Shown here: piece by piece, positions 1 to 64,000 of the stretch
Numbering within the stretch: the first letter of the stretch is position 1
How the letters are laid out: each line of letters starts with the position of its first letter
IMG/VR virus record: IMGVR_UViG_3300033153_013547
Span: 62,001-126,000 of that record
Strand: one strand, 5' to 3'
Length of the DNA: 64,000 nucleotides
The notes under the pieces: generated by a model
What the model was told of the DNA's origin: nothing
Seen by the model: the letters and a program-made list of their open reading frames with translations, nothing else
Database searches by the model: none
Translations under genes and position numbers: made by a program

Positions 1-64
1 CGCGTACATTGGGTGTAAATGGATTACGACCGATGCGATCAATCTTTTTCCATCTTCTGTCCAT
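1..64 (-). CDS. 5' end of a hypothetical protein running off the window (MDRRWKKIDRIGRNPFTPNVR...)
   Basis: AGGAGG SD upstream of ATG at 64; frame open to the window edge. Confidence 0.55.
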   Translation of the reverse strand, partial: MDRRWKKIDRIGRNPFTPNVR

Positions 65-586
65 CCGCTTTCCTCCTAAACTTATGGTTTTTGTTTGTTT
101 GACCAATACAAGAACAAAAACCATAATCAGTCAAGAATGACTGATAGATGTAATTCCCATTTGACAAATATTAGAGTCAAATAGTGACTTACCCTTGTTC
201 ACCCAGCCATCTTTTTATTCAAAAGGGAGCCCAATGCAAGCATTCAGGCAAAGATGGATCAGTCAAGGTGTCTTAATACTAAAAATAAGCAGCCAAGCAA
301 ACAGGGCTGTAATCAAAAGCATTTCTATAAATGCTCCTTTTGCAACCCAGCATTTGTGGAATGCTTTGTTTGCTTGACCAATACCTATGGCAGAGCTAAA
401 ACTTCAGTCAATAAACCAGCCTACCTTTTGACTGATCTTTGACATGATCAGTCAATGTCATAGTAAGCCAATTCCAGCATCTACAAGCTGCCAAAGATGC
501 TTTATTGAGATAGAAGCAATCCTTGGGACCCAACTTACCACATATTGGGTAGAGGATTCTTCTACTCTTCAACCAACATATTCCCA

Positions 587-982
587 TTAGTTGGTTGTTG
601 AGGTCTTTTCCCTAATAGACAAAAACTGAATGTCTGGAAGATGTTCTGCTAAGCAACCCACTTCCAAATAAACCTTAGTGTCTTCTGCAGGAATGCCACT
701 ATTTACTACAGAAATTTCAATAAATAGTGGCACTTGGGGATATTTCTTTATATCATCATGTAACAGAAATATCCCAGTATTCCTGCTATGTTTCCCCATA
801 TCTATATGCAATTGGTAACCAATATACCTCATAGAAGCATCTGAGCAATGAAGACGCATAGTAAGTAGAAGATAACTGCTTGGAAGATTCATGTCTTCAG
901 ACAAATTTTCCAACTGCACATGATTATAGATCCAATGAGGTAAGAATTCTAACAGAGTAGCAATCCTTTCTTCAGAAAGCAT
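587..982 (-). CDS. hypothetical protein
   Basis: 131-aa ORF with AGGAGG SD. Confidence 0.7.
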   Translation of the reverse strand: MLSEERIATLLEFLPHWIYNHVQLENLSEDMNLPSSYLLLTMRLHCSDASMRYIGYQLHIDMGKHSRNTGIFLLHDDIKKYPQVPLFIEISVVNSGIPAEDTKVYLEVGCLAEHLPDIQFLSIREKTSTTN

Positions 983-1224
983 TGTTATCCTCCTGTTTTT
1001 GTATTTTGTGAAGACAACACTTATATTATTCCTAATAATAGAAAATTATAGGAAAATGTGAAATATTTGCTGATCAGTCAGCATCACAAAAAAACAGAGT
1101 TGCAACTATGGTTTGTTGTGGTTTCTGTCTTTCCTACAATTTTTTAGGAATTTGATTGCAAGAAAATTACTGGTCCTTCCAACTCATGCAGTCTTCATGA
1201 AATTGCGTAAGATTATGATAAGCA

Positions 1225-1545
1225 TCAATAATCATGATTATCCTCTATTTGTTGTTTCCATCTGAGCATGGCTTTTTCTGCAGCCAACTTTGCCTTGTAA
1301 ATACAAGGTTCAAAACCATGGAATGCAGGATCATCTACAGTTCCTAAGGGTATAGACCAAAGAGTTGTCTTAGTTCTACAAAATGATCGTTTGCTGAATA
1401 GTCGCCATGCCCAATTACTATCATGAGATAGGCCTCTCCAAACAATAGCAGCAACTTTTGATCCATCAGGCAAAGAAGTTACCCATTGCCATTCAAGCAA
1501 TACTGGTTTCCAATTACCTACTAATGATTTTGCTTTCTCAATCAT
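1225..1545 (-). CDS. small hypothetical protein, CxxxAKxAxE paralog family
   Basis: LVGNW near N-term and CIYKAKLAAE near C-term, shared with ORFs at 2276, 2632, 2902. Confidence 0.7.
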   Translation of the reverse strand: MIEKAKSLVGNWKPVLLEWQWVTSLPDGSKVAAIVWRGLSHDSNWAWRLFSKRSFCRTKTTLWSIPLGTVDDPAFHGFEPCIYKAKLAAEKAMLRWKQQIEDNHDY

Positions 1546-1549
1546 CTTG

Positions 1550-1807
1550 TCAGTCAGTGAGCAAACATCTTTGATCTTCTGGTCCTACTACAATGAATGT
1601 CTTCAGTGTTAGTGGTTTAGATTGTTCTTTTACCACAGGGGTTTCCACTTGTTCTAATTTCAGTTGTTGTTCAGATATACCAATAGTAAAGATCAAAGCA
1701 AGTATAATAATTCCAATTACTATATTGCTAACAACAACAATCATAGGAGAGCAGTTTGGATTGTTGATATAACATCCACTGCTACAAGCATCTCTCAATT
1801 CTTTCAT
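1550..1807 (-). CDS. small membrane protein
   Basis: AAGGAAG SD; one hydrophobic segment. Confidence 0.6.
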   Translation of the reverse strand: MKELRDACSSGCYINNPNCSPMIVVVSNIVIGIIILALIFTIGISEQQLKLEQVETPVVKEQSKPLTLKTFIVVGPEDQRCLLTD

Positions 1808-1973
1808 GATTTCTTCCTTTTACACATTTTTCTACTGCAATGAAGACAAAACTATGTTCTATGGCATGAAGGAAAGGCTACCCATCACTGGCACAAAACA
1901 ACAAGAAATAGAGAGTAACAAGAGTAACAATAGTCCTGCTGAAATCAAGTAATTTATGAGTAAATCAGTTTGT

Positions 1974-2146
1974 GAATCAATGGATGAATTCTTGGATAAA
2001 AAAGGTAAATTAGGTGGTAAATCAGTAAATAGATCAATGGGGGGATGAATGGATGGATGAGTCAATGGATTCTTGAGTAAATTCTTCAATAAATCAATGG
2101 ATTCTTGGATGAATCAATGGATAAATCAATGGATAAATCAATGGAT
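1974..2146. repeat. cluster of ~7 short direct repeats, core TCAATGG(AT)
   Basis: Copies at ~1974, 2031, 2061, 2091, 2111, 2123, 2135; the last three are tandem at 12-bp period. Confidence 0.7.
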
Positions 2147-2275
2147 TCTGCTGTAAAAAAGGACTCATAGCAGCCTCTCTCAATCCATTCATTTCCTCAT
2201 TTTCCCATTCCTGCCCATATTTTTCCCATTCTCACCCACTCTATCCCCTGTTTTACCCACAAATTGACATTATTT

Positions 2276-2623
2276 TCAGATCTGCTCACCCTCAAGCCAC
2301 TTGACTGATGAAAAACACTCATTGATGTATGCCTCAGCAGCTATCTTAGCTTTGTATGCACATTGTGCAGATTGACAAATTACAGAAGGTCCCCAATATC
2401 GTTGTGAGTCTCTTATCCATATTCTCCAAAAGCATGTGCTCCCAAGAACCCTGACTTGACATTGTCCTTCAAGAAAGTCTTGCCTGTCAAGAGACCAAAA
2501 GGAAAAATACATTTTGCTTATTATCACTAGTGGTTCATTGCTTTGAAGAAAATGGATAGGATCATTCCTATCTTGCCAAATGCCTTGAAGTTTAGTTATT
2601 GTCATATTCCCTGTTTTATCCAT
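2276..2623 (-). CDS. small hypothetical protein, CxxxAKxAxE paralog family
   Basis: KLQGIW...CAYKAKIAAEAYINECFSSVKW. Confidence 0.7.
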   Translation of the reverse strand: MDKTGNMTITKLQGIWQDRNDPIHFLQSNEPLVIISKMYFSFWSLDRQDFLEGQCQVRVLGSTCFWRIWIRDSQRYWGPSVICQSAQCAYKAKIAAEAYINECFSSVKWLEGEQI

Positions 2624-2631
2624 AGATCAAC

Positions 2632-2877
2632 TCACAAACAGCCATGTTTAGATAAATACTCTTCAACAGCCAATTTAGCAAGATATACACACCTTCTATA
2701 ACCATTGGCTTTCTTTGATCCTATTCTCACATAAAAATATGTCTTGCCTGGGTAAAAAACAGAAGGATAGATATGAGCATAAACCTTGTGGTTCCCAGTA
2801 GAGGCAAACAAACACTTTTCTCCATTATCTTTATCACTCTCTTTTTCCCAGTTACCCAGTAGTTTTCTTGCTTTCAT
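2632..2877 (-). CDS. small hypothetical protein, CxxxAKxAxE paralog family
   Basis: KLLGNW...CVYLAKLAVEEYL. Confidence 0.7.
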   Translation of the reverse strand: MKARKLLGNWEKESDKDNGEKCLFASTGNHKVYAHIYPSVFYPGKTYFYVRIGSKKANGYRRCVYLAKLAVEEYLSKHGCL

Positions 2878-2901
2878 GCTTTCTCATTTTTATATTCACC
2901 A

Positions 2902-3195
2902 CTAACTGAATTCATCCATGATAGATTCAGTTAGTTCTAGGTTATACCACTTGACTGGTGAATAATGTTCTTCTACATATGCTTCTGCTGCCTGTTTAGC
3001 CTTTTGTATGCAGGTAGCCTCTTGGATTATAACAAATTTCCACTTTTCAGCAGGTTCTTTTATCCAAATTACCCAGTAGAGATTGCCTCCTGACATGGTG
3101 ATTCTGATCGTTCCAACAAGAGGCAGAGAAGCAAACGAAGTCCAGTGTCCCTTGTAATCATGATCCCAAATACCACGAATCTTGGCTATTTTCAT
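2902..3195 (-). CDS. small hypothetical protein, CxxxAKxAxE paralog family
   Basis: KIRGIW...CIQKAKQAAEAYVEEHYSPVKW. Confidence 0.7.
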   Translation of the reverse strand: MKIAKIRGIWDHDYKGHWTSFASLPLVGTIRITMSGGNLYWVIWIKEPAEKWKFVIIQEATCIQKAKQAAEAYVEEHYSPVKWYNLELTESIMDEFS

Positions 3196-3396
3196 AATAT
3201 TTTCCTTTCAATTCATAATTTATCCCCCTCTTTTTGTAAGTAAGAGGGGTAAATAGGAAAAGTTACTAACAACAACCAACAATAGACCCCTATTCTTGGG
3301 GGGTCTATTTAGTGATTTTTTTTGGTGTGAGGCAACTTTTTTAGACATGTGAGGAAAGAACTTCTTAGAGGTATAAATAAACAGCCTTTTCCATAC

Positions 3397-3438
3397 GCAA
3401 ACTAATAGCTTCATAAGCTTATGAAGCTATTAGTTTGC
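3397..3438. repeat. perfect 42-bp palindrome
   Basis: GCAAACTAATAGCTTCATAAG|CTTATGAAGCTATTAGTTTGC is its own reverse complement. Confidence 0.95.
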
Positions 3439-3583
3439 TTCTAGGAAGAATGGAAGGAATCTGTTTATAATCTAAGAAATAATTGGTTGATCAGTAGATG
3501 AACCAATTGATTAGTTGATTATTGTGATGTTATTCTGCTTTTGTAGAGCAGTAATAACTTGAATTGATTTGTGAATTAAATGA

Positions 3584-3788
3584 GGGTGCGGGGGCTTCGC
3601 CCCCGCACCCCCCAAAGTATTGTTGTGTGAGATTGATTATGGATCAGGAAGAAGAGTGCGGGGGGCTTCGCCCCCCGCCAGGAGGGTAACCTGTTTGTGT
3701 TATTATGTAGGGTTGATTGGTTTATGAATTTATGAATGAATTCTTGCTTGCTTGCTGAAAGAAAGGGTGCCTCGGCTTCGCCTCGGCC
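3584..3788 (-). other. three GCGAAGC motifs (minus strand), two capping long GC stems
   Basis: GGGTGCGGGGGC-TTC-GCCCCCGCACCC (3584-3610), GCGGGGGGC-TTC-GCCCCCCGC (3658-3678), GGC-TTC-GCC (~3774-3782) in AT-rich context. Confidence 0.75.
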
Positions 3789-4132
3789 TATTCTGGGGGG
3801 TAGTCCTGTTGTTTGCTGCAATGAATGTTCTACCAGACAAGTGTTTATAAAACAGGGGGGTGTGTTGTGCTAACTTGCCTGGTAGAACATAACAAAGGGA
3901 GAATGAGATGCCAGAATAATAACAACTTATCTAACTTTGGGTTGTTTATTGAGCCAGTAGGTTTTTTGGCGGAAAACCTTGTTCCAGTGTGCGGAGAACA
4001 GTTAGACTGGCTAACCGATACCAAACAAAAACAGGGTTGTTAGCTAGCTAGTAAGCGCCACAATACAATAACAACCCTGTTCTAGTTCAGTATGTGGGTA
4101 TGTGGGTTTCGTCACAAGTATGATAATATCTC

Positions 4133-4618
4133 TCACTTGGTTTCCTCCTTAGTGAAAATCAACATAGTCTGAAGATCATCAAGACTCTTCATAGTTGTCT
4201 TGATGATTTCAATCATGAATCTGATGGCTGCTTCATCATTCAAGCACATTTGGATCAATTTATCTGTTGGTGTATTGACAAAGTCTAAATCTGTTGAAAC
4301 TTTGTCAATTTCTGGTCCAGTGAAGAGAACATCCTTGGTTCCATTAGGACCAGTATGGAAAATTTGTGTAATTTGTGTGTTGTATTTAGGCATTTGTTTC
4401 TCCTGGGTTGAGTAGTCAATGGCGAATGGCTCTATAGTTGTGTTATCTTTTGTGTGTTCTCTTTTTATCCTGCCGTATTCGTCACTGAGCTCGTCGAGTC
4501 TTGCCCGAGTTTTGTTGCATAGTTCTTTGTCGCCGTTTTGTTCTGCTTTCTGGAGTATGGGTCGTAGGTTATGTATCTCTGTTTCTATGTCTTTAGCTCG
4601 ATCCATTTGTTTCTCCAA
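4133..4618 (-). CDS. hypothetical protein, coiled-coil N-terminus
   Basis: 161-aa ORF in a co-oriented run of genes. Confidence 0.65.
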   Translation of the reverse strand: MEKQMDRAKDIETEIHNLRPILQKAEQNGDKELCNKTRARLDELSDEYGRIKREHTKDNTTIEPFAIDYSTQEKQMPKYNTQITQIFHTGPNGTKDVLFTGPEIDKVSTDLDFVNTPTDKLIQMCLNDEAAIRFMIEIIKTTMKSLDDLQTMLIFTKEETK

Positions 4619-5060
4619 ATAAATCCAATGTGTTGATCAACCTGATTCCTATGTTGGTCAATGCATTGAGTTTTTTCTCTAGTTGTGCGATTCTGTTGAT
4701 ACGATACTGGTTGATCCTGTCTTCCGCAATATACAGTTTGTGCTTACTGCCATTATCAAAATCCCATATGTGGATATGGGCGATTATGATTTTGTCATTG
4801 CGGTTCCAAAACTCTACTTCTTTGTGACATGGAGAGCCCGTGTGAATACCCGAAGAGCCGTCTAGGACATTGAAAACTTGATGAATTTTTGAGCCATCTT
4901 CAAACAAACAATCAATAGTGCCTCCATGGGGGAAGGGGGCAATTTCTGTTGGAATGTTTGTTAGCACCTCGTTGGGTGGTGTACTGATAACATGTGAAAT
5001 CTCTGGAAACTCCCGTAGCAGTCTTTCCCAGACAATCTTTGATTCTTTGCTGATTTCCAT
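4593..5060 (-). CDS. hypothetical protein
   Basis: 155-aa ORF, AAGGAG SD. Confidence 0.7.
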   Translation of the reverse strand: MEISKESKIVWERLLREFPEISHVISTPPNEVLTNIPTEIAPFPHGGTIDCLFEDGSKIHQVFNVLDGSSGIHTGSPCHKEVEFWNRNDKIIIAHIHIWDFDNGSKHKLYIAEDRINQYRINRIAQLEKKLNALTNIGIRLINTLDLFGETNGSS

Positions 5061-5084
5061 GGTATTTTCTCTCCTTTTCTTAGG

Positions 5085-5360
5085 TTAGGGAGTTGGGGAT
5101 TTTTGTTTGGTGGCATATCTGGATGGCCATAGAGCCAAGATCCATATGGCACCAACAACACTGGCAGCAAGATTTGACGTTCCTGCTATCATTCCTGTCC
5201 CAAGGAAATGTGCTATGAGAAATGAAATAACAAAATTCATTATCAGATTGATAAGAGCATAACGACTCATCAATCGTTTTAGCCATAGAGGGCAAGATTC
5301 AGTAACAATGATTGTGAAAAATGTCACAACAATTATGGCTGTCCAGAGACTTGAGATCAT
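5085..5360 (-). CDS. small multi-pass membrane protein
   Basis: Three hydrophobic segments; ATGA overlap with upstream gene. Confidence 0.65.
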   Translation of the reverse strand: MISSLWTAIIVVTFFTIIVTESCPLWLKRLMSRYALINLIMNFVISFLIAHFLGTGMIAGTSNLAASVVGAIWILALWPSRYATKQKSPTP

Positions 5361-5650
5361 ATCTGTAACAACCCCCTAAGTTTTATCATAGGCATCCGTC
5401 GTTGGTGATAGTAGCACTTGCGTTCATAGACTCTGACTGCTTTTTCAAATGCTTGAAAGTCTTGCTTGAGGGCTTCTAGGTCTTTTCTGATTGTCTCTTC
5501 CTCAAGATCAATTATGTATTGTAAGGATCTCTGGTAGTTGTTGATTTTAGCCCAGACTTCCAAGATCTTCTTTTGCTCTTCTGGGGTGAAGTGATAGTTG
5601 TTGTTGTTTTCAGGCATTTCGTTGAACAGCTCTTCTAATCTCTTGGTCAT
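5357..5650 (-). CDS. hypothetical protein
   Basis: 97-aa ORF, GGAG SD. Confidence 0.65.
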   Translation of the reverse strand: MTKRLEELFNEMPENNNNYHFTPEEQKKILEVWAKINNYQRSLQYIIDLEEETIRKDLEALKQDFQAFEKAVRVYERKCYYHQRRMPMIKLRGLLQI

Positions 5651-5699
5651 GATGACTTAACTCCAATTATTTATGTTTTCCTAAGGTATGACAGTTCTC

Positions 5700-6248
5700 C
5701 TAAAGGCAGGAGATATCATGAGAACAACAAGGGAAACCGTGTTTTTCTTCGTCCATTAGTTCCAATTCACAAATATGCAACGAAAATTCGATGGCTTCGA
5801 CGCTTTTTTTACCTAATCCTCTGATGCCAAGGAGGTCTTCTTTGCTTTTATCAACAAGCCATTCCAAAGGGGGATAATCCAGATATTGTGGTGGGTGTTT
5901 GTTGCCATGTAATTCTTGCCAATGAGCTAATTTGAGGATTTTTTGAACATAAGGCTCTAGGCCCAACACATGTGTTGTTTGGTTCAGAATGAACCTCATG
6001 GCTTCTTTACCCAATTGATCAGCATGTTCTTTGGCTCTTTCTGGGGTAGGGTGTAATTGCCTACTTAGACCTCTATTGGGTCCTTTCAACGTATGGACAT
6101 ACATGTAATATTCGTTGTTGCCAAGGACTTTACCAATCTCTATTTCCATCACATGTCCATATTTTTTAGTTAGTGTCCCGTCAGCATGTTCGACCCATCT
6201 TGTGGTGCTGTTCATGACACTTTTTGTTTTGTTGTTGTGGTATTCCAT
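5700..6248 (-). CDS. protein with C-terminal RNA polymerase alpha-CTD-like HhH domain
   Basis: LVDKSKEDLLGIRGLGKKSVEAIEFSL resembles the alpha-CTD consensus LxxxxExdLLkixnLGrKSlxEIkexL. Confidence 0.65.
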   Translation of the reverse strand: MEYHNNKTKSVMNSTTRWVEHADGTLTKKYGHVMEIEIGKVLGNNEYYMYVHTLKGPNRGLSRQLHPTPERAKEHADQLGKEAMRFILNQTTHVLGLEPYVQKILKLAHWQELHGNKHPPQYLDYPPLEWLVDKSKEDLLGIRGLGKKSVEAIEFSLHICELELMDEEKHGFPCCSHDISCL

Positions 6249-6571
6249 TTGGTTTCGAGTAGTATTCCTCCTGGCAAAACAATAAAGAACCAGATGGCGG
6301 TTGCCAAATATATGTTCATGATGTTGATGAGCAGACAGAGTATGCCGAAATAAACGATGAATTGCATGGTGTATTCGGCAATGTTTGTGATGAATTTTTT
6401 CATTTCTTCCCTTCTTCCCATCCCCTCTTTGAACTTGGAAATAGGATTGGGTGGCTGTATTTCCTTGACTTTGCCAAGACTATTGTAAGTCTTTGAGCAA
6501 ATCTTCCCAAAAAACCTGGGATTGTTGTATAACACAATACCCAGGATAACTACAATGATTAGAACTGGCAT
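6212..6571 (-). CDS. membrane protein
   Basis: AAGGAG SD; N- and C-terminal hydrophobic segments. Confidence 0.6.
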   Translation of the reverse strand: MPVLIIVVILGIVLYNNPRFFGKICSKTYNSLGKVKEIQPPNPISKFKEGMGRREEMKKFITNIAEYTMQFIVYFGILCLLINIMNIYLATAIWFFIVLPGGILLETKWNTTTTKQKVS

Positions 6572-6627
6572 TTCATGCTCCTTTGAGTAGTTTTCCTACT
6601 ACTCTCTATGGTAATGAACAATAAACG

Positions 6628-6777
6628 CTAATCGTCAATTTCAATGACGAGTGCTGCTGCTGTTAGTGGCCGGATATCGTAGTCGCTGTAGTCGAAGCCT
6701 GGGGTTGCGCGGTGGAGTATTGTGCAAACGACGACGATGGTGATGATGATCAGGATTCTGATGATGATGTCTTTCAT
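6628..6777 (-). CDS. 49-aa membrane/secreted peptide, not in ORF track
   Basis: AAGGAGAG SD; MKDIIIRILIIITIVVVCTILH...IEIDD. Confidence 0.6.
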   Translation of the reverse strand: MKDIIIRILIIITIVVVCTILHRATPGFDYSDYDIRPLTAAALVIEIDD

Positions 6778-6924
6778 CTTATTCTCTCCTTTTAATGGGT
6801 AGTAGTCGTGTTGATGCTCCCCTCTAACTACTATCCCTAAGTTTGGTAACGAATAATAATGGGCTACACCTAACTGGAGTGTGAGTCAGATGTAGCCCAA
6901 AATTGACTGAAAATTGACTGATGT

Positions 6925-7353
6925 TTAGCCCTGGAAACTGGCAGTGTTGCCTGGGGCTGCGTTTCGTTTCTGCATCTTGGTAATCCATGCTGCTCTTTCA
7001 ATAGAGCCTGCAGCCACCGTCTCGAACTCTTTGGCGGAAAACTGCTGAACGAGTTTGTCTACTTCAGCAATTTCTGCTTCTGAAATCTGTTCCCAACCCG
7101 TCTCTTTGTTGCCTTTGTGGATGTTGTAATTCATGTTGTCATTCTCAACATCGATGTTGAGAATGTGTAGAACGTAGGAATTGCTTATCCACTTGTTGGC
7201 AATTGTGAACATGATTGTGGGCTCGCTTGTGTTTTTGCCGGTTGCACTGTCAAACCATGTGCCCCAGGCGCTTGCAGTAACTGTTGTTCCGTCGTCATGT
7301 TCTCGGCTGACGGAGATGTCGTTGAATCCGCCTCTAATAACTTTGGTTTTCAT
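6925..7353 (-). CDS. hypothetical protein
   Basis: 142 aa, GAGGAG SD; followed by a long hairpin at 6861-6898. Confidence 0.7.
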   Translation of the reverse strand: MKTKVIRGGFNDISVSREHDDGTTVTASAWGTWFDSATGKNTSEPTIMFTIANKWISNSYVLHILNIDVENDNMNYNIHKGNKETGWEQISEAEIAEVDKLVQQFSAKEFETVAAGSIERAAWITKMQKRNAAPGNTASFQG

Positions 7354-7555
7354 GAGATAATTCTCCTCTAAACAATGATTTTACCCAGTCAAAACAGGGG
7401 TTATTGAACCAGTTGGGTATGCTGGTTACCCCATGGGTGCTTACGCACCAAAAAAAAACATAGTGATGAACGCGATGGCCCTCCCTAGCCAGCCAGGAAG
7501 GAGCAAAAGGGGGGGAATAACTGACCACATGGCCAATTATTCCCCTAACCAATTG

Positions 7556-10315
7556 TTATTTCTGTTGTTTTCCTCCTTGAAGTTGTCTCAATACTTCTTC
7601 CCAGTTGACATCATCTTGATGTTTTCTGAGAATTACCTTGGCAATTATCTGGGGTAGCCTGGTATTTCTTACTCTGGCTTCTTTCATCAGAGCATCCACA
7701 ATTGCTACTCCTTTGTCTGTTTTCAGCATAGGACAGAAACCTATATTGAGAACAGGTTGAACCAGTAGTGATGCATCATCTTCATTGATGTTTTGCATCA
7801 GCAACTCATCATACACTTTTCTTGCCAACAAAACACCCAGTGATTCTTTGGATTGTCCATCTCCTATGAACAGAAGATTGAAGAACCACTTAACCTTGGC
7901 AATTACTTCTTGTTTGGTTGCTGGAATGGGATTTAGCTTATCAGCAATATCCCATATTTCTACTTCTTTGGGTTCCCAGCCTATACCTGCTTTACCAAAG
8001 GTACCTGTGTGTTCTTTGATAGTTTCCAGGTCTGTGGGAACAAACAATACATGATCCCCATCATTGTCTGTGGCATCACACACATATGGTTCTCTTGATC
8101 CATTTCTGGGATCTATTGCTCCAAGCAGTAGAAAATCTCCTTCACCAAGGGCATGCTTGCAGTGTTGGATGATGGTTACATCAATAGCTCCTTGAAATCT
8201 AGGAGCCTTTTTCTGTAATGCCAGACTAAACTTCCCATCCTTTGGGAAATGAGGCATATTGGCTGCCACAAAATTGATTCTTATACCTGCTTGGCTTGCT
8301 ATTTTGTGTAGTTCTGGGTAGTGATATTCTAAAAATGCTTGTAGTCTGTTAGGATCTGATCTGTGGAATCCTATACATCTGGCATAGAATCCTTTTCTGC
8401 CCAAACATCTGAAAGCCATTCTGGCAATCCGTCTTTGTCCACGGGGGGATGTATCTTGTTTTGCTAGGTGTCCTGCATAGACCTGTAGTCCATAAATCTC
8501 ATCTATTTCTGTGATGAGATCATCTACCTCTGTAATTCCCAGTAATTGTTGGGATACATCTGGCATTACATCTCCAAACCATCTGGCAAGTTCTGTTGGA
8601 GCCTTGACAGGAACAGTCAATCCACCTGTAGCTAAATTGGCAATTCTAACTAGGTGGATTTTATCAGTGTCCACAATCTTTCCATCATGGACTTCGAAAT
8701 TGAGACGATCCAGCAGCTTTTTGCCATCTGTTGTCATCAACTTTCTGGTATATGGGCCATCTCTCAAAACACCAGAAATGGGCACAGGTGGTTCAGCCAA
8801 TGCTGCCACAATGACTTTGGGAACTATACAACCACGTAGGTTGTCTAGCTCTACAACGTCAGGAAGACCATATTTAGCCACTCCTGGACGTAAGCAATCA
8901 GCATTGTTGTGGCTGAATACTACCTTTATACCCCTTTTACGGAGTTCTTCAAGGTCTGGATGGTTCCAGTTTGAAACATCCAGAATGGTAACCTTGCCGC
9001 CCCAACCAATCTTGCTGGCTTTGACGCGGCATTTGATTTTCATAGCAAACGTATGGACTGGAATTACTCCCAGTCTGTTTCTGTCATCTCTGAATTTACC
9101 TGGGAGCATTGTGCACCTAACGTGCTGTGGCTGATCCCAGGACAGCAATTCCATACGTCTTCGTGGAAATCTGATGACGGTCTGGTTGATTTCATCATCA
9201 AATTCCCAATCTTCTTTATCGTTATCTAAATGTAGAACATCCAGCCTTGGACGGCTGAATATCAACTTTCCTCCTTCTTCTCTGATCTCAAAACTGGGGA
9301 TTCTGTCTGGCGACTCCCCTGCGCCAGGTGTTCCAGCAATAGTACGTAGTAGCACAAATTCCATTTCGTGCCATTTTCCTAATGCTGAATCACTGTCGAT
9401 CACCACGCACATTCTGTCGTGGTCCAGATCGACATCTGCCACGGTTCCTGATGCTACAAGAACGGGCCCCACTTCCATGTGGGTTTTGATAACGGAGACC
9501 TGGTGTAGTTCTCCGTTTCTAGTAGATTGTCCGCCATCCTTGGCGAATCTTCTGGGGTTGTATAGGCTATAAAACTCTTTCCAGTCCTTATGACGGGTAT
9601 CAACCAAGATTCCCTCGTATCTTGGTTGCATTAGAGGACCTGGATTTTCCCCGTCACAGATCCACTGTTGAACTGACATTGGCAGACCTCTGAACCTTTT
9701 ATCACCCATTCTTACAATGGGTTTGAAGGTCTTGTCCCCTGAAATGGGGATCAATACATGGCTGCCATCTTTGCCAAATTCAAATACTGCTGGTTTGCCT
9801 ATGATTTTGCACGTAAGATTGGCATAATTCCCACGTGGATTTGCCATAGAAATCATATCCAGAACCAGCAGTAGAGCCTTGATCTTGTCATCAACTGGCA
9901 ATCTGGCAAAGGGTTGCATGAACCAGTCAATGAACCTTTCTGCTGACAACACCATCTGTTGCCCTTTGTGCCAAAATAGCACATGAGCAGCAGAGTAAGT
10001 GTCTTTTGTTCCTTGAATTAGCAGACACTTGCCATTGGCAACTTTGCTAATTGCAGGAACAAACCAAACCATCTTTTTCTTGACAAATCCAGGGACATTA
10101 TTTCCAACAATATGAAACTTTCCTGGACCAAGGTGTTTAGACCAGAATTCTTCTGAATCTCTGATGGTCTGGTTGTCAAAAACAGTTTGTTGCTTGCTTT
10201 GTGGAAGAAACCATTGCTTGGCTACCTCCACAAAATCAACTGTATGACTTGTGAATAATTTCACAAGCCATTGAACAATGTCTAGCACCAATCTGGTGCT
10301 GAATTTACACTCCAT
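7556..10315 (-). CDS. putative single-subunit two-barrel (DPBB) RNA polymerase, YonO/RdRP-like
   Basis: 919 aa; DNDGD + hydrophobic strand (HVLFVP); K-x-P ~48 aa upstream; LGRKGFYARCIG similar to beta' LGKRVDYSxRxVI; VKASKIGWGGKVT similar to the beta K...K motif. Confidence 0.55.
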   Translation of the reverse strand: MECKFSTRLVLDIVQWLVKLFTSHTVDFVEVAKQWFLPQSKQQTVFDNQTIRDSEEFWSKHLGPGKFHIVGNNVPGFVKKKMVWFVPAISKVANGKCLLIQGTKDTYSAAHVLFWHKGQQMVLSAERFIDWFMQPFARLPVDDKIKALLLVLDMISMANPRGNYANLTCKIIGKPAVFEFGKDGSHVLIPISGDKTFKPIVRMGDKRFRGLPMSVQQWICDGENPGPLMQPRYEGILVDTRHKDWKEFYSLYNPRRFAKDGGQSTRNGELHQVSVIKTHMEVGPVLVASGTVADVDLDHDRMCVVIDSDSALGKWHEMEFVLLRTIAGTPGAGESPDRIPSFEIREEGGKLIFSRPRLDVLHLDNDKEDWEFDDEINQTVIRFPRRRMELLSWDQPQHVRCTMLPGKFRDDRNRLGVIPVHTFAMKIKCRVKASKIGWGGKVTILDVSNWNHPDLEELRKRGIKVVFSHNNADCLRPGVAKYGLPDVVELDNLRGCIVPKVIVAALAEPPVPISGVLRDGPYTRKLMTTDGKKLLDRLNFEVHDGKIVDTDKIHLVRIANLATGGLTVPVKAPTELARWFGDVMPDVSQQLLGITEVDDLITEIDEIYGLQVYAGHLAKQDTSPRGQRRIARMAFRCLGRKGFYARCIGFHRSDPNRLQAFLEYHYPELHKIASQAGIRINFVAANMPHFPKDGKFSLALQKKAPRFQGAIDVTIIQHCKHALGEGDFLLLGAIDPRNGSREPYVCDATDNDGDHVLFVPTDLETIKEHTGTFGKAGIGWEPKEVEIWDIADKLNPIPATKQEVIAKVKWFFNLLFIGDGQSKESLGVLLARKVYDELLMQNINEDDASLLVQPVLNIGFCPMLKTDKGVAIVDALMKEARVRNTRLPQIIAKVILRKHQDDVNWEEVLRQLQGGKQQK

Positions 10316-10376
10316 GACACACTCCTCTGTTAGTTAAATAGTAACAGCAACTACTCTTCTGTCTGTGGCACCTCCT

Positions 10377-10772
10377 TCAGAAGTGGCAACCAAGTTCACC
10401 GATGGTAAACTTGTATTTGGGGTTTGTTTTGACGTAGAAGTCCCATATTTCGAGAGGGATGTCATCCAAGAAATTGTCAGTCATCCACTCTTCGAAATCT
10501 TCGCCGTAGTAGTTCTTGGGATCCAGGTACGGCAAAGTTTGCCTGACGAGAGCACGTGCCAGATGTCGCTCCAGTTTGTGCTGGATTATGGTGCCTTCTA
10601 TCTCATCATAGCAGTTCATAGGGTTGAACTCTACTATAGTGCTCCACCCCCCAACCGTGGCTTTCCACCAAGCCGTATATTTCTCAATGGACGACTGGTA
10701 GATAGTCACGAACAACAGTTCAAATAGCACACCACATATGGTGATGCTACCTGGCAACGATGTAAAATCCAT
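10377..10772 (-). CDS. hypothetical protein (start revised from 10982 to MDFTSLP)
   Basis: GGAGTGTG SD before ATG 10772, as at 10315, 11445, 17070; the upstream extension crosses a structured GC-rich element. Confidence 0.6.
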   Translation of the reverse strand: MDFTSLPGSITICGVLFELLFVTIYQSSIEKYTAWWKATVGGWSTIVEFNPMNCYDEIEGTIIQHKLERHLARALVRQTLPYLDPKNYYGEDFEEWMTDNFLDDIPLEIWDFYVKTNPKYKFTIGELGCHF

Positions 10773-10803
10773 CACACACTCCATAGAATATAAATTTGGT
10801 TGA

Positions 10804-10955
10804 AACTCTCTCTCAACCGCCCCTACGGGGGCGTAGCGCCGCAGCAGGCGGGTCAAAGCCGAGCGCGACCGAGCTTGCCGAAGGTCGTGCGTAGTGCGAA
10901 GCAGTGCTTTGATGCGCCTGACCGGCGCGTATAATGAAAAAGTTGAGAGAGAGTT
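10804..10955 (+). other. ~150-nt nested inverted-repeat (rod) element
   Basis: AACTCTCTCTCAAC/GTTGAGAGAGAGTT enclosing GCGCCG/CGGCGC, CAGGCG/CGCCTG, TCAAAGC/GCTTTGA, GCGCGACC/GGTCGTGC. Confidence 0.7.
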
Positions 10956-11050
10956 AGCAAACAGCGTACATGTTGTTAGCATTTTACATATTTATAGCTT
11001 ATTGATATAGTAGCCTTCGTTACTCTTTCTCTCCCCTATAAGAACGGAGT

Positions 11051-11083
11051 AAAAAAATACCTGCCCCCATTACAGGGGCAGGT
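11051..11083 (-). terminator. rho-independent terminator
   Basis: ACCTGCCCCT-GTAAT-GGGGGCAGGT then T7 on minus strand, just after the 11092 stop. Confidence 0.8.
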
Positions 11084-11091
11084 TGGGATGG

Positions 11092-11445
11092 TTACTGTGT
11101 GATGACACGAGTTTCTTGGACTGTGTTGGCTTCGCAGGCTTTACGAAGCCTTTCCCCATCGTTCTGGGAAATGGTCTCGATCAACTTTGCCACTTTGGTA
11201 GCGGTCTTTTTGTCGACTGGAATCCACTTTCCGTTGTCGGGGCGACGAATTCGGATATCGAATCCGTCAGGACTTACAGTAACCATGATGCTGGTTTTGG
11301 AATCATTGGAATTGAGGAAGAAAAACCAGTTAACCTCCTTGTTCCCTGTCAAGCGGATGCCCCCGCTGTTGGCATTGAAATCTCCGACGGGGAACAACCC
11401 CTTTGGGCTGTTGTCGATGATTTCCACGTTTTTAAAGTAGCTCAT
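11092..11445 (-). CDS. hypothetical protein (start revised to MSYFKNV)
   Basis: AGGAG SD before ATG 11445; terminator follows. Confidence 0.7.
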   Translation of the reverse strand: MSYFKNVEIIDNSPKGLFPVGDFNANSGGIRLTGNKEVNWFFFLNSNDSKTSIMVTVSPDGFDIRIRRPDNGKWIPVDKKTATKVAKLIETISQNDGERLRKACEANTVQETRVITQ

Positions 11446-11476
11446 AACGCACACTCCTAAAAGTTTGTTTGTCACG

Positions 11477-11744
11477 CACATCCCGTGACATAGTCTTCAG
11501 GACGAACTGCGGCTTGGCCTAGCCCCGAGCGTTAGCGAGCCCAGGAGAAGAAATGGGAGAGGTCTGACTACCATTAAAATATAAAACATGTCAGACCTGA
11601 AGGGTTCCTATTTCTTCGGATGGGTGTAGGGCTAGGCCAAGGGAGAGCAGTTTGTCACAATGTATGTCACGGATGTGAGATCGTCTAAAGTTGCGCTAGT
11701 CTCCTTTCTTTTCAAATAAATAAGTGGCTAGCGCAACTTTAGAC
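11477..11744 (+). other. ~200-nt imperfect rod plus a 62-nt hairpin; structured ssDNA or ncRNA candidate
   Basis: Five nested stems at 11477-11677 and a 19-bp stem at 11683-11744; mismatches read as G-T on the + strand. Confidence 0.65.
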
Positions 11745-12051
11745 ACCTTATGGATGTCTTTTTGACTTAGAAAAGGCGGTCAGAAATAGAAGAACCTTTC
11801 TCTATCTCCCCCCACCTGGAGAATTGCAAAATTGTCAAAAAGCATCATTGTGTAAACTACAAGCAAGTAATGTGCTACTTATTCTTAGATTGTATCATAT
11901 TGTTCTTAGATTATGCCACATCCTGAACTCAAAGCAAAACAGGGGGCATAGACGTGTTGTATGTGCAGAAGGCGATGGTCTGCCGAAGGCAACACAATGT
12001 AATATTATCTATTAAAGTTGCCCTCAGCAGACCCATCAACATCAATCCAAG

Positions 12052-12222
12052 CTAATCACTTGGGAAAATGGGATACCGTGGATCATCCAGATCCTGGGGG
12101 GGGTCTTCCACTTCATAATGTGGACACCCATCACAATCTGGGCCTACGATATCCGTCAAGCCACACACCGACTCGTTGTCGGATAGGCTAAACCACAGAT
12201 GGACACAGGCCTCTTTTTCCAT
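12052..12222 (-). CDS. 56-aa acidic Cys-containing mini-protein, not in ORF track; last cassette of array
   Basis: AAGGAGG SD supplied by repeat R1; MEKEACVHLW...DDPRYPIFPSD. Confidence 0.7.
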   Translation of the reverse strand: MEKEACVHLWFSLSDNESVCGLTDIVGPDCDGCPHYEVEDPPQDLDDPRYPIFPSD

Positions 12223-12227
12223 CTCTT

Positions 12228-12307
12228 TCCTCCTTCAAGAAAGAATCACTATGCATTCATCATGGCACAATGTAGCTTCATGGCCACCAGCTACTCGGCC
12301 AAGCAGT
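12228..12307 (-). repeat. array repeat R1 (pseudoknot + P3 hairpin + SD)
   Basis: GGCCGAGTAGCTGGTGGCCATGAAGCTACATTGTGCCATGATGAATGCATAG...AAGGAGG. Confidence 0.9.
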
Positions 12308-12631
12308 TTAGTCACGAGGATCTATAACCCCTTCGATTTCATAGTCATCAACCTCTTCGATTTCACGGTCATTATTATAATCATACGAAACTTCATCGAT
12401 CCCCACCCTGAAGAGTGGGGATCCTCCACCACACGCGTCGAGGAACGCCATCTTTACCTGATGGGGATTTTGCCAATCATCATCAGGTTCGATGATCTTA
12501 ACCCCCCGTGTACTTGCAACAATACGGCCACCGATCTCATCAATGGCAAGAAACGCAGGCTTGCCATCATCGGTAACCGACATGAATGCCCCATATGTTA
12601 AATTGAAGTAGTTGTTAAAAAACAGATTCAT
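12308..12631 (-). CDS. acidic hypothetical protein ending DPRD
   Basis: 107 aa, between R2 and R1. Confidence 0.75.
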   Translation of the reverse strand: MNLFFNNYFNLTYGAFMSVTDDGKPAFLAIDEIGGRIVASTRGVKIIEPDDDWQNPHQVKMAFLDACGGGSPLFRVGIDEVSYDYNNDREIEEVDDYEIEGVIDPRD

Positions 12632-12731
12632 CTCTTCCTCCTTAGAAAGAAATCATCACACTTTCGTAGTGATCAAGTGATCGGATGATCACACGTAGCT
12701 TCATGGCCACCAGCTACTCGGCCACACAGCT
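12632..12731 (-). repeat. array repeat R2 (pseudoknot + alternative GTGATC hairpins + SD)
   Basis: Near-identical to R9; shares the pseudoknot with R1/R5/R7/R8. Confidence 0.9.
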
Positions 12732-12887
12732 TTAGTCACGAGGATCCAGATCCAACTCAGGATCCAGATCCAAGACATCAACATCAACCCCCCATCTGCA
12801 ATCTTGTTGATAAACAAGATCGCACTCTTCTCCCTCGGAAAGGAGGCAAGTTATGCCATCCTTCCCTAGGTATTTGCATTTTTTCAT
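12732..12887 (-). CDS. 51-aa acidic Cys-rich mini-protein ending DPRD (start revised)
   Basis: MKKCKYLGKDG...LDLDPRD; the longer ORF-track start reads through repeat R3. Confidence 0.7.
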   Translation of the reverse strand: MKKCKYLGKDGITCLLSEGEECDLVYQQDCRWGVDVDVLDLDPELDLDPRD

Positions 12888-12984
12888 TTTTCTTCTCCCT
12901 TGCCCCAAAGCACAACTCTTTGGGGCAAATCGCCATGCATTCATCATGGCACAATGCAGCCACAGTGCTAACGGCTGCTCAGCT
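12888..12984 (-). repeat. array repeat R3 (pseudoknot + P3 + P4 + SD)
   Basis: GCTGAGCAGCCGTTAGCACTGTGGCTGCATTGTGCCATGATGAATGCATGGCGATTTGCCCCAAAGAGTTGTGCTTTGGGGC. Confidence 0.9.
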
Positions 12985-12990
12985 AAAATG

Positions 12991-13956
12991 TTAAACAGGC
13001 ACAATCGAGTCGCTTCCTGCCTGCAACCTGCGCCTGTTTCCCAACACGATCCCCTCTTTCGTGTTGGCGTAGCAGTAACTGCAAAGGTGTGGGCAGGTGT
13101 TATATTGCCCGATGTCTTTGCTGGCAGCGCATCCGCAGATGCGCCGCTGCCCTGAATCTTTCAGTCCGGCTGGAGTGCCGAAAAGTTTCAGCAGTGCCGG
13201 ATCATTATTTGAGATTCGGAGCAACAGCTCGTCATCGATACATTTGTTTGGCTCGATGCTTGGTTGCTGAAGATCGAGCGGCTCGGCGCAAGTCGCCAAT
13301 TTTAGCCCCCATTGCTGATTCAATCTTACCAAACCTGAAGCTGTCTCACGCATTAAAAATGGTGTGAAATCGAGCCATTTGACGCCCTTTGCCTTTAGGT
13401 TGTTTCGGACTTTACCATAAGCGTCCATATAACTGAAAACCAACTTTTCCGTATATGGATGCAATTGGTCGCCCACTCGTTTAACCTTTTCGAGAAGTCG
13501 CTCAACATTGAGCTCTTCTGTTAAGATTAGAGGATCGAAACGCCAAATCACTCTATGCTTGCCAAGACGGTTGGACAACTCTTGGAATGATTGAATGCGC
13601 GACTCCAGAGGCGGCACATTCGGTTCCAACGCGCCGCCATGGTCTGCGACATAGTCGTTGACCGTGAACTGGAAATAGTAGGCGACGCCTACTTGATCCA
13701 GCTTTTTAAGGTGTTTCATCAAGGGTTTTGGATTCTTACTCCAAAAAACGATGGCGCGCATACGCTCAAAGGAAACAAACTGGGATTTCCCATTAAAAGG
13801 ATTAACCCAGCGTGAATAGCCTTCTTCGAGTCGTCGCATAAACCAATCAGAATAAAAGGCTGGAATATCGGTAGATCGACTAGCCGATATAACTTCCGGC
13901 GCCACAGCCGTATGCACTCCACTGGATGTGGAGATTTCAGTTCTTTTCCACCTCAT
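12991..13956 (-). CDS. DUF1848 family protein (radical-SAM-like, C-terminal Cys cluster)
   Basis: ISASRSTDIPAFYSDWF, FWSKNP, WRFDP, CGCAASKDIGQYNTCPHLCSYCYAN. Confidence 0.88.
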   Translation of the reverse strand: MRWKRTEISTSSGVHTAVAPEVISASRSTDIPAFYSDWFMRRLEEGYSRWVNPFNGKSQFVSFERMRAIVFWSKNPKPLMKHLKKLDQVGVAYYFQFTVNDYVADHGGALEPNVPPLESRIQSFQELSNRLGKHRVIWRFDPLILTEELNVERLLEKVKRVGDQLHPYTEKLVFSYMDAYGKVRNNLKAKGVKWLDFTPFLMRETASGLVRLNQQWGLKLATCAEPLDLQQPSIEPNKCIDDELLLRISNNDPALLKLFGTPAGLKDSGQRRICGCAASKDIGQYNTCPHLCSYCYANTKEGIVLGNRRRLQAGSDSIVPV

Positions 13957-14050
13957 CTACTCTCCCTACCCCAAAGCACAACTCTTTGGGGCAAATCGCC
14001 ATGCATTCATCATGGCACAATGCAACTTCATTGCTATCAGTTGCTCAGCT
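13957..14050 (-). repeat. array repeat R4
   Basis: Same architecture; S2 stem variant GCAACT/AGTTGC. Confidence 0.9.
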
Positions 14051-14057
14051 AATTAAT

Positions 14058-14582
14058 TCACCAATTCTGTTGAACAAACGCCACAATGGCGTCAAAGGTG
14101 TTTAGATCAACATCTTTGACGCCATTGTTGCCAATGATGGTCAACGGAATCCCCAGGCCAAGGGCAATCCTTATCCCCTGGCCTGTACCACCAAGGCCCC
14201 GTTTGTTAGACGGAGCAGCAATTACAGAATCACAACCAAAAATGATTCTGTAATTCCTTCCGTGCAACTTCCTTGCCCCCATAGACAAATATCCTGGGGC
14301 AGGATGATATTTGTCAACGGAAGCAAAGGCCGCCTGGTCGCTCATGGACAAAACATGAACGACCTTGCAAAGGCCCTGGATTTGAGAATTGTACGACGGC
14401 CACGGCACATGACCTTCAGTACTTATTCCCAAATTTCTGGCATGCTCGATGGCAACTTTGTCAATACCATCAGCGCAGCCAGAGACAACTACAGACCCTT
14501 TATCAAGAGATTCTACAATCTCTCTGACAATGCGGATCTGGGGACCAGAGGGGTCTCTGGTCCCTATCACAGCAATCTTCAT
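14058..14582 (-). CDS. SLOG superfamily (DprA/Smf-like) nucleotide-binding protein
   Basis: IAVIGTR, VVSGCADGID, GGTGQGIRIALGLGIP. Confidence 0.75.
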   Translation of the reverse strand: MKIAVIGTRDPSGPQIRIVREIVESLDKGSVVVSGCADGIDKVAIEHARNLGISTEGHVPWPSYNSQIQGLCKVVHVLSMSDQAAFASVDKYHPAPGYLSMGARKLHGRNYRIIFGCDSVIAAPSNKRGLGGTGQGIRIALGLGIPLTIIGNNGVKDVDLNTFDAIVAFVQQNW

Positions 14583-14666
14583 TCCTTTTCTCCTTCAAAA
14601 AAGAATCGCCATGCATTCATCATGGCACAATGTAGCTTCATGGCCATCAGCTACTCGGCCAGGCAG
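14583..14666 (-). repeat. array repeat R5 (no P4)
   Basis: Close match to R1. Confidence 0.9.
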
Positions 14667-14673
14667 ACAATTG

Positions 14674-14934
14674 TTAATGAACAATCACTCCATCTTTCAC
14701 CCTTCTTAGGGCAAAGATGAAGTCATCGCCTTGCATATAGACGATGACCTTTACATCCGAGGTGTCGAAACACTCTATACTGGTCTCGACAAATTTTAAG
14801 GGATCGTTAAGGTACGCATCAGCGTCATTAACATCCAGCACCCATGTGCCGGTTATCGGGAGCCTAAACGCCTCCCGAATGATAACATGTGATCCCGGAC
14901 TTGCCGGGATCGTGGGGTATATAATTCTCCTCAT
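14674..14934 (-). CDS. hypothetical protein (start revised to MRRIIYP)
   Basis: AAGGAG SD of R6. Confidence 0.65.
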   Translation of the reverse strand: MRRIIYPTIPASPGSHVIIREAFRLPITGTWVLDVNDADAYLNDPLKFVETSIECFDTSDVKVIVYMQGDDFIFALRRVKDGVIVH

Positions 14935-14940
14935 CCCCAT

Positions 14941-15032
14941 CTCCTTTGCCCCAAAGCACAACTCTTTGGGGTAAAATCGCCATGTATTCATCATGGCACA
15001 ATGTAGCCTTATGACTATCGGCTGCTCAGTCA
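14941..15032 (-). repeat. array repeat R6
   Basis: S1 variant GACTG/TAGTC. Confidence 0.9.
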
Positions 15033-15039
15033 AGAGAAC

Positions 15040-15423
15040 TTAGGCAGAATCTCTGATCTTCATCAGGATCCTGCCCAGATGGTTCAGTCCAACTCCGTTG
15101 CTTACGCCCCAGAATTGGTCTCCCCACCAATTCTCTTCAACGATCTCCCCCTTTATGGCCTGAAGTTTGGCCATAAAGACAGGATCGCTGAACTTTTTAC
15201 TTACCAGATCCTCCATGATCTGGAGTTTGACCTGATCCCAGTCAGGCCTAAGCCTAACTGTTTTGCCAATCTTTTTGGCAATAAACCCGTTGGTCACACC
15301 AACGAATCTTGCCTGATCAGCAGGATCAGTACACTTTGCCTTCTGGTACTCCACCTCCACACAGTACCCTAACGAATTAGGACACATGTTGGACAGAAAC
15401 CAGAAGATGCCCCTGAATCTCAT
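15040..15423 (-). CDS. NADAR (YbiA-like) ADP-ribose/N-glycosidase
   Basis: FLSN, VEYQKAK, RPDWDQVKLQIM, KF, IVEENWWGDQFWG, GLNHLGRILMKIR; AAGGAGG SD. Confidence 0.9.
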   Translation of the reverse strand: MRFRGIFWFLSNMCPNSLGYCVEVEYQKAKCTDPADQARFVGVTNGFIAKKIGKTVRLRPDWDQVKLQIMEDLVSKKFSDPVFMAKLQAIKGEIVEENWWGDQFWGVSNGVGLNHLGRILMKIRDSA

Positions 15424-15433
15424 AATCACCTCC

Positions 15434-15847
15434 TTAGTGATATATCTCAACATTCAGATCAAGATCAGCCAGTTTATCAGACATCATCTGCCTAACCACT
15501 GGCCAATCCAGACCTCCAAGGCCACATCCAAGCCTGGGGAAGGCTATGGACCTAAAACTCCAGGTTTGGGTGGCAAAATCATCAAGACCATCAGAGATAT
15601 ACTCCAATTTGCTTGGATCTCTCCAATGATCCTTGGTGGGGAACAGTAGAACATTCTCCACCAAGATGACCTTGCCAGGCCTTAGAATGCCTGCAGAGCA
15701 TAGCCTGGCATACTCTGCAAACACCATGGGAAACCTTGCTTTGAACTCCAAGGCAAGACCCTTGCCCATCACGCCAACACAGTTGACGGGATTGACAAGA
15801 ACCTCACATTTGGAATCAAACAGATCCCCCCGCAGCAACAACAACAT
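15434..15847 (-). CDS. macrodomain ADP-ribosylhydrolase (DarG/Poa1/TARG1-like class)
   Basis: GDLF, VNPVNCVGVMGKGLALEFK, FPTKDHW, SIAFPRLGCGLGGLDW. Confidence 0.9.
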   Translation of the reverse strand: MLLLLRGDLFDSKCEVLVNPVNCVGVMGKGLALEFKARFPMVFAEYARLCSAGILRPGKVILVENVLLFPTKDHWRDPSKLEYISDGLDDFATQTWSFRSIAFPRLGCGLGGLDWPVVRQMMSDKLADLDLNVEIYH

Positions 15848-15951
15848 CTCCTCCTCCTTTACCCCAAAGCACAACTCTTTGGGGTAAAATCGCCATGTAT
15901 TCATCATGGCACAATGTAGCTTCATGGCCACCAGCTACTCGGCCAAGCAGT
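15848..15951 (-). repeat. array repeat R7
   Basis: GGCCG-type pseudoknot + P3 + P4. Confidence 0.9.
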
Positions 15952-16155
15952 TTAATCACGAGGATATCTGATGACATCATTCATGGTATCATGGTCAATA
16001 TCAGCAGATATCGTCTTGATTGCTTCCAACTTGATGAAAGCGCACAGAAGTCCCCGCACTTCTTCGATTTCATCAAATAAAATCTTGCTCCGATGAAAGA
16101 GCAAGACTATCGTCACCACAAGGGCGGCGATAATAATCGACATTAATAACAACAT
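15952..16155 (-). CDS. 67-aa membrane-anchored protein ending YPRD (start revised)
   Basis: MLLLMSIIIAALVVTIVLLF hydrophobic N-term; SD from R8. Confidence 0.7.
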   Translation of the reverse strand: MLLLMSIIIAALVVTIVLLFHRSKILFDEIEEVRGLLCAFIKLEAIKTISADIDHDTMNDVIRYPRD

Positions 16156-16258
16156 CTCCTCCTCCTTTACCCCAAAGCACAACTCTTTGGAGCAAAATCG
16201 CCATGTATTCATCATGGCACAATGCAGCTTCATGGCCACCAGCTACTCGGCCAAGCAG
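16156..16258 (-). repeat. array repeat R8
   Basis: Near-identical to R7. Confidence 0.9.
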
Positions 16259-16561
16259 TTACTTCTTCTGCTTTTCAACCCATTCCTTTATCACGTCTCC
16301 GTGACAAGGGCTGGGTTTGCAAAAGCAGACAAGGGTCTTCCCATCAAGTTCAAGCACCCTCCTCTTGAACTCGGGGTCAGACCCCAATCTGCTCAGGAAG
16401 TACTCCCTATACTTAGGTAGGGAGCTACCCCCTGAGCCGGGGAATGGATTCCCAAAATATCCATCCATTCCCCTACCAGCCCTTCCTATGTAAACATAGG
16501 AAGGGTCATCGCGCCACCCCTTAGGGGCGTCGCGAATATTAATAACGTTGATAGGCAACAA
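16259..16561 (-). CDS. DUF4326 family protein
   Basis: YVYIGR...FGNPF...LDGKTLVCFCKPSPCHGDVI; AAGGAGG SD favours TTG at 16561 (ORF track start 16594). Confidence 0.85.
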   Translation of the reverse strand: MLPINVINIRDAPKGWRDDPSYVYIGRAGRGMDGYFGNPFPGSGGSSLPKYREYFLSRLGSDPEFKRRVLELDGKTLVCFCKPSPCHGDVIKEWVEKQKK

Positions 16562-16629
16562 AATCACCTCCTTTTGTTGCCGGTCAATCGACACGGTTTC
16601 GGCAGACCACGTGTCATTCTGCAGACAAA

Positions 16630-17070
16630 TTACATGAAATCTCCCACAATCAGGTCACCCTTCTTGTGGGAGATTTTCTTCCCCCTTGGTCGGGGCGCAG
16701 GCACCTTCTTGGCGGGCACCTTCTTGGCAGGTGCCTTAACCTCTCTGGGCCACTTGCAATAATGCTTGACTGGCCCAGAGGCAGGCCGCTCTGCTGTTGC
16801 TGCCACCACTTCCACAGCAACAGCCTTTTTCACAGTAGGCCCAACCACATCATGGATGAGCCTACTGCAACACAGCTGCTTCCTGAGACGAAGTATTGCC
16901 TCGCCTCCGTCCACGCCTGTGGGGATCGTGCCCCTCCAACCGGGAACACGTTCCCCGTTGAGGTAGGCTTCACAGTACTGAAGCCCACCCCTTTCAAACA
17001 GGGGGGAGAATTTAATCTTTACCCTCTTCCCCCCCAACAAAATGTCAGGGGGACGAATCAAATTAGGCAC
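16630..17070 (-). CDS. hypothetical protein with basic PAKK tail
   Basis: AAGGAG SD, GTG start; KAPAKKVPAKKVPAP repeat. Confidence 0.65.
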   Translation of the reverse strand: MPNLIRPPDILLGGKRVKIKFSPLFERGGLQYCEAYLNGERVPGWRGTIPTGVDGGEAILRLRKQLCCSRLIHDVVGPTVKKAVAVEVVAATAERPASGPVKHYCKWPREVKAPAKKVPAKKVPAPRPRGKKISHKKGDLIVGDFM

Positions 17071-17143
17071 AGTAACACACTCCTTTCTGCCAGGTATATC
17101 CTGGATCAGATGAGCAGTTTATTGTCTTGCTCAGGACACAATG

Positions 17144-17464
17144 TTATAAACCAAGTTCCTCCCTGACACGATCCCTATTGACGGGATAAATGTTTATCTC
17201 ATCTATCCCATCAATAGAAACCCTGAACAATTGCCAGGGGCCCCCATCTGCTGGGATGAACCAGTATAGAGGATTATACCCCTTGGCTTCCTCAAACTCC
17301 TTCGCTGCTCTTCCGAACAGCGAATTCTTCCGGGGATTTTGTTGCCAAACTTCTCCCCAAATCTGCCCTATTGGCTTGGCAGATTTGAGCATCACCCCAG
17401 AAATGGTGGCTCTTGGTGCGGAGCAGACCGCCTTACGCACCAAGGCAATAATTTTCTCTTCCAT
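17144..17464 (-). CDS. hypothetical protein
   Basis: SD from R9. Confidence 0.75.
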   Translation of the reverse strand: MEEKIIALVRKAVCSAPRATISGVMLKSAKPIGQIWGEVWQQNPRKNSLFGRAAKEFEEAKGYNPLYWFIPADGGPWQLFRVSIDGIDEINIYPVNRDRVREELGL

Positions 17465-17562
17465 TTTTCCTCCTTAGAAAGAAATCATCACACTTTCGTA
17501 GTGATCAAGTGATCGGATGATCACGCGTAGCTTCATGGCCATCAGCTACTCGGCCATACAGT
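17465..17562 (-). repeat. array repeat R9 (R2 type)
   Basis: Near-identical to 12632-12731. Confidence 0.9.
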
Positions 17563-17645
17563 TTAGTCACGAGGGTCCAGAATGTCACCATGGCTTGTTG
17601 TCAGCCAGAAATGGCTTTCAACCCATAGACCAATGCCCCAACTGA

Positions 17646-18611
17646 CTAAATTCCCCGTGCCCAGAGAGCGTTCCGGCGCGCTTCTTTTTCGGCGCGCGCC
17701 TTTTCAACTCGTTCGCGAAGCTCCGGGGGAACATAGCCCGGCGTGTCGGGCGGTTCCGTAGCAGACACCGTAAATGTCTGCAGGAAAACGCTCGCGTACT
17801 CTTCCACCTGTTCGAGGGACAGCTCGACCCCCGAACGCAGCTCTTTGGGCAACTGGTAATCCAGATCAACTTCCACCACTCTCTCGGCGTGAACCGCGAT
17901 GTGTGGCGGGAGGCTGCCTTGCGTGGTATAAACGTCCTTCCCCATCACGTCATCCACTGCGGCATTCTCCACGACTGGCGTTCCCTTTGTCACCAGTCCT
18001 ATTTTCTCCAGATACGTCACGAACGCCGGATGGCGCGTGACGATGATGTTCCCATTTTCCATGGGAACAATATCCGACGCCCTGAGCAAATCTGACGCGA
18101 TGAAAGAGTACGCCTTGAGCTCACCGCTCGCGTACTCTTCCACCTGTTCAAGGGTCAGTTCGACCCCAGAACGCAGTTCATCGGGTAAATCGAGCGTGAG
18201 CTCGATTAACTTTTCTGAATACACCGCCAAGTGCAGGGGAATATACCCCTGCGTGGTGTAAACAGACCTTAAGGGACCGAGAGGTATCCCCGTCATGTCA
18301 TGACGGCTCCGCACATTCTTGAGCCACGTCACACGCCGTGCGCTGCCGAATGTGTGGATCTTCGCAAAATAACGCGCCACTGCGAGGTGGCGCGAAACGA
18401 CAAGATCTTTCGGCGGATAAATCTCCACTAGTCGGACAACGCGCGACTCGCCCTCCTCCAGGTAATTCCCGTAGGAATCCTGGACGGAACCCGAGGCTAT
18501 CGTCGTTCGATAGCCGTGCTCGATATCTATGGGGCCGCACCGGCGACCCTTGAAGTCCCTGATTTTCTCAAGCCTAGCCTCATTCCAGGCTTGAAACTCC
18601 TTCTCATTCAT
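17646..18611 (-). CDS. tandem two-domain Csx16-like (Cas_VVA1548) putative ring nuclease
   Basis: Two repeats of VV(S/T)RH...G(Y/S)(I/L)PxH(L/I)A...LPxELRSGVEL(T/S)LEQVEEYA. Confidence 0.7.
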   Translation of the reverse strand: MNEKEFQAWNEARLEKIRDFKGRRCGPIDIEHGYRTTIASGSVQDSYGNYLEEGESRVVRLVEIYPPKDLVVSRHLAVARYFAKIHTFGSARRVTWLKNVRSRHDMTGIPLGPLRSVYTTQGYIPLHLAVYSEKLIELTLDLPDELRSGVELTLEQVEEYASGELKAYSFIASDLLRASDIVPMENGNIIVTRHPAFVTYLEKIGLVTKGTPVVENAAVDDVMGKDVYTTQGSLPPHIAVHAERVVEVDLDYQLPKELRSGVELSLEQVEEYASVFLQTFTVSATEPPDTPGYVPPELRERVEKARAEKEARRNALWARGI

Positions 18612-18668
18612 ATCAATCTCTCCTTGCCCTGCACTAGCCGCGGCAGGGCTTCGCGGTTGTGTGTTACC

Positions 18669-18953
18669 CTATGCAAACTGCACGATGTACGCCACGGGCG
18701 TGCTGGCGTATTCGCGCACTTGCTCAAGGGTCAGCTCGACCCCCCTCATCTCCGCCGGAATATCCAGCGGAACTTCGATCACTCGCCGCGCATGCACGGC
18801 GAGCCGAAGAGGAAGAACGCCGAAAACGTTCTTCCCCATTACATCGTCGACCGTGGCATGTGCCACGATGGGCGTGCCTTCCGGCACTAACCCTATCTCG
18901 ATCAAATACGTCACCAATGCTGGGTGACGCGTAACAACAATACTTTTATTCAT
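18669..18953 (-). CDS. csx16: Csx16-like (Cas_VVA1548) putative cOA ring nuclease, 94 aa (start revised)
   Basis: IVVTRHPA...GVLPLRLA...LDIPAEMRGVELTLEQV fits the Csx16 pattern hhsRHpgA...GtLPxhLA...LdlPxexRGxELs. Confidence 0.75.
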   Translation of the reverse strand: MNKSIVVTRHPALVTYLIEIGLVPEGTPIVAHATVDDVMGKNVFGVLPLRLAVHARRVIEVPLDIPAEMRGVELTLEQVREYASTPVAYIVQFA

Positions 18954-19048
18954 CTCTTCTCCTTTACCCCAAAGCACAACTCTTTGGGGCAAATCGCCAT
19001 GTATTCATCATGGCACAATGCAGCCACAGTGCTGTCGGCTACTCAGCT
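18954..19048 (-). repeat. array repeat R10
   Basis: Same architecture as R3. Confidence 0.9.
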
Positions 19049-19086
19049 GTGGGGGGCGATCCTGTTTCGATGTTGACAGGATCCAT

Positions 19087-19117
19087 AAAAAAAGAGAGAG
19101 GCCCGAAGGCCCCTCTC
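19087..19117 (-). terminator. rho-independent terminator (copy 1)
   Basis: GAGAGGGGCC-TTCG-GGCCTCTCTC + T7. Confidence 0.85.
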
Positions 19118-19120
19118 CGA

Positions 19121-19210
19121 TGATGCCTATATTTCTCCTTTCCCGGCATCAGGGAGTTTCACCACTATGCAGGTGACGCATACATTTTGTTTATCCAGAT
19201 GTAAACTGGA
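19121..19210 (-). ncRNA. candidate structured RNA, three tandem H-type pseudoknots (copy 1)
   Basis: TCCAG/CTGGA + TACAT/ATGTA; TGC/GCA + TCACC/GGTGA; TCCC/GGGA + TGATGCC/GGCATCA; covaries with copy 2. Confidence 0.55.
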
Positions 19211-19234
19211 ATCCGGTTTTGAAAGGGGAGGGGG

Positions 19235-19690
19235 TTACTCTATTATTGGGAGGACATCCCCTTCTTCAAAGTCATACTGCCACGGATCATAATCCGTGGC
19301 AAGACCAATTGCTGTGACCATGTCTTTTGCGACGATCACAGCAAACCCCTGAAATTCCTCGCCCCCATCGTAGGGGACGAGGAACCCCCCGGGTTCCTTT
19401 TCTTCCGGACACTCCGGAAGGTTGGGGGCAAGTTTTCTTGCCCCCAACTGAAGGGTCCTCCAGACGGAGGTTTTTACTCCGTCTAGAAACCCTGACTCCC
19501 CACGTAAAATGGGGTAAAACACGCTAGTCGCTGCAGCGGCCAGCGTGCTCGCTCCTCCGGCTCTCATGAGCCGGAAGTACGAAATATTGCCGCTAACAGC
19601 AACTGGGCACCACGTCCTGTGGAGGGGCAGACACTGCCCATACCCCTCCACAGGGCGTAAAAAGACCGATAGCCAAAAAATTTTAGCCAT
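19235..19690 (-). CDS. hypothetical protein, paralog of 19972..20442 (start revised)
   Basis: MAKIFWLSV...FRLMRAGGA...LVPYDGGE. Confidence 0.75.
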   Translation of the reverse strand: MAKIFWLSVFLRPVEGYGQCLPLHRTWCPVAVSGNISYFRLMRAGGASTLAAAATSVFYPILRGESGFLDGVKTSVWRTLQLGARKLAPNLPECPEEKEPGGFLVPYDGGEEFQGFAVIVAKDMVTAIGLATDYDPWQYDFEEGDVLPIIE

Positions 19691-19696
19691 TCCCAT

Positions 19697-19787
19697 CTCC
19701 CTTACCCCAAAGCACAACTCTTTGGGGTAAAATCGCCATGTATTCATCATGGCACAATGCAACCACAGTGCTAACGGCTGCTCAGCT
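19697..19787 (-). repeat. array repeat R11
   Basis: Same architecture as R3. Confidence 0.9.
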
Positions 19788-19825
19788 GTGGGGGGCGATC
19801 CTGTCTCGATGTTGACAGGATCCAT

Positions 19826-19857
19826 AAAAAAAAGAGAGAGGCCCGAAGGCCTCTCTC
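19826..19857 (-). terminator. rho-independent terminator (copy 2)
   Basis: GAGAGAGGCC-TTCG-GGCCTCTCTC + T8. Confidence 0.85.
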
Positions 19858-19860
19858 CGG

Positions 19861-19952
19861 TGATACCTATATTTCTCCTTTCCCGGTATCAGGGAGTTTC
19901 ACCACTATGCAGGTGACGCATACATTTTGTTTATCCAGATGTAAAAACTGGA
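19861..19952 (-). ncRNA. candidate structured RNA, three tandem pseudoknots (copy 2)
   Basis: TGATACC/GGTATCA compensatory change; a 2-nt insertion falls in a loop. Confidence 0.55.
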
Positions 19953-19971
19953 ATCCGATTTTGAAAAGGGG

Positions 19972-20442
19972 TTACCCTATTATCGGGATAATATCCCGAT
20001 AATCCGTAGCAAAGTCGTCTCGCCACAGATCGTAATCTATGGCGAGATCAATCGCCGTGGTCGCATTTTTTGCGACTACGACGACAAACCCCTCGAATTC
20101 GCCCCCATCGTAGGGGACGAGCACTTTGCAGAATACCCCGGAACGTTCCGGGATATCGGGGGCAAGCAAAGCTACCCCCACCTGCATTGTTCTCCGGACA
20201 AATGTTACCCACTTGTCTAGAGAATTTACCTCGCTCAAGAGCCAATCCGCATTTGTTAAAATGGGATAAAATATACTAGCCACTATAGCGGTTAGTATAT
20301 CCGCTCCTCCGGCTCTCATGAGCCGGAAGTGCGAAACGCCGTCGCTTTCAGCGACGACGTTCCATGACTCATTATCGGGGGGGTTTTCTTTAAACCCCTC
20401 GATCTTGTCGAGTAAAACTGACAGCCAAAAGATCTTGGCCAT
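19972..20442 (-). CDS. hypothetical protein, paralog of 19235..19690 (start revised)
   Basis: Shared motifs; SD from R12. Confidence 0.75.
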   Translation of the reverse strand: MAKIFWLSVLLDKIEGFKENPPDNESWNVVAESDGVSHFRLMRAGGADILTAIVASIFYPILTNADWLLSEVNSLDKWVTFVRRTMQVGVALLAPDIPERSGVFCKVLVPYDGGEFEGFVVVVAKNATTAIDLAIDYDLWRDDFATDYRDIIPIIG

Positions 20443-20537
20443 CTCCTCCTCCTTTGCCCCAAAGCACAACTCTTTGGGGCAAATCGCCATGTATTCATCA
20501 TGGCACAATGCAACTTCATTGCTATCAGTTGCTCAGC
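20443..20537 (-). repeat. array repeat R12
   Basis: R4-type pseudoknot + P3 + P4 + AAGGAGGAGG. Confidence 0.9.
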
Positions 20538-20628
20538 GTCATATCGCAGATTTCCTAACCGGTGTCTGCCAACCGGCCACAGCCAAAATAGTGACTGTGG
20601 CCACCGCCTACGTTGCGGAGGCGGTGGT

Positions 20629-20835
20629 TTAAAACCCCCGAGCCTCAAGGTCGAGGCATATGTCTTCGTATGCCTCGACCTTGAGCTCGTCAGCAAGGGA
20701 ATCTAAATAACTCCCTTGCTGAACGTTGAGGCGTTCTACCTTGCGGCAGAACGCCTCAACAAGCTCAAGGCGACGATAAGGATTCTTGCAATCCTTAATC
20801 GCCTCCTTGAGCTTAAACAACTCAAGAAATCTCAT
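20629..20835 (-). CDS. 68-aa hypothetical protein, first gene of array (start revised)
   Basis: AAGGAGG SD before MRFLELF. Confidence 0.7.
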   Translation of the reverse strand: MRFLELFKLKEAIKDCKNPYRRLELVEAFCRKVERLNVQQGSYLDSLADELKVEAYEDICLDLEARGF

Positions 20836-21342
20836 AAACACCTCCTTCAACGACATAGGGCATCTATTTATACCCCTCTTTGGCCCTATCACAGAATTGT
20901 GTCCATCTTCGACCAGATGGAAGAATTACTCCCTTAGGCCATATAGTTTGGGGGTGGGCATCATCTGATAACTCCACCCCTAAACTATCATTCTGGTCAG
21001 CCCCCCAAAATTCATCACAGAATTGCCTTATAAACAGACAAAAAAATTGCCTCATGAACAAACAACATTCTTCATAGCTAGCTAGATAAAAACTAACTTT
21101 CAGTCAGTCTTCCAAAATTCACAAATTTACTCCTTCATTGAATGATCCATATACTATAAAAACTTTTTCTCAAACAACTTCTCAAAAAATATATGCAGTA
21201 ATAATTCCCATGTAAGGGCTAAAATAAAATCTCTCTCTGGCCTCCAAAATAAAATAATTATTATCTAATAAGGTAGTATAGATGGGTAGATGGGTAGATA
21301 TCCTGCCTTATTTACTAAAATAGGATTTACTTTTAATTAATT

Positions 21343-21696
21343 ATGCCACAAACACGTGAAGAACGTATTTCTAACTATGCTGATGTGTCTGTAAGAGTAG
21401 CTGTGAAATACCACATAGATGAAGAGTTGTTGGACTTAGATAGTAATAATAAATATGACCAGAGGTATATGGAAGGGCAGATGTGCTACAAGGAACAAGA
21501 ACTGTTTTTTGAATATAAAATAGAACAGGCTGCCAGGAAAACACTCTGTAAGCTATTTATACAGACTTTAACTGAAATAAAACGTATTATGTATGACTCT
21601 ACTGATCACAGGACTTTTGAATACCTGCAGACAATGAAGGATGTTGCAGAAAAACACCCTATAATAGCAGAATATTTAGAGAGCCATGAATCTTAG
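21343..21696 (+). CDS. hypothetical protein
   Basis: First gene after the strand switch. Confidence 0.7.
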   Translation: MPQTREERISNYADVSVRVAVKYHIDEELLDLDSNNKYDQRYMEGQMCYKEQELFFEYKIEQAARKTLCKLFIQTLTEIKRIMYDSTDHRTFEYLQTMKDVAEKHPIIAEYLESHES

Positions 21697-21904
21697 AGAA
21701 AAACTTGCAACATTAGAACACAAACAATGGGCACACTGGACCAAGTATATGTTGGCCAACCTTACTGATGAAAATATATCCAGGTGGAAACGTCAGATTG
21801 ATACGTCTTATGACCAATTAAGTGAACAGGAGAAAGATAGTGATAGGGAGTGGGCAGATAAAGTGCTTGAATTATTGCAAGACGAATTAGACAGTATTAT
21901 TTAG
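21686..21904 (+). CDS. small RyR-domain-like protein
   Basis: LATLEHKQWAHW...YDQLSEQEKDSDR resembles the RyR repeat. Confidence 0.6.
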   Translation: MNLREKLATLEHKQWAHWTKYMLANLTDENISRWKRQIDTSYDQLSEQEKDSDREWADKVLELLQDELDSII

Positions 21905-21918
21905 AGAAACGATAAAAT

Positions 21919-22212
21919 ATGTATAAAAAGACCACGCAAGACAAACTACAAGACAAGATGAATTGGATGGTGCTTGTAGGTAGACCGATACCAAAGTCTT
22001 GGTTATTCTGTCTGTTTGAGCCAGAGATCAAAAAGATTATACAGCACAATGTTGTAAAAAATAAGAGGCAGGAACGAGAAAAGTTTGGATCAGAAATAAG
22101 TGCCAAATATATTGAAATAATAAACAAAAGGCTAAGCCTCATTCAATTAGCAGGAAACAATAATGAAACCAAAAATAACAGAGAGGGAAGGAGTTTATCA
22201 CTAAATGAATAA
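21919..22212 (+). CDS. hypothetical protein
   Basis: Co-oriented ORF. Confidence 0.55.
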   Translation: MYKKTTQDKLQDKMNWMVLVGRPIPKSWLFCLFEPEIKKIIQHNVVKNKRQEREKFGSEISAKYIEIINKRLSLIQLAGNNNETKNNREGRSLSLNE

Positions 22213-22399
22213 TATTGACAAGAAGGTTTGGATTTTCAAACTGACAGAAAAAATGCTGTTTTATAGGCCAAAAGATTATCAGATAAATTCTCTTGAGACA
22301 GAACATGTGTTGTACTATAATATCATCAATAACATCAGTCATTTGATTGGTGGAGATGAAGGGAAGGCATTCAAGAAATATCTGGTTTACGAAGAATGA
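22205..22399 (+). CDS. hypothetical protein
   Basis: AAGGAG SD; overlaps upstream stop. Confidence 0.55.
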   Translation: MNNIDKKVWIFKLTEKMLFYRPKDYQINSLETEHVLYYNIINNISHLIGGDEGKAFKKYLVYEE

Positions 22400-22643
22400 T
22401 GGAAGATAATTATGGCAGAATTAATAGAACAACGCCCCCATCTTCGCCCTCTCTGCAAAATTGGCTGAAAAATTTATTAAGTTAATGCTGAAAACAAGAC
22501 ACGATATGCCACCTTGCTTTGTCAGTTAATAAAACAGCAAGGCAATAACAATTACTAATTTTGCCTCTTCAATTGGGCATTAATACAATTGGATATCCAG
22601 AATAAGGGGCCGTGCCCCCTCTGGAGAAAAAGGAGAACATCGT

Positions 22644-23858
22644 ATGTTTACTCTAAAGAACAAACCTGACTGGGATCGTCTTTTTGACCGTGGGTTCCCA
22701 ATGCTTGGCAACTTCCCACGCCTAACCCCAACTACTGTGGACATTAGACGTGAGTATCATCATTTGCCCGCTAGTTTTTTTGAGCGTAGATTGCCCACAA
22801 CAGAACATCTGGGAATAATCAGCCAAGGCACAGAAACCATCATATATTATCTGTGGATAGCCACATCAGCACGGGGGGAGCGTTTCTACAACGCAACCGA
22901 CAACCCCGACGCAGGACTTGCAATAGCCATCGACAGAGAAACGACTATAGAAGATCTAATTGATAGTTATTTCACACGAGATGAGGAAGACGATAGTATT
23001 ACTGACACAGGACCCTTGGCCATAATGCTACAGAGATATCGTGTAACCAATGAGTGGGCAGAGAATTCTGGCGAACTAACGATCATAAAAAACTTCAATT
23101 TCGAAGAATTCAAGAAAGCCAGAGACGACAGGTTTACAGATATTTTACAAGCAGAAGAGGCAAAAACAAATATAACACCAGAAGAAGGTATAGAACAAGT
23201 AACTGAAGATGAAACAGAAGTTATGAAAGCCCTGCATGAAAAATATCCTGAATTAGCAGGCTGGATATTAGAGACGCTGGGGAACCAACCAACAGATATT
23301 CATTATGATCCAGATAGTCACGGCACATGGGCAAGAATTGAAGGCCAGAGATACGATCCTAAATCAGGGAAAATAACACTTTGTTTAGCTACCCATAGTT
23401 ACAATTATCACTTAGATGCTAAATTACCCAAAGCAGAACATAAAGGATACCTTGGTTGTGGTGCCAATTGCAGGCTTGCAGATCCAGGAGAAAGCCATCT
23501 TAGAGGCCGTGATCTTCCAGATGGAGAATATTGCCAGAAAACATGGAATAAAATAGTCAGGGCCATCTTGAGACGTGAATTATTGCCTTTCCCTAATAAA
23601 ACAACACAGGCCCCCAACCGCTTATATGAGACCATCTATAATTATGGTATGCCAAATTTATCACACATCAAGATGACGGGCACGGGACAGGCTTCCTCGG
23701 TAGACGATACCACGACCGAAAGAGGCGTCTCATTTGTGGCAACCGAACATGATGACGTTCAAAAAGAAGAAAATGCCAAAACAACGCTAAAAGCAGAACG
23801 CGTCAAGATCATTTCAGAAGAAACACCCAACATCATTCCAGAACAAGATCCCTGGTAA
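22644..23858 (+). CDS. hypothetical protein
   Basis: 404 aa, AAGGAG SD. Confidence 0.8.
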   Translation: MFTLKNKPDWDRLFDRGFPMLGNFPRLTPTTVDIRREYHHLPASFFERRLPTTEHLGIISQGTETIIYYLWIATSARGERFYNATDNPDAGLAIAIDRETTIEDLIDSYFTRDEEDDSITDTGPLAIMLQRYRVTNEWAENSGELTIIKNFNFEEFKKARDDRFTDILQAEEAKTNITPEEGIEQVTEDETEVMKALHEKYPELAGWILETLGNQPTDIHYDPDSHGTWARIEGQRYDPKSGKITLCLATHSYNYHLDAKLPKAEHKGYLGCGANCRLADPGESHLRGRDLPDGEYCQKTWNKIVRAILRRELLPFPNKTTQAPNRLYETIYNYGMPNLSHIKMTGTGQASSVDDTTTERGVSFVATEHDDVQKEENAKTTLKAERVKIISEETPNIIPEQDPW

Positions 23859-23877
23859 TAATAATCTATCCAGAACC

Positions 23878-23911
23878 AAGGGCCACTTGTAATCAACACA
23901 GGTGGCCCTTT
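23878..23911 (+). terminator. probable terminator hairpin
   Basis: AAGGGCCACTTGT-loop-ACAGGTGGCCCTTT after stop; short U tail. Confidence 0.55.
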
Positions 23912-24014
23912 CTACAACTAATAATATGGTAAGCTATGAAGCCAATTAACTATTATTTGTATTACACAATTATAACCATAGCCTATAAAACCCCACCAAA
24001 AAGGACAAACAAGA

Positions 24015-24953
24015 ATGCATGAATTGTGCCATTTGCAGTTAGATCCACTATACAATAACAAAGAAGTAGATCCACAAGAAATAGGTATAAGCAAAAATCA
24101 ATTTGAGAACCTAAAGTACAATGAATATTGTATCTTGAGCAATGGAGAATCTAATAGTGCAATAGCCTATAAAACAATCAAAGACACAATTAAGATTGCC
24201 AAACTTCCCAAAACTCTATCAATAAAAGCAAAATATGCTGAACATACCGCAGCTATTCATGCCATATTATACAATAATGATGTCAAGATCGTGATCCTCC
24301 ATGGCGTAGCTGGAGGAGGAAAATCTTACATATCTCTTGGTTGCGGTCTTCATGCCACAGTCGTTGCTAAAAAGCCACAATACAAGAAAATGCTATTGAT
24401 TAGAAACAATGTACCGGCATCCACATATTCCCTAGGACTATTGCCTGGAGAACTACACGAAAAGATGACCCCATGGTTTGGTCCAGCGGACGATATTTTA
24501 GAAGAACTATTATTGCTGCCAAGCCTCAAATCATGTGGATTGTATGCAGAAACCTCTGGTCAGCAACAAATTCCTGCCACTAGATTACTTACAAATAGCG
24601 GTCTATTAACAATAAGTACATCAGAATATCTTAGAGGAGCATCAAAAAAAGATACATATGTAATCGTTGATGACTTCCAAAACTTCACCAAAACAGAAAC
24701 AGATCTGATAATGACGAGATTTGGCCAGGGCTGTAAACTCGTGTTGTGTGGAGATCCTTCCCAAGTAGACAACAAGCAAACAAATGCCACCAACTCTGGC
24801 ATGGAATTAGTTCAAAATATGCGTCGATTAGACAATAATTTTGAAAAAGCCACAGCATCTATAGAATTCTTACACAGCGAATGTCGCGGGCCAATCGTCA
24901 AATTGTATATTGCTGCTAAAAGAAAAGTAACACAACACAGCACTCGTCACTAA
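24015..24953 (+). CDS. phoH: PhoH family ATPase
   Basis: GVAGGGKS, LGLLPGELHEKMTPW, YLRGAS, IVDDFQN, TRFGQGCKLVLCGDPSQVD. Confidence 0.9.
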   Translation: MHELCHLQLDPLYNNKEVDPQEIGISKNQFENLKYNEYCILSNGESNSAIAYKTIKDTIKIAKLPKTLSIKAKYAEHTAAIHAILYNNDVKIVILHGVAGGGKSYISLGCGLHATVVAKKPQYKKMLLIRNNVPASTYSLGLLPGELHEKMTPWFGPADDILEELLLLPSLKSCGLYAETSGQQQIPATRLLTNSGLLTISTSEYLRGASKKDTYVIVDDFQNFTKTETDLIMTRFGQGCKLVLCGDPSQVDNKQTNATNSGMELVQNMRRLDNNFEKATASIEFLHSECRGPIVKLYIAAKRKVTQHSTRH

Positions 24954-25025
24954 CCAATACCAATAACTAATATTGATTGGTCTGTAGTAACAAAAATAAT
25001 TAACAAAGGCAGGAACACAAACATA

Positions 25026-25385
25026 ATGAAAAATAATTCCACAAATCGATGGGAATGGGTAGCAGTTTATTCTGACTATTCTGAATTTCGCCAATTTGAC
25101 GGCTCTACTGGTAAATCACATCATCAATTTAGCGAAATAGATTTTGATAGATTAAGAAACGTTATACTAACTAATGGTGCCCTTAGTTTAACAATAGGTG
25201 TATTCAACTGTGATCAGGTTGAGTATATACCAACATATTCTGATATCCACCATTCTATTGCATATACATGCATTTCAATTAAGAGAAATCATGAAACAAT
25301 CATCATTGGAGTATCAGAAACCAACGAAATAAAAATACTTGAAGGCAATCCAAAAGCCTTAGATATACATATTGAATTGAAATAA
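25026..25385 (+). CDS. hypothetical protein
   Basis: 119-aa ORF. Confidence 0.65.
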   Translation: MKNNSTNRWEWVAVYSDYSEFRQFDGSTGKSHHQFSEIDFDRLRNVILTNGALSLTIGVFNCDQVEYIPTYSDIHHSIAYTCISIKRNHETIIIGVSETNEIKILEGNPKALDIHIELK

Positions 25386-25450
25386 ATGCATTATAATTCT
25401 AATGAATCTAATTTTAGAATTATAACAACCCATAAAACTAATAATATGAT

Positions 25451-25987
25451 ATGAAATACATTGCCACATTAATTATGATGCTTGTGCTCATTATAGCCCT
25501 ATTTTCTTGTTCAAAACCAGTCTCCATTGTATTGCTTGTAGATCAAACTGACTCAACCAAAAATATCAGAGCCAACAAAAATGTCAAAAAATTGTGTGAT
25601 GCAATCAAGGCAAGACCAAATTATACTGTAAAAATGCTTGGAATGATGCCAGATCGTCTCTATCCTTTATCACTTGAGAATCTCAACAAATCATATGGTG
25701 TAAACAAAGGAGAAAATGGAGTAAAATACACAGGTGGAGATCTTGAAGGAGCAATTGAAAAAGTCACTAAGATTGCTTCATCTGACATCTATGTTATTAT
25801 TACAGATGGAGAGAATAATTTTGGGAACGTAGAACATGGGGTACCAGATGTTCCACCAGGACGATATATTTTTGTAGGTATAGACAAAGAAAAGTGGCAA
25901 AGTTATGCTGACAAAGGACATGAAGTATACACGTTAGATGAAGTGCCTAATTTGCTCAGAAGCATAGTTATGTATGGCAGGCTATAA
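25451..25987 (+). CDS. vWA-like lipoprotein
   Basis: Signal peptide ending LFSC; LLVDQTDS (MIDAS-like) and IITDGE. Confidence 0.6.
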   Translation: MKYIATLIMMLVLIIALFSCSKPVSIVLLVDQTDSTKNIRANKNVKKLCDAIKARPNYTVKMLGMMPDRLYPLSLENLNKSYGVNKGENGVKYTGGDLEGAIEKVTKIASSDIYVIITDGENNFGNVEHGVPDVPPGRYIFVGIDKEKWQSYADKGHEVYTLDEVPNLLRSIVMYGRL

Positions 25988-26943
25988 TGAACACACTATA
26001 TTTATACATAATAGTAGCAACATTATATCTGGGGATCCTTATATTTGCATCCTATAAACTGGGCATTATTACTTGGCTGATTGGCATGCTGATCATACCA
26101 GCATCTATAGGCACCATTCTAGCAGAAGTAGACATAGCACGTGGGGCTCTGTCTATGCTGACTGGGTCAGAGCTGGGATCCATGGTGATTTCTTTTTCTT
26201 TGGCCGTAGGTTTGTTGTTTTCATCTCACTGGTTGGCCAGTTGTATATTGAAATCTAGGTTCCATGAATTACATATGCCAAGCATTCTACTAGTAATGCT
26301 CATCATCTTATTTGGTTGGTTAGGAATGCTGAGAGTAGAGTTAGTAACATCATTTTTGCCTGATGACATAATAACCCAATCTAAATATATTTTCTTCATA
26401 TATCCCTTTATTTCTCTCACTTTGGGCTTTGCTTTGGCAGCAACCATAAGACCAATAGAACAAAAGTTCAAAAGAGCACATTTGTCTGCCCTTTTACTGA
26501 TGTCTAAAAAATCAGAGGAAGATGGATCAGCCATGGTAGCAGCCAGTGAGCTTGTTGATAAATTAGAATTTTCTCATGACAAAGCCATCAACTATGTATT
26601 GGATGAATCTGAATTTTTTGCAAAACTAACAGGAGAACCTGATGATCAAGCAAAATCAACAGAATCTGCCCCTGAAAAACCACCAGAAGCAGTGGTAATT
26701 GAGAAAAACCCAGAGATAGAAGAAGAATCTCCAGAGGACACTACTATTACTAATACAGATGCTAATATAAAACCGGAAATTCCTGTAAAAAAGCCTGTGA
26801 CAACCAAAACAACAGGAACTAAAATTGTTACAAAAACCAAGAAAAAATTCGTAAAAGAAATACACAATCCATACAGGGAAATACGTAAGACAAACAGAAA
26901 AATAAGAAATAAAGCCAACAAAAAGGTGGTGCCCTTAAAGTGA
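25987..26943 (+). CDS. multi-pass membrane protein with charged C-terminal tail
   Basis: ~5 TM segments; start overlaps the vWA gene stop. Confidence 0.75.
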   Translation: MNTLYLYIIVATLYLGILIFASYKLGIITWLIGMLIIPASIGTILAEVDIARGALSMLTGSELGSMVISFSLAVGLLFSSHWLASCILKSRFHELHMPSILLVMLIILFGWLGMLRVELVTSFLPDDIITQSKYIFFIYPFISLTLGFALAATIRPIEQKFKRAHLSALLLMSKKSEEDGSAMVAASELVDKLEFSHDKAINYVLDESEFFAKLTGEPDDQAKSTESAPEKPPEAVVIEKNPEIEEESPEDTTITNTDANIKPEIPVKKPVTTKTTGTKIVTKTKKKFVKEIHNPYREIRKTNRKIRNKANKKVVPLK

Positions 26944-27073
26944 CCAAACAAGAAGTGTTAGAAAAACTTCAAGATCTTATGGACAAATATGGGTGTGGCA
27001 TTCCTTATGGTGCAATAATAATTATTAGAAATATTATTGTAGAACTAAGTAAGGAATTGGGGGAGAAAGGCTA

Positions 27074-27604
27074 ATGCCAGACATAAAAGAATATACAAGT
27101 ATTGATCCTAATGTAAAGTTTTTGGGTGCTGCTACTGTGCACTCTTTTACTAGTATAGATGGAGATGTAGTGATTGGAGACAATACCACAATATGGCAAT
27201 CTACAAATATTGCAGGCAAAGTTTCCGTAGGCTCAAATTGTGTAATTGGTTCTCAGTGCTCAATTCTGGGCACCAAGATGCCCACAATCATTGGCAAACA
27301 TGTTCGTATGCAGTCTCATTGTTTTATTCCTGATGGCACAGTAATTGGAGACAACACCTTTCTTGCCCCTGGGGTTACGATTTTGAACGATAAATATCCC
27401 CCATCATCCAGTCACAAAGATTGGAGTCCCGTAACAATCGAAAATGGGGCACGTATAGGCGGAGGAGTAGTCATTTTACCCGGCGTCACCATTGGCAAGG
27501 GTGCTCTGGTGGGGGCAGGTTCGGTTGTGACCAAGGACGTTATTCCCAACTCTGTGGTCAAAGGAAGCCCAGCAAGGATTTGGGTGATACCATCCCTTGA
27601 ATAA
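27074..27604 (+). CDS. hexapeptide-repeat sugar N-acetyltransferase (WbpD/WlbB-like)
   Basis: Left-handed beta-helix repeats; NDKYP; [29 protein letters not shown]. Confidence 0.88.
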
Positions 27605-28439
27605 TAAAACATTTGCCATATCTGGATTGGGTAGCATATCCCCACGTCATTTGGAAGCCGTGAAGCATATTGGGGGCATCATTCTTGACGTACATGATCC
27701 TGATTGGAGCAAATCATATTTTTATGGAAGGCAGGCAGTCTTTCACAAATCCATTGAAAGCATGCTTGAAAAATCAGAAGCAGAATGGTTTGTCATTTTG
27801 TCTCCCAGTAAATACCACTTTTCTCAATCTATGAAAGCCCTGGATCTGGGCAAGAAAGTTATAGTAGAAAAACCTGCTGCTATGACTCTATATGACGTTC
27901 TACAATATTCTGGACGAGAAATCTATACCGTATCACAACTACGATATCTCGACGACATTATCAACATCAAAAATAAAATATCTACAGGTCACCATGATGT
28001 AAACATCAAGATCATAGCACACAGGCATCCCATAACCATGGCAAACTGGAGACATGACATAAATTGGTCTGGTGGGCTAATGTATTTCGTAGGCATTCAT
28101 TACATAGACTTAGTCACTTGGTTGTTTGGCAAGATGGAAAAATTAGAACAAGTTACTTGGCTAAACAAACAAAAGTGCCAATTTAGTATGGAGTTAGAAA
28201 GAGCCACAGTCAATGCCAGCTTTGAAATTACTGAAACCCAACCAAACCACAAGAGCATGATCATAGATGATATAGAAATAGATTTGGCTGCCAAGTTTTA
28301 TGATTTACATTGTTATTTATATGAAGATATAATGGCAGGACATGGCATTCATCCAATGGATGTATATCATACTATGGAGATTATTCATAAGATTAATGGC
28401 TATGCCAATGAAGGATATGGCTACAATGCTTCTAAATAA
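27597..28439 (+). CDS. Gfo/Idh/MocA oxidoreductase (WbpB/WlbA-like)
   Basis: [33 protein letters not shown]. Confidence 0.85.
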
Positions 28440-29389
28440 GCAGCTATATTTTCATGGGCATTAGCAGGGGGAACAATAATTTCTAAATTACCAGCCCTAA
28501 ATGACCTAATAGCATTGGCCAAATACTCACTACTATATCCCACTATTATACCATAGCCTGTGTCTATAATTGCTTGGTGTTCTGTGTTACTACGAGGAAT
28601 AATTACTGTCTTACCCAACCAATAAGCCTCACGTTGAATGCCGCCGGAATCTGTTGCAACAAATTCAGAATTGACTAACAGAGAAACAAGTCTCTTGTGT
28701 GATATAGGATCTATAAGCCTTATATTTTTGGGTATCAATAAACCAAACTCTTGTATTCTTGCCTTGGTTCTTGGATGAATGGGCCAAACAAAACTATATT
28801 CCTCACAAGTTCCTATGGCATGCAAAACAGATGATAGTCTTGCTCTATTGTCCACCAATTCTGCTCTATGAAGGGTTATAAGATTTTCATTACTTGTGCT
28901 ATAAGGATCCAAATCATATGACATAATTTTGTCATAGACAGGATCTCCAACAATAGTGGAATTATGCAAACCTTCCTTAGATAAATTCCTTTGACAATAT
29001 TTGTCAGTGCACAACAAATGATCTGCCATTTTATCCACAGACATTCTAATCCTTTCTTCTATGGCTTCGTTGTCATAACACCTCATTCCTGCTTCAATAT
29101 GTACTAACGTTTTGTTGCACATTTTAGCACAAATAGCTCCAGCAAGAGTGCTTCTTGTGTCTCCTAAAACACAGATGATTTTGGGATTGATATCATTGAC
29201 AATTTCTATTGCTGCATCTATGGTTTCCCCCAAGCTGGTTTTCAGCAAATTGTAATCACAATTCACTGCATCATGTATGTCATTGAGATTAGCATCATAG
29301 TGCTGACCAGTATTTACTATAATACTAGCCCAAAGTCTGGATAATTTCAATAATTCAGGACGTGTGCCTATGATTGTTAGGACTTTCAT
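28421..29389 (-). CDS. UDP-N-acetylglucosamine 2-epimerase (WecB/WbpI-like)
   Basis: GTRPE, TGQHYD, LGDT, HIEAGMR, TLHRAE, HPRT, TDSGGIQREA. Confidence 0.92.
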   Translation of the reverse strand: MKVLTIIGTRPELLKLSRLWASIIVNTGQHYDANLNDIHDAVNCDYNLLKTSLGETIDAAIEIVNDINPKIICVLGDTRSTLAGAICAKMCNKTLVHIEAGMRCYDNEAIEERIRMSVDKMADHLLCTDKYCQRNLSKEGLHNSTIVGDPVYDKIMSYDLDPYSTSNENLITLHRAELVDNRARLSSVLHAIGTCEEYSFVWPIHPRTKARIQEFGLLIPKNIRLIDPISHKRLVSLLVNSEFVATDSGGIQREAYWLGKTVIIPRSNTEHQAIIDTGYGIIVGYSSEYLANAIRSFRAGNLEIIVPPANAHENIAAYLEAL

Positions 29390-29398
29390 TTGTGTCTC

Positions 29399-30280
29399 CT
29401 AAAACGTATCAAAAGTATCTGGATATACTTTATTGGGTAAGTTCTTTCTTATTCGCAACTGAGACCATTGCTTATCATAGTTGAGTAAAGAGACTTCTTT
29501 GCTTATTCTATCAACGGTCTGTGCCACATTGTCTCCACAATATACTTTTACATTATAATCCATTGTTTGGGAATCTATTTCTAGTGCCCAGTTCTGATCA
29601 CCCAACTTCCATCCACCCTGAGAATTGTCTACATCCCATAAAAAGGTACCAAGACTATAAGCAATAATACCATCTCTATATCTTTCAATGCCAGAAGGAA
29701 TGTGTGGGTGGGCTCCAGCAATAATATCTGCCCCCCAATCAATAATATCATGGGCCAATCTTTTTTGAGATGGTAATGGATAAGGTTCTCCCTCATATCC
29801 CCAGTGTAAGGACACAATGATGGTGTCACAAGACTTTCTAATTAGATTGATATCTCTTCTGATTTCTTGACGCTTGATGTCTCTTGCCCCCACTCCATCA
29901 AGATGACCAGAAGTTGTCATTGGCCAAACATGCCATGAATAGGCCAGTAAACCAACACCATTGGTAATATTATACGTCCCATCCCCAAACACACCAGTAT
30001 AACCCACTCCCCACTGATCAAGATATTTTTTAGTAATATCTACCCCCTCTTTGCCAAAATCATAAATATGATTATTAGCAAGCGATACTGTAGTGAGATT
30101 CATATTCTTTATGGGTTCTGGAGCAGACCGTATACCAAATCTCCATGACCATCTTGGTGTCGGGTGCAAGGTTGTTCCGCCAAGTGGTCCTTCTAAATTG
30201 GCAAAAACATAGTCAGATTCAGGTTGATAGGGAGATTCTTGTTTCCTGGAACAAATATCGCCTATTAATATAATTTTCAT
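29399..30280 (-). CDS. CapA/PGA_cap family metallophosphoesterase
   Basis: GD, NLEGP, SLANNHIYDFG, SLHWGYE, GAHPH, YSLG. Confidence 0.88.
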   Translation of the reverse strand: MKIILIGDICSRKQESPYQPESDYVFANLEGPLGGTTLHPTPRWSWRFGIRSAPEPIKNMNLTTVSLANNHIYDFGKEGVDITKKYLDQWGVGYTGVFGDGTYNITNGVGLLAYSWHVWPMTTSGHLDGVGARDIKRQEIRRDINLIRKSCDTIIVSLHWGYEGEPYPLPSQKRLAHDIIDWGADIIAGAHPHIPSGIERYRDGIIAYSLGTFLWDVDNSQGGWKLGDQNWALEIDSQTMDYNVKVYCGDNVAQTVDRISKEVSLLNYDKQWSQLRIRKNLPNKVYPDTFDTF

Positions 30281-30295
30281 TATTGTTTTCTCCTA

Positions 30296-31531
30296 TTACT
30301 TGACTGGAGGAAAATCATCTTGGTTCAACCATTTCTTCCACTTGTCTACATAACATCCATATCCATTATTATCTGGAGCAGTGTTGCCGCTATAAAAATC
30401 AAAGCCAGTATCCAATAATATAGATCCAATGTCTTCTCCTCTCCAAAGCAATTTGAGTATAGATTCATTGGCTTTGTATACCCATTCTGGCACAGACTTG
30501 CCATCAACAAGTTCCATGGCATATTGATGAGTATCAGAAATCAAAGGATTGAGCACGTCACGATTTCTTGGTCTTTTATTGATGCCAACAATCCCCGGAT
30601 TATGGCCAACTGCCTTTATCAAGGTGTACACATTGTGACAAGTACCACACGCATAACACCACGGCATACCCGTCATACAAGATCTCTGAAAGCTTGCTAT
30701 TTTTGGATACCTATCAAGCAAGAGTCTTTGTACACCCAGTGTGCTCAGAGCATGGGTGACGGACGAAAAATCTATATCCAGCAAACCAGAAGAAACGCAT
30801 CCCAAATGAAACAAAGAACAATTGGGACGTGGCAAGAGATTATCATTATTCGTTTTGGAAAACGGCATTTCTAACCCAGAAAGAATGGTAGAAGCGCCAT
30901 AAGCATATGCTAAGGGAACCGCGAATAACCACCACGGGATTATTTTATAACCGAATGAGCTCATATAATTGGTCATTATTTGACAATTAGGAATGCTTAA
31001 TATAGCATATACTTTAGACATGGCTGCCCGCCGCTCCTGCCACAACGCTTCGGTTTTGTACTGATTGCCAATTGTAAAGGCTATAACGTTTTCAGAAATT
31101 TCTGATGCCAAACTCACACAAGTTAGCCCGTCCTTACCCATACCATTCCCAGCAAGCACAGCCCGTTTCTTATCCATGCCCTGATCTTGAACAATCTTAT
31201 TGCACACTACCGTCATCGGCTTGCCGTTCTTGGTAACAAAACCATAAGGATTAGTTTTGTGATTTACATTGATGTGTCGCTGAATGGCAGATATCTCTGA
31301 TTCAGTTAGTTCACTGAAAATGACTTTGTCATATAAATGAGATGACCAAGCAAGATGTTCAGACAATATAATGGCTATCATGAAGTTTAGCACATGATCT
31401 GGTGCCACACCAATATCACGGTCATACTTGATCCATAGAGGACGCAGAGTTTTGCCAGAAAATTTAGTCAATAAATGACTAAAGCCAAATTCTATCGTGG
31501 AACTATCTCGTCTATTTAGTGTAATACGCAC
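30296..31531 (-). CDS. PP-loop-like (adenine nucleotide alpha-hydrolase) protein with Cys cluster
   Basis: GNGMGKDG (SGGKDS-like) and SC...WCYACGTC, a QueC/MurL-like layout. Confidence 0.5.
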   Translation of the reverse strand: MRITLNRRDSSTIEFGFSHLLTKFSGKTLRPLWIKYDRDIGVAPDHVLNFMIAIILSEHLAWSSHLYDKVIFSELTESEISAIQRHINVNHKTNPYGFVTKNGKPMTVVCNKIVQDQGMDKKRAVLAGNGMGKDGLTCVSLASEISENVIAFTIGNQYKTEALWQERRAAMSKVYAILSIPNCQIMTNYMSSFGYKIIPWWLFAVPLAYAYGASTILSGLEMPFSKTNNDNLLPRPNCSLFHLGCVSSGLLDIDFSSVTHALSTLGVQRLLLDRYPKIASFQRSCMTGMPWCYACGTCHNVYTLIKAVGHNPGIVGINKRPRNRDVLNPLISDTHQYAMELVDGKSVPEWVYKANESILKLLWRGEDIGSILLDTGFDFYSGNTAPDNNGYGCYVDKWKKWLNQDDFPPVK

Positions 31532-31532
31532 G

Positions 31533-32558
31533 TTACTTGCCTACCAGCTTACCACCACAACACAATCGTTGACAAGGAGGAGGAAACCCATTCTCGATAA
31601 TAAAATTATTGAGTTCTGTAAGAGCCTTGGTATCTAAAACAAGGGGAGGACCAATATTTCCGAATACTCTTGTGTCAAAACACCTACCACCAGCAGGTAT
31701 TGTGCCATCGGGATTGATGGCCAGTCTTTGCCCTGCAAGCAAGGCAGAAATTATTCTACAACCATTACGTCCCGACGCAACAAACTTTGTGGGAGATTCT
31801 TGATAATATTCTTTGAGATCTGATAAGGTAGATAATTTTGGATAGCAATAAGGGAACAATTTATGCTTAGTCAATTGCTCAAATATTTTATTACAGTTCA
31901 TTTGATGTATTTGTTCTTCTGTATATCCAGAGATATTTGCTGGTTTACACACACCCCCTGGCGCATCAAAATTACACGACAATGGAGACACATAATTATA
32001 GTGATTGAAAACCATTTGATGAATGCCAAGGGTTTTGGTAATAAACACATGCATTGCACCCAAATGCATGTAATTATCTGGGGTAATGGCTAGGGAAATT
32101 CTTATGGTCTTATATTTGAACTTTTTCTTCAGCAATAGAATTCCATTTATAGCTCTATCAAATGATCCATCAACTCCACGTATTTTATCATGAATATCTG
32201 CAGTAGGCCCATCTAAACTTACTGCCAATGAATCAATGTGTTTGGCAATTGTCCCAGCATACTTTTCAAGATACCAACCATTAGTTGTCATACTTATAGA
32301 TATTGGCCCCTTGAGATGTGAACGCAAACTAGCACACAATTCATCAAACTTTTTGTATAGTAGTGGTTCAGCACCCAGAATGGCTATGGCTTTCACATCT
32401 AATTGCTTGAGCCCATTTATCCATTCTTCAGGCTCCAATTCATGAGCACCTGGAATCCATGTGCCACCAAAACCAGACGCATCATGCTGACCCTGTCCAA
32501 TATCACACATTTTGCATCGTAAATTGCATCTATTAGTAATGATCATGCTGACATTCAT
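31533..32558 (-). CDS. radical SAM protein with SPASM/twitch-like C-terminus
   Basis: CNLRCKMC, GAEPLL, TTNG, VSLDG..HDKIRG. Confidence 0.9.
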   Translation of the reverse strand: MNVSMIITNRCNLRCKMCDIGQGQHDASGFGGTWIPGAHELEPEEWINGLKQLDVKAIAILGAEPLLYKKFDELCASLRSHLKGPISISMTTNGWYLEKYAGTIAKHIDSLAVSLDGPTADIHDKIRGVDGSFDRAINGILLLKKKFKYKTIRISLAITPDNYMHLGAMHVFITKTLGIHQMVFNHYNYVSPLSCNFDAPGGVCKPANISGYTEEQIHQMNCNKIFEQLTKHKLFPYCYPKLSTLSDLKEYYQESPTKFVASGRNGCRIISALLAGQRLAINPDGTIPAGGRCFDTRVFGNIGPPLVLDTKALTELNNFIIENGFPPPCQRLCCGGKLVGK

Positions 32559-32567
32559 AATAATTCC

Positions 32568-33392
32568 TTAACTATTAGACAACGCCCAGGCAGCAATGGC
32601 TCTTGCCCTGAAGTTAGGGGCAACAATGGTTTCTTGTGTTGTGATATCTAACGCTTTCTTAGCAATATCCTTATTGAGATTTTTACAGGCCATATAAATC
32701 ATTGGTGGGCCCCAACCTGCTCGCCCACGATATCCAGGGCGTGTAACCCACATGGCCTCAAGACGCTCCATTGATAATGCCACAATATCCTGCGTATTCA
32801 ATCCATAAGCCACGTCTGCTTCCTTCAAACAATAGATAATCATGGCCAAATGATATGGGTCTTCTTCTCTGACATATGTGTCATCTTTCATGTTCATATA
32901 TTTCCAGTTGTTGATATTAGGATCTAGATAGCTTACAAGAACATCTATAAGTTTATTGGCCTTGTCTATTTGTCCATTCATTGCAAAAACCAAGGCTGCC
33001 GATGCACTCACGTTGGGAACAAGATATTCAATATCAACACTGCAATATTTTTGCATGCCATTAGGATACAATCCTATGGATTCTATTGTTTTTGCCAGTC
33101 TATTAATTAGATCTGTGTCACCAATCACCCTGGCAAATTCACAACAGGCCCACGCTGTATAGGCAAACTTAGTGCCCTTAGGACATAAAACCTTGTGTAT
33201 ACCGCACGCATAATCGGCATGAAGAGTACAGTCTCTTTGTATTATCTGATCATAGCAATCTTTGTAATCCAAATTAGCCAAAGCGCGTGCGGTTCCCAAA
33301 AACGCAAAGCCATCAGCACTGTCTTGTTCAAAATAATGATTATTCACAGGATATTCTATTGAGCCAATAATTTTCTTATTTTTTTTGTGCAT
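32568..33392 (-). CDS. hypothetical helical protein
   Basis: 274-aa ORF in operon. Confidence 0.7.
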   Translation of the reverse strand: MHKKNKKIIGSIEYPVNNHYFEQDSADGFAFLGTARALANLDYKDCYDQIIQRDCTLHADYACGIHKVLCPKGTKFAYTAWACCEFARVIGDTDLINRLAKTIESIGLYPNGMQKYCSVDIEYLVPNVSASAALVFAMNGQIDKANKLIDVLVSYLDPNINNWKYMNMKDDTYVREEDPYHLAMIIYCLKEADVAYGLNTQDIVALSMERLEAMWVTRPGYRGRAGWGPPMIYMACKNLNKDIAKKALDITTQETIVAPNFRARAIAAWALSNS

Positions 33393-33399
33393 TGATTCT

Positions 33400-34392
33400 C
33401 TATTTCCTGGGTGTTCTTCTCAGCGGACGCCGTCTATTATAAGATCTTGGTCGTTGATGAACCGTCTTCTTAACGGACCTCTCTGATTTGGGCGCTTCTT
33501 TAGCCTTTGATTTGGGGGCCCGTTTTTTGACTCGCTTTTTAGATGATGCTTTGGGTGGTTTCACAAGATTCCTTGCTACAAGATCTCTTGGTTTTCTGTG
33601 AGCCTCATGATTGGGCACATATTGCTTTAGTTCCAATAGCCTGTCTACAATATCTTTTGGAATATATTGCTTTATGTCTATGTCTATTTCAACCCAAGGT
33701 GCGCTTATCCTCTGTCCCCTGAAATTGCCTTGTGGGCTAGATAGATTATTAAGCCCTCTGGTCCACAATGCATGTTGCCAACTATCAGAATTATTCCAGC
33801 ATACATTTAGTGGTTTGCCAGCATTTGCAACAATTGCTTGTTTATACAACCAACTATCATTTGAGCGTATACTATTCATTGGCACAAGATTTTTGGTCAG
33901 CCTACTATTGATAGCAAAGTTTATTGACACTGGATGTTTATAACCAGGATGATCATGATCAAAAAGATAATACTTGTGTGTTAACAAATCTAGCCACCAG
34001 CCTTTCTTGACCTGTGTCCAATCAGCAGATTTATCTTGAAAAATCTCATGGATCTCAGATAGTATGGTGGGTGGCAAATAATTATCACCAGCCACAGGGA
34101 ATAACACACGTGATGTGGAAGCCATCTTGTCCGCAATAATTTTCCACTTCCTGGACAAAACAATCCACTCATCAATAGATATATAACGAATATTCAGACA
34201 ATTGACTTGTCGCAATCTTTCTTCGAATTTAGCAACTTCTTCGGACCCAAACATATATTCGTCTTGTTCCTCACAAACAATGAGTTCCCACCCAAAATCA
34301 ACACTGATCTGCCCACACAAAGATTCCAAGGCAAGCCAGCCAATGTGTTTACAATTGAACATTGGTAAACCAACTGTCAATTCAATTTCCAT
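33400..34392 (-). CDS. GT-A (family 2-like) glycosyltransferase with basic C-terminal tail
   Basis: LTVGLPMFN...LESLCGQ...WELIVCEE. Confidence 0.65.
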   Translation of the reverse strand: MEIELTVGLPMFNCKHIGWLALESLCGQISVDFGWELIVCEEQDEYMFGSEEVAKFEERLRQVNCLNIRYISIDEWIVLSRKWKIIADKMASTSRVLFPVAGDNYLPPTILSEIHEIFQDKSADWTQVKKGWWLDLLTHKYYLFDHDHPGYKHPVSINFAINSRLTKNLVPMNSIRSNDSWLYKQAIVANAGKPLNVCWNNSDSWQHALWTRGLNNLSSPQGNFRGQRISAPWVEIDIDIKQYIPKDIVDRLLELKQYVPNHEAHRKPRDLVARNLVKPPKASSKKRVKKRAPKSKAKEAPKSERSVKKTVHQRPRSYNRRRPLRRTPRK

Positions 34393-34394
34393 AA

Positions 34395-35468
34395 TTATAG
34401 TCCTGAATATATATCATTCCATATATTAGCCACTGAAGCATAACTATGATGCTTGTGTACCCAATCCTTGGCACATTTTGATACGTCGGTCAAATCCATA
34501 TGAATAAGAGACAACAACGTATAATAAATATCATCTGGATTAGGAAGCACATTTATAATACCGTCCAACTCTTCTCGGACAAATCTGCCGCTCGATTGGT
34601 CGACAGCTCGATCTGAAACCCACACAAGAGTGGGTATTCCATAACTCATTGCTTCTAACCCAGCATAACCATATGCCCCAACAACACACTGCTCAAACAA
34701 TACATAAGACTGCTTGGTTCGTCTGAGACATTCTTTATGAGATAATTTTTCTATAAGATTTAATTGAGCTTCGGGATACTCTGACGCTAATTTATTCATG
34801 GCTGCCAAAAATGTATCGGTACCCTTTATAATCCTCGAACTAGGAGCATGGCTGATCAATTTTGTTTTCGAATGATCATGCTTGAACCATTCGTTATCCA
34901 TTTGATCACAGTCTATTGCTTGTGGAGTATAAACTCCTTTAAATTCTGGATAATTGATGTCTGGCGTCAATGTTGTTCTAATAGCCGCACTCATATACAT
35001 ACGCATTGGCCATATAGCCAATGCAGATTGCTTGTTACAGTAGTCATCACGCCTTCTAAATTTTGATCCTTCTACAGATGAAATAATTGGCACACGAGGG
35101 CTGCGCATTTTCAATAATTGATCAAATGCACTCCATATTACCGATGGCGGCTCATCCCCTTTATAATGAATAATATCAGCATTTTGAATAAGATTTTTGG
35201 CTTGTTCAATGCTCTCCCAATTTGCCTGGTCCGTTCTCATAAGACGATAACCGTCCCCAATGGGGCTGAGCTTGATGTTGGTTAAGCAAACATTTCTTGG
35301 CATTTGAAATCTATTGCCATGATCTGTGAGAACAATATGATCAACCTTATGCTTTGTGTATTTATTAACAGCACGAGCTATGCGCAAACCAGCAGCAGCA
35401 TAGTCAAACAACGATAACATGACAATGTTTTTGCCTTCCTTAGCCGTCTTTTTGACTGTCTTTATCAT
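34395..35468 (-). CDS. GT-B (family 4-like) glycosyltransferase
   Basis: HAPS...KGT; GAYGYAGLEAMSYGIP. Confidence 0.8.
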   Translation of the reverse strand: MIKTVKKTAKEGKNIVMLSLFDYAAAGLRIARAVNKYTKHKVDHIVLTDHGNRFQMPRNVCLTNIKLSPIGDGYRLMRTDQANWESIEQAKNLIQNADIIHYKGDEPPSVIWSAFDQLLKMRSPRVPIISSVEGSKFRRRDDYCNKQSALAIWPMRMYMSAAIRTTLTPDINYPEFKGVYTPQAIDCDQMDNEWFKHDHSKTKLISHAPSSRIIKGTDTFLAAMNKLASEYPEAQLNLIEKLSHKECLRRTKQSYVLFEQCVVGAYGYAGLEAMSYGIPTLVWVSDRAVDQSSGRFVREELDGIINVLPNPDDIYYTLLSLIHMDLTDVSKCAKDWVHKHHSYASVANIWNDIYSGL

Positions 35469-36202
35469 TCTTCAGTCACCACTGGCTTGACATTGCCAAC
35501 CAACCAACCATCTTTATTGGCCTGTCCATATAAATATTTGCCTTTTGGCTGTTTCAAATGATAGCAGAAAGAGTCCCTGTGTGTAAACATCTTGATACCA
35601 GCATTCGTCAGTCTCATAGAGAAATTATGATCAGAAGAAACCCCACTTGTTTTTCCACGAGCAACGGCAGTGTATTTTGCAAATGGAAATTCAAGCCACA
35701 AATCTCTCTTGATAGTTGTTATAGAGTAACTTACTAAAAACGTCTCAATAATTTGATTCTTATAATTAACCACTTCATCTAGTTTCAGCAAGTCATAATC
35801 ATCTGCTCTAGGATAATCTTGCTGTTTTAGTGTCACAGGACTTTTGGCCAAACTCACATATTCAGAATCCACATATAGATTACAATATCCTGTAAACACA
35901 TCAAACTTAGACATTTTATCCAATACATTGGTAAATGCTGTTTGATTGAGCACAAGATCATCACTTGTTACAATATAATAATCATAATTGGTATTCTTGA
36001 CATAATCATTGAGCACACCACTTATCTGTAAAGAATTGAAACCAGTAAACCATACTTTCTTGATATTGATGGGCTTTATTGAATCAATTACTCGATCAAT
36101 ACGACGAGGATTCATAATTAGCAAGCAAGCATTATCAATATACGTGTCAGGATATCTGCTAGCAGCAACTTCCTGGCTATAAGAAGGATAAGCAATAAGC
36201 AC
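35465..36202 (-). CDS. GT-A-like glycosyltransferase
   Basis: YDYYIVTSDD, SSDHNFS, CYHLK. Confidence 0.55.
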   Translation of the reverse strand: MLIAYPSYSQEVAASRYPDTYIDNACLLIMNPRRIDRVIDSIKPINIKKVWFTGFNSLQISGVLNDYVKNTNYDYYIVTSDDLVLNQTAFTNVLDKMSKFDVFTGYCNLYVDSEYVSLAKSPVTLKQQDYPRADDYDLLKLDEVVNYKNQIIETFLVSYSITTIKRDLWLEFPFAKYTAVARGKTSGVSSDHNFSMRLTNAGIKMFTHRDSFCYHLKQPKGKYLYGQANKDGWLVGNVKPVVTEE

Positions 36203-37290
36203 TACAACAACCCTCTCAGATGCTGGGACAATCTATTAGCAACGTTTTGTGGATCAAAATCCGACAAATCAAGTTTTGATATATGTTGTCTATACTGATC
36301 TATGTTGTTACATACATCCAATAACTTATTAGACATGGCAGAAACAACATGGGGATCGGCAGGATCAATGGCAAATTTGCTTAACCCCTCTTGACCGCCA
36401 AACACCTCTATATTGGCAGGGGTATTTGTAACAATTGGAATACATCCATGAGCCAGGGATTCGACAATTCTAATACTACCACAAATATTGAAAAGCTTCT
36501 GCCCCTTATGATAGACAAACAAACGTTTTTGATCATACATTGAAAAGGTAACAACACAACGGCGATAATATTTGTATGCTTCTGCCATAGACAAGGGGGT
36601 CATTTTGATGTTCTGGTTTCTGTTAACCGCTTTTAGTATTTGGCCATATACATCGCGATCTTTTACACACGAAGTTCCCACTACCATTTGAGATGGGGTT
36701 AGTTTATCAGACACAGCGCAAAAAGCCTCAATGGCTTCTCTACTAAAGTGATTATTGTTGATAGTATCAAATGTCCCTACACAAAAATCTCTGACCACAG
36801 AAGCATCTTTGGAAGTTACTATACAGGGTTGAACATGTGCGGTAGGCAAAGTCTTCATTTTCAATTTTTGCAAATATGCAATAGTAATTTCATGATAGAG
36901 TTTGCCAACAACAGTAAATCCATCTATCAATGAATAATGATACAAATCCGTAGCCAATAATGACTTGTAATGATCACTATTTTCAAACCATCTTGGATAA
37001 AATTCTAAACAAATTGGTGTATTGGGAAAAGATTTTCTGAGCAAAGGAACAAGATTTGCTCCACGAACATACAAAACATCGGGCTTTATAGATTGAATTT
37101 TCCGTATATTAGGTGCTATCTTGCCATTGATAAGAGAAATGTCTTTGGGAATCTGTTTGATCAGCGCAGAGCAGTTGGCCGCCAAATACGGGGTGGCAAC
37201 CAATTTCATTGCGCGAATAAGGTTGATTGCGCGAGTTAGTGGTCCGTTGAAAAGTCTGTAATTACCATCCAGACAATATATCACTTTCAT
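36202..37290 (-). CDS. GT-B-like glycosyltransferase
   Basis: SIRIVESLAHGCIPIVTN. Confidence 0.65.
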   Translation of the reverse strand: MKVIYCLDGNYRLFNGPLTRAINLIRAMKLVATPYLAANCSALIKQIPKDISLINGKIAPNIRKIQSIKPDVLYVRGANLVPLLRKSFPNTPICLEFYPRWFENSDHYKSLLATDLYHYSLIDGFTVVGKLYHEITIAYLQKLKMKTLPTAHVQPCIVTSKDASVVRDFCVGTFDTINNNHFSREAIEAFCAVSDKLTPSQMVVGTSCVKDRDVYGQILKAVNRNQNIKMTPLSMAEAYKYYRRCVVTFSMYDQKRLFVYHKGQKLFNICGSIRIVESLAHGCIPIVTNTPANIEVFGGQEGLSKFAIDPADPHVVSAMSNKLLDVCNNIDQYRQHISKLDLSDFDPQNVANRLSQHLRGLL

Positions 37291-37452
37291 TTGTCTTGTT
37301 CTTTTCGGGGTGTTCTGGATCTTTGATGCTATTCATTTTTATTTTCATTATGTATTTTATGATGACATGGTACACAAATGGATCATATCCACTTCTTTCT
37401 TTTAATTGCTTATACACAATTCAATCCAGTCAAATAGTATTTGTTTCTTTCT

Positions 37453-38355
37453 CTAGCCATTCTTTTTTCTGCAAGGAATACCCTCTTTTCTCATAATCCT
37501 TATGATATTGGCCTCTGTCATCCCAATCTCATCTGCAATTTCATTAGATGATTTGCCTTTACCCCAGTACTCGCAATATAACCAAGTTTTATCCAAATAT
37601 GGTTTATCGCCATCAATTGTTTGACCCATAGACATTATGGCTTCAAATAACCATTTCATATCATCTGGGACCAATTGATGCATCAGCACAGCATTTGGCT
37701 CAACACAGTGGCCACCACATGCCTCATCATAATGATCCATCACGGGTCTGTTGAATTTCTCAGGCGTCATAACACCTTTATTGTATTCCTTGTTCCATTC
37801 AGTATAAACCACATCAAAGGGCACATCATAATATTCACAAAGTTTATGTACAAACTTTTCAAACAATATGTTCCAGCCATAATAGGTTGTACACATCACC
37901 TTTGTAATTTCTGTGGTTTCTGGAGGACAATCTATAAGGGGCCTGACATTTCTGCATACTGTAGAAAACATGTCAGCCACTTCCATAATTCTGTCTGGAT
38001 CCATTCCACCAATAAACATCGTTATCCTTTTGATGTGTTCTGCCAAATGAGGGTGTTTACCATGGGTAGGTACATGAACTGCCCTGTTTCCCAATTTCCT
38101 CATAGTTCCTGGTGTTAGAGTTGAATGTACAACAATTGTGTGAGGCTTATATTCATCAGCATAATTGTTCACACGTTCAACAAATTTACCATCACCAGCA
38201 TCTGGGAAGGCTATGTGCATGAAATCCACTTGGCCCCACAAAAATTCAATGGGATCTGCATCTCTGATTAAAACAGATGCTCCAGAAATTTCATTCAAAA
38301 TTTCAAAAATAGCAGTTCCAACTTCTCCTGCCCCCACTACAATGTGCTTTGTCAT
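37453..38355 (-). CDS. UDP-sugar dehydrogenase-like protein with C-terminal HTH
   Basis: VVGAGEVG, HSTLTPG, TEITKVMCTTY, GGHCV. Confidence 0.75.
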   Translation of the reverse strand: MTKHIVVGAGEVGTAIFEILNEISGASVLIRDADPIEFLWGQVDFMHIAFPDAGDGKFVERVNNYADEYKPHTIVVHSTLTPGTMRKLGNRAVHVPTHGKHPHLAEHIKRITMFIGGMDPDRIMEVADMFSTVCRNVRPLIDCPPETTEITKVMCTTYYGWNILFEKFVHKLCEYYDVPFDVVYTEWNKEYNKGVMTPEKFNRPVMDHYDEACGGHCVEPNAVLMHQLVPDDMKWLFEAIMSMGQTIDGDKPYLDKTWLYCEYWGKGKSSNEIADEIGMTEANIIRIMRKEGIPCRKKNG

Positions 38356-39362
38356 TGTTGCTCCATCAACCTTTTTACCAACCCAACATCTGTATACCCA
38401 TGGTTTAGGGCAAATAATCTACCCTGCTGGGCAATTTTTTCTCTTTCTTTATCATGGATTAGATAATGTTTTATTAGTTTTATACACTCATCATTGGTTT
38501 TGAACCAAACAAGGTGCTCACCATTCTTGAACATCTTTTCAAATCCAGGTTTATATTTGATCAAAACAAAACTACCAGACAGCATGGCATTGGCTGTTCT
38601 TATACTGGTAGCCATTGGTAGCTTCCCTATATCATGGCATAAAGTTATTTTAGACTGATTGAAGATCTTGTTGCACTGAGTAAATTTAGCAATGCTTTTA
38701 TCCCCACTATTGTTACCTAAAAATATACCACCAATCTTGGCCCAATCTTTTGATCCAAGTAAAGCAATTTTTACACCAGGCAATTTGGGAATAATGTATT
38801 TTAGCCACTGTATTCTTTCTTGCAAAAAATCAGCAGAGGGCTTGTTATATGACTGCCCCACAAAATTGACATCATAAATTTTGTTAGTATTTATTGGTTT
38901 GAAATATGTGGTTAGTCCAGGAGGATAACAGTAAGTGGCATTGACTACAGCATCAACAGCAAGCTTATCTGATACTAACAGTATTTTGGCATGCTTACCA
39001 ATTGTTTTTAGATCAGCAATAAAACTTGATTTCCAGCCTATGCTGGCATCACTATAGAAGACTCTTATGGTCAGTTTTGGTGCTTTCTTTTTCAGTCTAG
39101 GCAATATTTGACAATACTTTCTAATAGTGCTTCTGTTCATGTGTATTGCTAAATCTGAACAGCCACGAGTCAAATGAACAATTTGTTTTGTAATTTTGTC
39201 ATAGTCAGTAGATTTTAATATCCAACGAATCGAGCAATATTTAAGCCCACAAGAATCTGTTCTTCCATTCAAAAAACAAAAGCTATGATCAGATAAGTTC
39301 GCTATATGTTTATACATATTGGCGGTGATTGGAATTAGTGGTATAACCGCAACTTTGGGCAT
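38352..39362 (-). CDS. CgeB-like GT-B glycosyltransferase
   Basis: YDVNFVG, SKITL, SIRT..AMLSGSF, FKNGEHLVWF, EREKIAQQG. Confidence 0.8.
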   Translation of the reverse strand: MPKVAVIPLIPITANMYKHIANLSDHSFCFLNGRTDSCGLKYCSIRWILKSTDYDKITKQIVHLTRGCSDLAIHMNRSTIRKYCQILPRLKKKAPKLTIRVFYSDASIGWKSSFIADLKTIGKHAKILLVSDKLAVDAVVNATYCYPPGLTTYFKPINTNKIYDVNFVGQSYNKPSADFLQERIQWLKYIIPKLPGVKIALLGSKDWAKIGGIFLGNNSGDKSIAKFTQCNKIFNQSKITLCHDIGKLPMATSIRTANAMLSGSFVLIKYKPGFEKMFKNGEHLVWFKTNDECIKLIKHYLIHDKEREKIAQQGRLFALNHGYTDVGLVKRLMEQQ

Positions 39363-40201
39363 TATGACATAATCTCCACGTCTAAAAAAGTAGGGCTCAA
39401 GGATTTTATAGATGTACCTTTATTTTTGATAGACTGTAGCAGCCCACTGAATGCTTGTGTATTAACCCACACTTTCTGTCCATCACCACGAAAGTGTATG
39501 TTTTTGTTTAAAGATCCATCATAGTAAGTATCTCCAGACATATCTATTCCACACAGAATTATTTCTTTAGCTCCTCCATAATAAGCAGCCTGCACAGCAC
39601 ATCCAGCAATAGTTGCTCCACCCCTCAAGATTTTGGGTATTAGCATAGAATCTGCTACGGACACAGATGGAGATGCAATAAAAGTGTATTCACAAGGGTA
39701 TCTTGTTATGACGGATCGACTAAACAATCTAGGAACATTATAGGTCATAGCTGTGTTCCACCAGTCTTTTTGGGAAGCACGGTAGTCAAAAACCATCCAT
39801 ATGTTGGACGAAGGCCTGATCATTATTCCTTGATTGACAGCAATGACAAAAGCATCTTGTGGTATCTTGTCATAAAAAGGCTTGCCATTTGGCCCTGTAG
39901 CTAAAATATACACCGTTTCTGGTATAATTTTGATGAGATCAGAACTAAAAAAATCTACAGCTTTACTATTGACTGGCTTGAAAGTTTGTCCTCTTTGTCC
40001 TCTGATTCTGTGTCTGGGCTTCCCAAGAACGAGGCTTTTTTGGGGTTTGGGTTGTATTGCTGTTCTTTTTACAACGTTTTTTTTGGAATTACTGGTATAA
40101 CGACGATTGGCAACACGTTTCTGAGCCTTCTTTTGATTTTGAGGTCGAGAAACTATTCGTGTTTTTCTGGTACCACTTGTGAAATTGCTGCTTCTTCTCA
40201 T
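39362..40201 (-). CDS. Maf/GT42-like (MptE-like fold) putative sugar transferase with basic N-terminal extension
   Basis: ILATGPN, VIAVN, GAKEIILCGIDM. Confidence 0.6.
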   Translation of the reverse strand: MRRSSNFTSGTRKTRIVSRPQNQKKAQKRVANRRYTSNSKKNVVKRTAIQPKPQKSLVLGKPRHRIRGQRGQTFKPVNSKAVDFFSSDLIKIIPETVYILATGPNGKPFYDKIPQDAFVIAVNQGIMIRPSSNIWMVFDYRASQKDWWNTAMTYNVPRLFSRSVITRYPCEYTFIASPSVSVADSMLIPKILRGGATIAGCAVQAAYYGGAKEIILCGIDMSGDTYYDGSLNKNIHFRGDGQKVWVNTQAFSGLLQSIKNKGTSIKSLSPTFLDVEIMS

Positions 40202-40464
40202 AATTGACCTAAATAATTATAAGTAAAATTTTCCTAAAGGACAGGATCTAATATGAAATCTACAAAAACAATCAGACAAGGGATTCTTGTGATGGGAATC
40301 TTATTTTCTGTATATTGCTTGATATGTTATATGAAAAATAGACGACCACACCCTGCAGCACTCAATTTGTATAAAATATTGACCAACATACTTAAACTTA
40401 TTCTTGAATTCTCATAACCAATAACTAATAGAAATAAAACAAATACTGTTGTTATGAGATATAC

Positions 40465-40917
40465 ATGCTCCACCATAATCTTGCTAATAAATCAGAAAGT
40501 CACATCAGACTACAAACAATACGTGCACTAAAAAACATGAAATCAGGCTGGATCATTTCTGACAAGTTCTACACGTATACTAATAATTATGATCAATGCA
40601 TATGTATCTTCAATAATAAAACATATATTTTAAATATCAATGATCTCCATGTTCCCATGAGTTGTATTTATGATTTGTCTTCTGAAAAGAACATAAACTG
40701 TTATCAGGCCATAGCAGAAATCATTATAGAACATATCAATAGTGTAAAAACACTTTTGAATACAATTGTTATAGCCAGTAGCAAAAAACATCTATCTACT
40801 AATAAAAACCGCAATTTAGGGTTGGTTTTAGTACGTACAGAAGTGTTCAAAAATTTCTTTCCAAATGATGATGGATTGAATATTTTGTATGCAGATACAA
40901 TAAATGAACATCTATAA
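40465..40917 (+). CDS. hypothetical protein
   Basis: 150-aa ORF. Confidence 0.55.
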   Translation: MLHHNLANKSESHIRLQTIRALKNMKSGWIISDKFYTYTNNYDQCICIFNNKTYILNINDLHVPMSCIYDLSSEKNINCYQAIAEIIIEHINSVKTLLNTIVIASSKKHLSTNKNRNLGLVLVRTEVFKNFFPNDDGLNILYADTINEHL

Positions 40918-40956
40918 CAGCACTTATAATTAATTAACAAAGAATTTGGAAAAACC

Positions 40957-41139
40957 ATGTCAAAAGACAGAAAAGACATTATAATTATTGATACTGATAG
41001 AGATTGTTTTGACGACGCCATTTACATACACTGCATAAAGTGTGGAAAAAGATATAAACTTAGCCCAAAATGTCTGATACCTAATGTGTGTCCAGATTGT
41101 GCTAAATTAGACGTAGATCAAGACTTGGAGAACCAGTAG
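40957..41139 (+). CDS. small zinc-ribbon protein
   Basis: CIKC...CPDC. Confidence 0.6.
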   Translation: MSKDRKDIIIIDTDRDCFDDAIYIHCIKCGKRYKLSPKCLIPNVCPDCAKLDVDQDLENQ

Positions 41140-41224
41140 TTCTTCCTCTAAAATACAATAAATATAGATCTTTCAAGGTAATAAATATCACCACAACTTA
41201 CTTTGTTTAGGAGGACAAAATTAC

Positions 41225-44200
41225 GTGTATGAACCAGAGAAAACCAAACCTTTCAGATTATCTGAAAGGTTTTTAGAAAAATATAAAAATACCAAACCAC
41301 CCTTTGGTTTCAATGGACTTGGAGAATTTATTTACCGAAGGACCTACTCGCGAATCAAGCCATCAGATGGAACCAATGAAGAATGGTGGGAGACTATACA
41401 GCGTGTTGTAGAAGGCACGTATAATATGCAAAAGAGACATGTGGAATTTTATACACTGAAATGGAATGCTCATCAAGCCCAATATAGTGCCCAAGAAATG
41501 TATGACAGAATGTTCCACATGAAGTTTCTTCCAAGTGGGAGGGGTCTTTGGGCCATGGGCAGCCCCATCATTGAAGAACGAGGAATGCATATGGCTCTGT
41601 CTTCATGTGCCATGATAAGCACTGCAAATATCAAAGATGATCCAGCCAAGCCATTCTGTTTCTTGATGGATGTATCAATGCTTGGGGTTGGATCAGGTTT
41701 TTCTACAGATGGCGCTGGCAAAATTACAATCAAAGGGCCAAGTGATACCAGAAAACCAGAAGTTTTCATTATACCAGATACCAGAGAAGGATGGGTTGAA
41801 TCAGTAAAATTACTGTTAGAATCATATTTCTTTGGGACAGGCAAAATAGAATTTGATTATACAAAGATACGACAAATTGGTGAACCAATACGAGGATTTG
41901 GGGGCGTCAGTTCTGGTTACAAACCACTGGAAAAATTACACCAAACACTTAGGCAAATATTGGATAAAGAAATAGACAACCCCATTAGCGTAACCACCAT
42001 CGTAGATATTATGAATTTGATTGGCCAGTGTGTAGTATCTGGCAATGTCAGAAGATGTTTGCCACAAGGCACTCTTGTTCACACCAAAAAAGGGCTTCTA
42101 AAAATAGAGGATCTCAAAGCCGGGATGATGGCCAAAACATCTACTGGCTATGATAAAATAACAGAAGTTGTGTATCAGGGGAAGCAAAACACAATAACAA
42201 TACAGACAATTATTGGCGACTTAAAATGTACCCCCAAACACAGAGTAGCAAAACTTACATCTCCTACAGAATATACTTGGGTATATGCAAAAGATCTAAA
42301 AGAAAATGATTTACTGGTTTTTGTTGCTTCTGAAACAGATGGCATAAAAACCAAATTACCAGACTGGACTTACGAGAAACCCAAACATTCTACTACATGT
42401 AAAGACATAACCATTCCAGATCTCGATCATGATATGGCTTGGTTTTTCGGCTTATTACATGGTGACGGGTATGTGGCCCCTAACTTTGATAAAAACGGAT
42501 TCAATGCGCACATTTCTGTCGCATGCGCCCCAGATAATAACGAGATTGTACTCAGATGTAGAGAGCAGATCAAGAGATTTGGCGTAAATATCAATATTGT
42601 ACCACCAAAAATAGGCGATAGATCCACCAAAATTAGATCACAATCTAAGCAATTGGCATGGTATCTATCACAATTCAAGATGCCAAGAGAACCTATTGTA
42701 ATCCCTGATTTTATAATGAATGGTAAAACAGATTTGCGGGCGGCATACTTGGCTGGACTTTTAGATGCTGATGGTTGTGTAAAAAGCAGTCCAATAATTC
42801 TTGTAACAACAATATATGAGCACTTTCTTTACCAAGTCCAATCATTATATGCCAGCCTTGGTATACCAACCAGAATTAGATATTTCAAATCTATGAATGG
42901 ATGGAAACCCAAATATGCTCTGCATTTGGTTGGCAAATACCCCAAGGCAAGGTTTATGGAAATTGTGGCCCCACATTCGTCTAAGCAAACACAAATAAAT
43001 TACACAAGAGGATCGCAAAATGACTATGGCTATCCCATGTCTTGGGCAAACAACAAAATGAGAAGGACAGCGGGATATTATGCTAAACAAATTACTCAGT
43101 TCACCTATCAACGGTTATCTGGCAATTTTACAAATATCACACCAATCAGGGTAAATAATGTTGTATTTACTAACAAAAAATCAGAGACGTGGGATATCTC
43201 TGTAGAATCCCAACACGAATTTGTTATAGATAGGGGCTTATTGGTCCACAACACAGCTCTGATCACCTTTGGAGATCCAGAATCACAAGAATATGTTGAT
43301 CTCAAAAACCCCAAAGTCAATCCAGAAAGATGTGGAGATAATGGGTGGGCATGGACATCTAATAACTCTGTTTGCGCAAGACTTGGAATGGATTATTCTA
43401 AGGTGTCTAAAAGAACGGTCGCCAATGGTGAGCCAGGTTACATATGGTTAGATAATGCTCGTGGTTACTCAAGAATGAACAATGGCCCAGACAATAAAGA
43501 TCATAGGGTTGTAGGCACAAACCCGTGTTCGGAACAATTTTTGGAATCATATGAACTTTGCTGTTTAGTAGAGGCCTTTCCTTGTAATAATGAATCCAAA
43601 GAAGATTTTCTAAGAACACTCAAATATGCATATCTGTATGCCAAAACCGTAACCCTTGGCCAAACACATTGGCCAGAAACAAATGGGGTTATGCTTCGTA
43701 ATAGAAGAATAGGAACATCATTGAGTGGTATCCAACAATTTATTGCCAAACACAACATAGACATTCTAAAAGAATGGTGCGAAGACGGGTACAACGAAAT
43801 CAAGCGCTGGGACCGCGTATATTCCGATTGGCTTGGCATACCAAGATCCATAAAAATCTCAACAGTAAAACCGAGTGGCTCAATTTCATTACTTGCTGGC
43901 GCAACAGCTGGCATTCACTTCCCAGAGGGCAGATATTTTGTCAAACGAGTACGCATAGCCAAAAACAGTCCGCTAATCGCCCCCTTGAGAAAGGCTGGTT
44001 ACCCAATAGAAGATGACGTAAACAATGAATATGCATTTGTTGTTGAGTTCCCTGTAGATGTTGGTAAAAACGTAAGAAGCGTCAAAAATGTTTCTGCTTG
44101 GGAAAAAACGTCGATGGCAGCATTCATGCAGCACTATTGGTCGGACAATGCCGTATCAACAACAGTAGATTTTGATCCAGAAACAGAGGGAGACCAAATA

Positions 44201-44446
44201 GAAAGAATATTGGACATGTATCAATATCAGTTGAAGGCAATCTCTTTTCTTCCAAGAATGGCAGAAGGAGCATACCCCCAAATGCCTCAAGAAGCCATAA
44301 CAGAAGAAGAATACAAACAAAGAAGCAAGAAGCTAAAGCCAGTAAAATATAACAAGATTATAACAAAAGTAGAAGCTGAACATGGTTGCACAACAGATTA
44401 TTGTGAAATAAAGGATTTTGAGAAAAATAAAAACAATGAACAATGA
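41225..44446 (+). CDS. nrdJ: class II (B12-dependent, monomeric RTPR-type) ribonucleotide reductase with intein
   Basis: RTYSR, PSGRGLW, GNVRR|..|TA, WTSNNS, GEPG, TNPCSEQ, TVKPSGS, C-terminal CTTDYC. Confidence 0.93.
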   Translation: MYEPEKTKPFRLSERFLEKYKNTKPPFGFNGLGEFIYRRTYSRIKPSDGTNEEWWETIQRVVEGTYNMQKRHVEFYTLKWNAHQAQYSAQEMYDRMFHMKFLPSGRGLWAMGSPIIEERGMHMALSSCAMISTANIKDDPAKPFCFLMDVSMLGVGSGFSTDGAGKITIKGPSDTRKPEVFIIPDTREGWVESVKLLLESYFFGTGKIEFDYTKIRQIGEPIRGFGGVSSGYKPLEKLHQTLRQILDKEIDNPISVTTIVDIMNLIGQCVVSGNVRRCLPQGTLVHTKKGLLKIEDLKAGMMAKTSTGYDKITEVVYQGKQNTITIQTIIGDLKCTPKHRVAKLTSPTEYTWVYAKDLKENDLLVFVASETDGIKTKLPDWTYEKPKHSTTCKDITIPDLDHDMAWFFGLLHGDGYVAPNFDKNGFNAHISVACAPDNNEIVLRCREQIKRFGVNINIVPPKIGDRSTKIRSQSKQLAWYLSQFKMPREPIVIPDFIMNGKTDLRAAYLAGLLDADGCVKSSPIILVTTIYEHFLYQVQSLYASLGIPTRIRYFKSMNGWKPKYALHLVGKYPKARFMEIVAPHSSKQTQINYTRGSQNDYGYPMSWANNKMRRTAGYYAKQITQFTYQRLSGNFTNITPIRVNNVVFTNKKSETWDISVESQHEFVIDRGLLVHNTALITFGDPESQEYVDLKNPKVNPERCGDNGWAWTSNNSVCARLGMDYSKVSKRTVANGEPGYIWLDNARGYSRMNNGPDNKDHRVVGTNPCSEQFLESYELCCLVEAFPCNNESKEDFLRTLKYAYLYAKTVTLGQTHWPETNGVMLRNRRIGTSLSGIQQFIAKHNIDILKEWCEDGYNEIKRWDRVYSDWLGIPRSIKISTVKPSGSISLLAGATAGIHFPEGRYFVKRVRIAKNSPLIAPLRKAGYPIEDDVNNEYAFVVEFPVDVGKNVRSVKNVSAWEKTSMAAFMQHYWSDNAVSTTVDFDPETEGDQIERILDMYQYQLKAISFLPRMAEGAYPQMPQEAITEEEYKQRSKKLKPVKYNKIITKVEAEHGCTTDYCEIKDFEKNKNNEQ
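42056..43252 (+). mobile_element. intein with LAGLIDADG homing endonuclease (399 aa)
   Basis: CLPQGT...TPKHR...GLLHGDG...YLAGLLDADG...LLVHN followed by Thr. Confidence 0.93.
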
Positions 44447-44464
44447 GCAGGTGGTGAGATACAA

Positions 44465-44791
44465 TCATTCTTCCTCTATGTACACTTTGCCATTGATCCA
44501 AATTTTCTTTAGTACAGTAACAATGGTTCTTCGTGGAACGCAGGTGTTATCTATAACTAAGATAACATCTGCATATTCAATATAGGTATTGTGTTTAGCC
44601 TTGGATTTTTTGATATATTTGATGATATCACGCAAGTCTCTATATGTCTTACATTCACCATTGGTAAAAACAACACTAACAATGTTTTCTACCAGATCAG
44701 AGCTAACACAGAATCTCTCCATGATTCTCAGTAGAGCATGATCTGTTACATCTAATTGCTCATCAGAAGGTAGGGTGATTGTTATCATCAA
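44465..44791 (-). CDS. hypothetical protein
   Basis: VTDHALLRIMER and TIVTV motifs; isolated opposite-strand gene. Confidence 0.6.
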   Translation of the reverse strand: MMITITLPSDEQLDVTDHALLRIMERFCVSSDLVENIVSVVFTNGECKTYRDLRDIIKYIKKSKAKHNTYIEYADVILVIDNTCVPRRTIVTVLKKIWINGKVYIEEE

Positions 44792-44812
44792 TTGTTTTAT
44801 TAGGAGAGTTTT

Positions 44813-45670
44813 ATGTATCGATTTTTAGTGTTGAGCAAAGAATTTGAGGGTTCATCCAAAATATCTAAAACATGGTCACCCTACTGGAAATTATTGTATA
44901 ATTGTGTTAGTCAAGAATTTGCCAACAAAATAAGCTGTGAAATTATAGACATAGAACAATTGCTATCAACAAATTTAGGTATTTATACTATAAGCAATAT
45001 CATTATCAACAAATGCCAAAATAATTATAGCAATACCATAGTAGATTTCATTGTAGTTACTAATACTAAATATTTAGACATATTTAGCCAAAACAAATTA
45101 GCAATATTAAAAAAACTTAATATAAAGATCATATCTCTAGACAAACCAGACAAAAGATGTGATGGAGGATTCAACTCATTTGATCCTCATATGTTGGTCA
45201 ATACTGGGATCTTTGTTCCCAAGGTGGCTTTGCCTAATTTTTCTAAATCTATCAGTTTTATATATTGTTACAATGAAAAAGAAAGCACACCCCTTATATT
45301 AGAACAACTACAAAAAAATGAAGATATTATCATTGTTGATATCAATAACATATATAATATGCACTTATTTACAGAAACCAAGCAAATAGCATGGATGGAA
45401 AGATCTCCAGATCAACTAGCAAATTTATACAACTTTGGCGCAGACGTTGTCATTACAGACAAAACAAACACATACGACGTTGCAGCTTGTAGAAAGCCCC
45501 AAATCAACATCCACGAAATAAGCGATAACATACAAAAAGAACTAAATACTATTAGAAACAGCCAAGAACGCCAACAAGCACTCCTTGAACAGACTAATAA
45601 TCTATATGAATCTGTTGGTAACAGGGCAACAGACAATCTGTTGCACAAATTAGCAACAAGTCTTCAGTGA
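44813..45670 (+). CDS. hypothetical protein
   Basis: AGGAG SD; 285 aa. Confidence 0.7.
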   Translation: MYRFLVLSKEFEGSSKISKTWSPYWKLLYNCVSQEFANKISCEIIDIEQLLSTNLGIYTISNIIINKCQNNYSNTIVDFIVVTNTKYLDIFSQNKLAILKKLNIKIISLDKPDKRCDGGFNSFDPHMLVNTGIFVPKVALPNFSKSISFIYCYNEKESTPLILEQLQKNEDIIIVDINNIYNMHLFTETKQIAWMERSPDQLANLYNFGADVVITDKTNTYDVAACRKPQINIHEISDNIQKELNTIRNSQERQQALLEQTNNLYESVGNRATDNLLHKLATSLQ

Positions 45671-45671
45671 G

Positions 45672-45890
45672 TTGAACAATATGTCTAATAACGGAAAACA
45701 AACACCACCCCTTTGGCTTCCCAGGGGTAGCGTTAGGGCATTGCTTGCTATTTTCACAACCTTTGCATTTTTGTTTTTGATAATAATGCATCCTAGTAAC
45801 ATTGCTCAAGATGGGGTTTTGGCTACTCTTGTGGTAGTCATTTGGGAACGCTATTTTCAAGCAAGAGGACAAAGCAACCCTAAAACATAG
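45672..45890 (+). CDS. small two-TM membrane protein (holin-like possible)
   Basis: PLWLPRGSVRA then two hydrophobic segments. Confidence 0.55.
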   Translation: MNNMSNNGKQTPPLWLPRGSVRALLAIFTTFAFLFLIIMHPSNIAQDGVLATLVVVIWERYFQARGQSNPKT

Positions 45891-45914
45891 CATCACCAAG
45901 TAAGGAGAAACAAC

Positions 45915-46313
45915 ATGTCTATAAAAATGAATTTGTTTGAGGAAAAAGAATTCAGCATGGGAATGCCTAATATTGATACCAGGACAAATATTGTGGCAAT
46001 GGAAAATGCCAATATTACATCAGAAGGAACAACTCAATTAATTGAGTTTCCTGGTTATCTATCTGGCATTGTTGTGTTTGATAACTCTAATGGAAGTGCT
46101 GACGTTAGAGTAGAGTTATGGGACCTGAACCCCAATAATGCTGACTGTGTCACAAACATGATTATTGTTGCCAATGTACCAGCAGGATCAATATACTATG
46201 CACCCTATGGAAGCACCAAATTATTATTCTATGAACTCTGGTGCACAACAACAATAACAAGCAGCACTGATCTTGCTGTTGACTTAACTTTACTTATTCC
46301 TGTCAATTATTAG
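45915..46313 (+). CDS. putative virion protein
   Basis: AAGGAG SD; beta-rich composition; starts the structural run. Confidence 0.6.
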   Translation: MSIKMNLFEEKEFSMGMPNIDTRTNIVAMENANITSEGTTQLIEFPGYLSGIVVFDNSNGSADVRVELWDLNPNNADCVTNMIIVANVPAGSIYYAPYGSTKLLFYELWCTTTITSSTDLAVDLTLLIPVNY

Positions 46314-46321
46314 GGGCATAA

Positions 46322-47887
46322 ATGGCTAACACAATTATAACTGCTACTAATTTAGTTACTCAGGAAACTACTGAGCAAACATTACAAGATGCTGGTTGTG
46401 AAACAGATGCTTTAGTAAATGAGGTTGTATATTTAGTTATATATTCTGCTTGCACTGGTTGTGTGGAAAGTACAGATAAAAGGGTAGTTGGCTCTCTTCT
46501 TTTTGGGACAGATGAAATCGCATCTTCCGAGCATGAAGTTGCAACAAGCGCAACTGTCACTGGAGGGGTGCTAAATGGCACCGCGCTCCTAACTGGAGAC
46601 GGAGTAAAGACACTCAAATTTCAATTTCGAGCACATGGCAGCAGCACCACAGCACAAATTACCAATATGTCTATAAGCGCTATTCCACTCATTGGCGAAG
46701 ATTATTCGTATGATCAATCTTTAGATGATACAGTTGTTGCAACAGACGTCGATGACATAGTCCCCGAAACAATATCCACGTTAATGATAGTTGTGCCGCC
46801 AGGCGGCAAAGATTACATACTATTCACATATTGTGAGGGTGCTCCACAAGGATCAACGGCAGCAGGCGGAGCAATTGTTGACATAAACATCAACGGTATA
46901 CCGATAGCAAGTTGGGTACGAGAATTTGAAGATATTGCTGAATGGTTTTCATTTGCCGGAGTTTTTCCCATATCGCTCGGAGAGGGCATGTATATTGTTA
47001 CAATAGATGTGTTGTCCCGATATTCTGCTAAAACAGCTGATTTCAGACGTCCACGTATTATTGCTGTCCAGCAATCCATGTTTGATATTTGTACAACAAT
47101 AACAGATGATACCGGAGCCACTACTAGCAGTGATGCGGATGTTGCCTTTGTGCCATTTTCTATTCTTCATACGCCATCTGAATCTGGCGACAAGATCGTT
47201 GCTATATGTAATTCCATTCTTGGAACCGCAATATCAGCTCGAACATCGGCAATGGAATTACAAGATGGTACCACTAACTATATGAATGATTACGGGTGCT
47301 CAGAAACCGATCCTGGGTTTGATAGTAGCCGCGATCAGTTCCCCATCATGTTGTCTTATCCGCTAGACATAAACGATCCAACCACATTATCAATATATTG
47401 GAGATGTACATACGGAGAGGGAGCGTTTGGCAGAAATGCAGATAACACTGCCGGAACAAATAGTAGCTTTGTGTTGTTGGGCGTTAAAAACACATTTAAG
47501 GCACCAAAAAATGTAAGTGCTACTGACGGTACATACACAAACAAAGTTGTTATTACATGGGACGCACCAGATGGCGAAGAACAAGCCGGATATAGTATTA
47601 CCAGAGATGGTATCGTGCTGGACACAGTTGGTGCAGAAGTCACATCATACAATGATACAACCATGACGTCAGGTATTACATATACTTATGGTGTAACAGC
47701 AAACTATGGTGAAAGCTCAAGCGGAACCATAACAGATACTGGCTATGCTGCCACTATACCAACGCCATCTGATCCAACCCCAACAAATTCTGATCCACCT
47801 GCCTTTTCAGAAGGAGCAGCAACAATGGCTGGTTGCATAGACACTATCGATTATTTTCTTGTTTGGACAGTCAATCCACCCAGTTAA
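46322..47887 (+). CDS. putative virion protein with fibronectin type III domain
   Basis: APKNVSATDGTYTNKVVITWDAP...YSITRDG...TYTYGVTA; Thr/Gly/Asp rich. Confidence 0.7.
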   Translation: MANTIITATNLVTQETTEQTLQDAGCETDALVNEVVYLVIYSACTGCVESTDKRVVGSLLFGTDEIASSEHEVATSATVTGGVLNGTALLTGDGVKTLKFQFRAHGSSTTAQITNMSISAIPLIGEDYSYDQSLDDTVVATDVDDIVPETISTLMIVVPPGGKDYILFTYCEGAPQGSTAAGGAIVDININGIPIASWVREFEDIAEWFSFAGVFPISLGEGMYIVTIDVLSRYSAKTADFRRPRIIAVQQSMFDICTTITDDTGATTSSDADVAFVPFSILHTPSESGDKIVAICNSILGTAISARTSAMELQDGTTNYMNDYGCSETDPGFDSSRDQFPIMLSYPLDINDPTTLSIYWRCTYGEGAFGRNADNTAGTNSSFVLLGVKNTFKAPKNVSATDGTYTNKVVITWDAPDGEEQAGYSITRDGIVLDTVGAEVTSYNDTTMTSGITYTYGVTANYGESSSGTITDTGYAATIPTPSDPTPTNSDPPAFSEGAATMAGCIDTIDYFLVWTVNPPS

Positions 47888-48010
47888 TCAGACAGGATGA
47901 CTAATAAGATGACTAATATTAAATGATCAAGTAGAGTGAATTGATTTAGACGTATACTTGTGTCACAATTATCACATGTATATGCATCATGGACATAAGG
48001 AGAAATAACT

Positions 48011-51000
48011 ATGCCATATGTATTCAATTATCCTTTCAATCCTTCGGCTTCTGAAAAAAATGATGCACCCGATGGCTTACCGTACACAGTCGAGAGAACG
48101 GAAACAATTCCAATTGTCCTTGATGGGGAACTCATCACAGCACCTCATCACAATTCTCTGAAAAAAAGCATAGTGGGAACATTCCTGGAAGCCACATCGA
48201 TTGATCCCCAGCTTTATAGGTATGGCTTAGAACAATTCATAGGCCCATTGTGGAGTAGATTACATGATACATGGAGCCAAGGATATGAATATCGTAGTGT
48301 GTCTGAAGATTCTGGGTTAGGTGCCTGGACAAACTGGGATTTTGATCCAACTATTCCTTATGATCTTGATGATCCTACTACTAGAATCAATGCAAATATG
48401 TATCAGCAAGAGAATAGAATCAAAACCACTATCTACGACATAGACAATACTGGTGTAGTTGAGGGTCACAATGAACTGACAGGGGTAGGCACCATCCTTG
48501 GTAGAATAAGATATGGGTCTGCTGACAGCTATGTTTACAACAATTCACTTAAATATTGTTATTTAGATGCAGATACTGCTAAAGACTGGCCAGCAGATAC
48601 TGATCATAATCTTCGTAGGCAGAGATTGCTTTCTGAATACTGGTGGATATATAACGATACTCAAACAATATATCCAGGAACCACACAACCCTGGGCATAC
48701 GTATATGATGCTACTTTAGAAACCCTGGGAGCTACTTACTCAAGTTACGGACAATTTACCATAAAGCTTGGAAATCCATCAGTTGGTGGAGTGTCTTATG
48801 TTGAATATTTTGATATAATCCCATGGTCACCATACAATGAAGGATCTAATTTCTATACTGATGTAGATCCTGTGCTCAATGTTTCTGTTGTTTACAAACC
48901 AGCCCTTTCTGTGTCCCAAGCAGATTCTATTCTTGCAGAAACAGCAGAAGCACCAGTATTTAGGATTGGCATTTCTGTATTCGATGTCAACCATGAGAAA
49001 TTGGGTGATTACTACTGCGATGTAGCAGCCGCAGTGGTACCAGTAGATACTGTTATTCCGTGGACAAAGGTTGCTGTTTCTTTTGTGCCTAAGTATAACA
49101 ATTCTACTTTACAGGGGTGCATAACAGTTGCAGATATTGTGGGAAACAAATGCTATACAGCAGAAGTAGAAGTTGGAGCATCTGTTACTGGAACACATTA
49201 TTCAGCATTTAGTGACGAAGAAAAGACGGGTTATATAGCATACATCAGGCCATTTATATGGAGAGAACACGCATCATACGATATAGACTTTGGTGATGCA
49301 GATATTTACGTTGCCAAAATTGATGTATATGAAGGATCTAAAAATTACTACAATATAGATCTTACACAATGTAGGGTTTGTGATACTGTTTATTTTGGCA
49401 AGGGTGATAATGCAGGAATTACAGCACCAACTGGTGATCCAGATAATGGTGCAACCACACAGATCCCCCTATACATAGATACTGGTGTTGATGCAGATAG
49501 TGATAATAATATTTTTCTGTCTACATCTCAAATCACACACATCAACTCAACAACAGCTGGTGCAGGCTCACCAGGTGACTCAACTACCTATAGCAATTTA
49601 GCAGAACTCATAGATCTATACATAACCAAAAATATTGATGCTTATTTAGCCAAAGTTGGAGACACAATAGTCTATACAACTGGTGGCTATAACACATCTG
49701 AACTGGCATTTGATGGAACCAGTGCAGATTGGCCTTTTACAACTCCTTCTGGTACATTTGATTTAACATATATTTTAAGCAATCTATCTATATTTAACAA
49801 TGATGATATAGGTGAGACTATATGGAATGGTAGCTTCAGCAATGCCACAGGTTGGTCTGGTGGTTTTTATGTAGGTCCAGTAATAAGTGCCTACAACTAC
49901 TTGAGCACTTCTGGCATTTCACTCAATATACAACAACCATATATTGAAGCATACACTGCTGGATATGAAATTACACCAACAGAGATTACCAACCATTCTG
50001 TTAATGGTATGCCCACAATTGATGTGGCAGCGACTGGTAGCACAGATACTACAGCAGCAGGCGGAATAACATTCAGAGATTATTTCAGGCGCCTGGTTGC
50101 AGGAGAAACCCCTGCGGCCCCAAGTGAAGTGGCAATGAGGGTCTTTGGCAGTTTGACCATAGCTAACATGCCAACCACAGCATCTTTTGGCACCCAGGTT
50201 ACAATCTCTGATGGACTTGTTGATGGCATAGATATAGCAAACCACAATCACAGAGGGGGAACGTCTGGTCTGCAAATCCCCATTGCTGGTCTAACTTCTC
50301 AGGTTACAGACAGAATGTTTGATAGCACAGATGACAAAACAGATGTCATCAGCTTGATTGAAAATGATGGTGAAGACAAGAACAATTTTCACAAGCATCA
50401 TGTAGATCAGTTGTTGGCGTGCCCGACGCTTGGAGATCTTGGTGAGGAAGCCTATTTTTCTACCAATCATTCTCACTGCACGGTAGTCAAGGTATATGTT
50501 GCTGATTGGGGACTTTCATCAGAAGATTTTGGTTATTGGCAAACAGTCACAACAGATCCAGCCATTATTACAGTAAAACCCAGGATGATAACGTTAGCCC
50601 CCATGTATTCGTCCGCAACCGCCGCCTGCAACCTATGCCATAGCTGGAAATGCATATGGGTAAGCGATCCAGCATCGAGTGAAACAAGTGACTCATATGA
50701 ATTCTATGGTCCCACAGAAGTGCGAGGCTATAATGCATCAGGTACCGGCGATTCCTATTACACCCTGATCAACGGACTGGTTGGTTTGGGTGATGCCAAC
50801 GCTACAGATCCTGCGCTACCACCACCACCAGCACCACAACCGCCAATGGCTACACCAATTAGGGTTGTCTCTAATGGTTCGTACTATGTAATATGGATTC
50901 GTAATCTGCGCTATTGGATCAAGGATAGCTGGTATGGTGATCATAATTGGGAAGACACACACAATGATCTTATTGATATACCAGATGGAACAGATTGGTG

Positions 51001-51022
51001 GAAACTGGTAATACATTACTAA
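48011..51022 (+). CDS. large virion structural/tail-fibre-like protein
   Basis: 1003 aa, T/D/G/Y rich; VDGIDIANHNH and HxH motifs typical of fibres/spikes. Confidence 0.65.
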   Translation: MPYVFNYPFNPSASEKNDAPDGLPYTVERTETIPIVLDGELITAPHHNSLKKSIVGTFLEATSIDPQLYRYGLEQFIGPLWSRLHDTWSQGYEYRSVSEDSGLGAWTNWDFDPTIPYDLDDPTTRINANMYQQENRIKTTIYDIDNTGVVEGHNELTGVGTILGRIRYGSADSYVYNNSLKYCYLDADTAKDWPADTDHNLRRQRLLSEYWWIYNDTQTIYPGTTQPWAYVYDATLETLGATYSSYGQFTIKLGNPSVGGVSYVEYFDIIPWSPYNEGSNFYTDVDPVLNVSVVYKPALSVSQADSILAETAEAPVFRIGISVFDVNHEKLGDYYCDVAAAVVPVDTVIPWTKVAVSFVPKYNNSTLQGCITVADIVGNKCYTAEVEVGASVTGTHYSAFSDEEKTGYIAYIRPFIWREHASYDIDFGDADIYVAKIDVYEGSKNYYNIDLTQCRVCDTVYFGKGDNAGITAPTGDPDNGATTQIPLYIDTGVDADSDNNIFLSTSQITHINSTTAGAGSPGDSTTYSNLAELIDLYITKNIDAYLAKVGDTIVYTTGGYNTSELAFDGTSADWPFTTPSGTFDLTYILSNLSIFNNDDIGETIWNGSFSNATGWSGGFYVGPVISAYNYLSTSGISLNIQQPYIEAYTAGYEITPTEITNHSVNGMPTIDVAATGSTDTTAAGGITFRDYFRRLVAGETPAAPSEVAMRVFGSLTIANMPTTASFGTQVTISDGLVDGIDIANHNHRGGTSGLQIPIAGLTSQVTDRMFDSTDDKTDVISLIENDGEDKNNFHKHHVDQLLACPTLGDLGEEAYFSTNHSHCTVVKVYVADWGLSSEDFGYWQTVTTDPAIITVKPRMITLAPMYSSATAACNLCHSWKCIWVSDPASSETSDSYEFYGPTEVRGYNASGTGDSYYTLINGLVGLGDANATDPALPPPPAPQPPMATPIRVVSNGSYYVIWIRNLRYWIKDSWYGDHNWEDTHNDLIDIPDGTDWWKLVIHY

Positions 51023-51023
51023 A

Positions 51024-51635
51024 ATGAAAAAAGAAAAAGCATTAGCAAAAACAGAAGGTTGGGCAATCAAGCCCTTTAAGGATGAAGACCTATCTATAGA
51101 AATGGTCCAAGACATTCTACAAACCTGGCTGGCAGATTTACCAATAACTTGTGCACAGAAAAAAGTAAAGTGTCCTAATTGTCCTCATCCTAATAGTAAT
51201 ACTGAATTATGTTCAAGAGAAGTAAACTATTGTGCTGTAATGTATAAAGGATACATAGCTCAACTTGGTGTAGAACCAACAAAACTAATTGATCAAAAAC
51301 TTGTAAAAGATCTTGTGAAAATAGATCTCAAACTATACAGGCTTGAAATGGCAGATGATGGAGACTATGAGCAAGATCAGATAGTAGGTGTAACAGAAAC
51401 AGGAGAACCTCTGTATACCAAGCAACTTGCTAATTCTGTTGAATATATGGAAAAATTGTATAATATGAAGCTGAAAATAATGAAACAATTGGGTATTACA
51501 ATGAAAGGTAGTAATGTCCATGACAATGTAAATACTGTTGGAGATTATAGTGTTGTTGCTGCCCAAGTCAAGGCCAATCCTCATATCAAAAGAGAATTGA
51601 GAGATAAAAAGGCCAGAGATCTTGGGCTGGATTAG
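51024..51635 (+). CDS. hypothetical protein, possible terminase small subunit
   Basis: Cys cluster, helical core ending KQLGIT; upstream of terL. Confidence 0.45.
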   Translation: MKKEKALAKTEGWAIKPFKDEDLSIEMVQDILQTWLADLPITCAQKKVKCPNCPHPNSNTELCSREVNYCAVMYKGYIAQLGVEPTKLIDQKLVKDLVKIDLKLYRLEMADDGDYEQDQIVGVTETGEPLYTKQLANSVEYMEKLYNMKLKIMKQLGITMKGSNVHDNVNTVGDYSVVAAQVKANPHIKRELRDKKARDLGLD

Positions 51636-51725
51636 GTGATCTATATTTTTATAGATTATGGATTTTTAGTGATAGGAATAATAGCAGGCTTTATCATAGG
51701 CCTGTGTGTGAGGATGAGATAAAAA

Positions 51726-52466
51726 ATGGCAAGAGCATTGGTAAAAGGACTTGTGAAAGGACTAGAAACAGCAAGGAAAAGCCTTGGACGAGGAACTGGT
51801 CGGGGGGGGACACTTATAGATGAAGTAACCGGCAAAATCTATACTGGTCCGCGGAAAATACCTGGCGTTATAGACAAGGGAACTGGCGAAATTTTTCCGC
51901 CACTACCGCCAACAACAAGACTAATCTCACCATCAATTGCGCCAAAAGGTCCGCGTTACTTCCCGGCAGATGACCCAATCCCCATGGGCCAACAAGGGAG
52001 ACTTTTCGCAGGAATTCCCAGAACATACAAACAAGTTGCAAACGCACAACCAGCCCTCAAAACAAACATCCATCCTGGTCAAATGCACCTAAGAGAGGCT
52101 TTTTCTCCCTTATACCAAATAAGTGAAAAGGGCTACCAAAATATATTGAGACATGCTGGCTGGACAGGATTATATGCCTTTGGAGGCTATCATGCTGGTG
52201 CAGGAGCAGCAGGATTATTTGGTGCTGATGAAGATACTCAAAGATTCTGGGGCAGAATAGGTGCTGGTGCAGGAGCATATGCACATATAACAAGAAATAT
52301 TCTTGGTAGAGATATTTTGTTCAGGCAATTCAAAAAAGGATCAAAGGTTCCTACCAAATATACTTTCAAAACATCAACAGATGGGACTTTTAATATGTTC
52401 CTCAATCCAGAATTTGCTGGTAAAACATTACAAGAAAAGATGATGCCAGGAAGATCTGCCTGGTAA
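51726..52466 (+). CDS. hypothetical Gly/Ala-rich protein
   Basis: 246-aa ORF. Confidence 0.7.
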   Translation: MARALVKGLVKGLETARKSLGRGTGRGGTLIDEVTGKIYTGPRKIPGVIDKGTGEIFPPLPPTTRLISPSIAPKGPRYFPADDPIPMGQQGRLFAGIPRTYKQVANAQPALKTNIHPGQMHLREAFSPLYQISEKGYQNILRHAGWTGLYAFGGYHAGAGAAGLFGADEDTQRFWGRIGAGAGAYAHITRNILGRDILFRQFKKGSKVPTKYTFKTSTDGTFNMFLNPEFAGKTLQEKMMPGRSAW

Positions 52467-52538
52467 AACATTATCAAGAAAGATGATGCAAGGAAGATCT
52501 CCCTTTATGTTGGGATAGTGTAATTATTGGTGATATAA

Positions 52539-52892
52539 ATGGGTATAATCAAAAAAGCACTTCAAAGTTCACAAAAATTTGTTAGTGGCCTTGGTGCATA
52601 TGGCACAAGCCCTGCCTTTGAAGCAGCCAGAAGGGGAGGAGGACTACGTGCCTCTCTCATAACTGGTTGGGCAGCATATGAAGGATATGGCTTATACCAA
52701 GGAATGGTAGCACCAGCAGTTGGAGAACAATATAGAATTGCTACTGCTTCACGTAGACCACCTGACTATTCATCTGTTATCAACGAACAGGTTTTTGGAT
52801 ATGCAAGAACTGGTGGATCACAAGCACCAAGGCTAGGAACAACAGGTGGACAAGTCTTGAGTGCTCATTATGGAAGGAAGGCTAACTACTAA
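52539..52892 (+). CDS. hypothetical Gly/Ala-rich protein
   Basis: 117 aa; stop overlaps next start. Confidence 0.7.
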   Translation: MGIIKKALQSSQKFVSGLGAYGTSPAFEAARRGGGLRASLITGWAAYEGYGLYQGMVAPAVGEQYRIATASRRPPDYSSVINEQVFGYARTGGSQAPRLGTTGGQVLSAHYGRKANY

Positions 52893-53311
52893 TGGCAGGA
52901 TTACCCAAAATATCCCCACTTGGCAGCACCCTTGTTTCAGCAGGAGCATTCACGGCCATAGATTTTGCGATGGGAAATAGACCATCTTTCAAAGAATGGC
53001 TTGGTCACACTGGTATTCCGTTTGCTATTTTGCCGTTGGTTGCCCCAGAATTGGTTTGGCCATATATTATTTTAGATACAGCGATTTCCTTGGCACCTTT
53101 ATCTAAAGAATTAGCCAGTGGTATAACCAGGGGATATGAGGATGCCAGAACAACTACCTTTACAGGAGGTCCGATGCGAACGGTTGACACAAGGCAAGCA
53201 GCAACAATGAGACAGCGAGCCTTGTCTGACATATCTGCCAGTGGAATGACTTTAAGAAATGCCCTTACAGGACAAGGCAGAATTTTCCACTATAGATATG
53301 GTCGTTACTAA
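52892..53311 (+). CDS. hypothetical protein
   Basis: 139 aa; immediately upstream of terL. Confidence 0.7.
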   Translation: MAGLPKISPLGSTLVSAGAFTAIDFAMGNRPSFKEWLGHTGIPFAILPLVAPELVWPYIILDTAISLAPLSKELASGITRGYEDARTTTFTGGPMRTVDTRQAATMRQRALSDISASGMTLRNALTGQGRIFHYRYGRY

Positions 53312-53322
53312 TCGGCACATCA

Positions 53323-56220
53323 ATGTTACCCGAAGACAACAATACTCCCAATGACTTCATCGATTTTCTTTTTGCAGAAGAAGACAACACCACAGCAGAA
53401 CTGGTTGATCTTTATTCAATATTAGATGATATCCCCAAATGGGTGGAGCATGAGTTTGACATTGAGCTTCGTCCCTTTCAAACAAACATATTGTCTTGCG
53501 ACAACAAAAAAATAGTGATGAGAATCGCTCGTCGTCAAGGTAAATGTTTACACGAAGATACAGCAGTAATGTTGGCCAATGGTGAGACTCGCCCAATCAA
53601 AGACATAAACAAAGGTGACTGGGTTATTTCAACATACGATCAGTCTGTTTGTCCCAGACAAGTAAAAGAAAAACATGACAATGGCATTCAATTCTGTCAT
53701 ATAGTCAAAACAAAAACTGGTAGAGAAATAATCTGCACAGCAGACCACAGGCTGCTCAAACAATTTAGTAACAACCCAAGATGGACTAAGCTAAAAAACA
53801 TTAGTGTTGGCAACAAAATAGCCATTTTGGGATCTGCTCCTTGTTTTGGCAATGAAAAATTATTAGAAGATCACGTCACAGGAAGCATTCCAAAAAATTA
53901 TAACAAGCTAAACAAGATCAATTCTGAAGCTGCTTTATCAGACTATGTCTATCATCACCATCACAAAATCATTATTCAATCAATAGGTTATAAAATAGCT
54001 TGTGACTCAGAATATGAAAAGAATGCCCTAGAATTATTATTACTACGAGCAGGAATATTTCCAATAATCCAACAAAAAGACAAAAGTGATACCATCTATT
54101 TATCTATCAAAGATTATAGTAGTGTCAAAAAATCTATCAAGTTGTTTGGACTACCAATAACATTGCCTGCTCATAATTACATTGATCGAACTAACGACGT
54201 GATCTGGGATGAAATTATTAGCATCAAAGAGTTTGGAAATGTCCAGACATATGATTTAGAAATTGACACATACAAGCACAAAGATAAGAACTTCATAGGT
54301 AATGGTGTAATAGTGCATAACAGTTTTGTTATGTTGCTGAAAGTATTACATTTTTGCATGACACATGCTAATGCTGCTGTTTTCTGGATAGCACAGGCTG
54401 AATCTATCATTCAGGAAATTTTTGAAATCAAACTCAATGATGTGCTCTCCCGCAGTCTACGTCCTCATATTGAGGCTAGCATACAAAGAAGGACCAAAAA
54501 ACCTTGCACCATTACATTTGGCAATGGTACTATAATTCGTACAGCCATAGCTGGTAAGGGATCAACGGGCGAGGCTGTTCGTGGACTTGGACAACGATTA
54601 TCTGGCACGGGCCGAGTGTGCAAAGCCAGGGTATTAAAAGTTAGTGGATATAATGTTGTAATCAAAGTTATAGAAAAAGCAGAAGATGATATTACATATA
54701 AGGAAAGAGACATTTTCTTTGATCACTATATCAAAGATCAAGAAAATAAGAAAATCAGGATTGACAGTAGCACAGCAAGAGGATCAGATGGTTCTATAGG
54801 ACTCAAACTTGCTGGTAAGCCCAAACTCTTGTTAGATGACGAAATATGGATAAGGGTTGAAACAGTCCAAGGAGACGTTCTTATTGTCTTAGACGAGATG
54901 GAAATTCTTAGTGAACGATCCCTGGTGGCTTTGATTCCCATTATACAAGAAAGCAAAACAGTTGAGGTCTGGGGGGCGTCGACGCCCGCTGCAGGACCAT
55001 CTACATTTAAAAGATGGTGTAAATCACCTGTAATCAACAAGAAAACAGGCCTAAATGCTTTGGGATTCGTTCATTTTCACTATCCACAATGGGAAATTGA
55101 TCCACTTTGGATTGTGCGTGACGAAAATACTGGCGAAGCACTTTTGGATGAAAACGGAGAAATACTAACACGAGAACAAGAGCTCAGAAGCCACCTAAGT
55201 CCTATTGATTATACCAGAGAGGTCGGCGCTGATTGGGGGGACGACGAAGAAGGAGCATATTCCAAACACAAAATAGACGAGTGCTTCCGCGGACCATCTT
55301 CCAATTATCTATATTCTAACATAATAGATCCAGATAGCCCCATGAGAACAATGGGAGTTGACTGGAACAAATTTGGTGCTGGTCCCGAAATGGTAATTAT
55401 TCAAATGCATCCAGAAACTAAAATATTATACATAGTTGCAAGGTATCAAATGCCAGCAGCCACAAGCGAAAATGACCTCGTGTATACAAGCGCCGTGCAA
55501 ATGGTAGATCAATTGGCACAAATATACAGACCTCATCACATATATGTTGACAGAGGTGCTGGTGAACAGCAAGTAGAAACACTACTACAAATGGCTGAAA
55601 AGCCAGGCAAAGGATATTTGAGGGTTATGCAAGGCAAAAACTTTGGGTCAACAATAGAAGTGCTCAACTATTGGGAAAAAACCTGGGACAAAGCACGCCT
55701 AAAATCCGTTATGATAGACAATTTGAGCAAAATACTTGATCACAATCTAATAATTGGTAGAGATGATAAAGCCAACCTAATAGACGTAGTCAACGTCGAA
55801 GAAGGACATTATATCAAGCCACCCAATCTTAGGCACATGACCCAATCATTTGTAGTTTCATTACCAGAAGAACTGGAAGCTGTGAGAGTCAAGGGTAAAG
55901 ACACCAAAGGCTATTCTTTTGAAAGCCAAATAGAAGATCATGGGCATGATGCATTGTTGCTTGCTGTGCAAGCTGTTTTTGAAAATCACGACGATTATAA
56001 AAACAGCAAACCAGTGGGTAGGATAAGTCTCAACACAATGCCAGTTGCAGAAATAGCATATAAAGAATATTCTAAATCTTTATGCAGAGCAATTGATGAA
56101 ATAGGAGAGGGGAAGACCCAAATCTCAATTATTCCTGTTAAATCTATCAAGCCACGAAGAGGCAGAGGAAGAACGGCGTTTGGATCAAAAAATCGACCAA
56201 GCAGGGTATACTGGAGATAA
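53323..56220 (+). CDS. terL: terminase large subunit with intein
   Basis: LRPFQ, Walker A ARRQGK|S, Walker B IVLDE, ASTP, MGVDW, IYVDRGAG, DHGHDA. Confidence 0.92.
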   Translation: MLPEDNNTPNDFIDFLFAEEDNTTAELVDLYSILDDIPKWVEHEFDIELRPFQTNILSCDNKKIVMRIARRQGKCLHEDTAVMLANGETRPIKDINKGDWVISTYDQSVCPRQVKEKHDNGIQFCHIVKTKTGREIICTADHRLLKQFSNNPRWTKLKNISVGNKIAILGSAPCFGNEKLLEDHVTGSIPKNYNKLNKINSEAALSDYVYHHHHKIIIQSIGYKIACDSEYEKNALELLLLRAGIFPIIQQKDKSDTIYLSIKDYSSVKKSIKLFGLPITLPAHNYIDRTNDVIWDEIISIKEFGNVQTYDLEIDTYKHKDKNFIGNGVIVHNSFVMLLKVLHFCMTHANAAVFWIAQAESIIQEIFEIKLNDVLSRSLRPHIEASIQRRTKKPCTITFGNGTIIRTAIAGKGSTGEAVRGLGQRLSGTGRVCKARVLKVSGYNVVIKVIEKAEDDITYKERDIFFDHYIKDQENKKIRIDSSTARGSDGSIGLKLAGKPKLLLDDEIWIRVETVQGDVLIVLDEMEILSERSLVALIPIIQESKTVEVWGASTPAAGPSTFKRWCKSPVINKKTGLNALGFVHFHYPQWEIDPLWIVRDENTGEALLDENGEILTREQELRSHLSPIDYTREVGADWGDDEEGAYSKHKIDECFRGPSSNYLYSNIIDPDSPMRTMGVDWNKFGAGPEMVIIQMHPETKILYIVARYQMPAATSENDLVYTSAVQMVDQLAQIYRPHHIYVDRGAGEQQVETLLQMAEKPGKGYLRVMQGKNFGSTIEVLNYWEKTWDKARLKSVMIDNLSKILDHNLIIGRDDKANLIDVVNVEEGHYIKPPNLRHMTQSFVVSLPEELEAVRVKGKDTKGYSFESQIEDHGHDALLLAVQAVFENHDDYKNSKPVGRISLNTMPVAEIAYKEYSKSLCRAIDEIGEGKTQISIIPVKSIKPRRGRGRTAFGSKNRPSRVYWR
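53545..54321 (+). mobile_element. intein (259 aa) with degenerate endonuclease, inserted in Walker A
   Basis: CLHEDT...CTADHR...TYDLEI...NGVIVHN followed by Ser. Confidence 0.92.
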
Positions 56221-56221
56221 A

Positions 56222-56743
56222 ATGGCAGAAGAACTAAACTTTGATGAGTTGTTGTCAAATATTGGTGTGCAACCAGACACACCAGATGAATTACAACCAA
56301 CAGCACCTTTGCCCAGGGAGCCTGACGATCAGTTGGCAAAAGAAGCCGTTGGTGACTCTAATCTGTATCTTCTACCACAACATCAACAGGCATTGGCTTT
56401 TGTTGGTTTGTATAATGCTGCTATTAGAATCATAGATGCTCAAAAAGTAATCTCTGGTAAATATGGAAACAAAACAATAAATTTAGCAGATCTTCCTGGG
56501 GGAGAATATCTGAAAGATCTCGTTGGCAAAGATAACTTGACATTTGCAGATATAGCCAATATAGTATCTACATCAAACTCCGTGAAATTCATAAAAAATA
56601 CCAGGGATATCGATGATGCAGTAGATATGATTGCTGATAATCCTCTTATGCCTGGTGCAACCATATGTGAAGACGAACTAAAATTAGAAAAGCAGAGATT
56701 ACATAATCTAAAGATATCTTTAGAAAATCTGTCTAAGAAATAA
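56222..56743 (+). CDS. hypothetical protein (start revised to MAEELNF)
   Basis: GGAG SD; starts right after the terL stop. Confidence 0.7.
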   Translation: MAEELNFDELLSNIGVQPDTPDELQPTAPLPREPDDQLAKEAVGDSNLYLLPQHQQALAFVGLYNAAIRIIDAQKVISGKYGNKTINLADLPGGEYLKDLVGKDNLTFADIANIVSTSNSVKFIKNTRDIDDAVDMIADNPLMPGATICEDELKLEKQRLHNLKISLENLSKK

Positions 56744-56744
56744 A

Positions 56745-59108
56745 ATGATACAGGATATAAATATTGATCAACTGAACAACATGGCTGAAGCCTTGAAAAA
56801 TGGACTGGCCCAAACAACTGTGGGCTATGATGTTGCGTATTATGACGCACTCAACACACAACTTCTAAAGATAATTATGCACATGAAGTCCATCAACATC
56901 AATATATTTGACACAGAGCTAAATGCATGTATAAAATCTCACCCAGATCTTGTAACACATTATGAAGAACTCAATACTCAACTACGCCAAACATTAGATA
57001 AAATGATCGATAAACTAACAATGCCAACAAGTGTGGGCAAACACCACCCTGCTGGTTCTTCTCTGATTCAGGGTGAAATGGAGATAGTAGGCATCTTAGG
57101 TGAGATGTACCAGTTGTTTACATCTGCACCATTCCCACAAGCATTAAAGTTAGAAACATTTACTACAAGTGCCAGAACATTGTTGGTAAAACTCAAAAAT
57201 GTTTTGGGCAATGATCAACCCAATAGACAGGCAGCCAGCAATATAATAAATTATGACGAACCAGAGACACCTATAGATGGAAGCATTACCCCATCACCCA
57301 CTGGTCTTGATCCACTTGCAATAACAAGTGAAAATATAGAAGAAGATCTCATAGAAATCAAAGAAGAAATTCAAAGCAAGATGGAAGAAGACATAGAAAT
57401 AGTGGTTGGTGGACAAACACATTATAAAAACTATAACAACTATGGCACCCAGTCTTCAATAGAAAAAGTCTGGAATAAAGAGATCAATGATCTGGAAAAT
57501 TATGCTAAACATAGATTAGATAGTTTTGTAGACGGCTTTTTAGAACAAGCTCATCAATTTCAAAACGACTCTCTAAAGGCACTGTCAGGAGACACAACAA
57601 CTCCCCTAACAGGATTTGTAAAACGCTTGGGTCAAGACAATCTATACAACACATTCTTTGGCATCCATAAGAGTGTGGCTGATTTTGCAGGATTCTTAGC
57701 AGACAATATAAAACTAAATTCTTTGGCCACCCTGTGGAATTTATATCCTGAGATCACTTGTATTGTAAAATGGTTATTGGCCCAGGTTTGCATGAGCAAC
57801 AAGCCTATAGCAGACATAGATCAACATTGTGAAGTTTTAGACAAAATTGAACAAGCACTGGAACTGCTGTCATTGGGTTTGTCATTCAAAGGACTAGATA
57901 TAAGAAAAATACTTGATTCATTGATCAATGAACTTGCAGGTAAAGCTCTGGAAACAATTGTTTCTTTAGTTGGCAATATAATAGATACAATGATCAGTCA
58001 ATTAATTGATCAATTGCTTGACACGCTCAAAGTAGACGACAGGTGTTCACCACTAAAATGCGTTCCTTTCGATGATCTCATACATGAGATTTTAGATTTT
58101 GTAGAAGCCAAAAGAGACGATTTGATGCGGTGGATCTCTGATTTTTTAGCTAATCTGATAAATTATGACGAGTCTCAAAAACAATTATTATTAGTCATCA
58201 ATAAAAGCTCCAGATTCACCAAGCTCATTGAGCTCGTCAGGGAACTCAAAGAGCTATGTAGAGAATTGGCCAAGATTCTAAAGGCATCTCCTCAGCAATT
58301 ATTCAATCAATTTACAGACACAGCTCTTGGAGAACTTGATTCTCAATTAGAAGCTGAATTAGAAATAAAGGCAAAATCAACAGCCCTAAAAAACCTTGGA
58401 ATACCAGACGACAACATTGCTGGCCCAGAAACCACCCAAGCATCTAAAAATATAAAAACCACAGTTGATAATTATAATAATGCTAAGATGAAAAAAGAAG
58501 CTGCTGCCAAAATCATAGATGAAAAGAGAATATACGGAGAAGCGTCGTTGAAGATCAAAAGATATATTGATGAAGTAGACATAGATTCTGTTGGAATTGA
58601 TGCTAACATTGCTGCTGGCTATGTTTTGATTCCAGGCCTTGCTACTACCACAAAAGTTCCCGATGATATGATGGATTACTACAAAGCTGTCATAGAATAC
58701 AAAAGAATGAACAAAGAAATTTCCAAATATAGTGACGACATTCGAGATGCGGGCTTATCAACAGCATTTTTCAGTGGATTTAGCAAGGTTCTAACAACTA
58801 CTGGTAATGACAGAATATTTGATGGACAGAGATTTAGAAAAGCACCAGACACCAATTTCGATGGTTGTTTTTGTGGAAAACACACATATCGTTCACCCAT
58901 TGAAAATTCTATTCCTGCTCCCAGTGGAGAAACCCCACCACCAACAGGAACCATACCCCCAGATATCCTGAGAAAAACACCCAAGCCCGAAACTAATGGA
59001 ACTAATAATAATAAAGACACATATGTGTGTGAAGAAGATTTAGAAGCAGTGAGAAATGAAATAAAGCTTTTGATTGAGCAAATGTCTTTGGCACAAGGAG
59101 CCCACTAA
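56745..59108 (+). CDS. large helical hypothetical protein, probably head-associated
   Basis: 787 aa, between terL and portal. Confidence 0.75.
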   Translation: MIQDINIDQLNNMAEALKNGLAQTTVGYDVAYYDALNTQLLKIIMHMKSININIFDTELNACIKSHPDLVTHYEELNTQLRQTLDKMIDKLTMPTSVGKHHPAGSSLIQGEMEIVGILGEMYQLFTSAPFPQALKLETFTTSARTLLVKLKNVLGNDQPNRQAASNIINYDEPETPIDGSITPSPTGLDPLAITSENIEEDLIEIKEEIQSKMEEDIEIVVGGQTHYKNYNNYGTQSSIEKVWNKEINDLENYAKHRLDSFVDGFLEQAHQFQNDSLKALSGDTTTPLTGFVKRLGQDNLYNTFFGIHKSVADFAGFLADNIKLNSLATLWNLYPEITCIVKWLLAQVCMSNKPIADIDQHCEVLDKIEQALELLSLGLSFKGLDIRKILDSLINELAGKALETIVSLVGNIIDTMISQLIDQLLDTLKVDDRCSPLKCVPFDDLIHEILDFVEAKRDDLMRWISDFLANLINYDESQKQLLLVINKSSRFTKLIELVRELKELCRELAKILKASPQQLFNQFTDTALGELDSQLEAELEIKAKSTALKNLGIPDDNIAGPETTQASKNIKTTVDNYNNAKMKKEAAAKIIDEKRIYGEASLKIKRYIDEVDIDSVGIDANIAAGYVLIPGLATTTKVPDDMMDYYKAVIEYKRMNKEISKYSDDIRDAGLSTAFFSGFSKVLTTTGNDRIFDGQRFRKAPDTNFDGCFCGKHTYRSPIENSIPAPSGETPPPTGTIPPDILRKTPKPETNGTNNNKDTYVCEEDLEAVRNEIKLLIEQMSLAQGAH

Positions 59109-60535
59109 TGAGAATAAAATTTGATAACCAAGAAATCCATAGCAAGGAATCTGCTCCTATTTCTGCACTAATGAAACAACAAGGTCTTTCAACATACTCA
59201 CCTGTTCAAGCACCAACCAGAACCAATTATTACTACAGATATGCAGACTTTGGTCAAAATGTTTTGTCTTCTGTAAAAACAGAAAATGCATATATGAGAG
59301 ATTCTCGTCAGCTTGTAGAAGTTGATATGGCAATCTATCATGATTCATATGTTATGAGATCTGTTGAAGAACACATGAATCTTATGCTGAATGTCAGTGA
59401 ATATAACATCATTTCAGAAAATCCAAGATTGTTAAAATATGTTGATCAAAGATTTGATGCTACAATGACAACCATGGGAACCACAAGAACCCTGTGGTTT
59501 AGAAAATTAGCAGAGCACTTGATAAAATATCACAATATAATCATAGTCAAATCTAGGGTTTCTTCTGATAGAGCCAAACTCCGAGGATACAAATTACATA
59601 ACAACATGATCACTGTTGGATATCACATTGTGCATCCAGCATCTATTATGCCACAGTTTGATACTAAACGGGGCAATAAAATAGTCAAATGGTCTCATGG
59701 TGGAGAAAAGATAGATGTTTCCAGAGTCATCCACATTTCTGTTTCTCCAGACAATGTGGAGGGTGTATTTGGACTGCCATATATTATGGCAGCATCTCTA
59801 GATGTTAAGATGATGAGAGAACTTGAAGAATTAGATTATTCTATGATCTGGAGACACATCAATCCATTACTACTTTTCAAGATTGGCAGTGAAAAACACG
59901 AAATGGCTCGCGGAACACCCTCAGAAGTTGCAGATGTCAGAAGCAATATTGATAGAATGCCAGCCAATGGTTGGGTAGTTGGAACTGAAAGATGGAATGT
60001 TGAACCAGTCAACATGACAATAGGTGTTCCAGATATTATAGATCACCTACAATATTTTAGAAACAGAGCCATCACTGGTCTTAGGCTTGACCCCATCACC
60101 CTAGGTTTACAACCAGGTGGATCAGAAGGGACAATGTATAATCTTGAAAAGAAAAGATTTGCACAAGTCAAGGCCTATCAATCTGTAATCAAAACACTTG
60201 TGGAAGATATCATTCTCAAAGAATGGATGCTAGACATTGGTGTTATTGAAGATAATCCCCCTGTTCAGTTTCAGTGGAAAGAAGTAGATTTTGATAACAA
60301 AATAAAACAGGAAAATCATTACACCCAACTATTTTCCATGGGGGCAATCAGTCATGGAGAGCTTCGTCGATTATTGGGTAAAAAACAAGATTCTCCATTC
60401 AACAAGCAATATATTTGGGAAATTCAAAATAAGTTTAATGTCGATTTAGAATCTGCAAAAGCAACGCTCTCTAATGCAACAATGCCTGCTAACCAGGCGA
60501 AAAAGAAGGCTTCCCCAACAAAAGGCAGGAAATAA
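59108..60535 (+). CDS. portal protein
   Basis: 475 aa; VIHIS...VFGLPYI, P+LLFKIG, GAISHGELR; position between terL and protease. Confidence 0.78.
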   Translation: MRIKFDNQEIHSKESAPISALMKQQGLSTYSPVQAPTRTNYYYRYADFGQNVLSSVKTENAYMRDSRQLVEVDMAIYHDSYVMRSVEEHMNLMLNVSEYNIISENPRLLKYVDQRFDATMTTMGTTRTLWFRKLAEHLIKYHNIIIVKSRVSSDRAKLRGYKLHNNMITVGYHIVHPASIMPQFDTKRGNKIVKWSHGGEKIDVSRVIHISVSPDNVEGVFGLPYIMAASLDVKMMRELEELDYSMIWRHINPLLLFKIGSEKHEMARGTPSEVADVRSNIDRMPANGWVVGTERWNVEPVNMTIGVPDIIDHLQYFRNRAITGLRLDPITLGLQPGGSEGTMYNLEKKRFAQVKAYQSVIKTLVEDIILKEWMLDIGVIEDNPPVQFQWKEVDFDNKIKQENHYTQLFSMGAISHGELRRLLGKKQDSPFNKQYIWEIQNKFNVDLESAKATLSNATMPANQAKKKASPTKGRK

Positions 60536-60759
60536 AACCAGTGTTCAAGCCACTTAAAAATCAATGCAATGATTTATAACAGTGGCTATTTGTTTTTTAT
60601 GACAATACGTTACTAATAATAATACGATAGGGCTGGACAGACCCGAATCTGACGCCTGAGGAGATCCGATTGATCATTGAATCAGGAAATTGTGATAATC
60701 AACACAACGTGTCACAGAACGCTTAAGTAGTGTCATTTGGCATAGTAATACTAATCAAA

Positions 60760-61926
60760 ATGTATACAGAGAATTTTATTAGGGAGTTTGATCAAAGTAT
60801 CAAATTGTTTGGCATTGCATATCTGCCAGAAATGGCAACCACAGGCACTGCTGTTGTTCAAGACATGTATGCAGGTGGAAGTTTCAGTCCAATATTTGTG
60901 GAAAGCATAGCCAATAATAAATTTGATAAAACTCCAGAAGCAGTTCTTGATTGGGCAGAAAAAATTACCAAACAAATTGTTGCTGCTTTCCCTTATGATG
61001 GACCAAGAGTAATTCCTATAATCAGATCTATCAGAGCAGGCATGACCAGGAATCATAACATATACAGAGCCGAAACCCTGCGGGGTACTGGCAAAAAGGA
61101 TATGCAAGGCATTCCTGATGGCATCCTTTCATGGACTACCCCAACAGCAAAGCCTATGATCAAAAACCATGATACTCTTTCCAACGAGCACACTCAGGGC
61201 AGAATTAGGGCAGCCATGTATTGTGAAGAAGACTCTTCAGAATATCTGATAGCAGATATAACAGAAGCAACAGCAGTAGAGGCAGTCAAATCAGGTAGAT
61301 TAATTACAGGTTCCCGTGGAAGCAACGTAGCTGGTGTTCATTGTAATATTTGTGGCAAACCTATTGGCTGGGCTTGTGATGATCATGAACTTGGCTTACC
61401 ATATAAAAGTGAATTGAGCAAGAAAACAGAATTGGCTGGCAGACAATTTGACAACGTCTGGGCAATTGAATATTCTTCAACTCCAATTCCTGCAGACAGC
61501 TATTCAGGTATTGTAAAAGTGTTGGCTGAAAAAAACGGACTCATTGGTGCTAAGTCTTTAGATGATATCTTTAGATTCCCAGAGTCTACCATTACAGCAA
61601 CATCTACCATTGCTACTGTTGACAGCAATAAACAAACAACTACAATAGAAAAGACTAATAATAAAAAAGACACACAAGAAATCAATGAACTAATCGGCAG
61701 AATCAAGACGGTTATCTCTAATCATGATCGTATTCATGATCTTTACCAAAAACATGGGGCAACCTATTTGATCAATGATCATAAACATGTGGTTGCCAAG
61801 CTACAACAACTTGGTATTGAGCTAAGCAAACTGACGGGTAGTAGGTCGATATCCCTTCACAAGCTAAGAGATAACAAACTTGATGAAAGTCTGCCTGATT
61901 ACCTTACGATTACCTCAAAGGAGTAA
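60760..61926 (+). CDS. prohead maturation protease
   Basis: TRNHNIY, KPMIKNHD...GRI, TGSRGS..CNICG, EYSSTPIPAD. Confidence 0.72.
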   Translation: MYTENFIREFDQSIKLFGIAYLPEMATTGTAVVQDMYAGGSFSPIFVESIANNKFDKTPEAVLDWAEKITKQIVAAFPYDGPRVIPIIRSIRAGMTRNHNIYRAETLRGTGKKDMQGIPDGILSWTTPTAKPMIKNHDTLSNEHTQGRIRAAMYCEEDSSEYLIADITEATAVEAVKSGRLITGSRGSNVAGVHCNICGKPIGWACDDHELGLPYKSELSKKTELAGRQFDNVWAIEYSSTPIPADSYSGIVKVLAEKNGLIGAKSLDDIFRFPESTITATSTIATVDSNKQTTTIEKTNNKKDTQEINELIGRIKTVISNHDRIHDLYQKHGATYLINDHKHVVAKLQQLGIELSKLTGSRSISLHKLRDNKLDESLPDYLTITSKE

Positions 61927-61931
61927 CTAGT

Positions 61932-62600
61932 ATGAGAGACGAACTAGAACGTTTATTGGAATCTACGATACCAGAAACGCCTGAGGAAAAAGATAAGTTC
62001 ATTACTGACCTCAAAGAATGCATTTCTAAATTGATGGAGGAATCTAAAAAGTTAGAAAAGCAAAATGACACTAGTGATACAAGGATCACCGAGCTTGAGG
62101 AGGAAAAACTCAATCTTCAGTCACAATTTGAGGAAGTAACACAGGACTTAAAAAAAATCAAGGCAGAAACAACTGCTGAATTAGACAAACTGAAGGATGA
62201 GAATAGCGAATTGAGCGTAGAGGTCGATACGCTCAAGGAAAATTATTCTACACTTACAGAAGACTATCGTCAGCACTTGATTGATCAGGTTGTACATAAT
62301 AGGTTATCTATTATGTCAGTATCTGGTTCCTCAGATGAAGTAAGTAAAATAGCGACACAGATTCGTGACAAATTTGCAAAAGACACCATTGAAAGTTTGA
62401 AAGCGAGACTGGAAGAGCATCGTGTTGTTGTAGACAATATTGAGTTCAAGCTCAATGTTGAAAAAGATGAAATTTCTGACGACTTTCCTAGTGATCCATC
62501 AATCAATGATGAAACAGAGGAAGACGCGGAAGAAACCAAAGATCCTAAGTTCTGGGACCTAGAGAAAGATATTGGGATCCAAAACGAACAATCAAAATAA
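61932..62600 (+). CDS. capsid scaffold-like acidic coiled-coil protein
   Basis: Heptad-rich E/K sequence; follows the protease. Confidence 0.6.
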   Translation: MRDELERLLESTIPETPEEKDKFITDLKECISKLMEESKKLEKQNDTSDTRITELEEEKLNLQSQFEEVTQDLKKIKAETTAELDKLKDENSELSVEVDTLKENYSTLTEDYRQHLIDQVVHNRLSIMSVSGSSDEVSKIATQIRDKFAKDTIESLKARLEEHRVVVDNIEFKLNVEKDEISDDFPSDPSINDETEEDAEETKDPKFWDLEKDIGIQNEQSK

Positions 62601-62615
62601 AGGAGTGGGAAAAAC

Positions 62616-63965
62616 ATGCCTTTCATGCCAAGCCCAAACGAAAGATTCATTGAGCGCGATAGTGATGGAGTGCCGGTACGAACATGGTCTAAGCTTATGG
62701 CTGGTGACTATCACACGCTACCTCCTAATTACATACTCGACGCTCAGGCAATTCGTCAGGATTGGGCTGGGACTGCAACATCCATCAACGGCGCAGATGG
62801 CAACCCCTGGGCTTTTGTAGATCAATTTACGAATCTACATACAGACATATCTCAGGGAAGGGTCGTTGTGCCAAAGGGCTTCCCACTAATGCCCTCGGAA
62901 TTCAGTCTCAGCACAAGAACAGATAGATTTGCTGGAGATACAATTGATCAACTTAACTTAAATCGCCTTAGGTTAGCTAATTATACAGAAGATTCATTAG
63001 GCAATTATACTGGTAACACCCTTGGTGTAGCAGTCAAAGACTACTACATGCCAGTTTATGCGCGTGCACTGTCAGAACCAATTGCTGTAGTTGATAGAGC
63101 GGTTATTGAAATTCCATTTTATCAAAGCGATTTGACAACAGGTGGACGTGAATTAGCAAGATTAGTAACTCGTATTACAGCTCTTGCTAAAAACGCTGGC
63201 ACTGATGCAGATATTGCCGTTGGAGATTATGTAACAGTTGGCGCAGGAGCAGACCGTGGTCGTTTCATCAATATTGGTGCTAGTAATGCTAATTCTGATG
63301 TTGTGGGACAGATTATAGCTATTGAAACCGTAGATGTTGAAGGGGGCATTCGTGGATGGATGCAAAACAAACAGTTTGATCCATTTTACATGTTCCGTGA
63401 AGGCACATGGTATACGGATTGGGACACCGCAGAGACATTTACATATCCAACAGATTACAACGCTGACTACGTAATGCCTCCGTATTCATGGTTTGGAAGA
63501 GGCCTCACCGGTCTTACTGATGGTGGTGAATACCGCTTAACAATAACAGATACGGCAACATTCACGGTGCCGAATCCCGCCGTCCAGGACTATGAACTCG
63601 ATCTAGGTGCCTATGCCGCAACATTCGGCGCAGCCAAGATCGTTCGTGCGGATGGAACAGTAGTTACAGCAACAAACGCATTTACCACTGCTGACGTTAC
63701 TATCGTGTCAGTCACCAACGATGGTGTTGACGACCTAGTAGCAGGCACGTGGACGGTATCAGCCGTAGATGACACTACGATTGATTCTGATTACGCACAG
63801 CATATAAATGTTACATTCAACCGTGGCGCCGGAAATCCCGGAGTCGGTAATGAGATCGTGGTCGAGTTCTCATTTGTAGCAAAAGGTCAGCATACTGGTC
63901 TGCCGGTAAGCCTAGATAGTGCTACTGTCGTTGGCATTGCTCAGGTCAAGCTGACGCTTTCTTAA
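62616..63965 (+). CDS. capsid-associated/head decoration protein
   Basis: Follows scaffold; strong SD; next gene starts at 63997 with TAAGGAG (possibly the major capsid protein). Confidence 0.55.
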   Translation: MPFMPSPNERFIERDSDGVPVRTWSKLMAGDYHTLPPNYILDAQAIRQDWAGTATSINGADGNPWAFVDQFTNLHTDISQGRVVVPKGFPLMPSEFSLSTRTDRFAGDTIDQLNLNRLRLANYTEDSLGNYTGNTLGVAVKDYYMPVYARALSEPIAVVDRAVIEIPFYQSDLTTGGRELARLVTRITALAKNAGTDADIAVGDYVTVGAGADRGRFINIGASNANSDVVGQIIAIETVDVEGGIRGWMQNKQFDPFYMFREGTWYTDWDTAETFTYPTDYNADYVMPPYSWFGRGLTGLTDGGEYRLTITDTATFTVPNPAVQDYELDLGAYAATFGAAKIVRADGTVVTATNAFTTADVTIVSVTNDGVDDLVAGTWTVSAVDDTTIDSDYAQHINVTFNRGAGNPGVGNEIVVEFSFVAKGQHTGLPVSLDSATVVGIAQVKLTLS

Positions 63966-64000
63966 TGCGCCAATAAATTACTAAGGAGCAATAAAAATGG

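Follow-up and report, generated by a model that had tools for sequence, protein, structure and literature searches.

Adjacent single-domain and tandem Csx16-like genes in an accessory island of an uncultivated jumbo phage

Two Csx16-like genes in a phage accessory island

The window analyzed here is a 64-kb part of IMGVR_UViG_3300033153_013547, a 261,124 bp record of an uncultivated jumbo phage. It encodes PhoH, a class II RNR with an intein, and a portal protein, in agreement with the phage setting given in a preliminary description of this DNA. Within a GC-rich accessory island of the window, two adjacent minus-strand genes encode a 94-aa protein with one Csx16-like domain and a 321-aa protein with two; the same two open reading frames (ORFs) had been reported at these positions (Table 1). 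A search of the window for CRISPR-like arrays was negative, and about 60 ORFs scanned against Pfam and PADLOC contained no Cas family other than Csx16, which bears out the earlier statement that the window is free of CRISPR arrays and cas genes. The setting of the pair is thus a phage island, not the type III CRISPR-Cas locus with which Csx16 is associated. No match to the island (blastn) or to the small protein (tblastn) was found in 50,697 deposited phage genomes.

Table 1. Features of the accessory island and of the two Csx16-like genes (window coordinates)
Feature	Position	Strand	Basis or remark
GC-rich accessory island	12886..20550	-	composition, Pfam, PADLOC, cassette positions
DUF1848	12991-13956	-	PADLOC RT-associated DUF1848, 1.3e-44
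ShosA/PsyrA-like DprA/SLOG protein	14058-14582	-	PADLOC ShosA, 1.6e-10
NADAR	15040-15453	-	Pfam
DarG-like macrodomain	about 15434-15847	-	PADLOC DarG, 6.3e-52
DUF4326	16259-16594	-	Pfam
Single-chain tandem Csx16-like gene, 321 aa	17646..18611	-	PF09652 in two stretches; BLASTP against small protein
C-terminal tail, residues 286-321, with charged helix 296-318, and stop codon	17646..17756	-	AF2 secondary structure
C-terminal Csx16-like domain, residues ~186-285	17757..18056	-	64% identity to small protein; domain HMM E=1.9e-29
Inter-domain linker, residues ~171-185	18057..18101	-	least conserved segment; AF2
N-terminal Csx16-like domain, residues ~66-170	18102..18416	-	41% identity to small protein; domain HMM E=6.8e-14
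N-terminal extension, residues 1-65	18417..18611	-	helix 3-22, then poorly modelled stretch
Single-domain Csx16-like gene, predicted cA4 ring nuclease, 94 aa	18669..18953	-	Pfam PF09652; PADLOC Csx16
Structured leader cassette, three hairpins, then Shine-Dalgarno	18954..19060	-	directly upstream of small gene
Intrinsic-terminator-like hairpin and T-run, ending upstream gene	19093..19118	-	11 pairs, 7 G-C, then TTTTTTT
Two paralogous genes without known function	19235-19825, 19972-20508	-	island context

The composition of the pair differs from that of the phage backbone in GC content (0.563 vs 0.38-0.41), CpG observed/expected ratio (1.26 vs 0.42-0.46), and GC3 (0.65 vs about 0.30-0.38). The segment had been described as GC- and CpG-rich, and these values confirm it; its foreign character is also supported by a match in composition between the pair and its only orthologous pair, which is sited in a 56%-GC element of a metagenome-assembled genome (MAG). 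Judged by their profile matches, the DarG-like, NADAR, ShosA/PsyrA-like, and DUF4326 neighbours are related to those components of defence systems that serve as antidotes or off-switches. The leader occurs in eight copies in the island, and each gene unit carries one in front. The copy upstream of the small gene includes the hairpin CCCCAAAGAGTTGTGCTTTGGGG at 18967-18989; an alignment of the eight copies revealed three pairs with compensatory changes in hairpin 1, the fold z-score is -3.87, and Rfam offered no credible family. A terminator-like hairpin ends the upstream gene, which leaves the small and large genes as a separate transcription unit; between them, the minus strand showed no terminator-like site. 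Translation of the small gene starts with ATG at 18953, each of the two genes is preceded by a Shine-Dalgarno sequence, and a 57-nt spacer separates them.

All three domains belong to the Csx16 family, as had been proposed. The small protein matches PF09652 (Cas_VVA1548) with E=1e-14 and 54.9 bits (cutoff 25) over profile positions 2-89 of 91, and the PADLOC Csx16 model with 1.9e-13; the large protein matches PF09652 in two stretches (E=8.7e-13, 48.7 bits, cutoff 25) and the PADLOC model with 1.3e-10. Against TIGR02620, the NCBIfam equivalog, the small protein reached 18.6 bits, well under the trusted cutoff of 46.35, and the large protein gave no match; both proteins are therefore placed in the Pfam family but outside the narrow CRISPR-linked equivalog group. 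PHROGs contains no family for either. BLASTP aligned the small protein with two stretches of the large one, at 64% identity over residues 186-274 (E=3e-33) and at 41% identity over residues 68-162 (E=2e-15). Both similarities are far beyond chance, and the architecture of two diverged copies behind an N-terminal extension of about 65 aa, noticed earlier, is thereby established.

The AF2 model of the small protein has a beta-alpha fold with a mean pLDDT of 96. The fusion was modelled with a pLDDT of 79.9 and a pTM of 0.72; each of its Csx16-like domains is predicted to adopt a five-strand beta-alpha fold, the order of strands and helices is alike in the two halves, and the linker is modelled as an extension of the last strand of domain 1. 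The pTM suggests that the two domains may form a fixed body, and the twice-repeated topology agrees with the tandem pseudo-dimer that had been proposed. The N-terminal extension, with pLDDT values below 50 at residues 19-64, has no family match in Pfam or PHROGs and was seen only in the 321-aa protein and its ortholog. Two other candidates were rejected. A sub-threshold AtzG-like Pfam match was disregarded. An ankyrin repeat was suggested by the only matches that sequence searches of PDB gave, those of the family profile to designed ankyrins over about 28 residues around a GxxPLHLAA-like motif; these were judged spurious, with no Pfam Ank match and a high-confidence beta-alpha fold in the AF2 model.

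Conservation, selection, and relatives of the pair

The family shares a constellation of polar residues, namely T/S-R-H after strand 1, a His after strand 2, G-x-L-P, and R-G-x-E before the last helix. This constellation is complete in the small protein, and the same residues occur in three CRISPR-linked Csx16 proteins (L011, L012, and L013). The small protein is 30-34% identical to L011 and L013 and has the motifs S/TRH, His29, GxLP, and LRGxELxLxQ in common with CRISPR-linked Csx16; the CRISPR-linked proteins at this identity are encoded beside Cmr/Cas10 (Rheinheimera) and RT-Cas1 (Psychrobacter). Among 253 single-domain relatives, 20 positions reach a conservation of at least 90%; the small protein has every one of them, and on this ground we predict that it has cyclic tetra-adenylate (cA4) ring-nuclease activity. 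The fusion keeps 14 of these 20 positions in its N-terminal half (SRH, a 6-residue loop insertion, R-S-G-V-E) and 15 in its C-terminal half (TRH, a TTQ insertion, R-S-G-V-E). RH, GxxP, and R-G-x-E are retained in both halves, as are Arg67-Gly68 and Glu70, whereas His29, which is 95% conserved in single-domain relatives, is Asn in both. The loop insertions, that is, TTQ, the extra Ser in R-S-G, and the 6-residue loop of the N-terminal half, adjoin conserved motifs.

The large protein has one full-length ortholog, P0002, with 68% identity; no further full-length relatives were found among 5.8 G and 1.84 G proteins, and two candidates from the representative search (P0127 and P0150) were dismissed as false positives that arose from PASTA repeats and sequence of low complexity. 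The only orthologous pair resides in a mobile element of MAG AUK090, beside a serine recombinase and an HTH repressor. Its gene order is swapped relative to the phage, yet the two genes have stayed together, an arrangement more readily explained by a functional link than by inherited synteny. Both genes are under purifying selection: dN/dS is 0.18 for the small protein and its ortholog P0005 and 0.27 overall for the fusion, with every segment except the linker below 0.35. The best-conserved part of the fusion is the N-terminal extension (81% identity, dN/dS 0.15), the linker is at the other extreme (23% identity, dN/dS 0.65), and the C-terminal tail has a dN/dS of 0.32. Both fusion orthologs have the RH motif in each of their halves. 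At position 29, P0002 has Arg in its N-terminal half and Asn in its C-terminal half; one of its halves also lacks Pro45 and Arg67-Gly68, and the other lacks Gly42 and Glu70. Given this erosion and the loss of His29 from both halves of the phage fusion, a non-catalytic binder fits at least as well as an enzyme. In a domain tree of 88 columns and 123 rows, which is poorly resolved and was used for this grouping only, the three window domains and their MAG orthologs group together (SH-aLRT 84), apart from the other tandem fusions.

Searches of metagenomes suggest that the Csx16-like family is large and mainly viral and that phage-borne members are not rare. A scan of the collections with a narrower alignment yielded 69 viral and 7 genomic loci, a ratio biased by search patterns that favour the viral clade. 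Seven other tandem Csx16-like fusions were found, so the present fusion, a rare form, is not unique in kind, and the data suggest that such fusions arose several times independently. Those with readable context all lie in phage or mobile-element contigs, and none adjoins cas genes. In six of the seven, decay is complementary: one half retains TRH and His29, its partner Arg67-Gly68. Such decay would be expected of sites built in trans across the dimer interface when one of the two is retained and the other lost, and it suggests that the Csx16 active site may be composite in this way. Homologues of the other island genes were absent near the Csx16-like genes of 68 other viral loci. A Pfam scan of 49 immediate-neighbour ORFs of related viral loci found mostly proteins without a family match and no cas genes; these neighbours give no independent functional hint.

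Proposed function and alternative explanations

Viral ring nucleases are the main known viral means against the cyclic-oligoadenylate signalling of type III CRISPR, and to our knowledge those studied in this role belong essentially to one family, AcrIII-1. Type III CRISPR is known to endanger jumbo phages (bioRxiv 10.1101/2022.06.20.496707). With a probability of roughly 55%, we propose that the two genes form one unit in a jumbo-phage counter-defence island and that their products are aimed at the cyclic oligoadenylate (cOA) of type III CRISPR-Cas. The predicted anti-type III role is strengthened by the 20 conserved positions of the small protein, the counter-defence-like neighbours, and the published activity of Csx16. 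Most likely, judging from its sequence, the small protein is an active cA4 ring nuclease that serves as an anti-CRISPR.

The results above establish the family and architecture of the two proteins, their genomic setting, their conservation pattern, and the purifying selection on them; we infer dimerisation, ligand, catalysis, and anti-CRISPR role as follows. The 94-aa protein would homodimerise, like the characterised Csx16, bind cA4 in a cleft where the two subunits meet, and cut it to linear products; host CARF effectors would then never be activated, and the anti-CRISPR effect would come from destruction of the signal, as with AcrIII-1. The 321-aa protein, with two domains of the same lineage arranged head-to-tail, would form the same type of cleft within one chain and add an N-terminal module of its own as well as a C-terminal helix. 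It may still bind the ring and cut it slowly, or at one site only, or cut a ring of a different size; we propose this because (S/T)-R-H, Glu70, and Arg67-Gly68 are kept and His29 is lost in both halves. The fusion would thereby complement a fast, symmetric small enzyme. The preliminary description had suggested a different or asymmetric messenger for the fusion; this is now only one option among several, as the loss of His29 and the erosion of P0002 fit a single-site or binding-only protein equally.

It is possible, although not probable, that the small protein is the sole enzyme and that the fusion acts as a non-catalytic cOA sponge, or as an adaptor or regulator through its N-terminal module, whose partner could be the small protein or a host effector. 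The residue replaced by Asn in both halves, His29, is present in CRISPR-linked Csx16; P0002 has Arg or Asn there and has shed Pro45, Gly42, Arg67-Gly68, and Glu70 from one half or the other; selection has preserved the N-terminal extension best; and Csx15, a related protein that sponges cA4 (PMC13148439), offers a precedent. However, RH survives in every ortholog half and Arg67-Gly68 and Glu70 in both halves of the phage fusion, the authors of the Csx15 study argue that sponging copes poorly with the large amounts of cOA that type III systems make, and no Csx15 was seen in phages (PMC13148439). We regard it as decidedly unlikely that the pair targets a signal other than cA4 (cA3, cA6, or a CBASS-type signal), with the fusion specialised for a ring without twofold symmetry. 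Can1 (PMC7969007) and SAVED did gain asymmetric ligand contacts by fusion of sensor domains, and the loop insertions of the fusion lie near conserved motifs; against this, the one characterised Csx16 is strictly cA4-specific (PMC12409355), the small protein is fully canonical, and complementary decay in the other fusions is more simply read as loss of a redundant second site.

The strongly foreign composition, and the likeness of the island to a set of captured cassettes of mixed composition, could also mean that the genes are recently captured passengers without a counter-defence role, or regulators of a non-immune process of phage or host. We consider this highly improbable, since both genes are under purifying selection, the pair occurs together in two different mobile elements, each unit is headed by the leader cassette particular to the island and by a Shine-Dalgarno sequence, and the close family is overwhelmingly viral.

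Returning to the counter-defence unit, a more far-reaching version of it joins these observations. In this version, tandem Csx16 would be a recurrent, phage-specific invention whose complementary decay shows the active site to be built in trans, and the present fusion, which keeps both sites but with the His replaced and has a private, highly conserved N-terminal module, would have changed its job. It would represent a new type of anti-defence protein, a partner of the canonical small enzyme that cuts or traps a different or asymmetric messenger (such as cA3 or cA6) or docks on a host component. As a whole, we hold this combination to be rather unlikely.

The data suggest a large, mostly viral Csx16-like family in metagenomes and the repeated fusion of two copies in phages. 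From the decay of the fused halves follows a prediction on the assembly of the Csx16 active site that can be tested, and the pair would allow a symmetric dimer and a single-chain pseudo-dimer, set next to each other in nature, to be compared directly. The island seems to gather genes akin to the antidotes of several defence systems (DarG, ShosA/PsyrA, NADAR, and Csx16). If the proposed activities are confirmed, both proteins would be useful tools to turn off cA4 signalling.

Comparison with known systems

The closest known system is Csx16 itself, a ring nuclease that is specific for cA4 even at high enzyme concentration. In its dimer model the ligand lies at the subunit interface, and one survey of 28,114 phage genomes counted Csx16 in only 2 (PMC12409355). 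Its profile matches all three domains described here, and its size of about 90-110 aa is like that of the small protein. Csx16 is CRISPR-linked, whereas the present pair is phage-encoded and lies away from cas genes, and the small protein shows only the 30-34% identity given above; the fusion differs further in that two domains are covalently joined, additional segments flank them at both termini, and His29 is missing.

AcrIII-1, a viral ring nuclease anti-CRISPR, belongs to a different family with the same proposed strategy. The profile of AcrIII-1 and Crn2, DUF1874, gave no Pfam match even at E up to 1. Foldseek searches of both models against PDB and of the small model against BFVD returned nothing below E=0.04, in databases with no solved Csx16 structure as a comparator. 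The comparison with AcrIII-1 that had been suggested earlier therefore produced no structural match: 6scf was hit by the fusion non-significantly (E 0.7-0.8, probability 0.23-0.28, target-normalised TM-score (TMt) 0.45), and AcrIII-1 was absent among the best 50 matches listed for the small model against PDB. The CARF protein Cad1 also appeared as a non-significant match only.

Relative to CARF, SAVED is a single-chain pseudo-dimer derived from a dimeric cOA sensor that gained asymmetric ligand contacts. The SAVED profile does not match the pair in Pfam or PADLOC, and the likeness is one of evolutionary logic only. A similar course is seen in Can1 as compared with Can2 (PMC7969007), where, as in the fusion, a dimeric cOA domain was duplicated and fused, after which the halves diverged and one of them partly decayed. 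Can1 and SAVED are host sensor or effector proteins, whereas the fusion is a stand-alone ring-nuclease fold without an effector domain, carried by a phage or mobile element. Csx15, a small protein with a CARF-like fold that is classed alongside Csx16 and Csx20, acts on cA4 as a sponge and as a slow ring nuclease whose cleavage is slight or absent (PMC13148439). It differs from the fusion in belonging to another family, forming head-to-tail filaments, and not being found in phages (PMC13148439), but in neutralising cA4 mainly by binding it provides a possible model for the His-less fusion.

The Csx16-like gene pair in the phage contig

The source IMG/VR contig is 261,124 bp long, and the window is phage DNA, carrying genes for PhoH, a portal protein, a class II ribonucleotide reductase that contains a LAGLIDADG intein, and another large protein with an intein. 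The portal protein is about 27% identical to portals from the 0305phi8-36 group of jumbo Bacillus phages; no DNA-level similarity to deposited phage genomes was found. As the preliminary description had claimed, no CRISPR-like array is present in the window, and no Cas family besides the two Csx16-like genes was detected among the about 60 ORFs scanned. The window also contains a block of glycan-related genes (see the table), whose radical SAM protein matches prokaryotic viperin models as well (1.6e-13).

The two Csx16-like genes lie head to tail on the minus strand, each preceded by a good Shine-Dalgarno sequence. Because the 57-nt spacer between them contains no terminator-like site, and the gene upstream of the first is closed by a strong terminator-like hairpin, they look like one transcription unit. 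The 94-aa product (the small protein) is matched end to end by Pfam PF09652 (E=1e-14; 54.9 bits, cutoff 25), and the 321-aa product (the fusion) is matched twice (E=8.7e-13). The PADLOC Csx16 models concur for both, and the narrow NCBIfam equivalog model stays below threshold (18.6 bits against a cutoff of 46.35). Residues 186-274 of the fusion are 64% identical to the small protein (E=3e-33) and residues 68-162 are 41% identical (E=2e-15), so its earlier portrayal as two diverged domain copies behind an N-terminal extension of ~65 aa was correct. It ends in a 36-residue C-terminal tail with a charged helix.

Orthologues, selection and the wider family

Searches of 5.8 billion and 1.84 billion proteins returned a single full-length relative of the fusion, P0002 (68% identity), adjoined by P0005 (94 aa), which shares 79% identity with the small protein. 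This orthologous pair resides in MAG AUK090 (contig JAGGVC010000034, region 6831-18703). Its neighbours there are a serine recombinase and a divergent HTH repressor, and it stands at the head of a long co-directional block that continues with an SMC/AAA_15-like ATPase, a UvrD helicase, an HNH protein and a lytic transglycosylase. The locus is an integrated phage-like element, and the position of the pair at the block start suggests early expression. Since the gene order is reversed relative to the window, the pair has been kept together while its arrangement changed.

Comparison of the two pairs by the Nei-Gojobori method gave dN/dS values of 0.18 for the small protein and 0.27 for the fusion, which is under purifying selection. 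Within the fusion, the N-terminal extension is the most conserved segment (81% identity, dN/dS 0.15), followed by the C-terminal domain (0.24), the N-terminal domain (0.30), the C-terminal tail (0.32) and the linker (0.65). The extension was found nowhere besides the fusion and P0002.

The closest relatives of the small protein are PF09652 proteins of ~90-150 aa (~55-68% identity), many of them on phage contigs. A pattern scan matched 69 loci in IMG/VR and 7 in genomes (one per species, 185,579 species), a ratio that is biased by the derivation of the patterns from the viral clade. Independently of that scan, the nearest ESM Atlas clusters named Csx16, one of which has 374 members, are 95-100% viral where taxa are recorded. 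Two of the genomic matches are genuine CRISPR-linked Csx16 proteins, 30-34% identical to the small protein: one in Rheinheimera adjoins Cmr1-6/Cas10 and one in Psychrobacter adjoins RT-Cas1 and a CARF protein. In the literature, Csx16 is a ring nuclease specific for cA4, with occurrences in 68 type III loci and just 2 of 28,114 phage genomes (PMC12409355); the metagenomic picture is much richer than this count suggests. Designed ankyrin repeat proteins in the PDB were rejected as relatives: a DV-G-x-V-G-x-x-P-L-H-L-A-A-like stretch accounts for their match to the family profile (positions 27-62, E ~1e-10), a resemblance without a shared fold that could mislead automated annotation.

The GC-rich island

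The pair lies in an island with a GC content of 0.46-0.55, compared with ~0.38-0.41 elsewhere in the window. The pair itself has a GC content of 0.563, a CpG observed/expected ratio of 1.26 and a GC3 of 0.65, against 0.38-0.41, 0.42-0.46 and ~0.30-0.38 for the backbone. The MAG pair is almost the same in composition (GC 0.567, CpG ratio 1.25) and lies in DNA of 56% GC that looks native. It is well supported that the pair came from a GC-rich source and has not fully ameliorated; the two pairs being only 68-79% identical, neither is the direct donor of the other.

Features of the window
Feature	Position	Strand	Basis or remark
Island of accessory genes	~12.9-20.5 kb	minus	GC-rich
Small gene (94 aa)	18953..18669	minus	ORF; Pfam PF09652, PADLOC Csx16
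Fusion gene (321 aa)	18611..17646	minus	ORF; Pfam PF09652 twice, PADLOC Csx16
Terminator-like hairpin	19118-19093		upstream of small gene
DUF1848, reverse-transcriptase-associated kind	12991-13956	minus	PADLOC 1.3e-44
DprA/SLOG-like	14058-14582	minus	PADLOC antitoxin models ShosA 1.6e-10, PsyrA 8.4e-06
NADAR	15040-15453	minus	Pfam
DarG-like macrodomain	~15434-15847	minus	PADLOC DarG E=6.3e-52; Pfam Macro
Small gene, ~67 aa	15952-16155	minus	behind a leader copy; predicted single-pass membrane protein (MLLLMSIIIAALVVTIVLLF...)
DUF4326	16259-16594	minus	Pfam
Paralogous genes	19235-19825, 19972-20508	minus	DNA repeats between the two 73-76% identical
Leader hairpin copies	12903-12925, 13969-13991, 14949-14971, 15862-15884, 16170-16192, 18967-18989, 19705-19727, 20457-20479	minus	each plus ~70 nt upstream
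98-nt repeat	12635-12732, 17467-17564		copies 96% identical
Glycan block	~28400-40200	minus	co-directional; sugar-modification or glycan-synthesis genes: UDP-GlcNAc 2-epimerase, PGA_cap, hexapeptide transferases, glycosyltransferase, GFO/IDH/MocA oxidoreductase, MptE-like, radical SAM (assigned to the block, not to single ORFs)
Two intein genes	41225-44446, 53323-56220	plus	class II ribonucleotide reductase with intein and LAGLIDADG homing endonuclease; 965-aa protein with intein splicing domain, just upstream of portal region

Several neighbours appear to be related to the antidote or off-switch parts of defence systems, as Csx16 is for type III CRISPR. Together, the run from the DprA/SLOG-like gene to DUF4326 and the DUF1848 gene look like a counter-defence island, a context that favours a counter-defence role for the pair and falls short of proof. 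Each gene unit of the island is preceded by a copy, eight in all, of a structured leader of ~95 nt in which three hairpins precede a Shine-Dalgarno sequence and ATG. Three pairs of hairpin 1 carry compensatory changes, hairpins 2 and 3 are invariant, and the fold has a z-score of -3.87. No Rfam family matched the leader, and no other IMG/VR contig contains its 23-nt hairpin. The leader is similar to the mobile promoter/stem-loop cassettes known from T4-type hyperplastic regions. Its position implies that several listed ORFs start later than their mechanical starts, such as the macrodomain gene at ~15847.

The island contains further elements. The 98-nt repeat, distinct from the leader, lies directly upstream of two small genes, one of 106 aa (start 17464) and one near 12630, and looks like another type of regulatory cassette. 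The two paralogous genes have no match in Pfam, PHROG or PADLOC, and their products probably begin with MAKIFWLSV..., encoded after the leader cassette. The gene for the predicted membrane protein sits between the DUF4326 and macrodomain genes.

Conserved residues, the predicted active site and the role of the fusion

Twenty positions are at least 90% conserved in 253 single-domain relatives, the polar ones being T5-R6-H7, H29, R67, G68 and E70 (family-HMM numbering); G42 and P45 are conserved too. The small protein and its orthologues keep all 20, and the CRISPR-linked Csx16 proteins keep every polar one. AlphaFold2 modelled the small protein (pLDDT 96) as strand-helix-strand-helix-strand-helix-strand-helix-strand, with the conserved residues following strands 1 to 4 or preceding the last helix. 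In Rossmann-like and CARF-like folds, the ligand site is normally at the C-terminal ends of the strands, and the model would place the conserved residues there. We consider it probable (roughly 0.7) that the small protein is an active cA4 ring nuclease, and somewhat less so that the phage uses it to destroy the type III CRISPR second messenger in vivo.

The fusion combines two copies of this fold in a single-chain pseudo-dimer. Its model (mean pLDDT 79.9, pTM 0.72) repeats the strand-helix order of the small protein at residues about 69-177 and 188-285, followed by a helix at 296-318; residues 19-64 are of low confidence. Such a pTM in a chain with ~60 residues of poor model quality suggests a confident placement of one domain relative to the other. 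The halves keep 14 and 15 of the 20 conserved positions, including (S/T)RH, G42, P45, R67-G68 and E70, and share a change of His29 to Asn, a TTQ insertion before G42 and an extra Ser in R-S-G. P0002 is more eroded, lacking P45 and R67-G68 in its N-terminal half and G42 and E70 in its C-terminal half.

At least seven further proteins with two PF09652 domains (P0123, P0128, P0129, P0138, P0139, P0158 and P0193; 196-280 aa) occur among the 150 representatives listed. All of those with readable context are in phage or mobile-element contigs, and none adjoins cas genes. P0123 has a tyrosine integrase as its neighbour, P0138 lies on a Mu-like contig, P0193 on an SPP1-portal phage contig and P0158 on a phage-like contig that also encodes a Dam methylase and a thymidylate kinase. 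A domain tree of weak resolution groups the three window domains with their MAG orthologues (SH-aLRT 84) and separates them from the other fusions, so tandem fusion seems to have had several origins. In six of these seven proteins, one half has T-R-H, His29 and an acidic residue 70 but has Arg67 replaced (by W, M, K, F, F or Y), and the half without TRH/His29 retains Arg67-Gly68; visual comparison with the sequences confirmed this pattern. Were the half chosen at random, six out of six would occur with a probability of ~0.016, and the result is weaker if there were fewer independent fusion events. P0002 obeys the same rule, with SRH and Glu70 in its N-terminal half and Arg67-Gly68 in its C-terminal half; the window fusion has both residue sets, minus His29. 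The simplest reading predicts a composite active site, to which one subunit contributes TRH/His29/Glu70 and the other Arg67. Two such sites would then exist in a homodimer, and a fused chain would need only one, leaving the other to decay.

The changed histidine, the loop insertions and the private, conserved N-terminal module point to a modified job for the fusion. It may cleave more slowly or at one site, act on a different ring, bind without cutting, or dock to a partner. Binding without cleavage is a serious alternative. Our preferred view is a ring-directed role in which the fusion complements the small enzyme. The observation in the preliminary description is confirmed and its interpretation supported in part: counter-defence is probable for the small protein, and a different messenger is one of several candidates for the fusion.

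Dimer-to-single-chain evolution has precedents among cyclic oligoadenylate-binding proteins, one being SAVED from CARF-like domains. Another is Can1 from Can2 (PMC7969007). The concept of a viral ring nuclease is already established; the architecture, the predicted active site and the context of the island are what is new and directly testable. The small gene adds a further member to the established kind, and the fusion, with the recurrent complementary decay, is a variant within it.

What the first reader, a model, noticed from the sequence alone, without database searches (positions are those of the whole stretch)
19049..19971. Duplicated triple-pseudoknot + terminator element upstream of the Csx16-like genes
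Seen: a ~185-nt block occurs twice (19049-19234, 19788-19971). On the minus strand it reads as three back-to-back H-type pseudoknots, an intrinsic terminator, a GATCCTGT/ACAGGATC hairpin, then the array repeat. Differences inside the stems preserve pairing: TGATGCC/GGCATCA becomes TGATACC/GGTATCA, G-U becomes A-U in the terminator, and a 2-nt indel lies in a loop. Terminators inside a co-oriented array need read-through or a new promoter, and the 5' CCCCTTTC tract can pair with the terminator's 5' arm in copy 1. Inference: attenuator/riboswitch, or a released small RNA (e.g. a decoy of pseudoknotted type III antitoxin RNAs).
Basis: partly seen in the sequence, partly recalled or inferred. Interest (0 to 1): 0.72.

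Follow-up and report, generated by a model that had tools for sequence, protein, structure and literature searches.

The report
Conserved terminator-bearing RNA tail, duplicated
A giant phage carries two near-identical 185-base non-coding tails, each ending in a strong transcription stop signal, behind two diverged copies of an unknown gene and just upstream of its anti-CRISPR genes; a likely host's RNA-targeting CRISPR system holds a spacer against this tail, but the proposed triple pseudoknot and riboswitch are not shown.

Summary
The duplication is real. Blocks 19049-19234 and 19788-19971 (minus strand) are about 96% identical. Each directly follows the stop codon of one of two paralogous orphan genes (parA, parB; dS about 0.8). 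Each ends in a strong intrinsic terminator, then a GATCC hairpin and the 100-nt array leader.

The window lies in a 261-kb jumbo phage. The array is a GC-rich island of anti-defence cassettes (Csx16 ring nucleases, Macro, NADAR, DUF4326, SLOG).

New evidence:
- A CRISPR array in a sediment MAG with a type III-B Cmr system carries a spacer matching the block (42 of 44 aligned positions) and another matching a par homologue. The inferred crRNAs are antisense to the array mRNA.
- The same MAG carries Csx16 genes 74-77% identical in DNA to the phage's.

One hairpin has a compensatory change. The three pseudoknot stems never vary, two pseudoknots overlap and one is sterically strained. Their score is unusual against shuffles but only top 2-10% within the array. 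No Rfam match, no antiterminator beyond chance, no tandem repeats and no homologues elsewhere were found.

Best reading: a conserved, transcribed 3'-UTR and terminator module that punctuates the array. A riboswitch or ToxI-type decoy is unsupported; a 3'-derived small RNA remains possible. No RNA run was listed, so expression could not be checked.

The parts
19119..19234 (-). Block copy 1, part before the terminator. Contains a C/U tract (19234-19221) directly after the parA stop codon and three short hairpins: P2 19210-19194, P3 19176-19159, P4 19151-19121.
   Evidence: P4 carries the only compensatory change. Nested fold z = -0.8.
19093..19118 (-). Intrinsic terminator of copy 1: 11-bp stem, UUCG loop, followed by U7 at 19092-19086.
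   Evidence: pair probabilities about 1.0; -21.1 kcal/mol, z -5.2.
19058..19083 (-). Post-terminator GATCCTGT/ACAGGATC hairpin, copy 1.
   Evidence: I4; z -2.4.
19153..19196 (-). Protospacer in copy 1 matched by spacer S1 of the MAG AUK090 CRISPR array. It spans the P2 3' arm, P3 and CUCC.
   Evidence: 42 of 44 aligned positions identical, with 32 contiguous exact.
19859..19971 (-). Block copy 2, part before the terminator. Contains a C/U tract directly after the parB stop codon and hairpins P2 19952-19934, P3 19916-19899, P4 19891-19861.
19833..19858 (-). Intrinsic terminator of copy 2, followed by U8.
   Evidence: -22.0 kcal/mol, z -5.3.
19797..19822 (-). Post-terminator hairpin, copy 2. The stem is 9 bp because of an A-to-G change.
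   Evidence: z -4.9.
19893..19936 (-). Second protospacer for spacer S1, in copy 2.
19235..19690 (-). parA, an orphan 151-aa gene whose stop codon abuts block copy 1.
19972..20442 (-). parB, a 156-aa paralogue of parA (56% aa identity) whose stop codon abuts block copy 2. Spacer S6 matches a homologue of it at 20062-20097.
18954..19048 (-). Array leader repeat (three hairpins plus Shine-Dalgarno) between block copy 1 and Csx16.
19691..19787 (-). Array leader repeat between block copy 2 and parA.
17646..18953 (-). Csx16 (18669-18953) and a 321-aa protein with one Pfam-detected Csx16 domain and an internal repeat, read as a double Csx16 (17646-18611). These are the first genes downstream of copy 1.
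   Evidence: Pfam PF09652. 74-77% nt identity to genes of MAG G002.

Best explanation
The block is the conserved 3' untranslated module of the 'par' gene cassette. It is duplicated because the whole cassette (gene, 3' module and array leader) was duplicated in tandem within a phage anti-defence cassette array.

The block is transcribed with par. Its strong Rho-independent terminator ends most transcripts there, which would define a stable, hairpin-protected 3' end for the par mRNAs. The terminators would also act as two serial stops or attenuators at the head of the leftward operon. Genes downstream (Csx16 ring nucleases, DUF4326, Macro, NADAR, SLOG and others) would then be reached only by read-through or from a start site not yet recognised in the leader.

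Shown:
- the duplication;
- the terminators and hairpins;
- conservation far above that of the adjacent coding sequence;
- one compensatory pair;
- a matching CRISPR spacer in a MAG that encodes a type III-B system.

Inferred:
- that the terminators work in vivo and are largely constitutive;
- that the roughly 115 nt before the terminator serve RNA stability, processing or factor binding rather than ligand sensing;
- that conservation reflects selection rather than homogenisation.
For: - The two copies are 96% identical, and each starts at the base after a par stop codon.
- parA and parB have dS 0.82 and dN 0.35, against about 3% divergence in the block.
- Hairpin 1 of the array leader right next to the block differs at 4 of about 25 positions between the same two cassettes. 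A single recent conversion tract running through block and leader is therefore unlikely.
- The terminators are strong and predicted to form with probability about 1.0.
- Under strict criteria the 261-kb genome has only three credible strong terminators. All are on the minus strand of the GC-rich island, and the third closes it at 11059-11083.
- In a third lineage, spacer S1 matches the block at 42 of 44 aligned positions, while spacer S6 matches the par gene at only 34 of 40. Both are sense to the array in the orientation in which the MAG's array appears to be the non-transcribed strand.
- The MAG encodes Cas6 and Cmr1-Cmr4.
- No known RNA family matches.
Against: - Only two full copies and one 43-nt spacer exist, so selection and gene conversion limited to the block cannot be separated.
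- About 115 conserved nucleotides are more than a plain terminator needs.
- The unusual potential for interleaved helices hints at a more specific RNA function: 0-1 of 500 shuffles reach the score, though it ranks only top 2-10% within the array.
- No expression data exist.
- The phage encodes its own multisubunit RNA-polymerase-like protein. Its response to such terminators is unknown.
- No promoter was recognised downstream, so how the downstream cassettes are expressed is unexplained.
- The transcribed strand of the CRISPR array is inferred, not measured, and no cas gene lies on the array's contig.
Confidence: 0.45

Rival explanations
1. Conditional attenuator. The roughly 115-nt RNA senses a ligand, a protein (for example Par itself) or the ribosome terminating at the par stop codon. 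It then decides whether the terminator forms, gating expression of the downstream anti-defence genes.
For: - A conserved structured region lies immediately 5' of a terminator and between cistrons.
- In transcripts that end before the terminator 3' arm, the C/U tract directly after the stop codon pairs with the purine-rich 5' arm in both copies and encloses the three hairpins.
- The arm's G-to-A change is matched by a C-to-U change in the tract in the homologous register.
- CUCC can pair either with GGAG in the P4 loop or with GGAG of the terminator arm.
- The tract lies within the footprint of a terminating ribosome (established knowledge of ribosome footprints).
Against: - Tract-to-arm complementarity is no better than shuffles, and is only about -7 kcal/mol in copy 2.
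- The terminator is 10-18 kcal/mol more stable than the alternative fold.
- No Rfam hit.
- The region is not more stable than shuffles in nested folding.
- There is no covariation in the proposed switch helices beyond one ambiguous pair, and the tract alignment is uncertain because of a 5-nt indel.
Confidence: 0.2
2. A 3'-UTR-derived or independently made small RNA of about 150 nt that ends at the terminator and acts in trans, for example as an anti-defence or regulatory RNA.
For: - The layout is typical of 3'-end sRNAs: it starts at the stop codon, ends in a strong terminator with a long U tract, and is more conserved than the ORF.
- It lies in an anti-defence island.
- It is matched by a spacer in a MAG that encodes a type III-B system, which fits an abundant RNA.
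- A -10-like ATAAT sits in the last codons of both par genes, and copy 1 has a 9/12 promoter-like site at 19269-19242.
Against: - The promoter-like site is not conserved in copy 2.
- No similarity to the host CRISPR repeat or to any host sequence.
- No tandem repeats.
- No target can be proposed.
- No RNA data.
Confidence: 0.17
3. No function beyond termination. The near-identity is a footprint of recent recombination or gene conversion, as with PeSL-type composite motifs that shuffle cassettes in T4-like phages.
For: - The block sits in an array whose 100-nt leader recurs at least 10 times and even encodes the shared C-terminal tail DPRD of several ORFs, a sign of recombination at the repeats.
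- All block substitutions are transitions and few in number.
- PeSLs are described as composite terminator/promoter motifs that mediate modular shuffling (PMC2839356, PMC4122927).
Against: - Divergence is heterogeneous: the block differs by 3%, while leader hairpin 1 beside it differs by 16%.
- The high-identity tract starts almost exactly at the stop codon.
- A compensatory pair preserves P4.
- The third-lineage spacer also shows the block more conserved than par.
Confidence: 0.15
4. The block is translated, either as a stop-codon read-through extension of Par or as a small ORF.
For: The frame after TAA stays open for 37 codons in both copies. The -5 and +2 indels keep that frame (sequence).
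Against: - The spacer S1 variant has a 1-nt deletion inside this frame.
- UAA read-through is rare.
- The only substitution in the shared part is non-synonymous.
- There is no internal start with a Shine-Dalgarno sequence.
- Plus-strand mini-ORFs are frameshifted by the A-run indel.
Confidence: 0.03

Closest known systems
Rho-independent (intrinsic) terminators with structured 3' UTRs
   Same: A GC-rich 11-bp hairpin with a UUCG loop and a 7-8 U tract, on the coding strand just after a gene.
   Different: It is preceded by about 115 nt of sequence conserved far above the adjacent ORF and followed by a second conserved hairpin. It lies inside a co-oriented gene array rather than at an operon end.
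PeSL composite promoter/terminator motifs of T4-like phages (PMC2839356, PMC4122927)
   Same: Conserved intergenic motifs containing a terminator stem-loop recur between variable, mostly unknown genes in a plastic phage region. The sequence pattern suggests recombination at the repeats.
   Different: No sigma-70-type promoter is found here. The recurrent element is a 100-nt three-hairpin leader with a Shine-Dalgarno sequence. The terminator-bearing block occurs only twice and is much longer. There is no sequence relation.
Inter-cistronic transcription attenuators, e.g. the repeated PyrR-dependent attenuators of the Bacillus subtilis pyr operon (from established knowledge), and riboswitches
   Same: Repeated conserved RNA plus terminator modules lie between the first cistrons of an operon.
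   Different: No conserved antiterminator beyond chance, no known aptamer, no known binding protein.
Type III toxin-antitoxin RNA antitoxins (ToxI, CptI, TenpI; from established knowledge)
   Same: Pseudoknot-capable RNA followed by a terminator and then a protein gene, in a phage-defence context.
   Different: No tandem direct repeats, no ToxN-family neighbour, and the block follows its partner gene rather than preceding it.
3'-UTR-derived small RNAs of bacteria (e.g. CpxQ, SroC; from established knowledge)
   Same: Starts near the stop codon, shares the mRNA's terminator, and is more conserved than the ORF.
   Different: No evidence of processing or of a target. The setting is a phage and the host biology is unknown.
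RNA anti-CRISPRs (phage-borne CRISPR-repeat mimics; from established knowledge)
   Same: Non-coding RNA in a phage anti-CRISPR neighbourhood.
   Different: No similarity to the candidate host's CRISPR repeat. Here the RNA is matched by a spacer, so it looks like a target rather than a mimic.

Membership tests
Intrinsic terminator | GC-rich stem-loop immediately followed by a U tract on the transcribed strand | tested here: met
   11 bp with 7 G-C pairs, UUCG loop, U7/U8, -21 and -22 kcal/mol, z about -5.
Intrinsic terminator | Transcripts actually end there | not testable with these tools
   No RNA run was listed. The contigs laid were uninformative.
Riboswitch / transcription attenuator | Match to a described aptamer or leader family | tested here: not met
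   Rfam 15 at gathering and at E<=10 gave only sub-threshold terminator-like sbrA hits.
Riboswitch / transcription attenuator | Conserved alternative (antiterminator) pairing that competes with the terminator | tested here: inconclusive
   Pairing exists in prefix folds of both copies. It is no better than shuffles and weak in copy 2.
Riboswitch / transcription attenuator | Covariation-supported aptamer fold | tested here: inconclusive
   One compensatory pair among 70 proposed pairs, with only two sequences.
H-type pseudoknot (three in tandem) | Two interleaved helices with loops long enough to cross the grooves | tested here: inconclusive
   PK1 and PK3 are feasible. PK2 has loops of 0, 0 and 2 nt, and PK1 and PK2 overlap by 2 nt. 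The score is unusual against shuffles but only top 2-10% within the array. The stems are invariant.
Type III TA antitoxin RNA (ToxI-like) | Tandem direct repeats of a 34-45-nt unit | tested here: not met
   Tandem Repeats Finder found none in 18900-20100. The three units are unrelated in sequence.
Type III TA antitoxin RNA (ToxI-like) | Adjacent ToxN/AbiQ-type endoribonuclease toxin | tested here: not met
   parA and parB have no Pfam or PHROG hit. The downstream genes are Csx16.
PeSL-type composite motif | Terminator stem-loop joined to an early promoter | tested here: not met
   The terminator is present. No sigma-70-like promoter lies after it or in the leader. Phage-polymerase promoters cannot be judged.
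PeSL-type composite motif | Recurs between variable genes of a plastic region | tested here: met
   This holds for the leader repeat (10 copies, array only). The block itself occurs only twice.
RNA anti-CRISPR (repeat mimic) | Sequence or structure resembling the host CRISPR repeat | tested here: not met
   Local alignment to the G002 repeat is at chance on both strands.
Type III CRISPR protospacer | Spacer match, crRNA complementary to a transcript, no anti-tag in the 3' flank | tested here: met
   Match at 42 of 44 aligned positions. The sense of three matching spacers and the array polarity are inferred from degenerate repeats and leader position. The 3' flank CUGAUGCC is not complementary to the 8-nt tag (read from sequence). 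Cmr genes are present in the MAG. The array's transcribed strand was not measured, and no cas gene lies on the array's contig.

The most novel reading that the evidence does not exclude
The block is a new cis-acting RNA switch. It is pseudoknot-rich and is read out through the C/U tract that a ribosome terminating on par would cover, or through a small-molecule or Par-protein signal. It sets how much transcription passes two serial terminators into the phage's ring-nuclease and ADP-ribose/NAD-related anti-defence genes. Alternatively, it is a stable RNA effector of that island. Either reading would be a first example of RNA-level control or action in a jumbo-phage counter-defence cassette array.
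Probability: 0.15. Interest if true: 0.75.

Novelty: new variant of a known kind. Interest (0 to 1): 0.45.

Why it matters
If the block only terminates transcription, its value is as annotation. It marks transcript boundaries in a jumbo-phage anti-defence island and explains a striking repeat.

The context found here matters more. The phage carries an array of host-derived counter-defence cassettes, including cA4 ring nucleases of the Csx16 family (bioRxiv 10.1101/2024.09.24.614671). The cassettes are wired together by a conserved structured leader. A candidate host with a type III-B system holds spacers against this island, one of them against the non-coding block.

That gives a concrete phage-host pair from deep-sea sediment in which type III targeting and ring-nuclease counter-defence could be tested. 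It also gives a defined RNA whose unusually strong conservation calls for an experiment.

Tried and rejected
Homologue searches that found nothing:
- Exact-word scans for the block, the leader, the spacer-variant block and the par-like spacer found nothing related in IMG/VR or JGI metagenomes. The single IMG/VR hit (L003) and the Actinomycetes hit (L008) are chance matches inside coding sequence.
- blastn against GenBank phages and PLSDB plasmids gave no match.
- Protein-based locus searches with parA and the double Csx16 in IMG/VR found none.
- par homologue searches returned only the window's own proteins and one spurious repeat protein. The Atlas gave no lead. The AlphaFold model was unusable, with pLDDT 38.
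- No par homologue was found in 61 genomes around the candidate host. No further spacers or repeats were found there.

Uninformative sources:
- L006 is a 100% identical 10,125-nt contig of the same island, so it is not independent. No att-like repeats lie at its ends.
- Sequencing runs: one low-coverage DNA run was found, no RNA run was listed, and the laid contigs were uninformative.

Readings rejected:
- Coding readings (plus-strand mini-ORFs, a 6-codon ORF, read-through extension) are rejected on indels and on the spacer variant.
- The plus-strand promoter-like site at 19219-19246 is lost in copy 2 through the 5-nt indel.
- CRISPR-repeat mimicry is rejected, as is a tandem-repeat antitoxin.
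- The leader is not a genome-wide phage promoter motif, because it occurs only in the array.

Full report
**What is there.** On the minus strand, the stretch 19971-19788 and the stretch 19234-19049 are 95-96% identical. A profile search of the whole genome finds only these two copies.

Each copy begins at the base after the TAA stop codon of a gene. Copy 2 follows parB (19972-20442). Copy 1 follows parA (19235-19690). Each copy ends where the roughly 100-nt leader repeat of the array begins.

From 5' to 3', each copy holds:
- a C/U-rich tract;
- three short hairpins: UCCAG/CUGGA, UCACC/GGUGA, and UGAUGCC/GGCAUCA (UGAUACC/GGUAUCA in copy 2);
- a strong intrinsic terminator (11 bp, UUCG loop, U7 or U8; -21.1 and -22.0 kcal/mol, z -5.2 and -5.3);
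- a GATCCTGT/ACAGGATC hairpin.

**Where it lies.** The window is bases 62001-126000 of a 261-kb virus record with direct terminal repeats. The phage encodes a multisubunit RNA-polymerase beta-like protein, so it is a jumbo phage.

The block sits near the head of an island of about 50% GC in a 38% GC genome. The island holds about 15 small co-oriented genes, including:
- Csx16, and a 321-aa protein with one Pfam-detected Csx16 domain and an internal repeat, read as a double Csx16;
- DUF4326, Macro, NADAR, a SLOG/DprA-like protein and DUF1848.

Csx16 proteins are cA4-specific ring nucleases (bioRxiv 10.1101/2024.09.24.614671). The island therefore looks like a counter-defence array.

Ten cassettes are preceded by the same leader of three hairpins plus a Shine-Dalgarno sequence. 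Hairpin 1 of the leader covaries: three pairs show double changes. The leader occurs nowhere else in the genome.

**A candidate host and a third lineage.** A 20-mer from the block hit the end of a contig of a sediment MAG named 'bacterium isolate AUK090'. The hit lies in a CRISPR array with a 37-nt repeat.
- Spacer S1 matches both block copies at 42 of 44 aligned positions, with 32 contiguous exact.
- Spacer S6 matches parB at 34 of 40 positions with codon-like differences, so it comes from a par homologue.
- Spacer S5 looks like the Shine-Dalgarno sequence and start of a SLOG-like gene, judged by eye. Alignment to the array scored at background.

The same MAG encodes Cas6 and Cmr1, Cas10/Cmr2, Cmr3 and Cmr4, which is a type III-B system. 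No Cas1 was found, and no cas gene lies on the array's own contig.

Two features indicate that the array is transcribed from right to left. Degenerate repeats lie at the left ends of the two sub-arrays, and leader-like sequence with a TATAAT lies to their right. In that orientation the repeat ends in GUUUGAAAC, just after its CCCC-UUCG-GGGG hairpin. All three recognisable spacers would then give crRNAs antisense to the array mRNA.

This is indirect evidence that the block is present in RNA in the sense orientation. It rests on an inferred array polarity, to which I give about 80% confidence.

The MAG also carries a Csx16 gene and a double-Csx16 gene that are 74-77% identical in DNA to the phage's. 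This supports gene exchange with this host lineage.

**Conservation.** parA and parB share 56% of residues, with dS 0.82 and dN 0.35. The block shows about six transitions and three indels in 185 nt.

Hairpin 1 of the leader right beside the block differs at 4 of about 25 positions between the same two cassettes. The low divergence is therefore specific to the block.

The third lineage shows the same contrast: 95% identity for the block against 85% for par. The numbers are small, and gene conversion limited to the block cannot be excluded.

**Structure claims.** On the two-copy alignment, 70 proposed pairs are all maintained.
- One pair is compensatory (hairpin P4).
- One changes from G-U to A-U (terminator).
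- Every pseudoknot-specific stem is invariant, so nothing tests them.

The 113 nt before the terminator fold no better than shuffles in nested folding (z -0.8 and -0.1).

It beats dinucleotide shuffles (0/500 and 1/500). Against natural 113-nt windows it ranks in the top 0.1-0.3% genome-wide, but only in the top 2-10% within the GC-rich array. It falls to the array mean if loop 3 must be at least 4 nt.

PK1 and PK2 share two nucleotides. PK2 has loops of 0, 0 and 2 nt. The triple pseudoknot is therefore permitted but not demonstrated.

**Switch claims.** At equilibrium the terminator pairs have probability about 1.0.

In transcripts that end before the 3' arm is made, the C/U tract pairs with the purine-rich 5' arm in both copies. 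The arm's G-to-A change is matched by a C-to-U change in the tract. However, this complementarity is reached by 39% and 49% of shuffles and is weak in copy 2.

Rfam finds nothing. There are no tandem repeats, no similarity to the host CRISPR repeat, and no other similarity to the host genome.

**Terminators in the genome.** Under strict criteria, the only credible strong terminators in 261 kb are the two in the blocks and one at 11059-11083, which closes the island. All three are on the minus strand. No sigma-70-like promoter follows the block terminators. How the downstream cassettes are transcribed is open: by read-through, or from a promoter for the phage polymerase that cannot be recognised here.

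**Verdict.** The pseudoknot reading is unproven.

The best-supported explanation is a conserved, transcribed 3'-UTR and terminator module of a tandemly duplicated cassette that punctuates an anti-defence array (confidence 0.45). The rivals are:
- a conditional attenuator (0.20);
- a 3'-derived small RNA (0.17);
- a recombination footprint with no extra function (0.15);
- translation of the block (0.03).

No homologues were found in any collection searched, and no RNA run was listed. The decisive tests are therefore experimental.

Noticed in passing
window 12222-20545, minus strand: An array of about 15 small genes in which at least 10 are preceded by the same roughly 100-nt leader (three hairpins plus a Shine-Dalgarno sequence). 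Hairpin 1 covaries (GCAGCC/GGCTGC, GTAGCT/AGCTAC, GCAACT/AGTTGC). The leader occurs only in this array. It resembles PeSL-type shuffling motifs or a cassette adaptor.
   Followed up: partly
L015 (G002:C67) 15926-16676; L018 (G002:C80): MAG 'bacterium isolate AUK090' has a CRISPR array with spacers matching the block and a par homologue, and one that by eye resembles the start of a SLOG-like gene. It also has a type III-B Cmr locus with Cas6, next to a DS32 (PRTase + NADAR) anti-phage pair. It is a likely host lineage for this phage.
   Followed up: partly
window 17646-18953 vs L023 6902-8196 (G002:C42): The phage Csx16 and double-Csx16 genes are 74-77% identical in DNA to a gene pair in the MAG, which sits in an operon with an SMC-like ATPase beside a serine recombinase. 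The gene order is swapped. This points to recent host-phage gene transfer of ring nucleases.
   Followed up: partly
window 17467-17581 and 12635-12750, minus strand: A second leader type is 96% identical between two cassettes. It shares hairpin 1 with the main leader but has different downstream hairpins. Several ORFs end in the same DPRD tail, which is encoded by the start of the repeat.
   Followed up: no
window 11631-21755 (= L006): A separate 10,125-nt JGI contig is 100% identical to exactly this GC-rich island. No att-like repeats lie at its ends. The assembly break may reflect a variable island within the phage population.
   Followed up: partly
window 11059-11083, minus strand: Third strong intrinsic terminator (ACCTGCCCCTGTAATGGGGGCAGGT followed by a T run), right after ORF 11092-11481. 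Together with the two block terminators, these are the only credible strong terminators found in 261 kb.
   Followed up: partly
genome 24474-24809 (outside the window): A 565-aa ORF matches RNA polymerase Rpb2 domain 6. The phage probably has its own multisubunit RNA polymerase, as phiKZ-like phages do, so promoter and terminator rules may differ from the host's.
   Followed up: no
window 19234-19124 and 19971-19864, minus strand: The reading frame after the par TAA stays open for 37 codons in both copies, and indels of -5 and +2 keep the frame. A 1-nt deletion in the spacer variant argues against translation.
   Followed up: partly
window 20541-20640, minus strand: The 3' UTR of the first small gene (orf68, 20629-20835) is also strongly structured (-48.4 kcal/mol, z -4.6) just before the first leader repeat. 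Its sequence is unrelated to the block.
   Followed up: no
window 20900-21340: An AT-rich gap with no ORF of 80 aa or more lies between the leftward array and rightward ORFs starting at 21343. It is the likely divergent promoter region for the island.
   Followed up: no

What the first reader, a model, noticed from the sequence alone, without database searches (positions are those of the whole stretch)
27074..40201. 13-kb glycan island resembling a diacetamido-uronic acid pathway plus about six transferases
Seen: UDP-sugar dehydrogenase-like, Gfo/Idh/MocA oxidoreductase, hexapeptide acetyltransferase, 2-epimerase, GT-A/GT-B/CgeB/Maf-like transferases, radical SAM, PP-loop-like and CapA phosphoesterase genes; no flippase or polymerase recognised. 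Known: WbpA-WbpB-WbpE-WbpD-WbpI make UDP-ManNAc3NAcA; the WbpE aminotransferase is not in this window. Inference: virion or DNA glycosylation with a rare, further-modified sugar rather than host O-antigen synthesis.
Basis: partly seen in the sequence, partly recalled or inferred. Interest (0 to 1): 0.62.

Follow-up and report, generated by a model that had tools for sequence, protein, structure and literature searches.

The report
Jumbo-phage sugar-making and sugar-attaching island
A 261-kb uncultured phage carries a compact 14-gene block that appears to make a rare acidic, N-acetylated amino sugar (minus one enzyme it must borrow from its host), modify it further, and attach it with about five soluble transferases to a target inside the cell. 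That target is most likely the phage's own proteins, not an O-antigen and, by every known route, not DNA.

Summary
Window 27074-40201 contains 14 tightly packed genes of a complete 261-kb jumbo phage. The composition of the block matches the rest of the genome.

- **Sugar module.** Four genes match four of the five Wbp/Wlb steps to UDP-ManNAc3NAcA: a WbpB/WlbA-like 3-dehydrogenase, a 3-amino-sugar N-acetyltransferase, a non-hydrolysing 2-epimerase and a truncated UDP-HexNAc 6-dehydrogenase-like protein.
- **Missing step.** The WbpE aminotransferase is absent from the whole genome. A metagenomic cluster with homologues of all four genes does carry a DegT gene.
- **Tailoring cassette.** A second module recurs in other metagenomic glycan islands, at least one of them viral: a QueC-like PP-loop enzyme, a radical SAM enzyme, an alpha/alpha-toroid protein and a CapA-like protein.
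- **Transferases.** GT-A, GT-B, CgeB-like and Maf/CstII-like transferases are supported; one more is weak and one gene is unassigned.
- **Target.** No island protein has a membrane segment, and no Bac_transf-type initiating transferase was found, so O-antigen-style assembly is unlikely. No ThyA homologue, TET/JBP, C5-methylase, TGT or QueD was found, so DNA glycosylation has no support. Glycosylation of phage proteins is the favoured reading but is untested.

This is a new variant of viral glycosylation machinery. Almost none of it has homologues in GenBank phages.

The parts
27074..27604 (+). A: left-handed beta-helix N-acetyltransferase of the QdtC/WlbB (WbpD-like) class, 176 aa
   Evidence: Pfam Hexapep 1e-27. 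Best solved relatives are nucleotide-sugar 3-amino N-acetyltransferases: 7s3u 5e-27, WxcM-like 4mzu, QdtC 3fs8 and WlbB 3mqg 2e-18. 52% identical to the homologue in L004, where a DegT gene follows it.
27597..28439 (+). B: WbpB/WlbA-like Gfo/Idh/MocA UDP-sugar 3-dehydrogenase, 280 aa, TTG start, overlaps A by 8 bp
   Evidence: Pfam GFO_IDH_MocA N- and C-terminal domains. PDB 3o9z/3oa0 8e-26 and 3oa2 (WbpB) 1e-22, against 1e-10 or weaker for other family members. 45% identical to the L004 homologue. No tblastn match in 50,697 GenBank phage records.
28421..29389 (-). C: non-hydrolysing UDP-HexNAc(A) 2-epimerase (WecB/WbpI-like), 322 aa; last gene of the minus-strand operon, converging on B
   Evidence: Epimerase_2 1e-57. 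TIGR00236 wecB 4e-42 against NeuC 1e-14. PDB 4neq 6e-40 and UDP-2,3-diacetamido-2,3-dideoxy-glucuronic acid 2-epimerase 8sxv 2e-35.
29399..30280 (-). D: CapA/PGA_cap metallophosphoesterase-fold protein, 293 aa
   Evidence: PF09587 4e-41. Weak match to the MslH epimerase model, 4e-14. 43% identical to the homologue in L002, which lies one small ORF upstream of the rSAM and E homologues.
30296..31531 (-). E: QueC-like PP-loop (adenine-nucleotide alpha-hydrolase) enzyme, 411 aa, with an N-terminal ~120-aa domain of unknown fold and a C-terminal Cys cluster
   Evidence: No sequence-family hit. AF2 model pLDDT 78.6, pTM 0.83. Foldseek: QueC 3bl5 6e-5, QatC, Cap9, TrmU, NadE, LarE. VIA: Cap9 Z 12.4 and QueC Z 12.3 over residues 122-311. 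Family-invariant NGxGKDG and QRSC...C..C..C motifs.
31533..32558 (-). F: radical SAM enzyme, 341 aa, CxxxCxxC at residues 11-18, Cys-containing C-terminal region
   Evidence: PF04055 1.5e-22. Best NCBIfam hits are the PTO1314 family and SPASM/twitch-type maturases, all below cut-off. Best PDB hits are BlsE cytosylglucuronate decarboxylase 4.5e-6, SkfB and MoaA. Homologues lie beside E in L002, L008 and L011.
32568..33392 (-). G: (alpha/alpha)6-toroid, carbohydrate-enzyme-like protein, 274 aa
   Evidence: No Pfam, PHROG or NCBIfam hit. The Atlas model (pTM 0.87) matches clusters carrying GH88/GH76/AGE/C5-epimerase-like families at TM 0.76-0.85. Co-occurs with E and F in L002/3, L008 and L011/13.
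33400..34392 (-). H: GT-A fold glycosyltransferase (residues 1-260) with a disordered ~65-residue Lys/Arg-rich tail, 330 aa
   Evidence: AF2 pLDDT ~95 over the core. Foldseek: Leptospira GT 6p61 1.5e-9, TarP 5e-9, TarS, SpsA, RmlT. Family profile against PDB: TarS 0.0017. Homologues are 234-286 aa and lack the tail. Paired with E in L001/L015 and L008.
34395..35468 (-). I: GT-B (GT4-like) glycosyltransferase, 357 aa
   Evidence: No direct Pfam hit. hhalign against an alignment of seven Pfam-annotated GT4 proteins gives probability 81%, E 1.3e-5 over residues 162-343, including the E-x7-G-x-P motif region.
35465..36202 (-).
   Evidence: No hit in Pfam, PHROGs or NCBIfam, in hhalign against the GT2 and H-family alignments, or in GenBank phages. 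Its start overlaps K by 1 bp and its end overlaps I by 4 bp, suggesting translational coupling.
36202..37290 (-). K: probable GT-B glycosyltransferase, 362 aa (weak support)
   Evidence: Pfam Glycos_transf_1 E 0.046 over residues 272-325. hhalign against the GT4 alignment gives E 0.0043 with only 8% probability. No match in GenBank phages.
37453..38355 (-). L: 'mini' UDP-N-acetylhexosamine 6-dehydrogenase-like protein (Rossmann plus central catalytic domain, no UDP-binding C-domain), 300 aa, with a ~55-aa C-terminal HTH remnant of an HNH homing endonuclease
   Evidence: TIGR03026 6e-8 and PHROG UDP-glucose dehydrogenase 2e-5, with HNH PHROGs matching residues 249-298. Belongs to a family of 223-255-aa relatives. 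Invariant GxGxxG, E149, K152 and IGGHC217. Family profile against PDB: UDP-ManNAcA dehydrogenase 4r16 5e-12, Cap5O 2e-9, UGDHs. The closest relative is a 461-aa fusion with an HNH domain.
38352..39362 (-). M: CgeB-like glycosyltransferase (Glyco_trans_1_2), 336 aa
   Evidence: PF13524 8e-21, 74.9 bits against a cut-off of 25.
39362..40201 (-). N: MptE-like / Maf / CstII (GT42)-like putative glycosyltransferase, 279 aa; first gene of the minus-strand operon
   Evidence: PF01973 8e-6, below cut-off. 322 related clusters, and 26 of 40 sampled relatives hit PF01973. Family profile against PDB: top hits are CstII sialyltransferases at 0.02-0.06, with Maf 5mu5 at 0.39. Conserved N-terminal 'VYIVAxGPNG' motif.

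Best explanation
The island is a phage-owned, entirely cytoplasmic glycosylation system made of three modules.

**1. Nucleotide-sugar module (L, B, A, C).** It follows the Wbp/Wlb logic:
- UDP-GlcNAc is oxidised at C6 by L.
- It is oxidised at C3 by B.
- It is transaminated by an enzyme the phage does not encode, so the host must supply it.
- It is N-acetylated by A.
- It is 2-epimerised by C, giving a UDP-2,3-diacetamido-2,3-dideoxy-hexuronic acid.

Without a host aminotransferase, C plus L could still make UDP-ManNAcA (the WecB/WecC route).

**2. Tailoring cassette (D, E, F, G).** The QueC-like PP-loop enzyme E most likely adenylates a carboxylate, presumably the uronate C6 carboxyl, and converts it to an amide-type derivative. 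The radical SAM enzyme F, the toroid protein G and the CapA-like protein D carry out further, still undefined changes.

**3. Transferases (H, I, M, N, probably K; J unknown).** These soluble enzymes assemble the glycan directly on an acceptor reachable from the cytoplasm. Phage-encoded, probably virion, proteins are the favoured acceptor.

Shown: gene content, folds and families, absence of the aminotransferase, absence of the membrane-assembly and DNA-acceptor genes searched for, and recurrence of the modules.

Inferred: substrates, products, order of steps and the acceptor.
For: **Sugar module.**
- B is closest to WbpB/WlbA.
- A is closest to 3-amino-sugar N-acetyltransferases, including WlbB.
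- C is closest to non-hydrolysing 2-epimerases, including the UDP-GlcNAc3NAcA 2-epimerase.
- The L family keeps the Rossmann motif and the catalytic Cys motif. Its profile is closest to UDP-ManNAc/HexNAc 6-dehydrogenases.
- The metagenomic locus L004 has homologues of L, A, B and C at 43-52% identity. It also has a DegT aminotransferase gene directly after the A homologue. The four genes therefore travel as a set whose usual fifth member is the aminotransferase.

**Cassette.**
- E+F+G co-occur in four independent contexts, and E+H in two.
- E is fused to, or lies next to, a methyltransferase in two loci.
- The E fold matches QueC and Cap9.

**Cytoplasmic, non-lipid route.**
- The highest 19-residue hydropathy of any island protein is below 1.7.
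- The genome has no Bac_transf, no canonical GT2 and no SDR epimerase.

**Phage-owned.**
- Island GC is 0.385 against 0.381 for the genome, and its tetranucleotide distance lies below the genome-window mean.
- The genome is complete, with terminal repeats.

**Viral and virion link (circumstantial).**
- In L001/L015 the E-H pair is separated by one small ORF from a gene that hits virion structural / tail-spike PHROGs at 1e-44.
- In L009 a lone H homologue lies one small ORF upstream of the terminase genes.
- In the window, a morphogenesis block starts about 6 kb from the island.

**Precedent.** Methanococcal archaellin N-glycans are protein-linked and contain GlcNAc3NAcA and ManNAc(3NAm)A with threonine amide-linked at C6 (PMC4187195).
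Against: - One essential enzyme, the aminotransferase, is missing, so the full diacetamido route cannot run on phage genes alone.
- L lacks the canonical UDP-binding domain, so its substrate is uncertain.
- No acceptor has been identified. No strikingly Ser/Thr-rich virion protein stands out, apart from one stretch in a 2641-aa ORF.
- H is structurally closest to enzymes such as TarP, TarS and RmlT, which glycosylate host teichoic acids. Its basic tail would suit any polyanionic acceptor: teichoic acid, DNA or an acidic membrane.
- N's characterised relatives use CMP-nonulosonic acids, but the phage has no NeuB or CMP-sugar synthetase.
- The functions of D, F, G and J are guesses.
- The E model rests on only six sequences.
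Confidence: 0.5

Rival explanations
1. Host-envelope remodelling. The island's soluble transferases decorate a host polymer on the cytoplasmic face of the membrane, for example teichoic acid, a lipid-linked glycan or S-layer/appendage glycan precursors. Host carriers and exporters then display it. This would change the receptor and so block superinfection, or mask the infected cell, in the way prophage TarP does. The host's own Wbp-type pathway would supply the aminotransferase.
For: - H's nearest structures are the wall-teichoic-acid glycosyltransferases TarP (prophage-encoded), TarS and RmlT.
- H's Lys/Arg tail suits a polyanionic polymer or acidic lipids.
- Dependence on a host aminotransferase implies a host that already makes 3-amino sugars.
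- Relatives of the mini-dehydrogenase L also occur in loci with Wzx-type flippases and Bac_transf that look like cellular surface-polysaccharide clusters.
Against: - The phage has no initiating transferase, flippase, polymerase or ligase, and no membrane protein lies within the island.
- A 14-gene investment with about five transferases is large for receptor masking by a jumbo phage.
- Homologous cassettes lie in metagenomic contigs, at least some viral, near virion genes.
- The E family was not found in 185,579 prokaryotic species genomes by its two invariant motifs.
Confidence: 0.22
2. DNA hypermodification. The transferases, especially H with its basic tail, glycosylate phage DNA with the unusual sugar to evade restriction and CRISPR.
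For: - Phage transferases related to LPS and teichoic-acid enzymes are known to glycosylate 5hmC or 5hoC in DNA (bioRxiv 10.1101/2023.12.21.572611; PMC13326640).
- The Lys/Arg-rich disordered tail of H could bind DNA.
- E resembles QueC, an enzyme of the 7-deazaguanine pathway.
Against: - The complete genome has no ThyA homologue (the dCMP/dUMP hydroxymethylase or hydroxylase), no TET/JBP dioxygenase, no C5 DNA methylase, no TGT/DpdA and no QueD. The control genomes gave hits for each family, though for TET/JBP only one of 14 and below cut-off.
- H homologues elsewhere lack the basic tail.
- N- and CgeB-type enzymes are known from protein or spore-coat glycosylation, not from DNA (established knowledge).
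Confidence: 0.07
3. Not a glycoconjugate on a macromolecule. The radical SAM / QueC-like / CapA(MslH)-like / toroid genes, together with the sugar genes, make a diffusible glycosylated small molecule or modified peptide (nucleoside-antibiotic-like or RiPP-like) used against the host or its competitors.
For: - F's best solved relative is BlsE, the cytosylglucuronate decarboxylase of blasticidin S biosynthesis. It also resembles the peptide maturase SkfB.
- D's only specific model hit is the lasso-peptide epimerase MslH.
- QueC-type enzymes act on small molecules (established knowledge).
Against: - All of these matches are weak and below family cut-offs.
- No precursor peptide, exporter or immunity gene was recognised.
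- The cassette always sits among several glycosyltransferases and sugar-nucleotide genes.
- The cassette lies near virion genes in L001.
Confidence: 0.08

Closest known systems
Wbp/Wlb pathway to UDP-ManNAc3NAcA (WbpA, WbpB, WbpE, WbpD, WbpI) of Pseudomonas aeruginosa, Bordetella and Thermus (PMC10622841)
   Same: B, A and C have these enzymes, or their nearest classes, as best solved relatives. L belongs to the UDP-HexNAc 6-dehydrogenase superfamily and keeps the catalytic Cys motif. The homologous cluster L004 carries the aminotransferase as well.
   Different: No WbpE anywhere in the genome. The dehydrogenase lacks its UDP-binding domain. The genes are encoded by a phage, split over two strands, and embedded among soluble transferases instead of Wzx/Wzy/WaaL machinery.
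Methanococcus archaellin/S-layer N-glycan (GlcNAc3NAcA, ManNAcA6Thr, ManNAc3NAmA6Thr) (PMC4187195)
   Same: A protein-linked glycan built from diacetamido uronic acids whose C6 carboxyl is further amidated. It is the best chemical precedent for a Wbp-like module combined with a carboxylate-activating enzyme.
   Different: The archaeal system is lipid-linked, flipped and transferred by AglB. Homology between E and the Agl tailoring enzymes was not tested, and the host of this phage is unknown.
Mycobacteriophage virion glycosylation and giant-virus autonomous glycosylation (PMC11256854 and PMC9614988, listed)
   Same: Virus-encoded transferases (and, in giant viruses, virus-encoded nucleotide-sugar pathways for rare amino sugars) that decorate capsid or fibre proteins without host-type lipid carriers.
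   Different: Mycobacteriophages carry about two transferases (PMC11256854) and, from memory, no sugar pathway. Giant viruses infect eukaryotes. None of the island's genes has a convincing homologue in 50,697 GenBank phage records.
QueC / QueC-like enzymes (preQ0 synthase; Cap9 and QatC of anti-phage systems)
   Same: E shares the PP-loop fold and a C-terminal Cys cluster (Z about 12). Members of this group adenylate a carboxylate and form an amide or nitrile.
   Different: The PP-loop is divergent (NGxGKDG rather than SGGxDS). E has an extra N-terminal domain. The genome has no QueD, TGT or other deazaguanine genes. The neighbours are always sugar enzymes.
Phage DNA glycosylation clusters (T4, RB69/DLP3 5hoC-arabinose, MT-5mYOX-GT clusters)
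   Same: Phage-encoded transferases, sometimes with nucleotide-sugar genes.
   Different: Each defining acceptor-forming enzyme searched for was absent.

Membership tests
Wbp/Wlb UDP-ManNAc3NAcA pathway | WbpB/WlbA-type NAD-dependent UDP-GlcNAcA 3-dehydrogenase | tested here: met
   B: PDB 3o9z 8e-26 and 3oa2 1e-22, far ahead of other Gfo/Idh/MocA enzymes. Activity was not assayed.
Wbp/Wlb UDP-ManNAc3NAcA pathway | PLP-dependent 3-aminotransferase (WbpE/WlbC, DegT family) | tested here: not met
   The six-frame PF01041 search of the complete genome gave no candidates, while all 14 control genomes scored. tblastn with three DegT proteins from related loci found nothing. PF00155 was also absent.
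Wbp/Wlb UDP-ManNAc3NAcA pathway | 3-amino N-acetyltransferase (WbpD/WlbB) | tested here: met
   A: best solved relatives are all nucleotide-sugar 3-amino N-acetyltransferases, with WlbB at 2e-18. This is a class-level assignment only.
Wbp/Wlb UDP-ManNAc3NAcA pathway | UDP-GlcNAc 6-dehydrogenase (WbpA) with N-terminal, central and UDP-binding domains | tested here: inconclusive
   L has the Rossmann motif, the catalytic Cys motif and the central domain. It has no C-terminal UDP-binding domain, and the family is only 223-255 aa long.
Wbp/Wlb UDP-ManNAc3NAcA pathway | Non-hydrolysing 2-epimerase acting on UDP-GlcNAc3NAcA (WbpI) | tested here: inconclusive
   C is a non-hydrolysing Epimerase_2. 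8sxv matches at 2e-35, but a plain UDP-GlcNAc 2-epimerase (4neq, 6e-40) scores slightly better.
Lipid-linked surface polysaccharide locus (O-antigen/capsule) | Initiating phosphoglycosyl transferase, flippase/ABC exporter, polymerase/ligase | tested here: not met
   No Bac_transf in the genome. No island protein has a transmembrane-like segment. No such Pfam family appears in the island. WecA-type and Wzx/Wzy families were not searched genome-wide.
Phage DNA glycosylation on hydroxylated pyrimidines | ThyA-homologue hydroxymethylase/hydroxylase, or C5-methylase plus TET/JBP dioxygenase | tested here: not met
   PF00303, PF12851 and PF00145 gave no match at E<=0.1 in the complete genome.
7-deazaguanine (preQ0/ADG) DNA modification | QueC together with QueD, QueE, FolE and a DpdA/TGT transglycosylase | tested here: not met
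   E has a QueC-like fold, but no TGT and no PTPS/QueD were found. F does not score as QueE among its best 25 NCBIfam models. FolE was not searched.
Maf-type flagellin nonulosonic-acid glycosylation | MptE-like/GT42-like transferase domain | tested here: inconclusive
   N scores 26.2 bits against a cut-off of 34.6. 26 of 40 relatives hit PF01973. The profile hits to CstII and Maf are weak, E 0.02-0.4.
Maf-type flagellin nonulosonic-acid glycosylation | Nonulosonate synthase (NeuB/PseI/LegI) and CMP-sugar synthetase | tested here: not met
   PF03102 and PF02348 are absent from the genome. C is of the non-hydrolysing type, not NeuC-like.
Virus-encoded virion protein glycosylation | Glycan demonstrated on virion proteins, dependent on viral transferases | not testable with these tools
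   Only circumstantial evidence exists: soluble transferases, and proximity of homologous cassettes to tail-spike or terminase genes in L001 and L009.

The most novel reading that the evidence does not exclude
The E-F-G cassette (with D and H) is an undescribed tailoring system, found so far only in metagenomic, apparently viral, contigs. It activates the C6 carboxylate of an acetamido-uronic acid with a QueC-like enzyme and converts it to an amide, nitrile or amide-linked (and elsewhere methylated) substituent, with radical-SAM chemistry on the same sugar. The jumbo phage uses it to coat its own virion proteins with a Methanococcus-like, charge-neutralised diacetamido-uronamide glycan built entirely in the cytoplasm, while borrowing only the host's aminotransferase.
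Probability: 0.2. Interest if true: 0.78.

Novelty: new variant of a known kind. Interest (0 to 1): 0.6.

Why it matters
Autonomous synthesis of rare sugars by viruses is well documented for giant viruses of eukaryotes. For phages, what is known is mainly one or two transferases, or DNA glycosylation. This island would be one of the most elaborate glycosylation systems in a tailed phage: a near-complete route to a bacterial/archaeal-type diacetamido uronic acid, an uncharacterised four-gene tailoring cassette and about five soluble transferases.

The island offers three testable points:
- Whether a family of 'mini' sugar 6-dehydrogenases works without the canonical nucleotide-binding domain.
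- What chemistry a QueC-like enzyme performs in a sugar context.
- Whether a phage can depend on a single host enzyme, the aminotransferase, for its glycan. That dependence would tie host range to the host's surface-sugar metabolism.

Tried and rejected
- **Nonulosonic acid pathway** (suggested by Maf-like N and the 2-epimerase): rejected. There is no NeuB and no CMP-sugar synthetase, and C is of the non-hydrolysing type.
- **Deazaguanine DNA modification** (suggested by QueC-like E next to a radical SAM gene): rejected. There is no TGT/DpdA and no QueD.
- **Hydroxymethyl- or hydroxy-pyrimidine DNA glycosylation:** no ThyA homologue, TET/JBP or C5-methylase.
- **A hidden aminotransferase among the unassigned ORFs:** the PF01041 and PF00155 six-frame searches and tblastn with three DegT proteins found nothing. 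PF00202 and PF00266 were not searched separately.
- **A split or intron-containing dehydrogenase gene** (suggested by the HNH match in L): L is instead a member of a short family, with the remnant of a fused homing endonuclease.
- **Recent capture from the host:** composition is indistinguishable from the rest of the genome.
- **Close relatives of the phage or island.** These searches led nowhere:
  - megablast and tblastn against GenBank phages;
  - peptide-pattern scans of IMG/VR with E, B and the portal protein;
  - a scan of GTDB genomes with the E family.
- **Ser/Thr-rich acceptor proteins:** the scan found nothing decisive.
- **Consensus promoter/terminator scan:** uninformative, 94 promoter-like sites against 71 expected.

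Full report
**Context.** The window is bases 62001-126000 of a single 261,124-bp IMG/VR virus record. The record has direct terminal repeats and is rated 100% complete. It is a jumbo tailed phage:
- PhoH lies at 24015-24953.
- A class II ribonucleotide reductase with an intein lies at 41225-44446.
- A portal gene lies at 59108-60535, within a morphogenesis block downstream of the island.

The portal is only 25-27% identical to those of Bacillus and Moorella jumbo phages. No close relative exists in GenBank phages or, by peptide patterns, in IMG/VR. One hydrothermal-vent metagenome run holds three short contigs with 0-3 mismatches to the island. That run may be the source sample.

**Anatomy.** There are fourteen ORFs in 27074-40201.
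- A and B lie on the plus strand and overlap by 8 bp.
- The twelve genes N, M, L, K, J, I, H, G, F, E, D and C lie on the minus strand. The gaps between them run from -4 to 15 bp, apart from a 162-bp gap after L.
- C converges on B with a 19-bp overlap.
- Island GC is 0.385 against 0.381 for the genome. Its tetranucleotide distance to the genome is below the mean of same-sized windows. The block is therefore long-resident phage DNA, not a fresh host fragment.
- No island protein has a transmembrane-like segment.

**Module 1, the sugar nucleotide.**
- B's best solved relatives are the WbpB/WlbA 3-dehydrogenases, at 8e-26 and 1e-22. The next two hits are at about 1e-10. From memory, not from a tool result, 3q2i and 3q2k are also WlbA orthologues.
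- A's best relatives are all N-acetyltransferases acting on the 3-amino group of nucleotide sugars: 7s3u, WxcM-like, QdtC and WlbB.
- C is a non-hydrolysing 2-epimerase (wecB model 4e-42, NeuC model 1e-14). It matches the solved UDP-2,3-diacetamido-2,3-dideoxy-glucuronic acid 2-epimerase at 2e-35.
- L is the least canonical member. It belongs to a family of 223-255-residue proteins whose Atlas look-alike clusters are mostly viral.
  - The family keeps GxGxxG, a Glu/Lys pair and an invariant IGGHC motif that matches the catalytic-cysteine motif of UDP-sugar 6-dehydrogenases.
  - Its profile hits UDP-ManNAcA dehydrogenase (5e-12), Cap5O and UDP-glucose dehydrogenases, but only over the end of the N-terminal domain and the central domain.
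  - The UDP-binding C-terminal domain is absent.
  - In this phage, L ends in a ~55-residue segment that matches HNH-endonuclease PHROGs. The closest relative (48% identity) is fused to an HNH-containing extension of about 160 aa. The tail is therefore the remnant of a homing endonuclease.

The five-enzyme pathway is described in PMC10622841.

**The missing step.**
- No DegT/DnrJ/EryC1 family member was found in six frames, while all 14 control genomes scored.
- tblastn with three DegT proteins taken from related metagenomic islands found nothing.
- No class I/II aminotransferase was found.

In contrast, locus L004 carries homologues of L (48%), A (52%), B (45%) and C (43%), and it has a DegT gene directly after the A homologue. 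The four phage genes thus belong to a set whose normal fifth member is the aminotransferase, and this phage has lost it or never had it. There are two ways to read this:
- The host supplies the transamination.
- Only the aminotransferase-independent branch runs, with C plus L giving UDP-ManNAcA.

**Module 2, the tailoring cassette.**
- E has no sequence-family hit. Its model (pLDDT 78.6) matches QueC and the QueC-like Cap9 by two independent aligners (Foldseek 6e-5; VIA Z 12.3-12.4, residues about 122-311), followed by other PP-loop enzymes. The family has an invariant NGxGKDG loop and a QRSC...C..C..C cluster.
- F is a radical SAM enzyme. Its best solved relative, weakly, is the cytosylglucuronate decarboxylase BlsE.
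- G is an (alpha/alpha)6 toroid resembling GH88, GH76, AGE and C5-epimerase-like proteins.
- D is CapA-like.

Comparative evidence links these genes functionally:
- E, F and G co-occur in this phage, in L002/L003, in L008 and in L011/L013.
- D joins them in L002.
- E is paired with an H homologue in L001/L015 and in L008.
- L008 also holds homologues of C, A and a partial B.
- E is followed by a methyltransferase in L002 and fused to one in L010.
- The E family was not found in 185,579 prokaryotic species genomes by its two invariant motifs. This is a pattern-limited negative.

PP-loop enzymes adenylate a carboxylate or carbonyl before a nucleophile attacks (established knowledge). In a uronic-acid context the most economical inference is amidation, or a related conversion, of the C6 carboxyl.

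**Module 3, the transferases.**
- H is a confident GT-A (core pLDDT about 95). Its nearest structures are 6p61, TarP, TarS, SpsA and RmlT. It has a disordered Lys/Arg-rich tail that its homologues lack.
- I has a GT4-type C-terminal domain.
- M is CgeB-like.
- N belongs to a large MptE/Maf/CstII-like family.
- K is weakly GT-B-like.
- J is unassigned.

**Which acceptor?**
- *Lipid-linked surface polysaccharide:* unlikely to be made by the phage alone.
- *DNA:* each acceptor-forming or base-exchange enzyme searched for is missing (mechanisms from PMC13326640 and bioRxiv 10.1101/2023.12.21.572611).
- *Protein:* favoured, for four reasons.
  - The system is soluble and self-contained.
  - Maf- and CgeB-type enzymes are associated with protein or spore-coat glycosylation (established knowledge).
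  - In L001 the E-H pair is separated by one small ORF from a virion structural / tail-spike gene, and in L009 an H homologue lies one small ORF upstream of the terminase genes.
  - Methanococcal archaellins carry exactly this kind of sugar, with an amide at C6.
- *Still open:* a TarP-like action on a host polymer.

**Verdict.** The island is best described as a new variant of virus-encoded glycosylation machinery, with one enzymatic step missing and an uncharacterised recurring cassette. Confidence that this is a glycan-building island with a Wbp-like module is high, about 0.9. Confidence in the full model, including a protein acceptor, is about 0.5.

Noticed in passing
window 12000-20700 (minus strand): This is a GC-rich segment (0.47-0.53 against about 0.38). 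It carries at least seven copies of a 70-116-nt repeat whose core is the palindrome CCCCAAAGCACAACTCTTTGGGG. On the minus strand, each copy lies just upstream of a gene start, next to a polypurine Shine-Dalgarno-like run. That placement suggests a shared regulatory or RNA element for a gene set that includes a macro-domain-like ORF (by eye, 15434-15931).
   Followed up: partly
window 37453-37620 and gap 37291-37452: The last ~55 residues of the dehydrogenase-like L match the N-terminal part of HNH homing-endonuclease PHROGs. The closest relative is a 461-aa dehydrogenase-HNH fusion. This looks like a decayed homing endonuclease fused to a sugar gene. It is followed by the only sizeable gap in the operon.
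   Followed up: partly
window 41225-44446: The class II (B12-dependent) ribonucleotide reductase is interrupted by an intein with a LAGLIDADG endonuclease domain.
   Followed up: no
window 25451-26943: Two membrane-associated ORFs lie directly upstream of A-B on the same strand. One is a lipoprotein-like 178-aa protein with a signal ending in LFSC. The other is a 318-aa protein with a multi-pass hydrophobic N-terminal half and a long charged, Lys/Glu/Pro-rich tail. Neither hits any family, and any link to the island is unknown.
   Followed up: partly
window 17646-18611: This 321-aa ORF contains an internal tandem duplication, seen as 336-nt-spaced repeats D7/D8. A related 107-aa ORF lies at 18669-18992.
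   Followed up: no
genome 156319-164244 (outside the window): A 2641-aa ORF has a Thr/Ser/Pro-rich stretch near residue 2060. It is the only strongly Ser/Thr-rich real-looking ORF in the genome and a candidate glycan acceptor.
   Followed up: no
L010:50-1849 and L011:9118-13805: In other metagenomic islands the QueC-like protein is fused to a methyltransferase domain (599 aa). In L011 it lies among an FrhB/FdhB-like protein, a 'sugar-transfer associated ATP-grasp', a sulfatase-like protein and an N6/N4 DNA methylase. These are further hints about the cassette's chemistry.
   Followed up: partly
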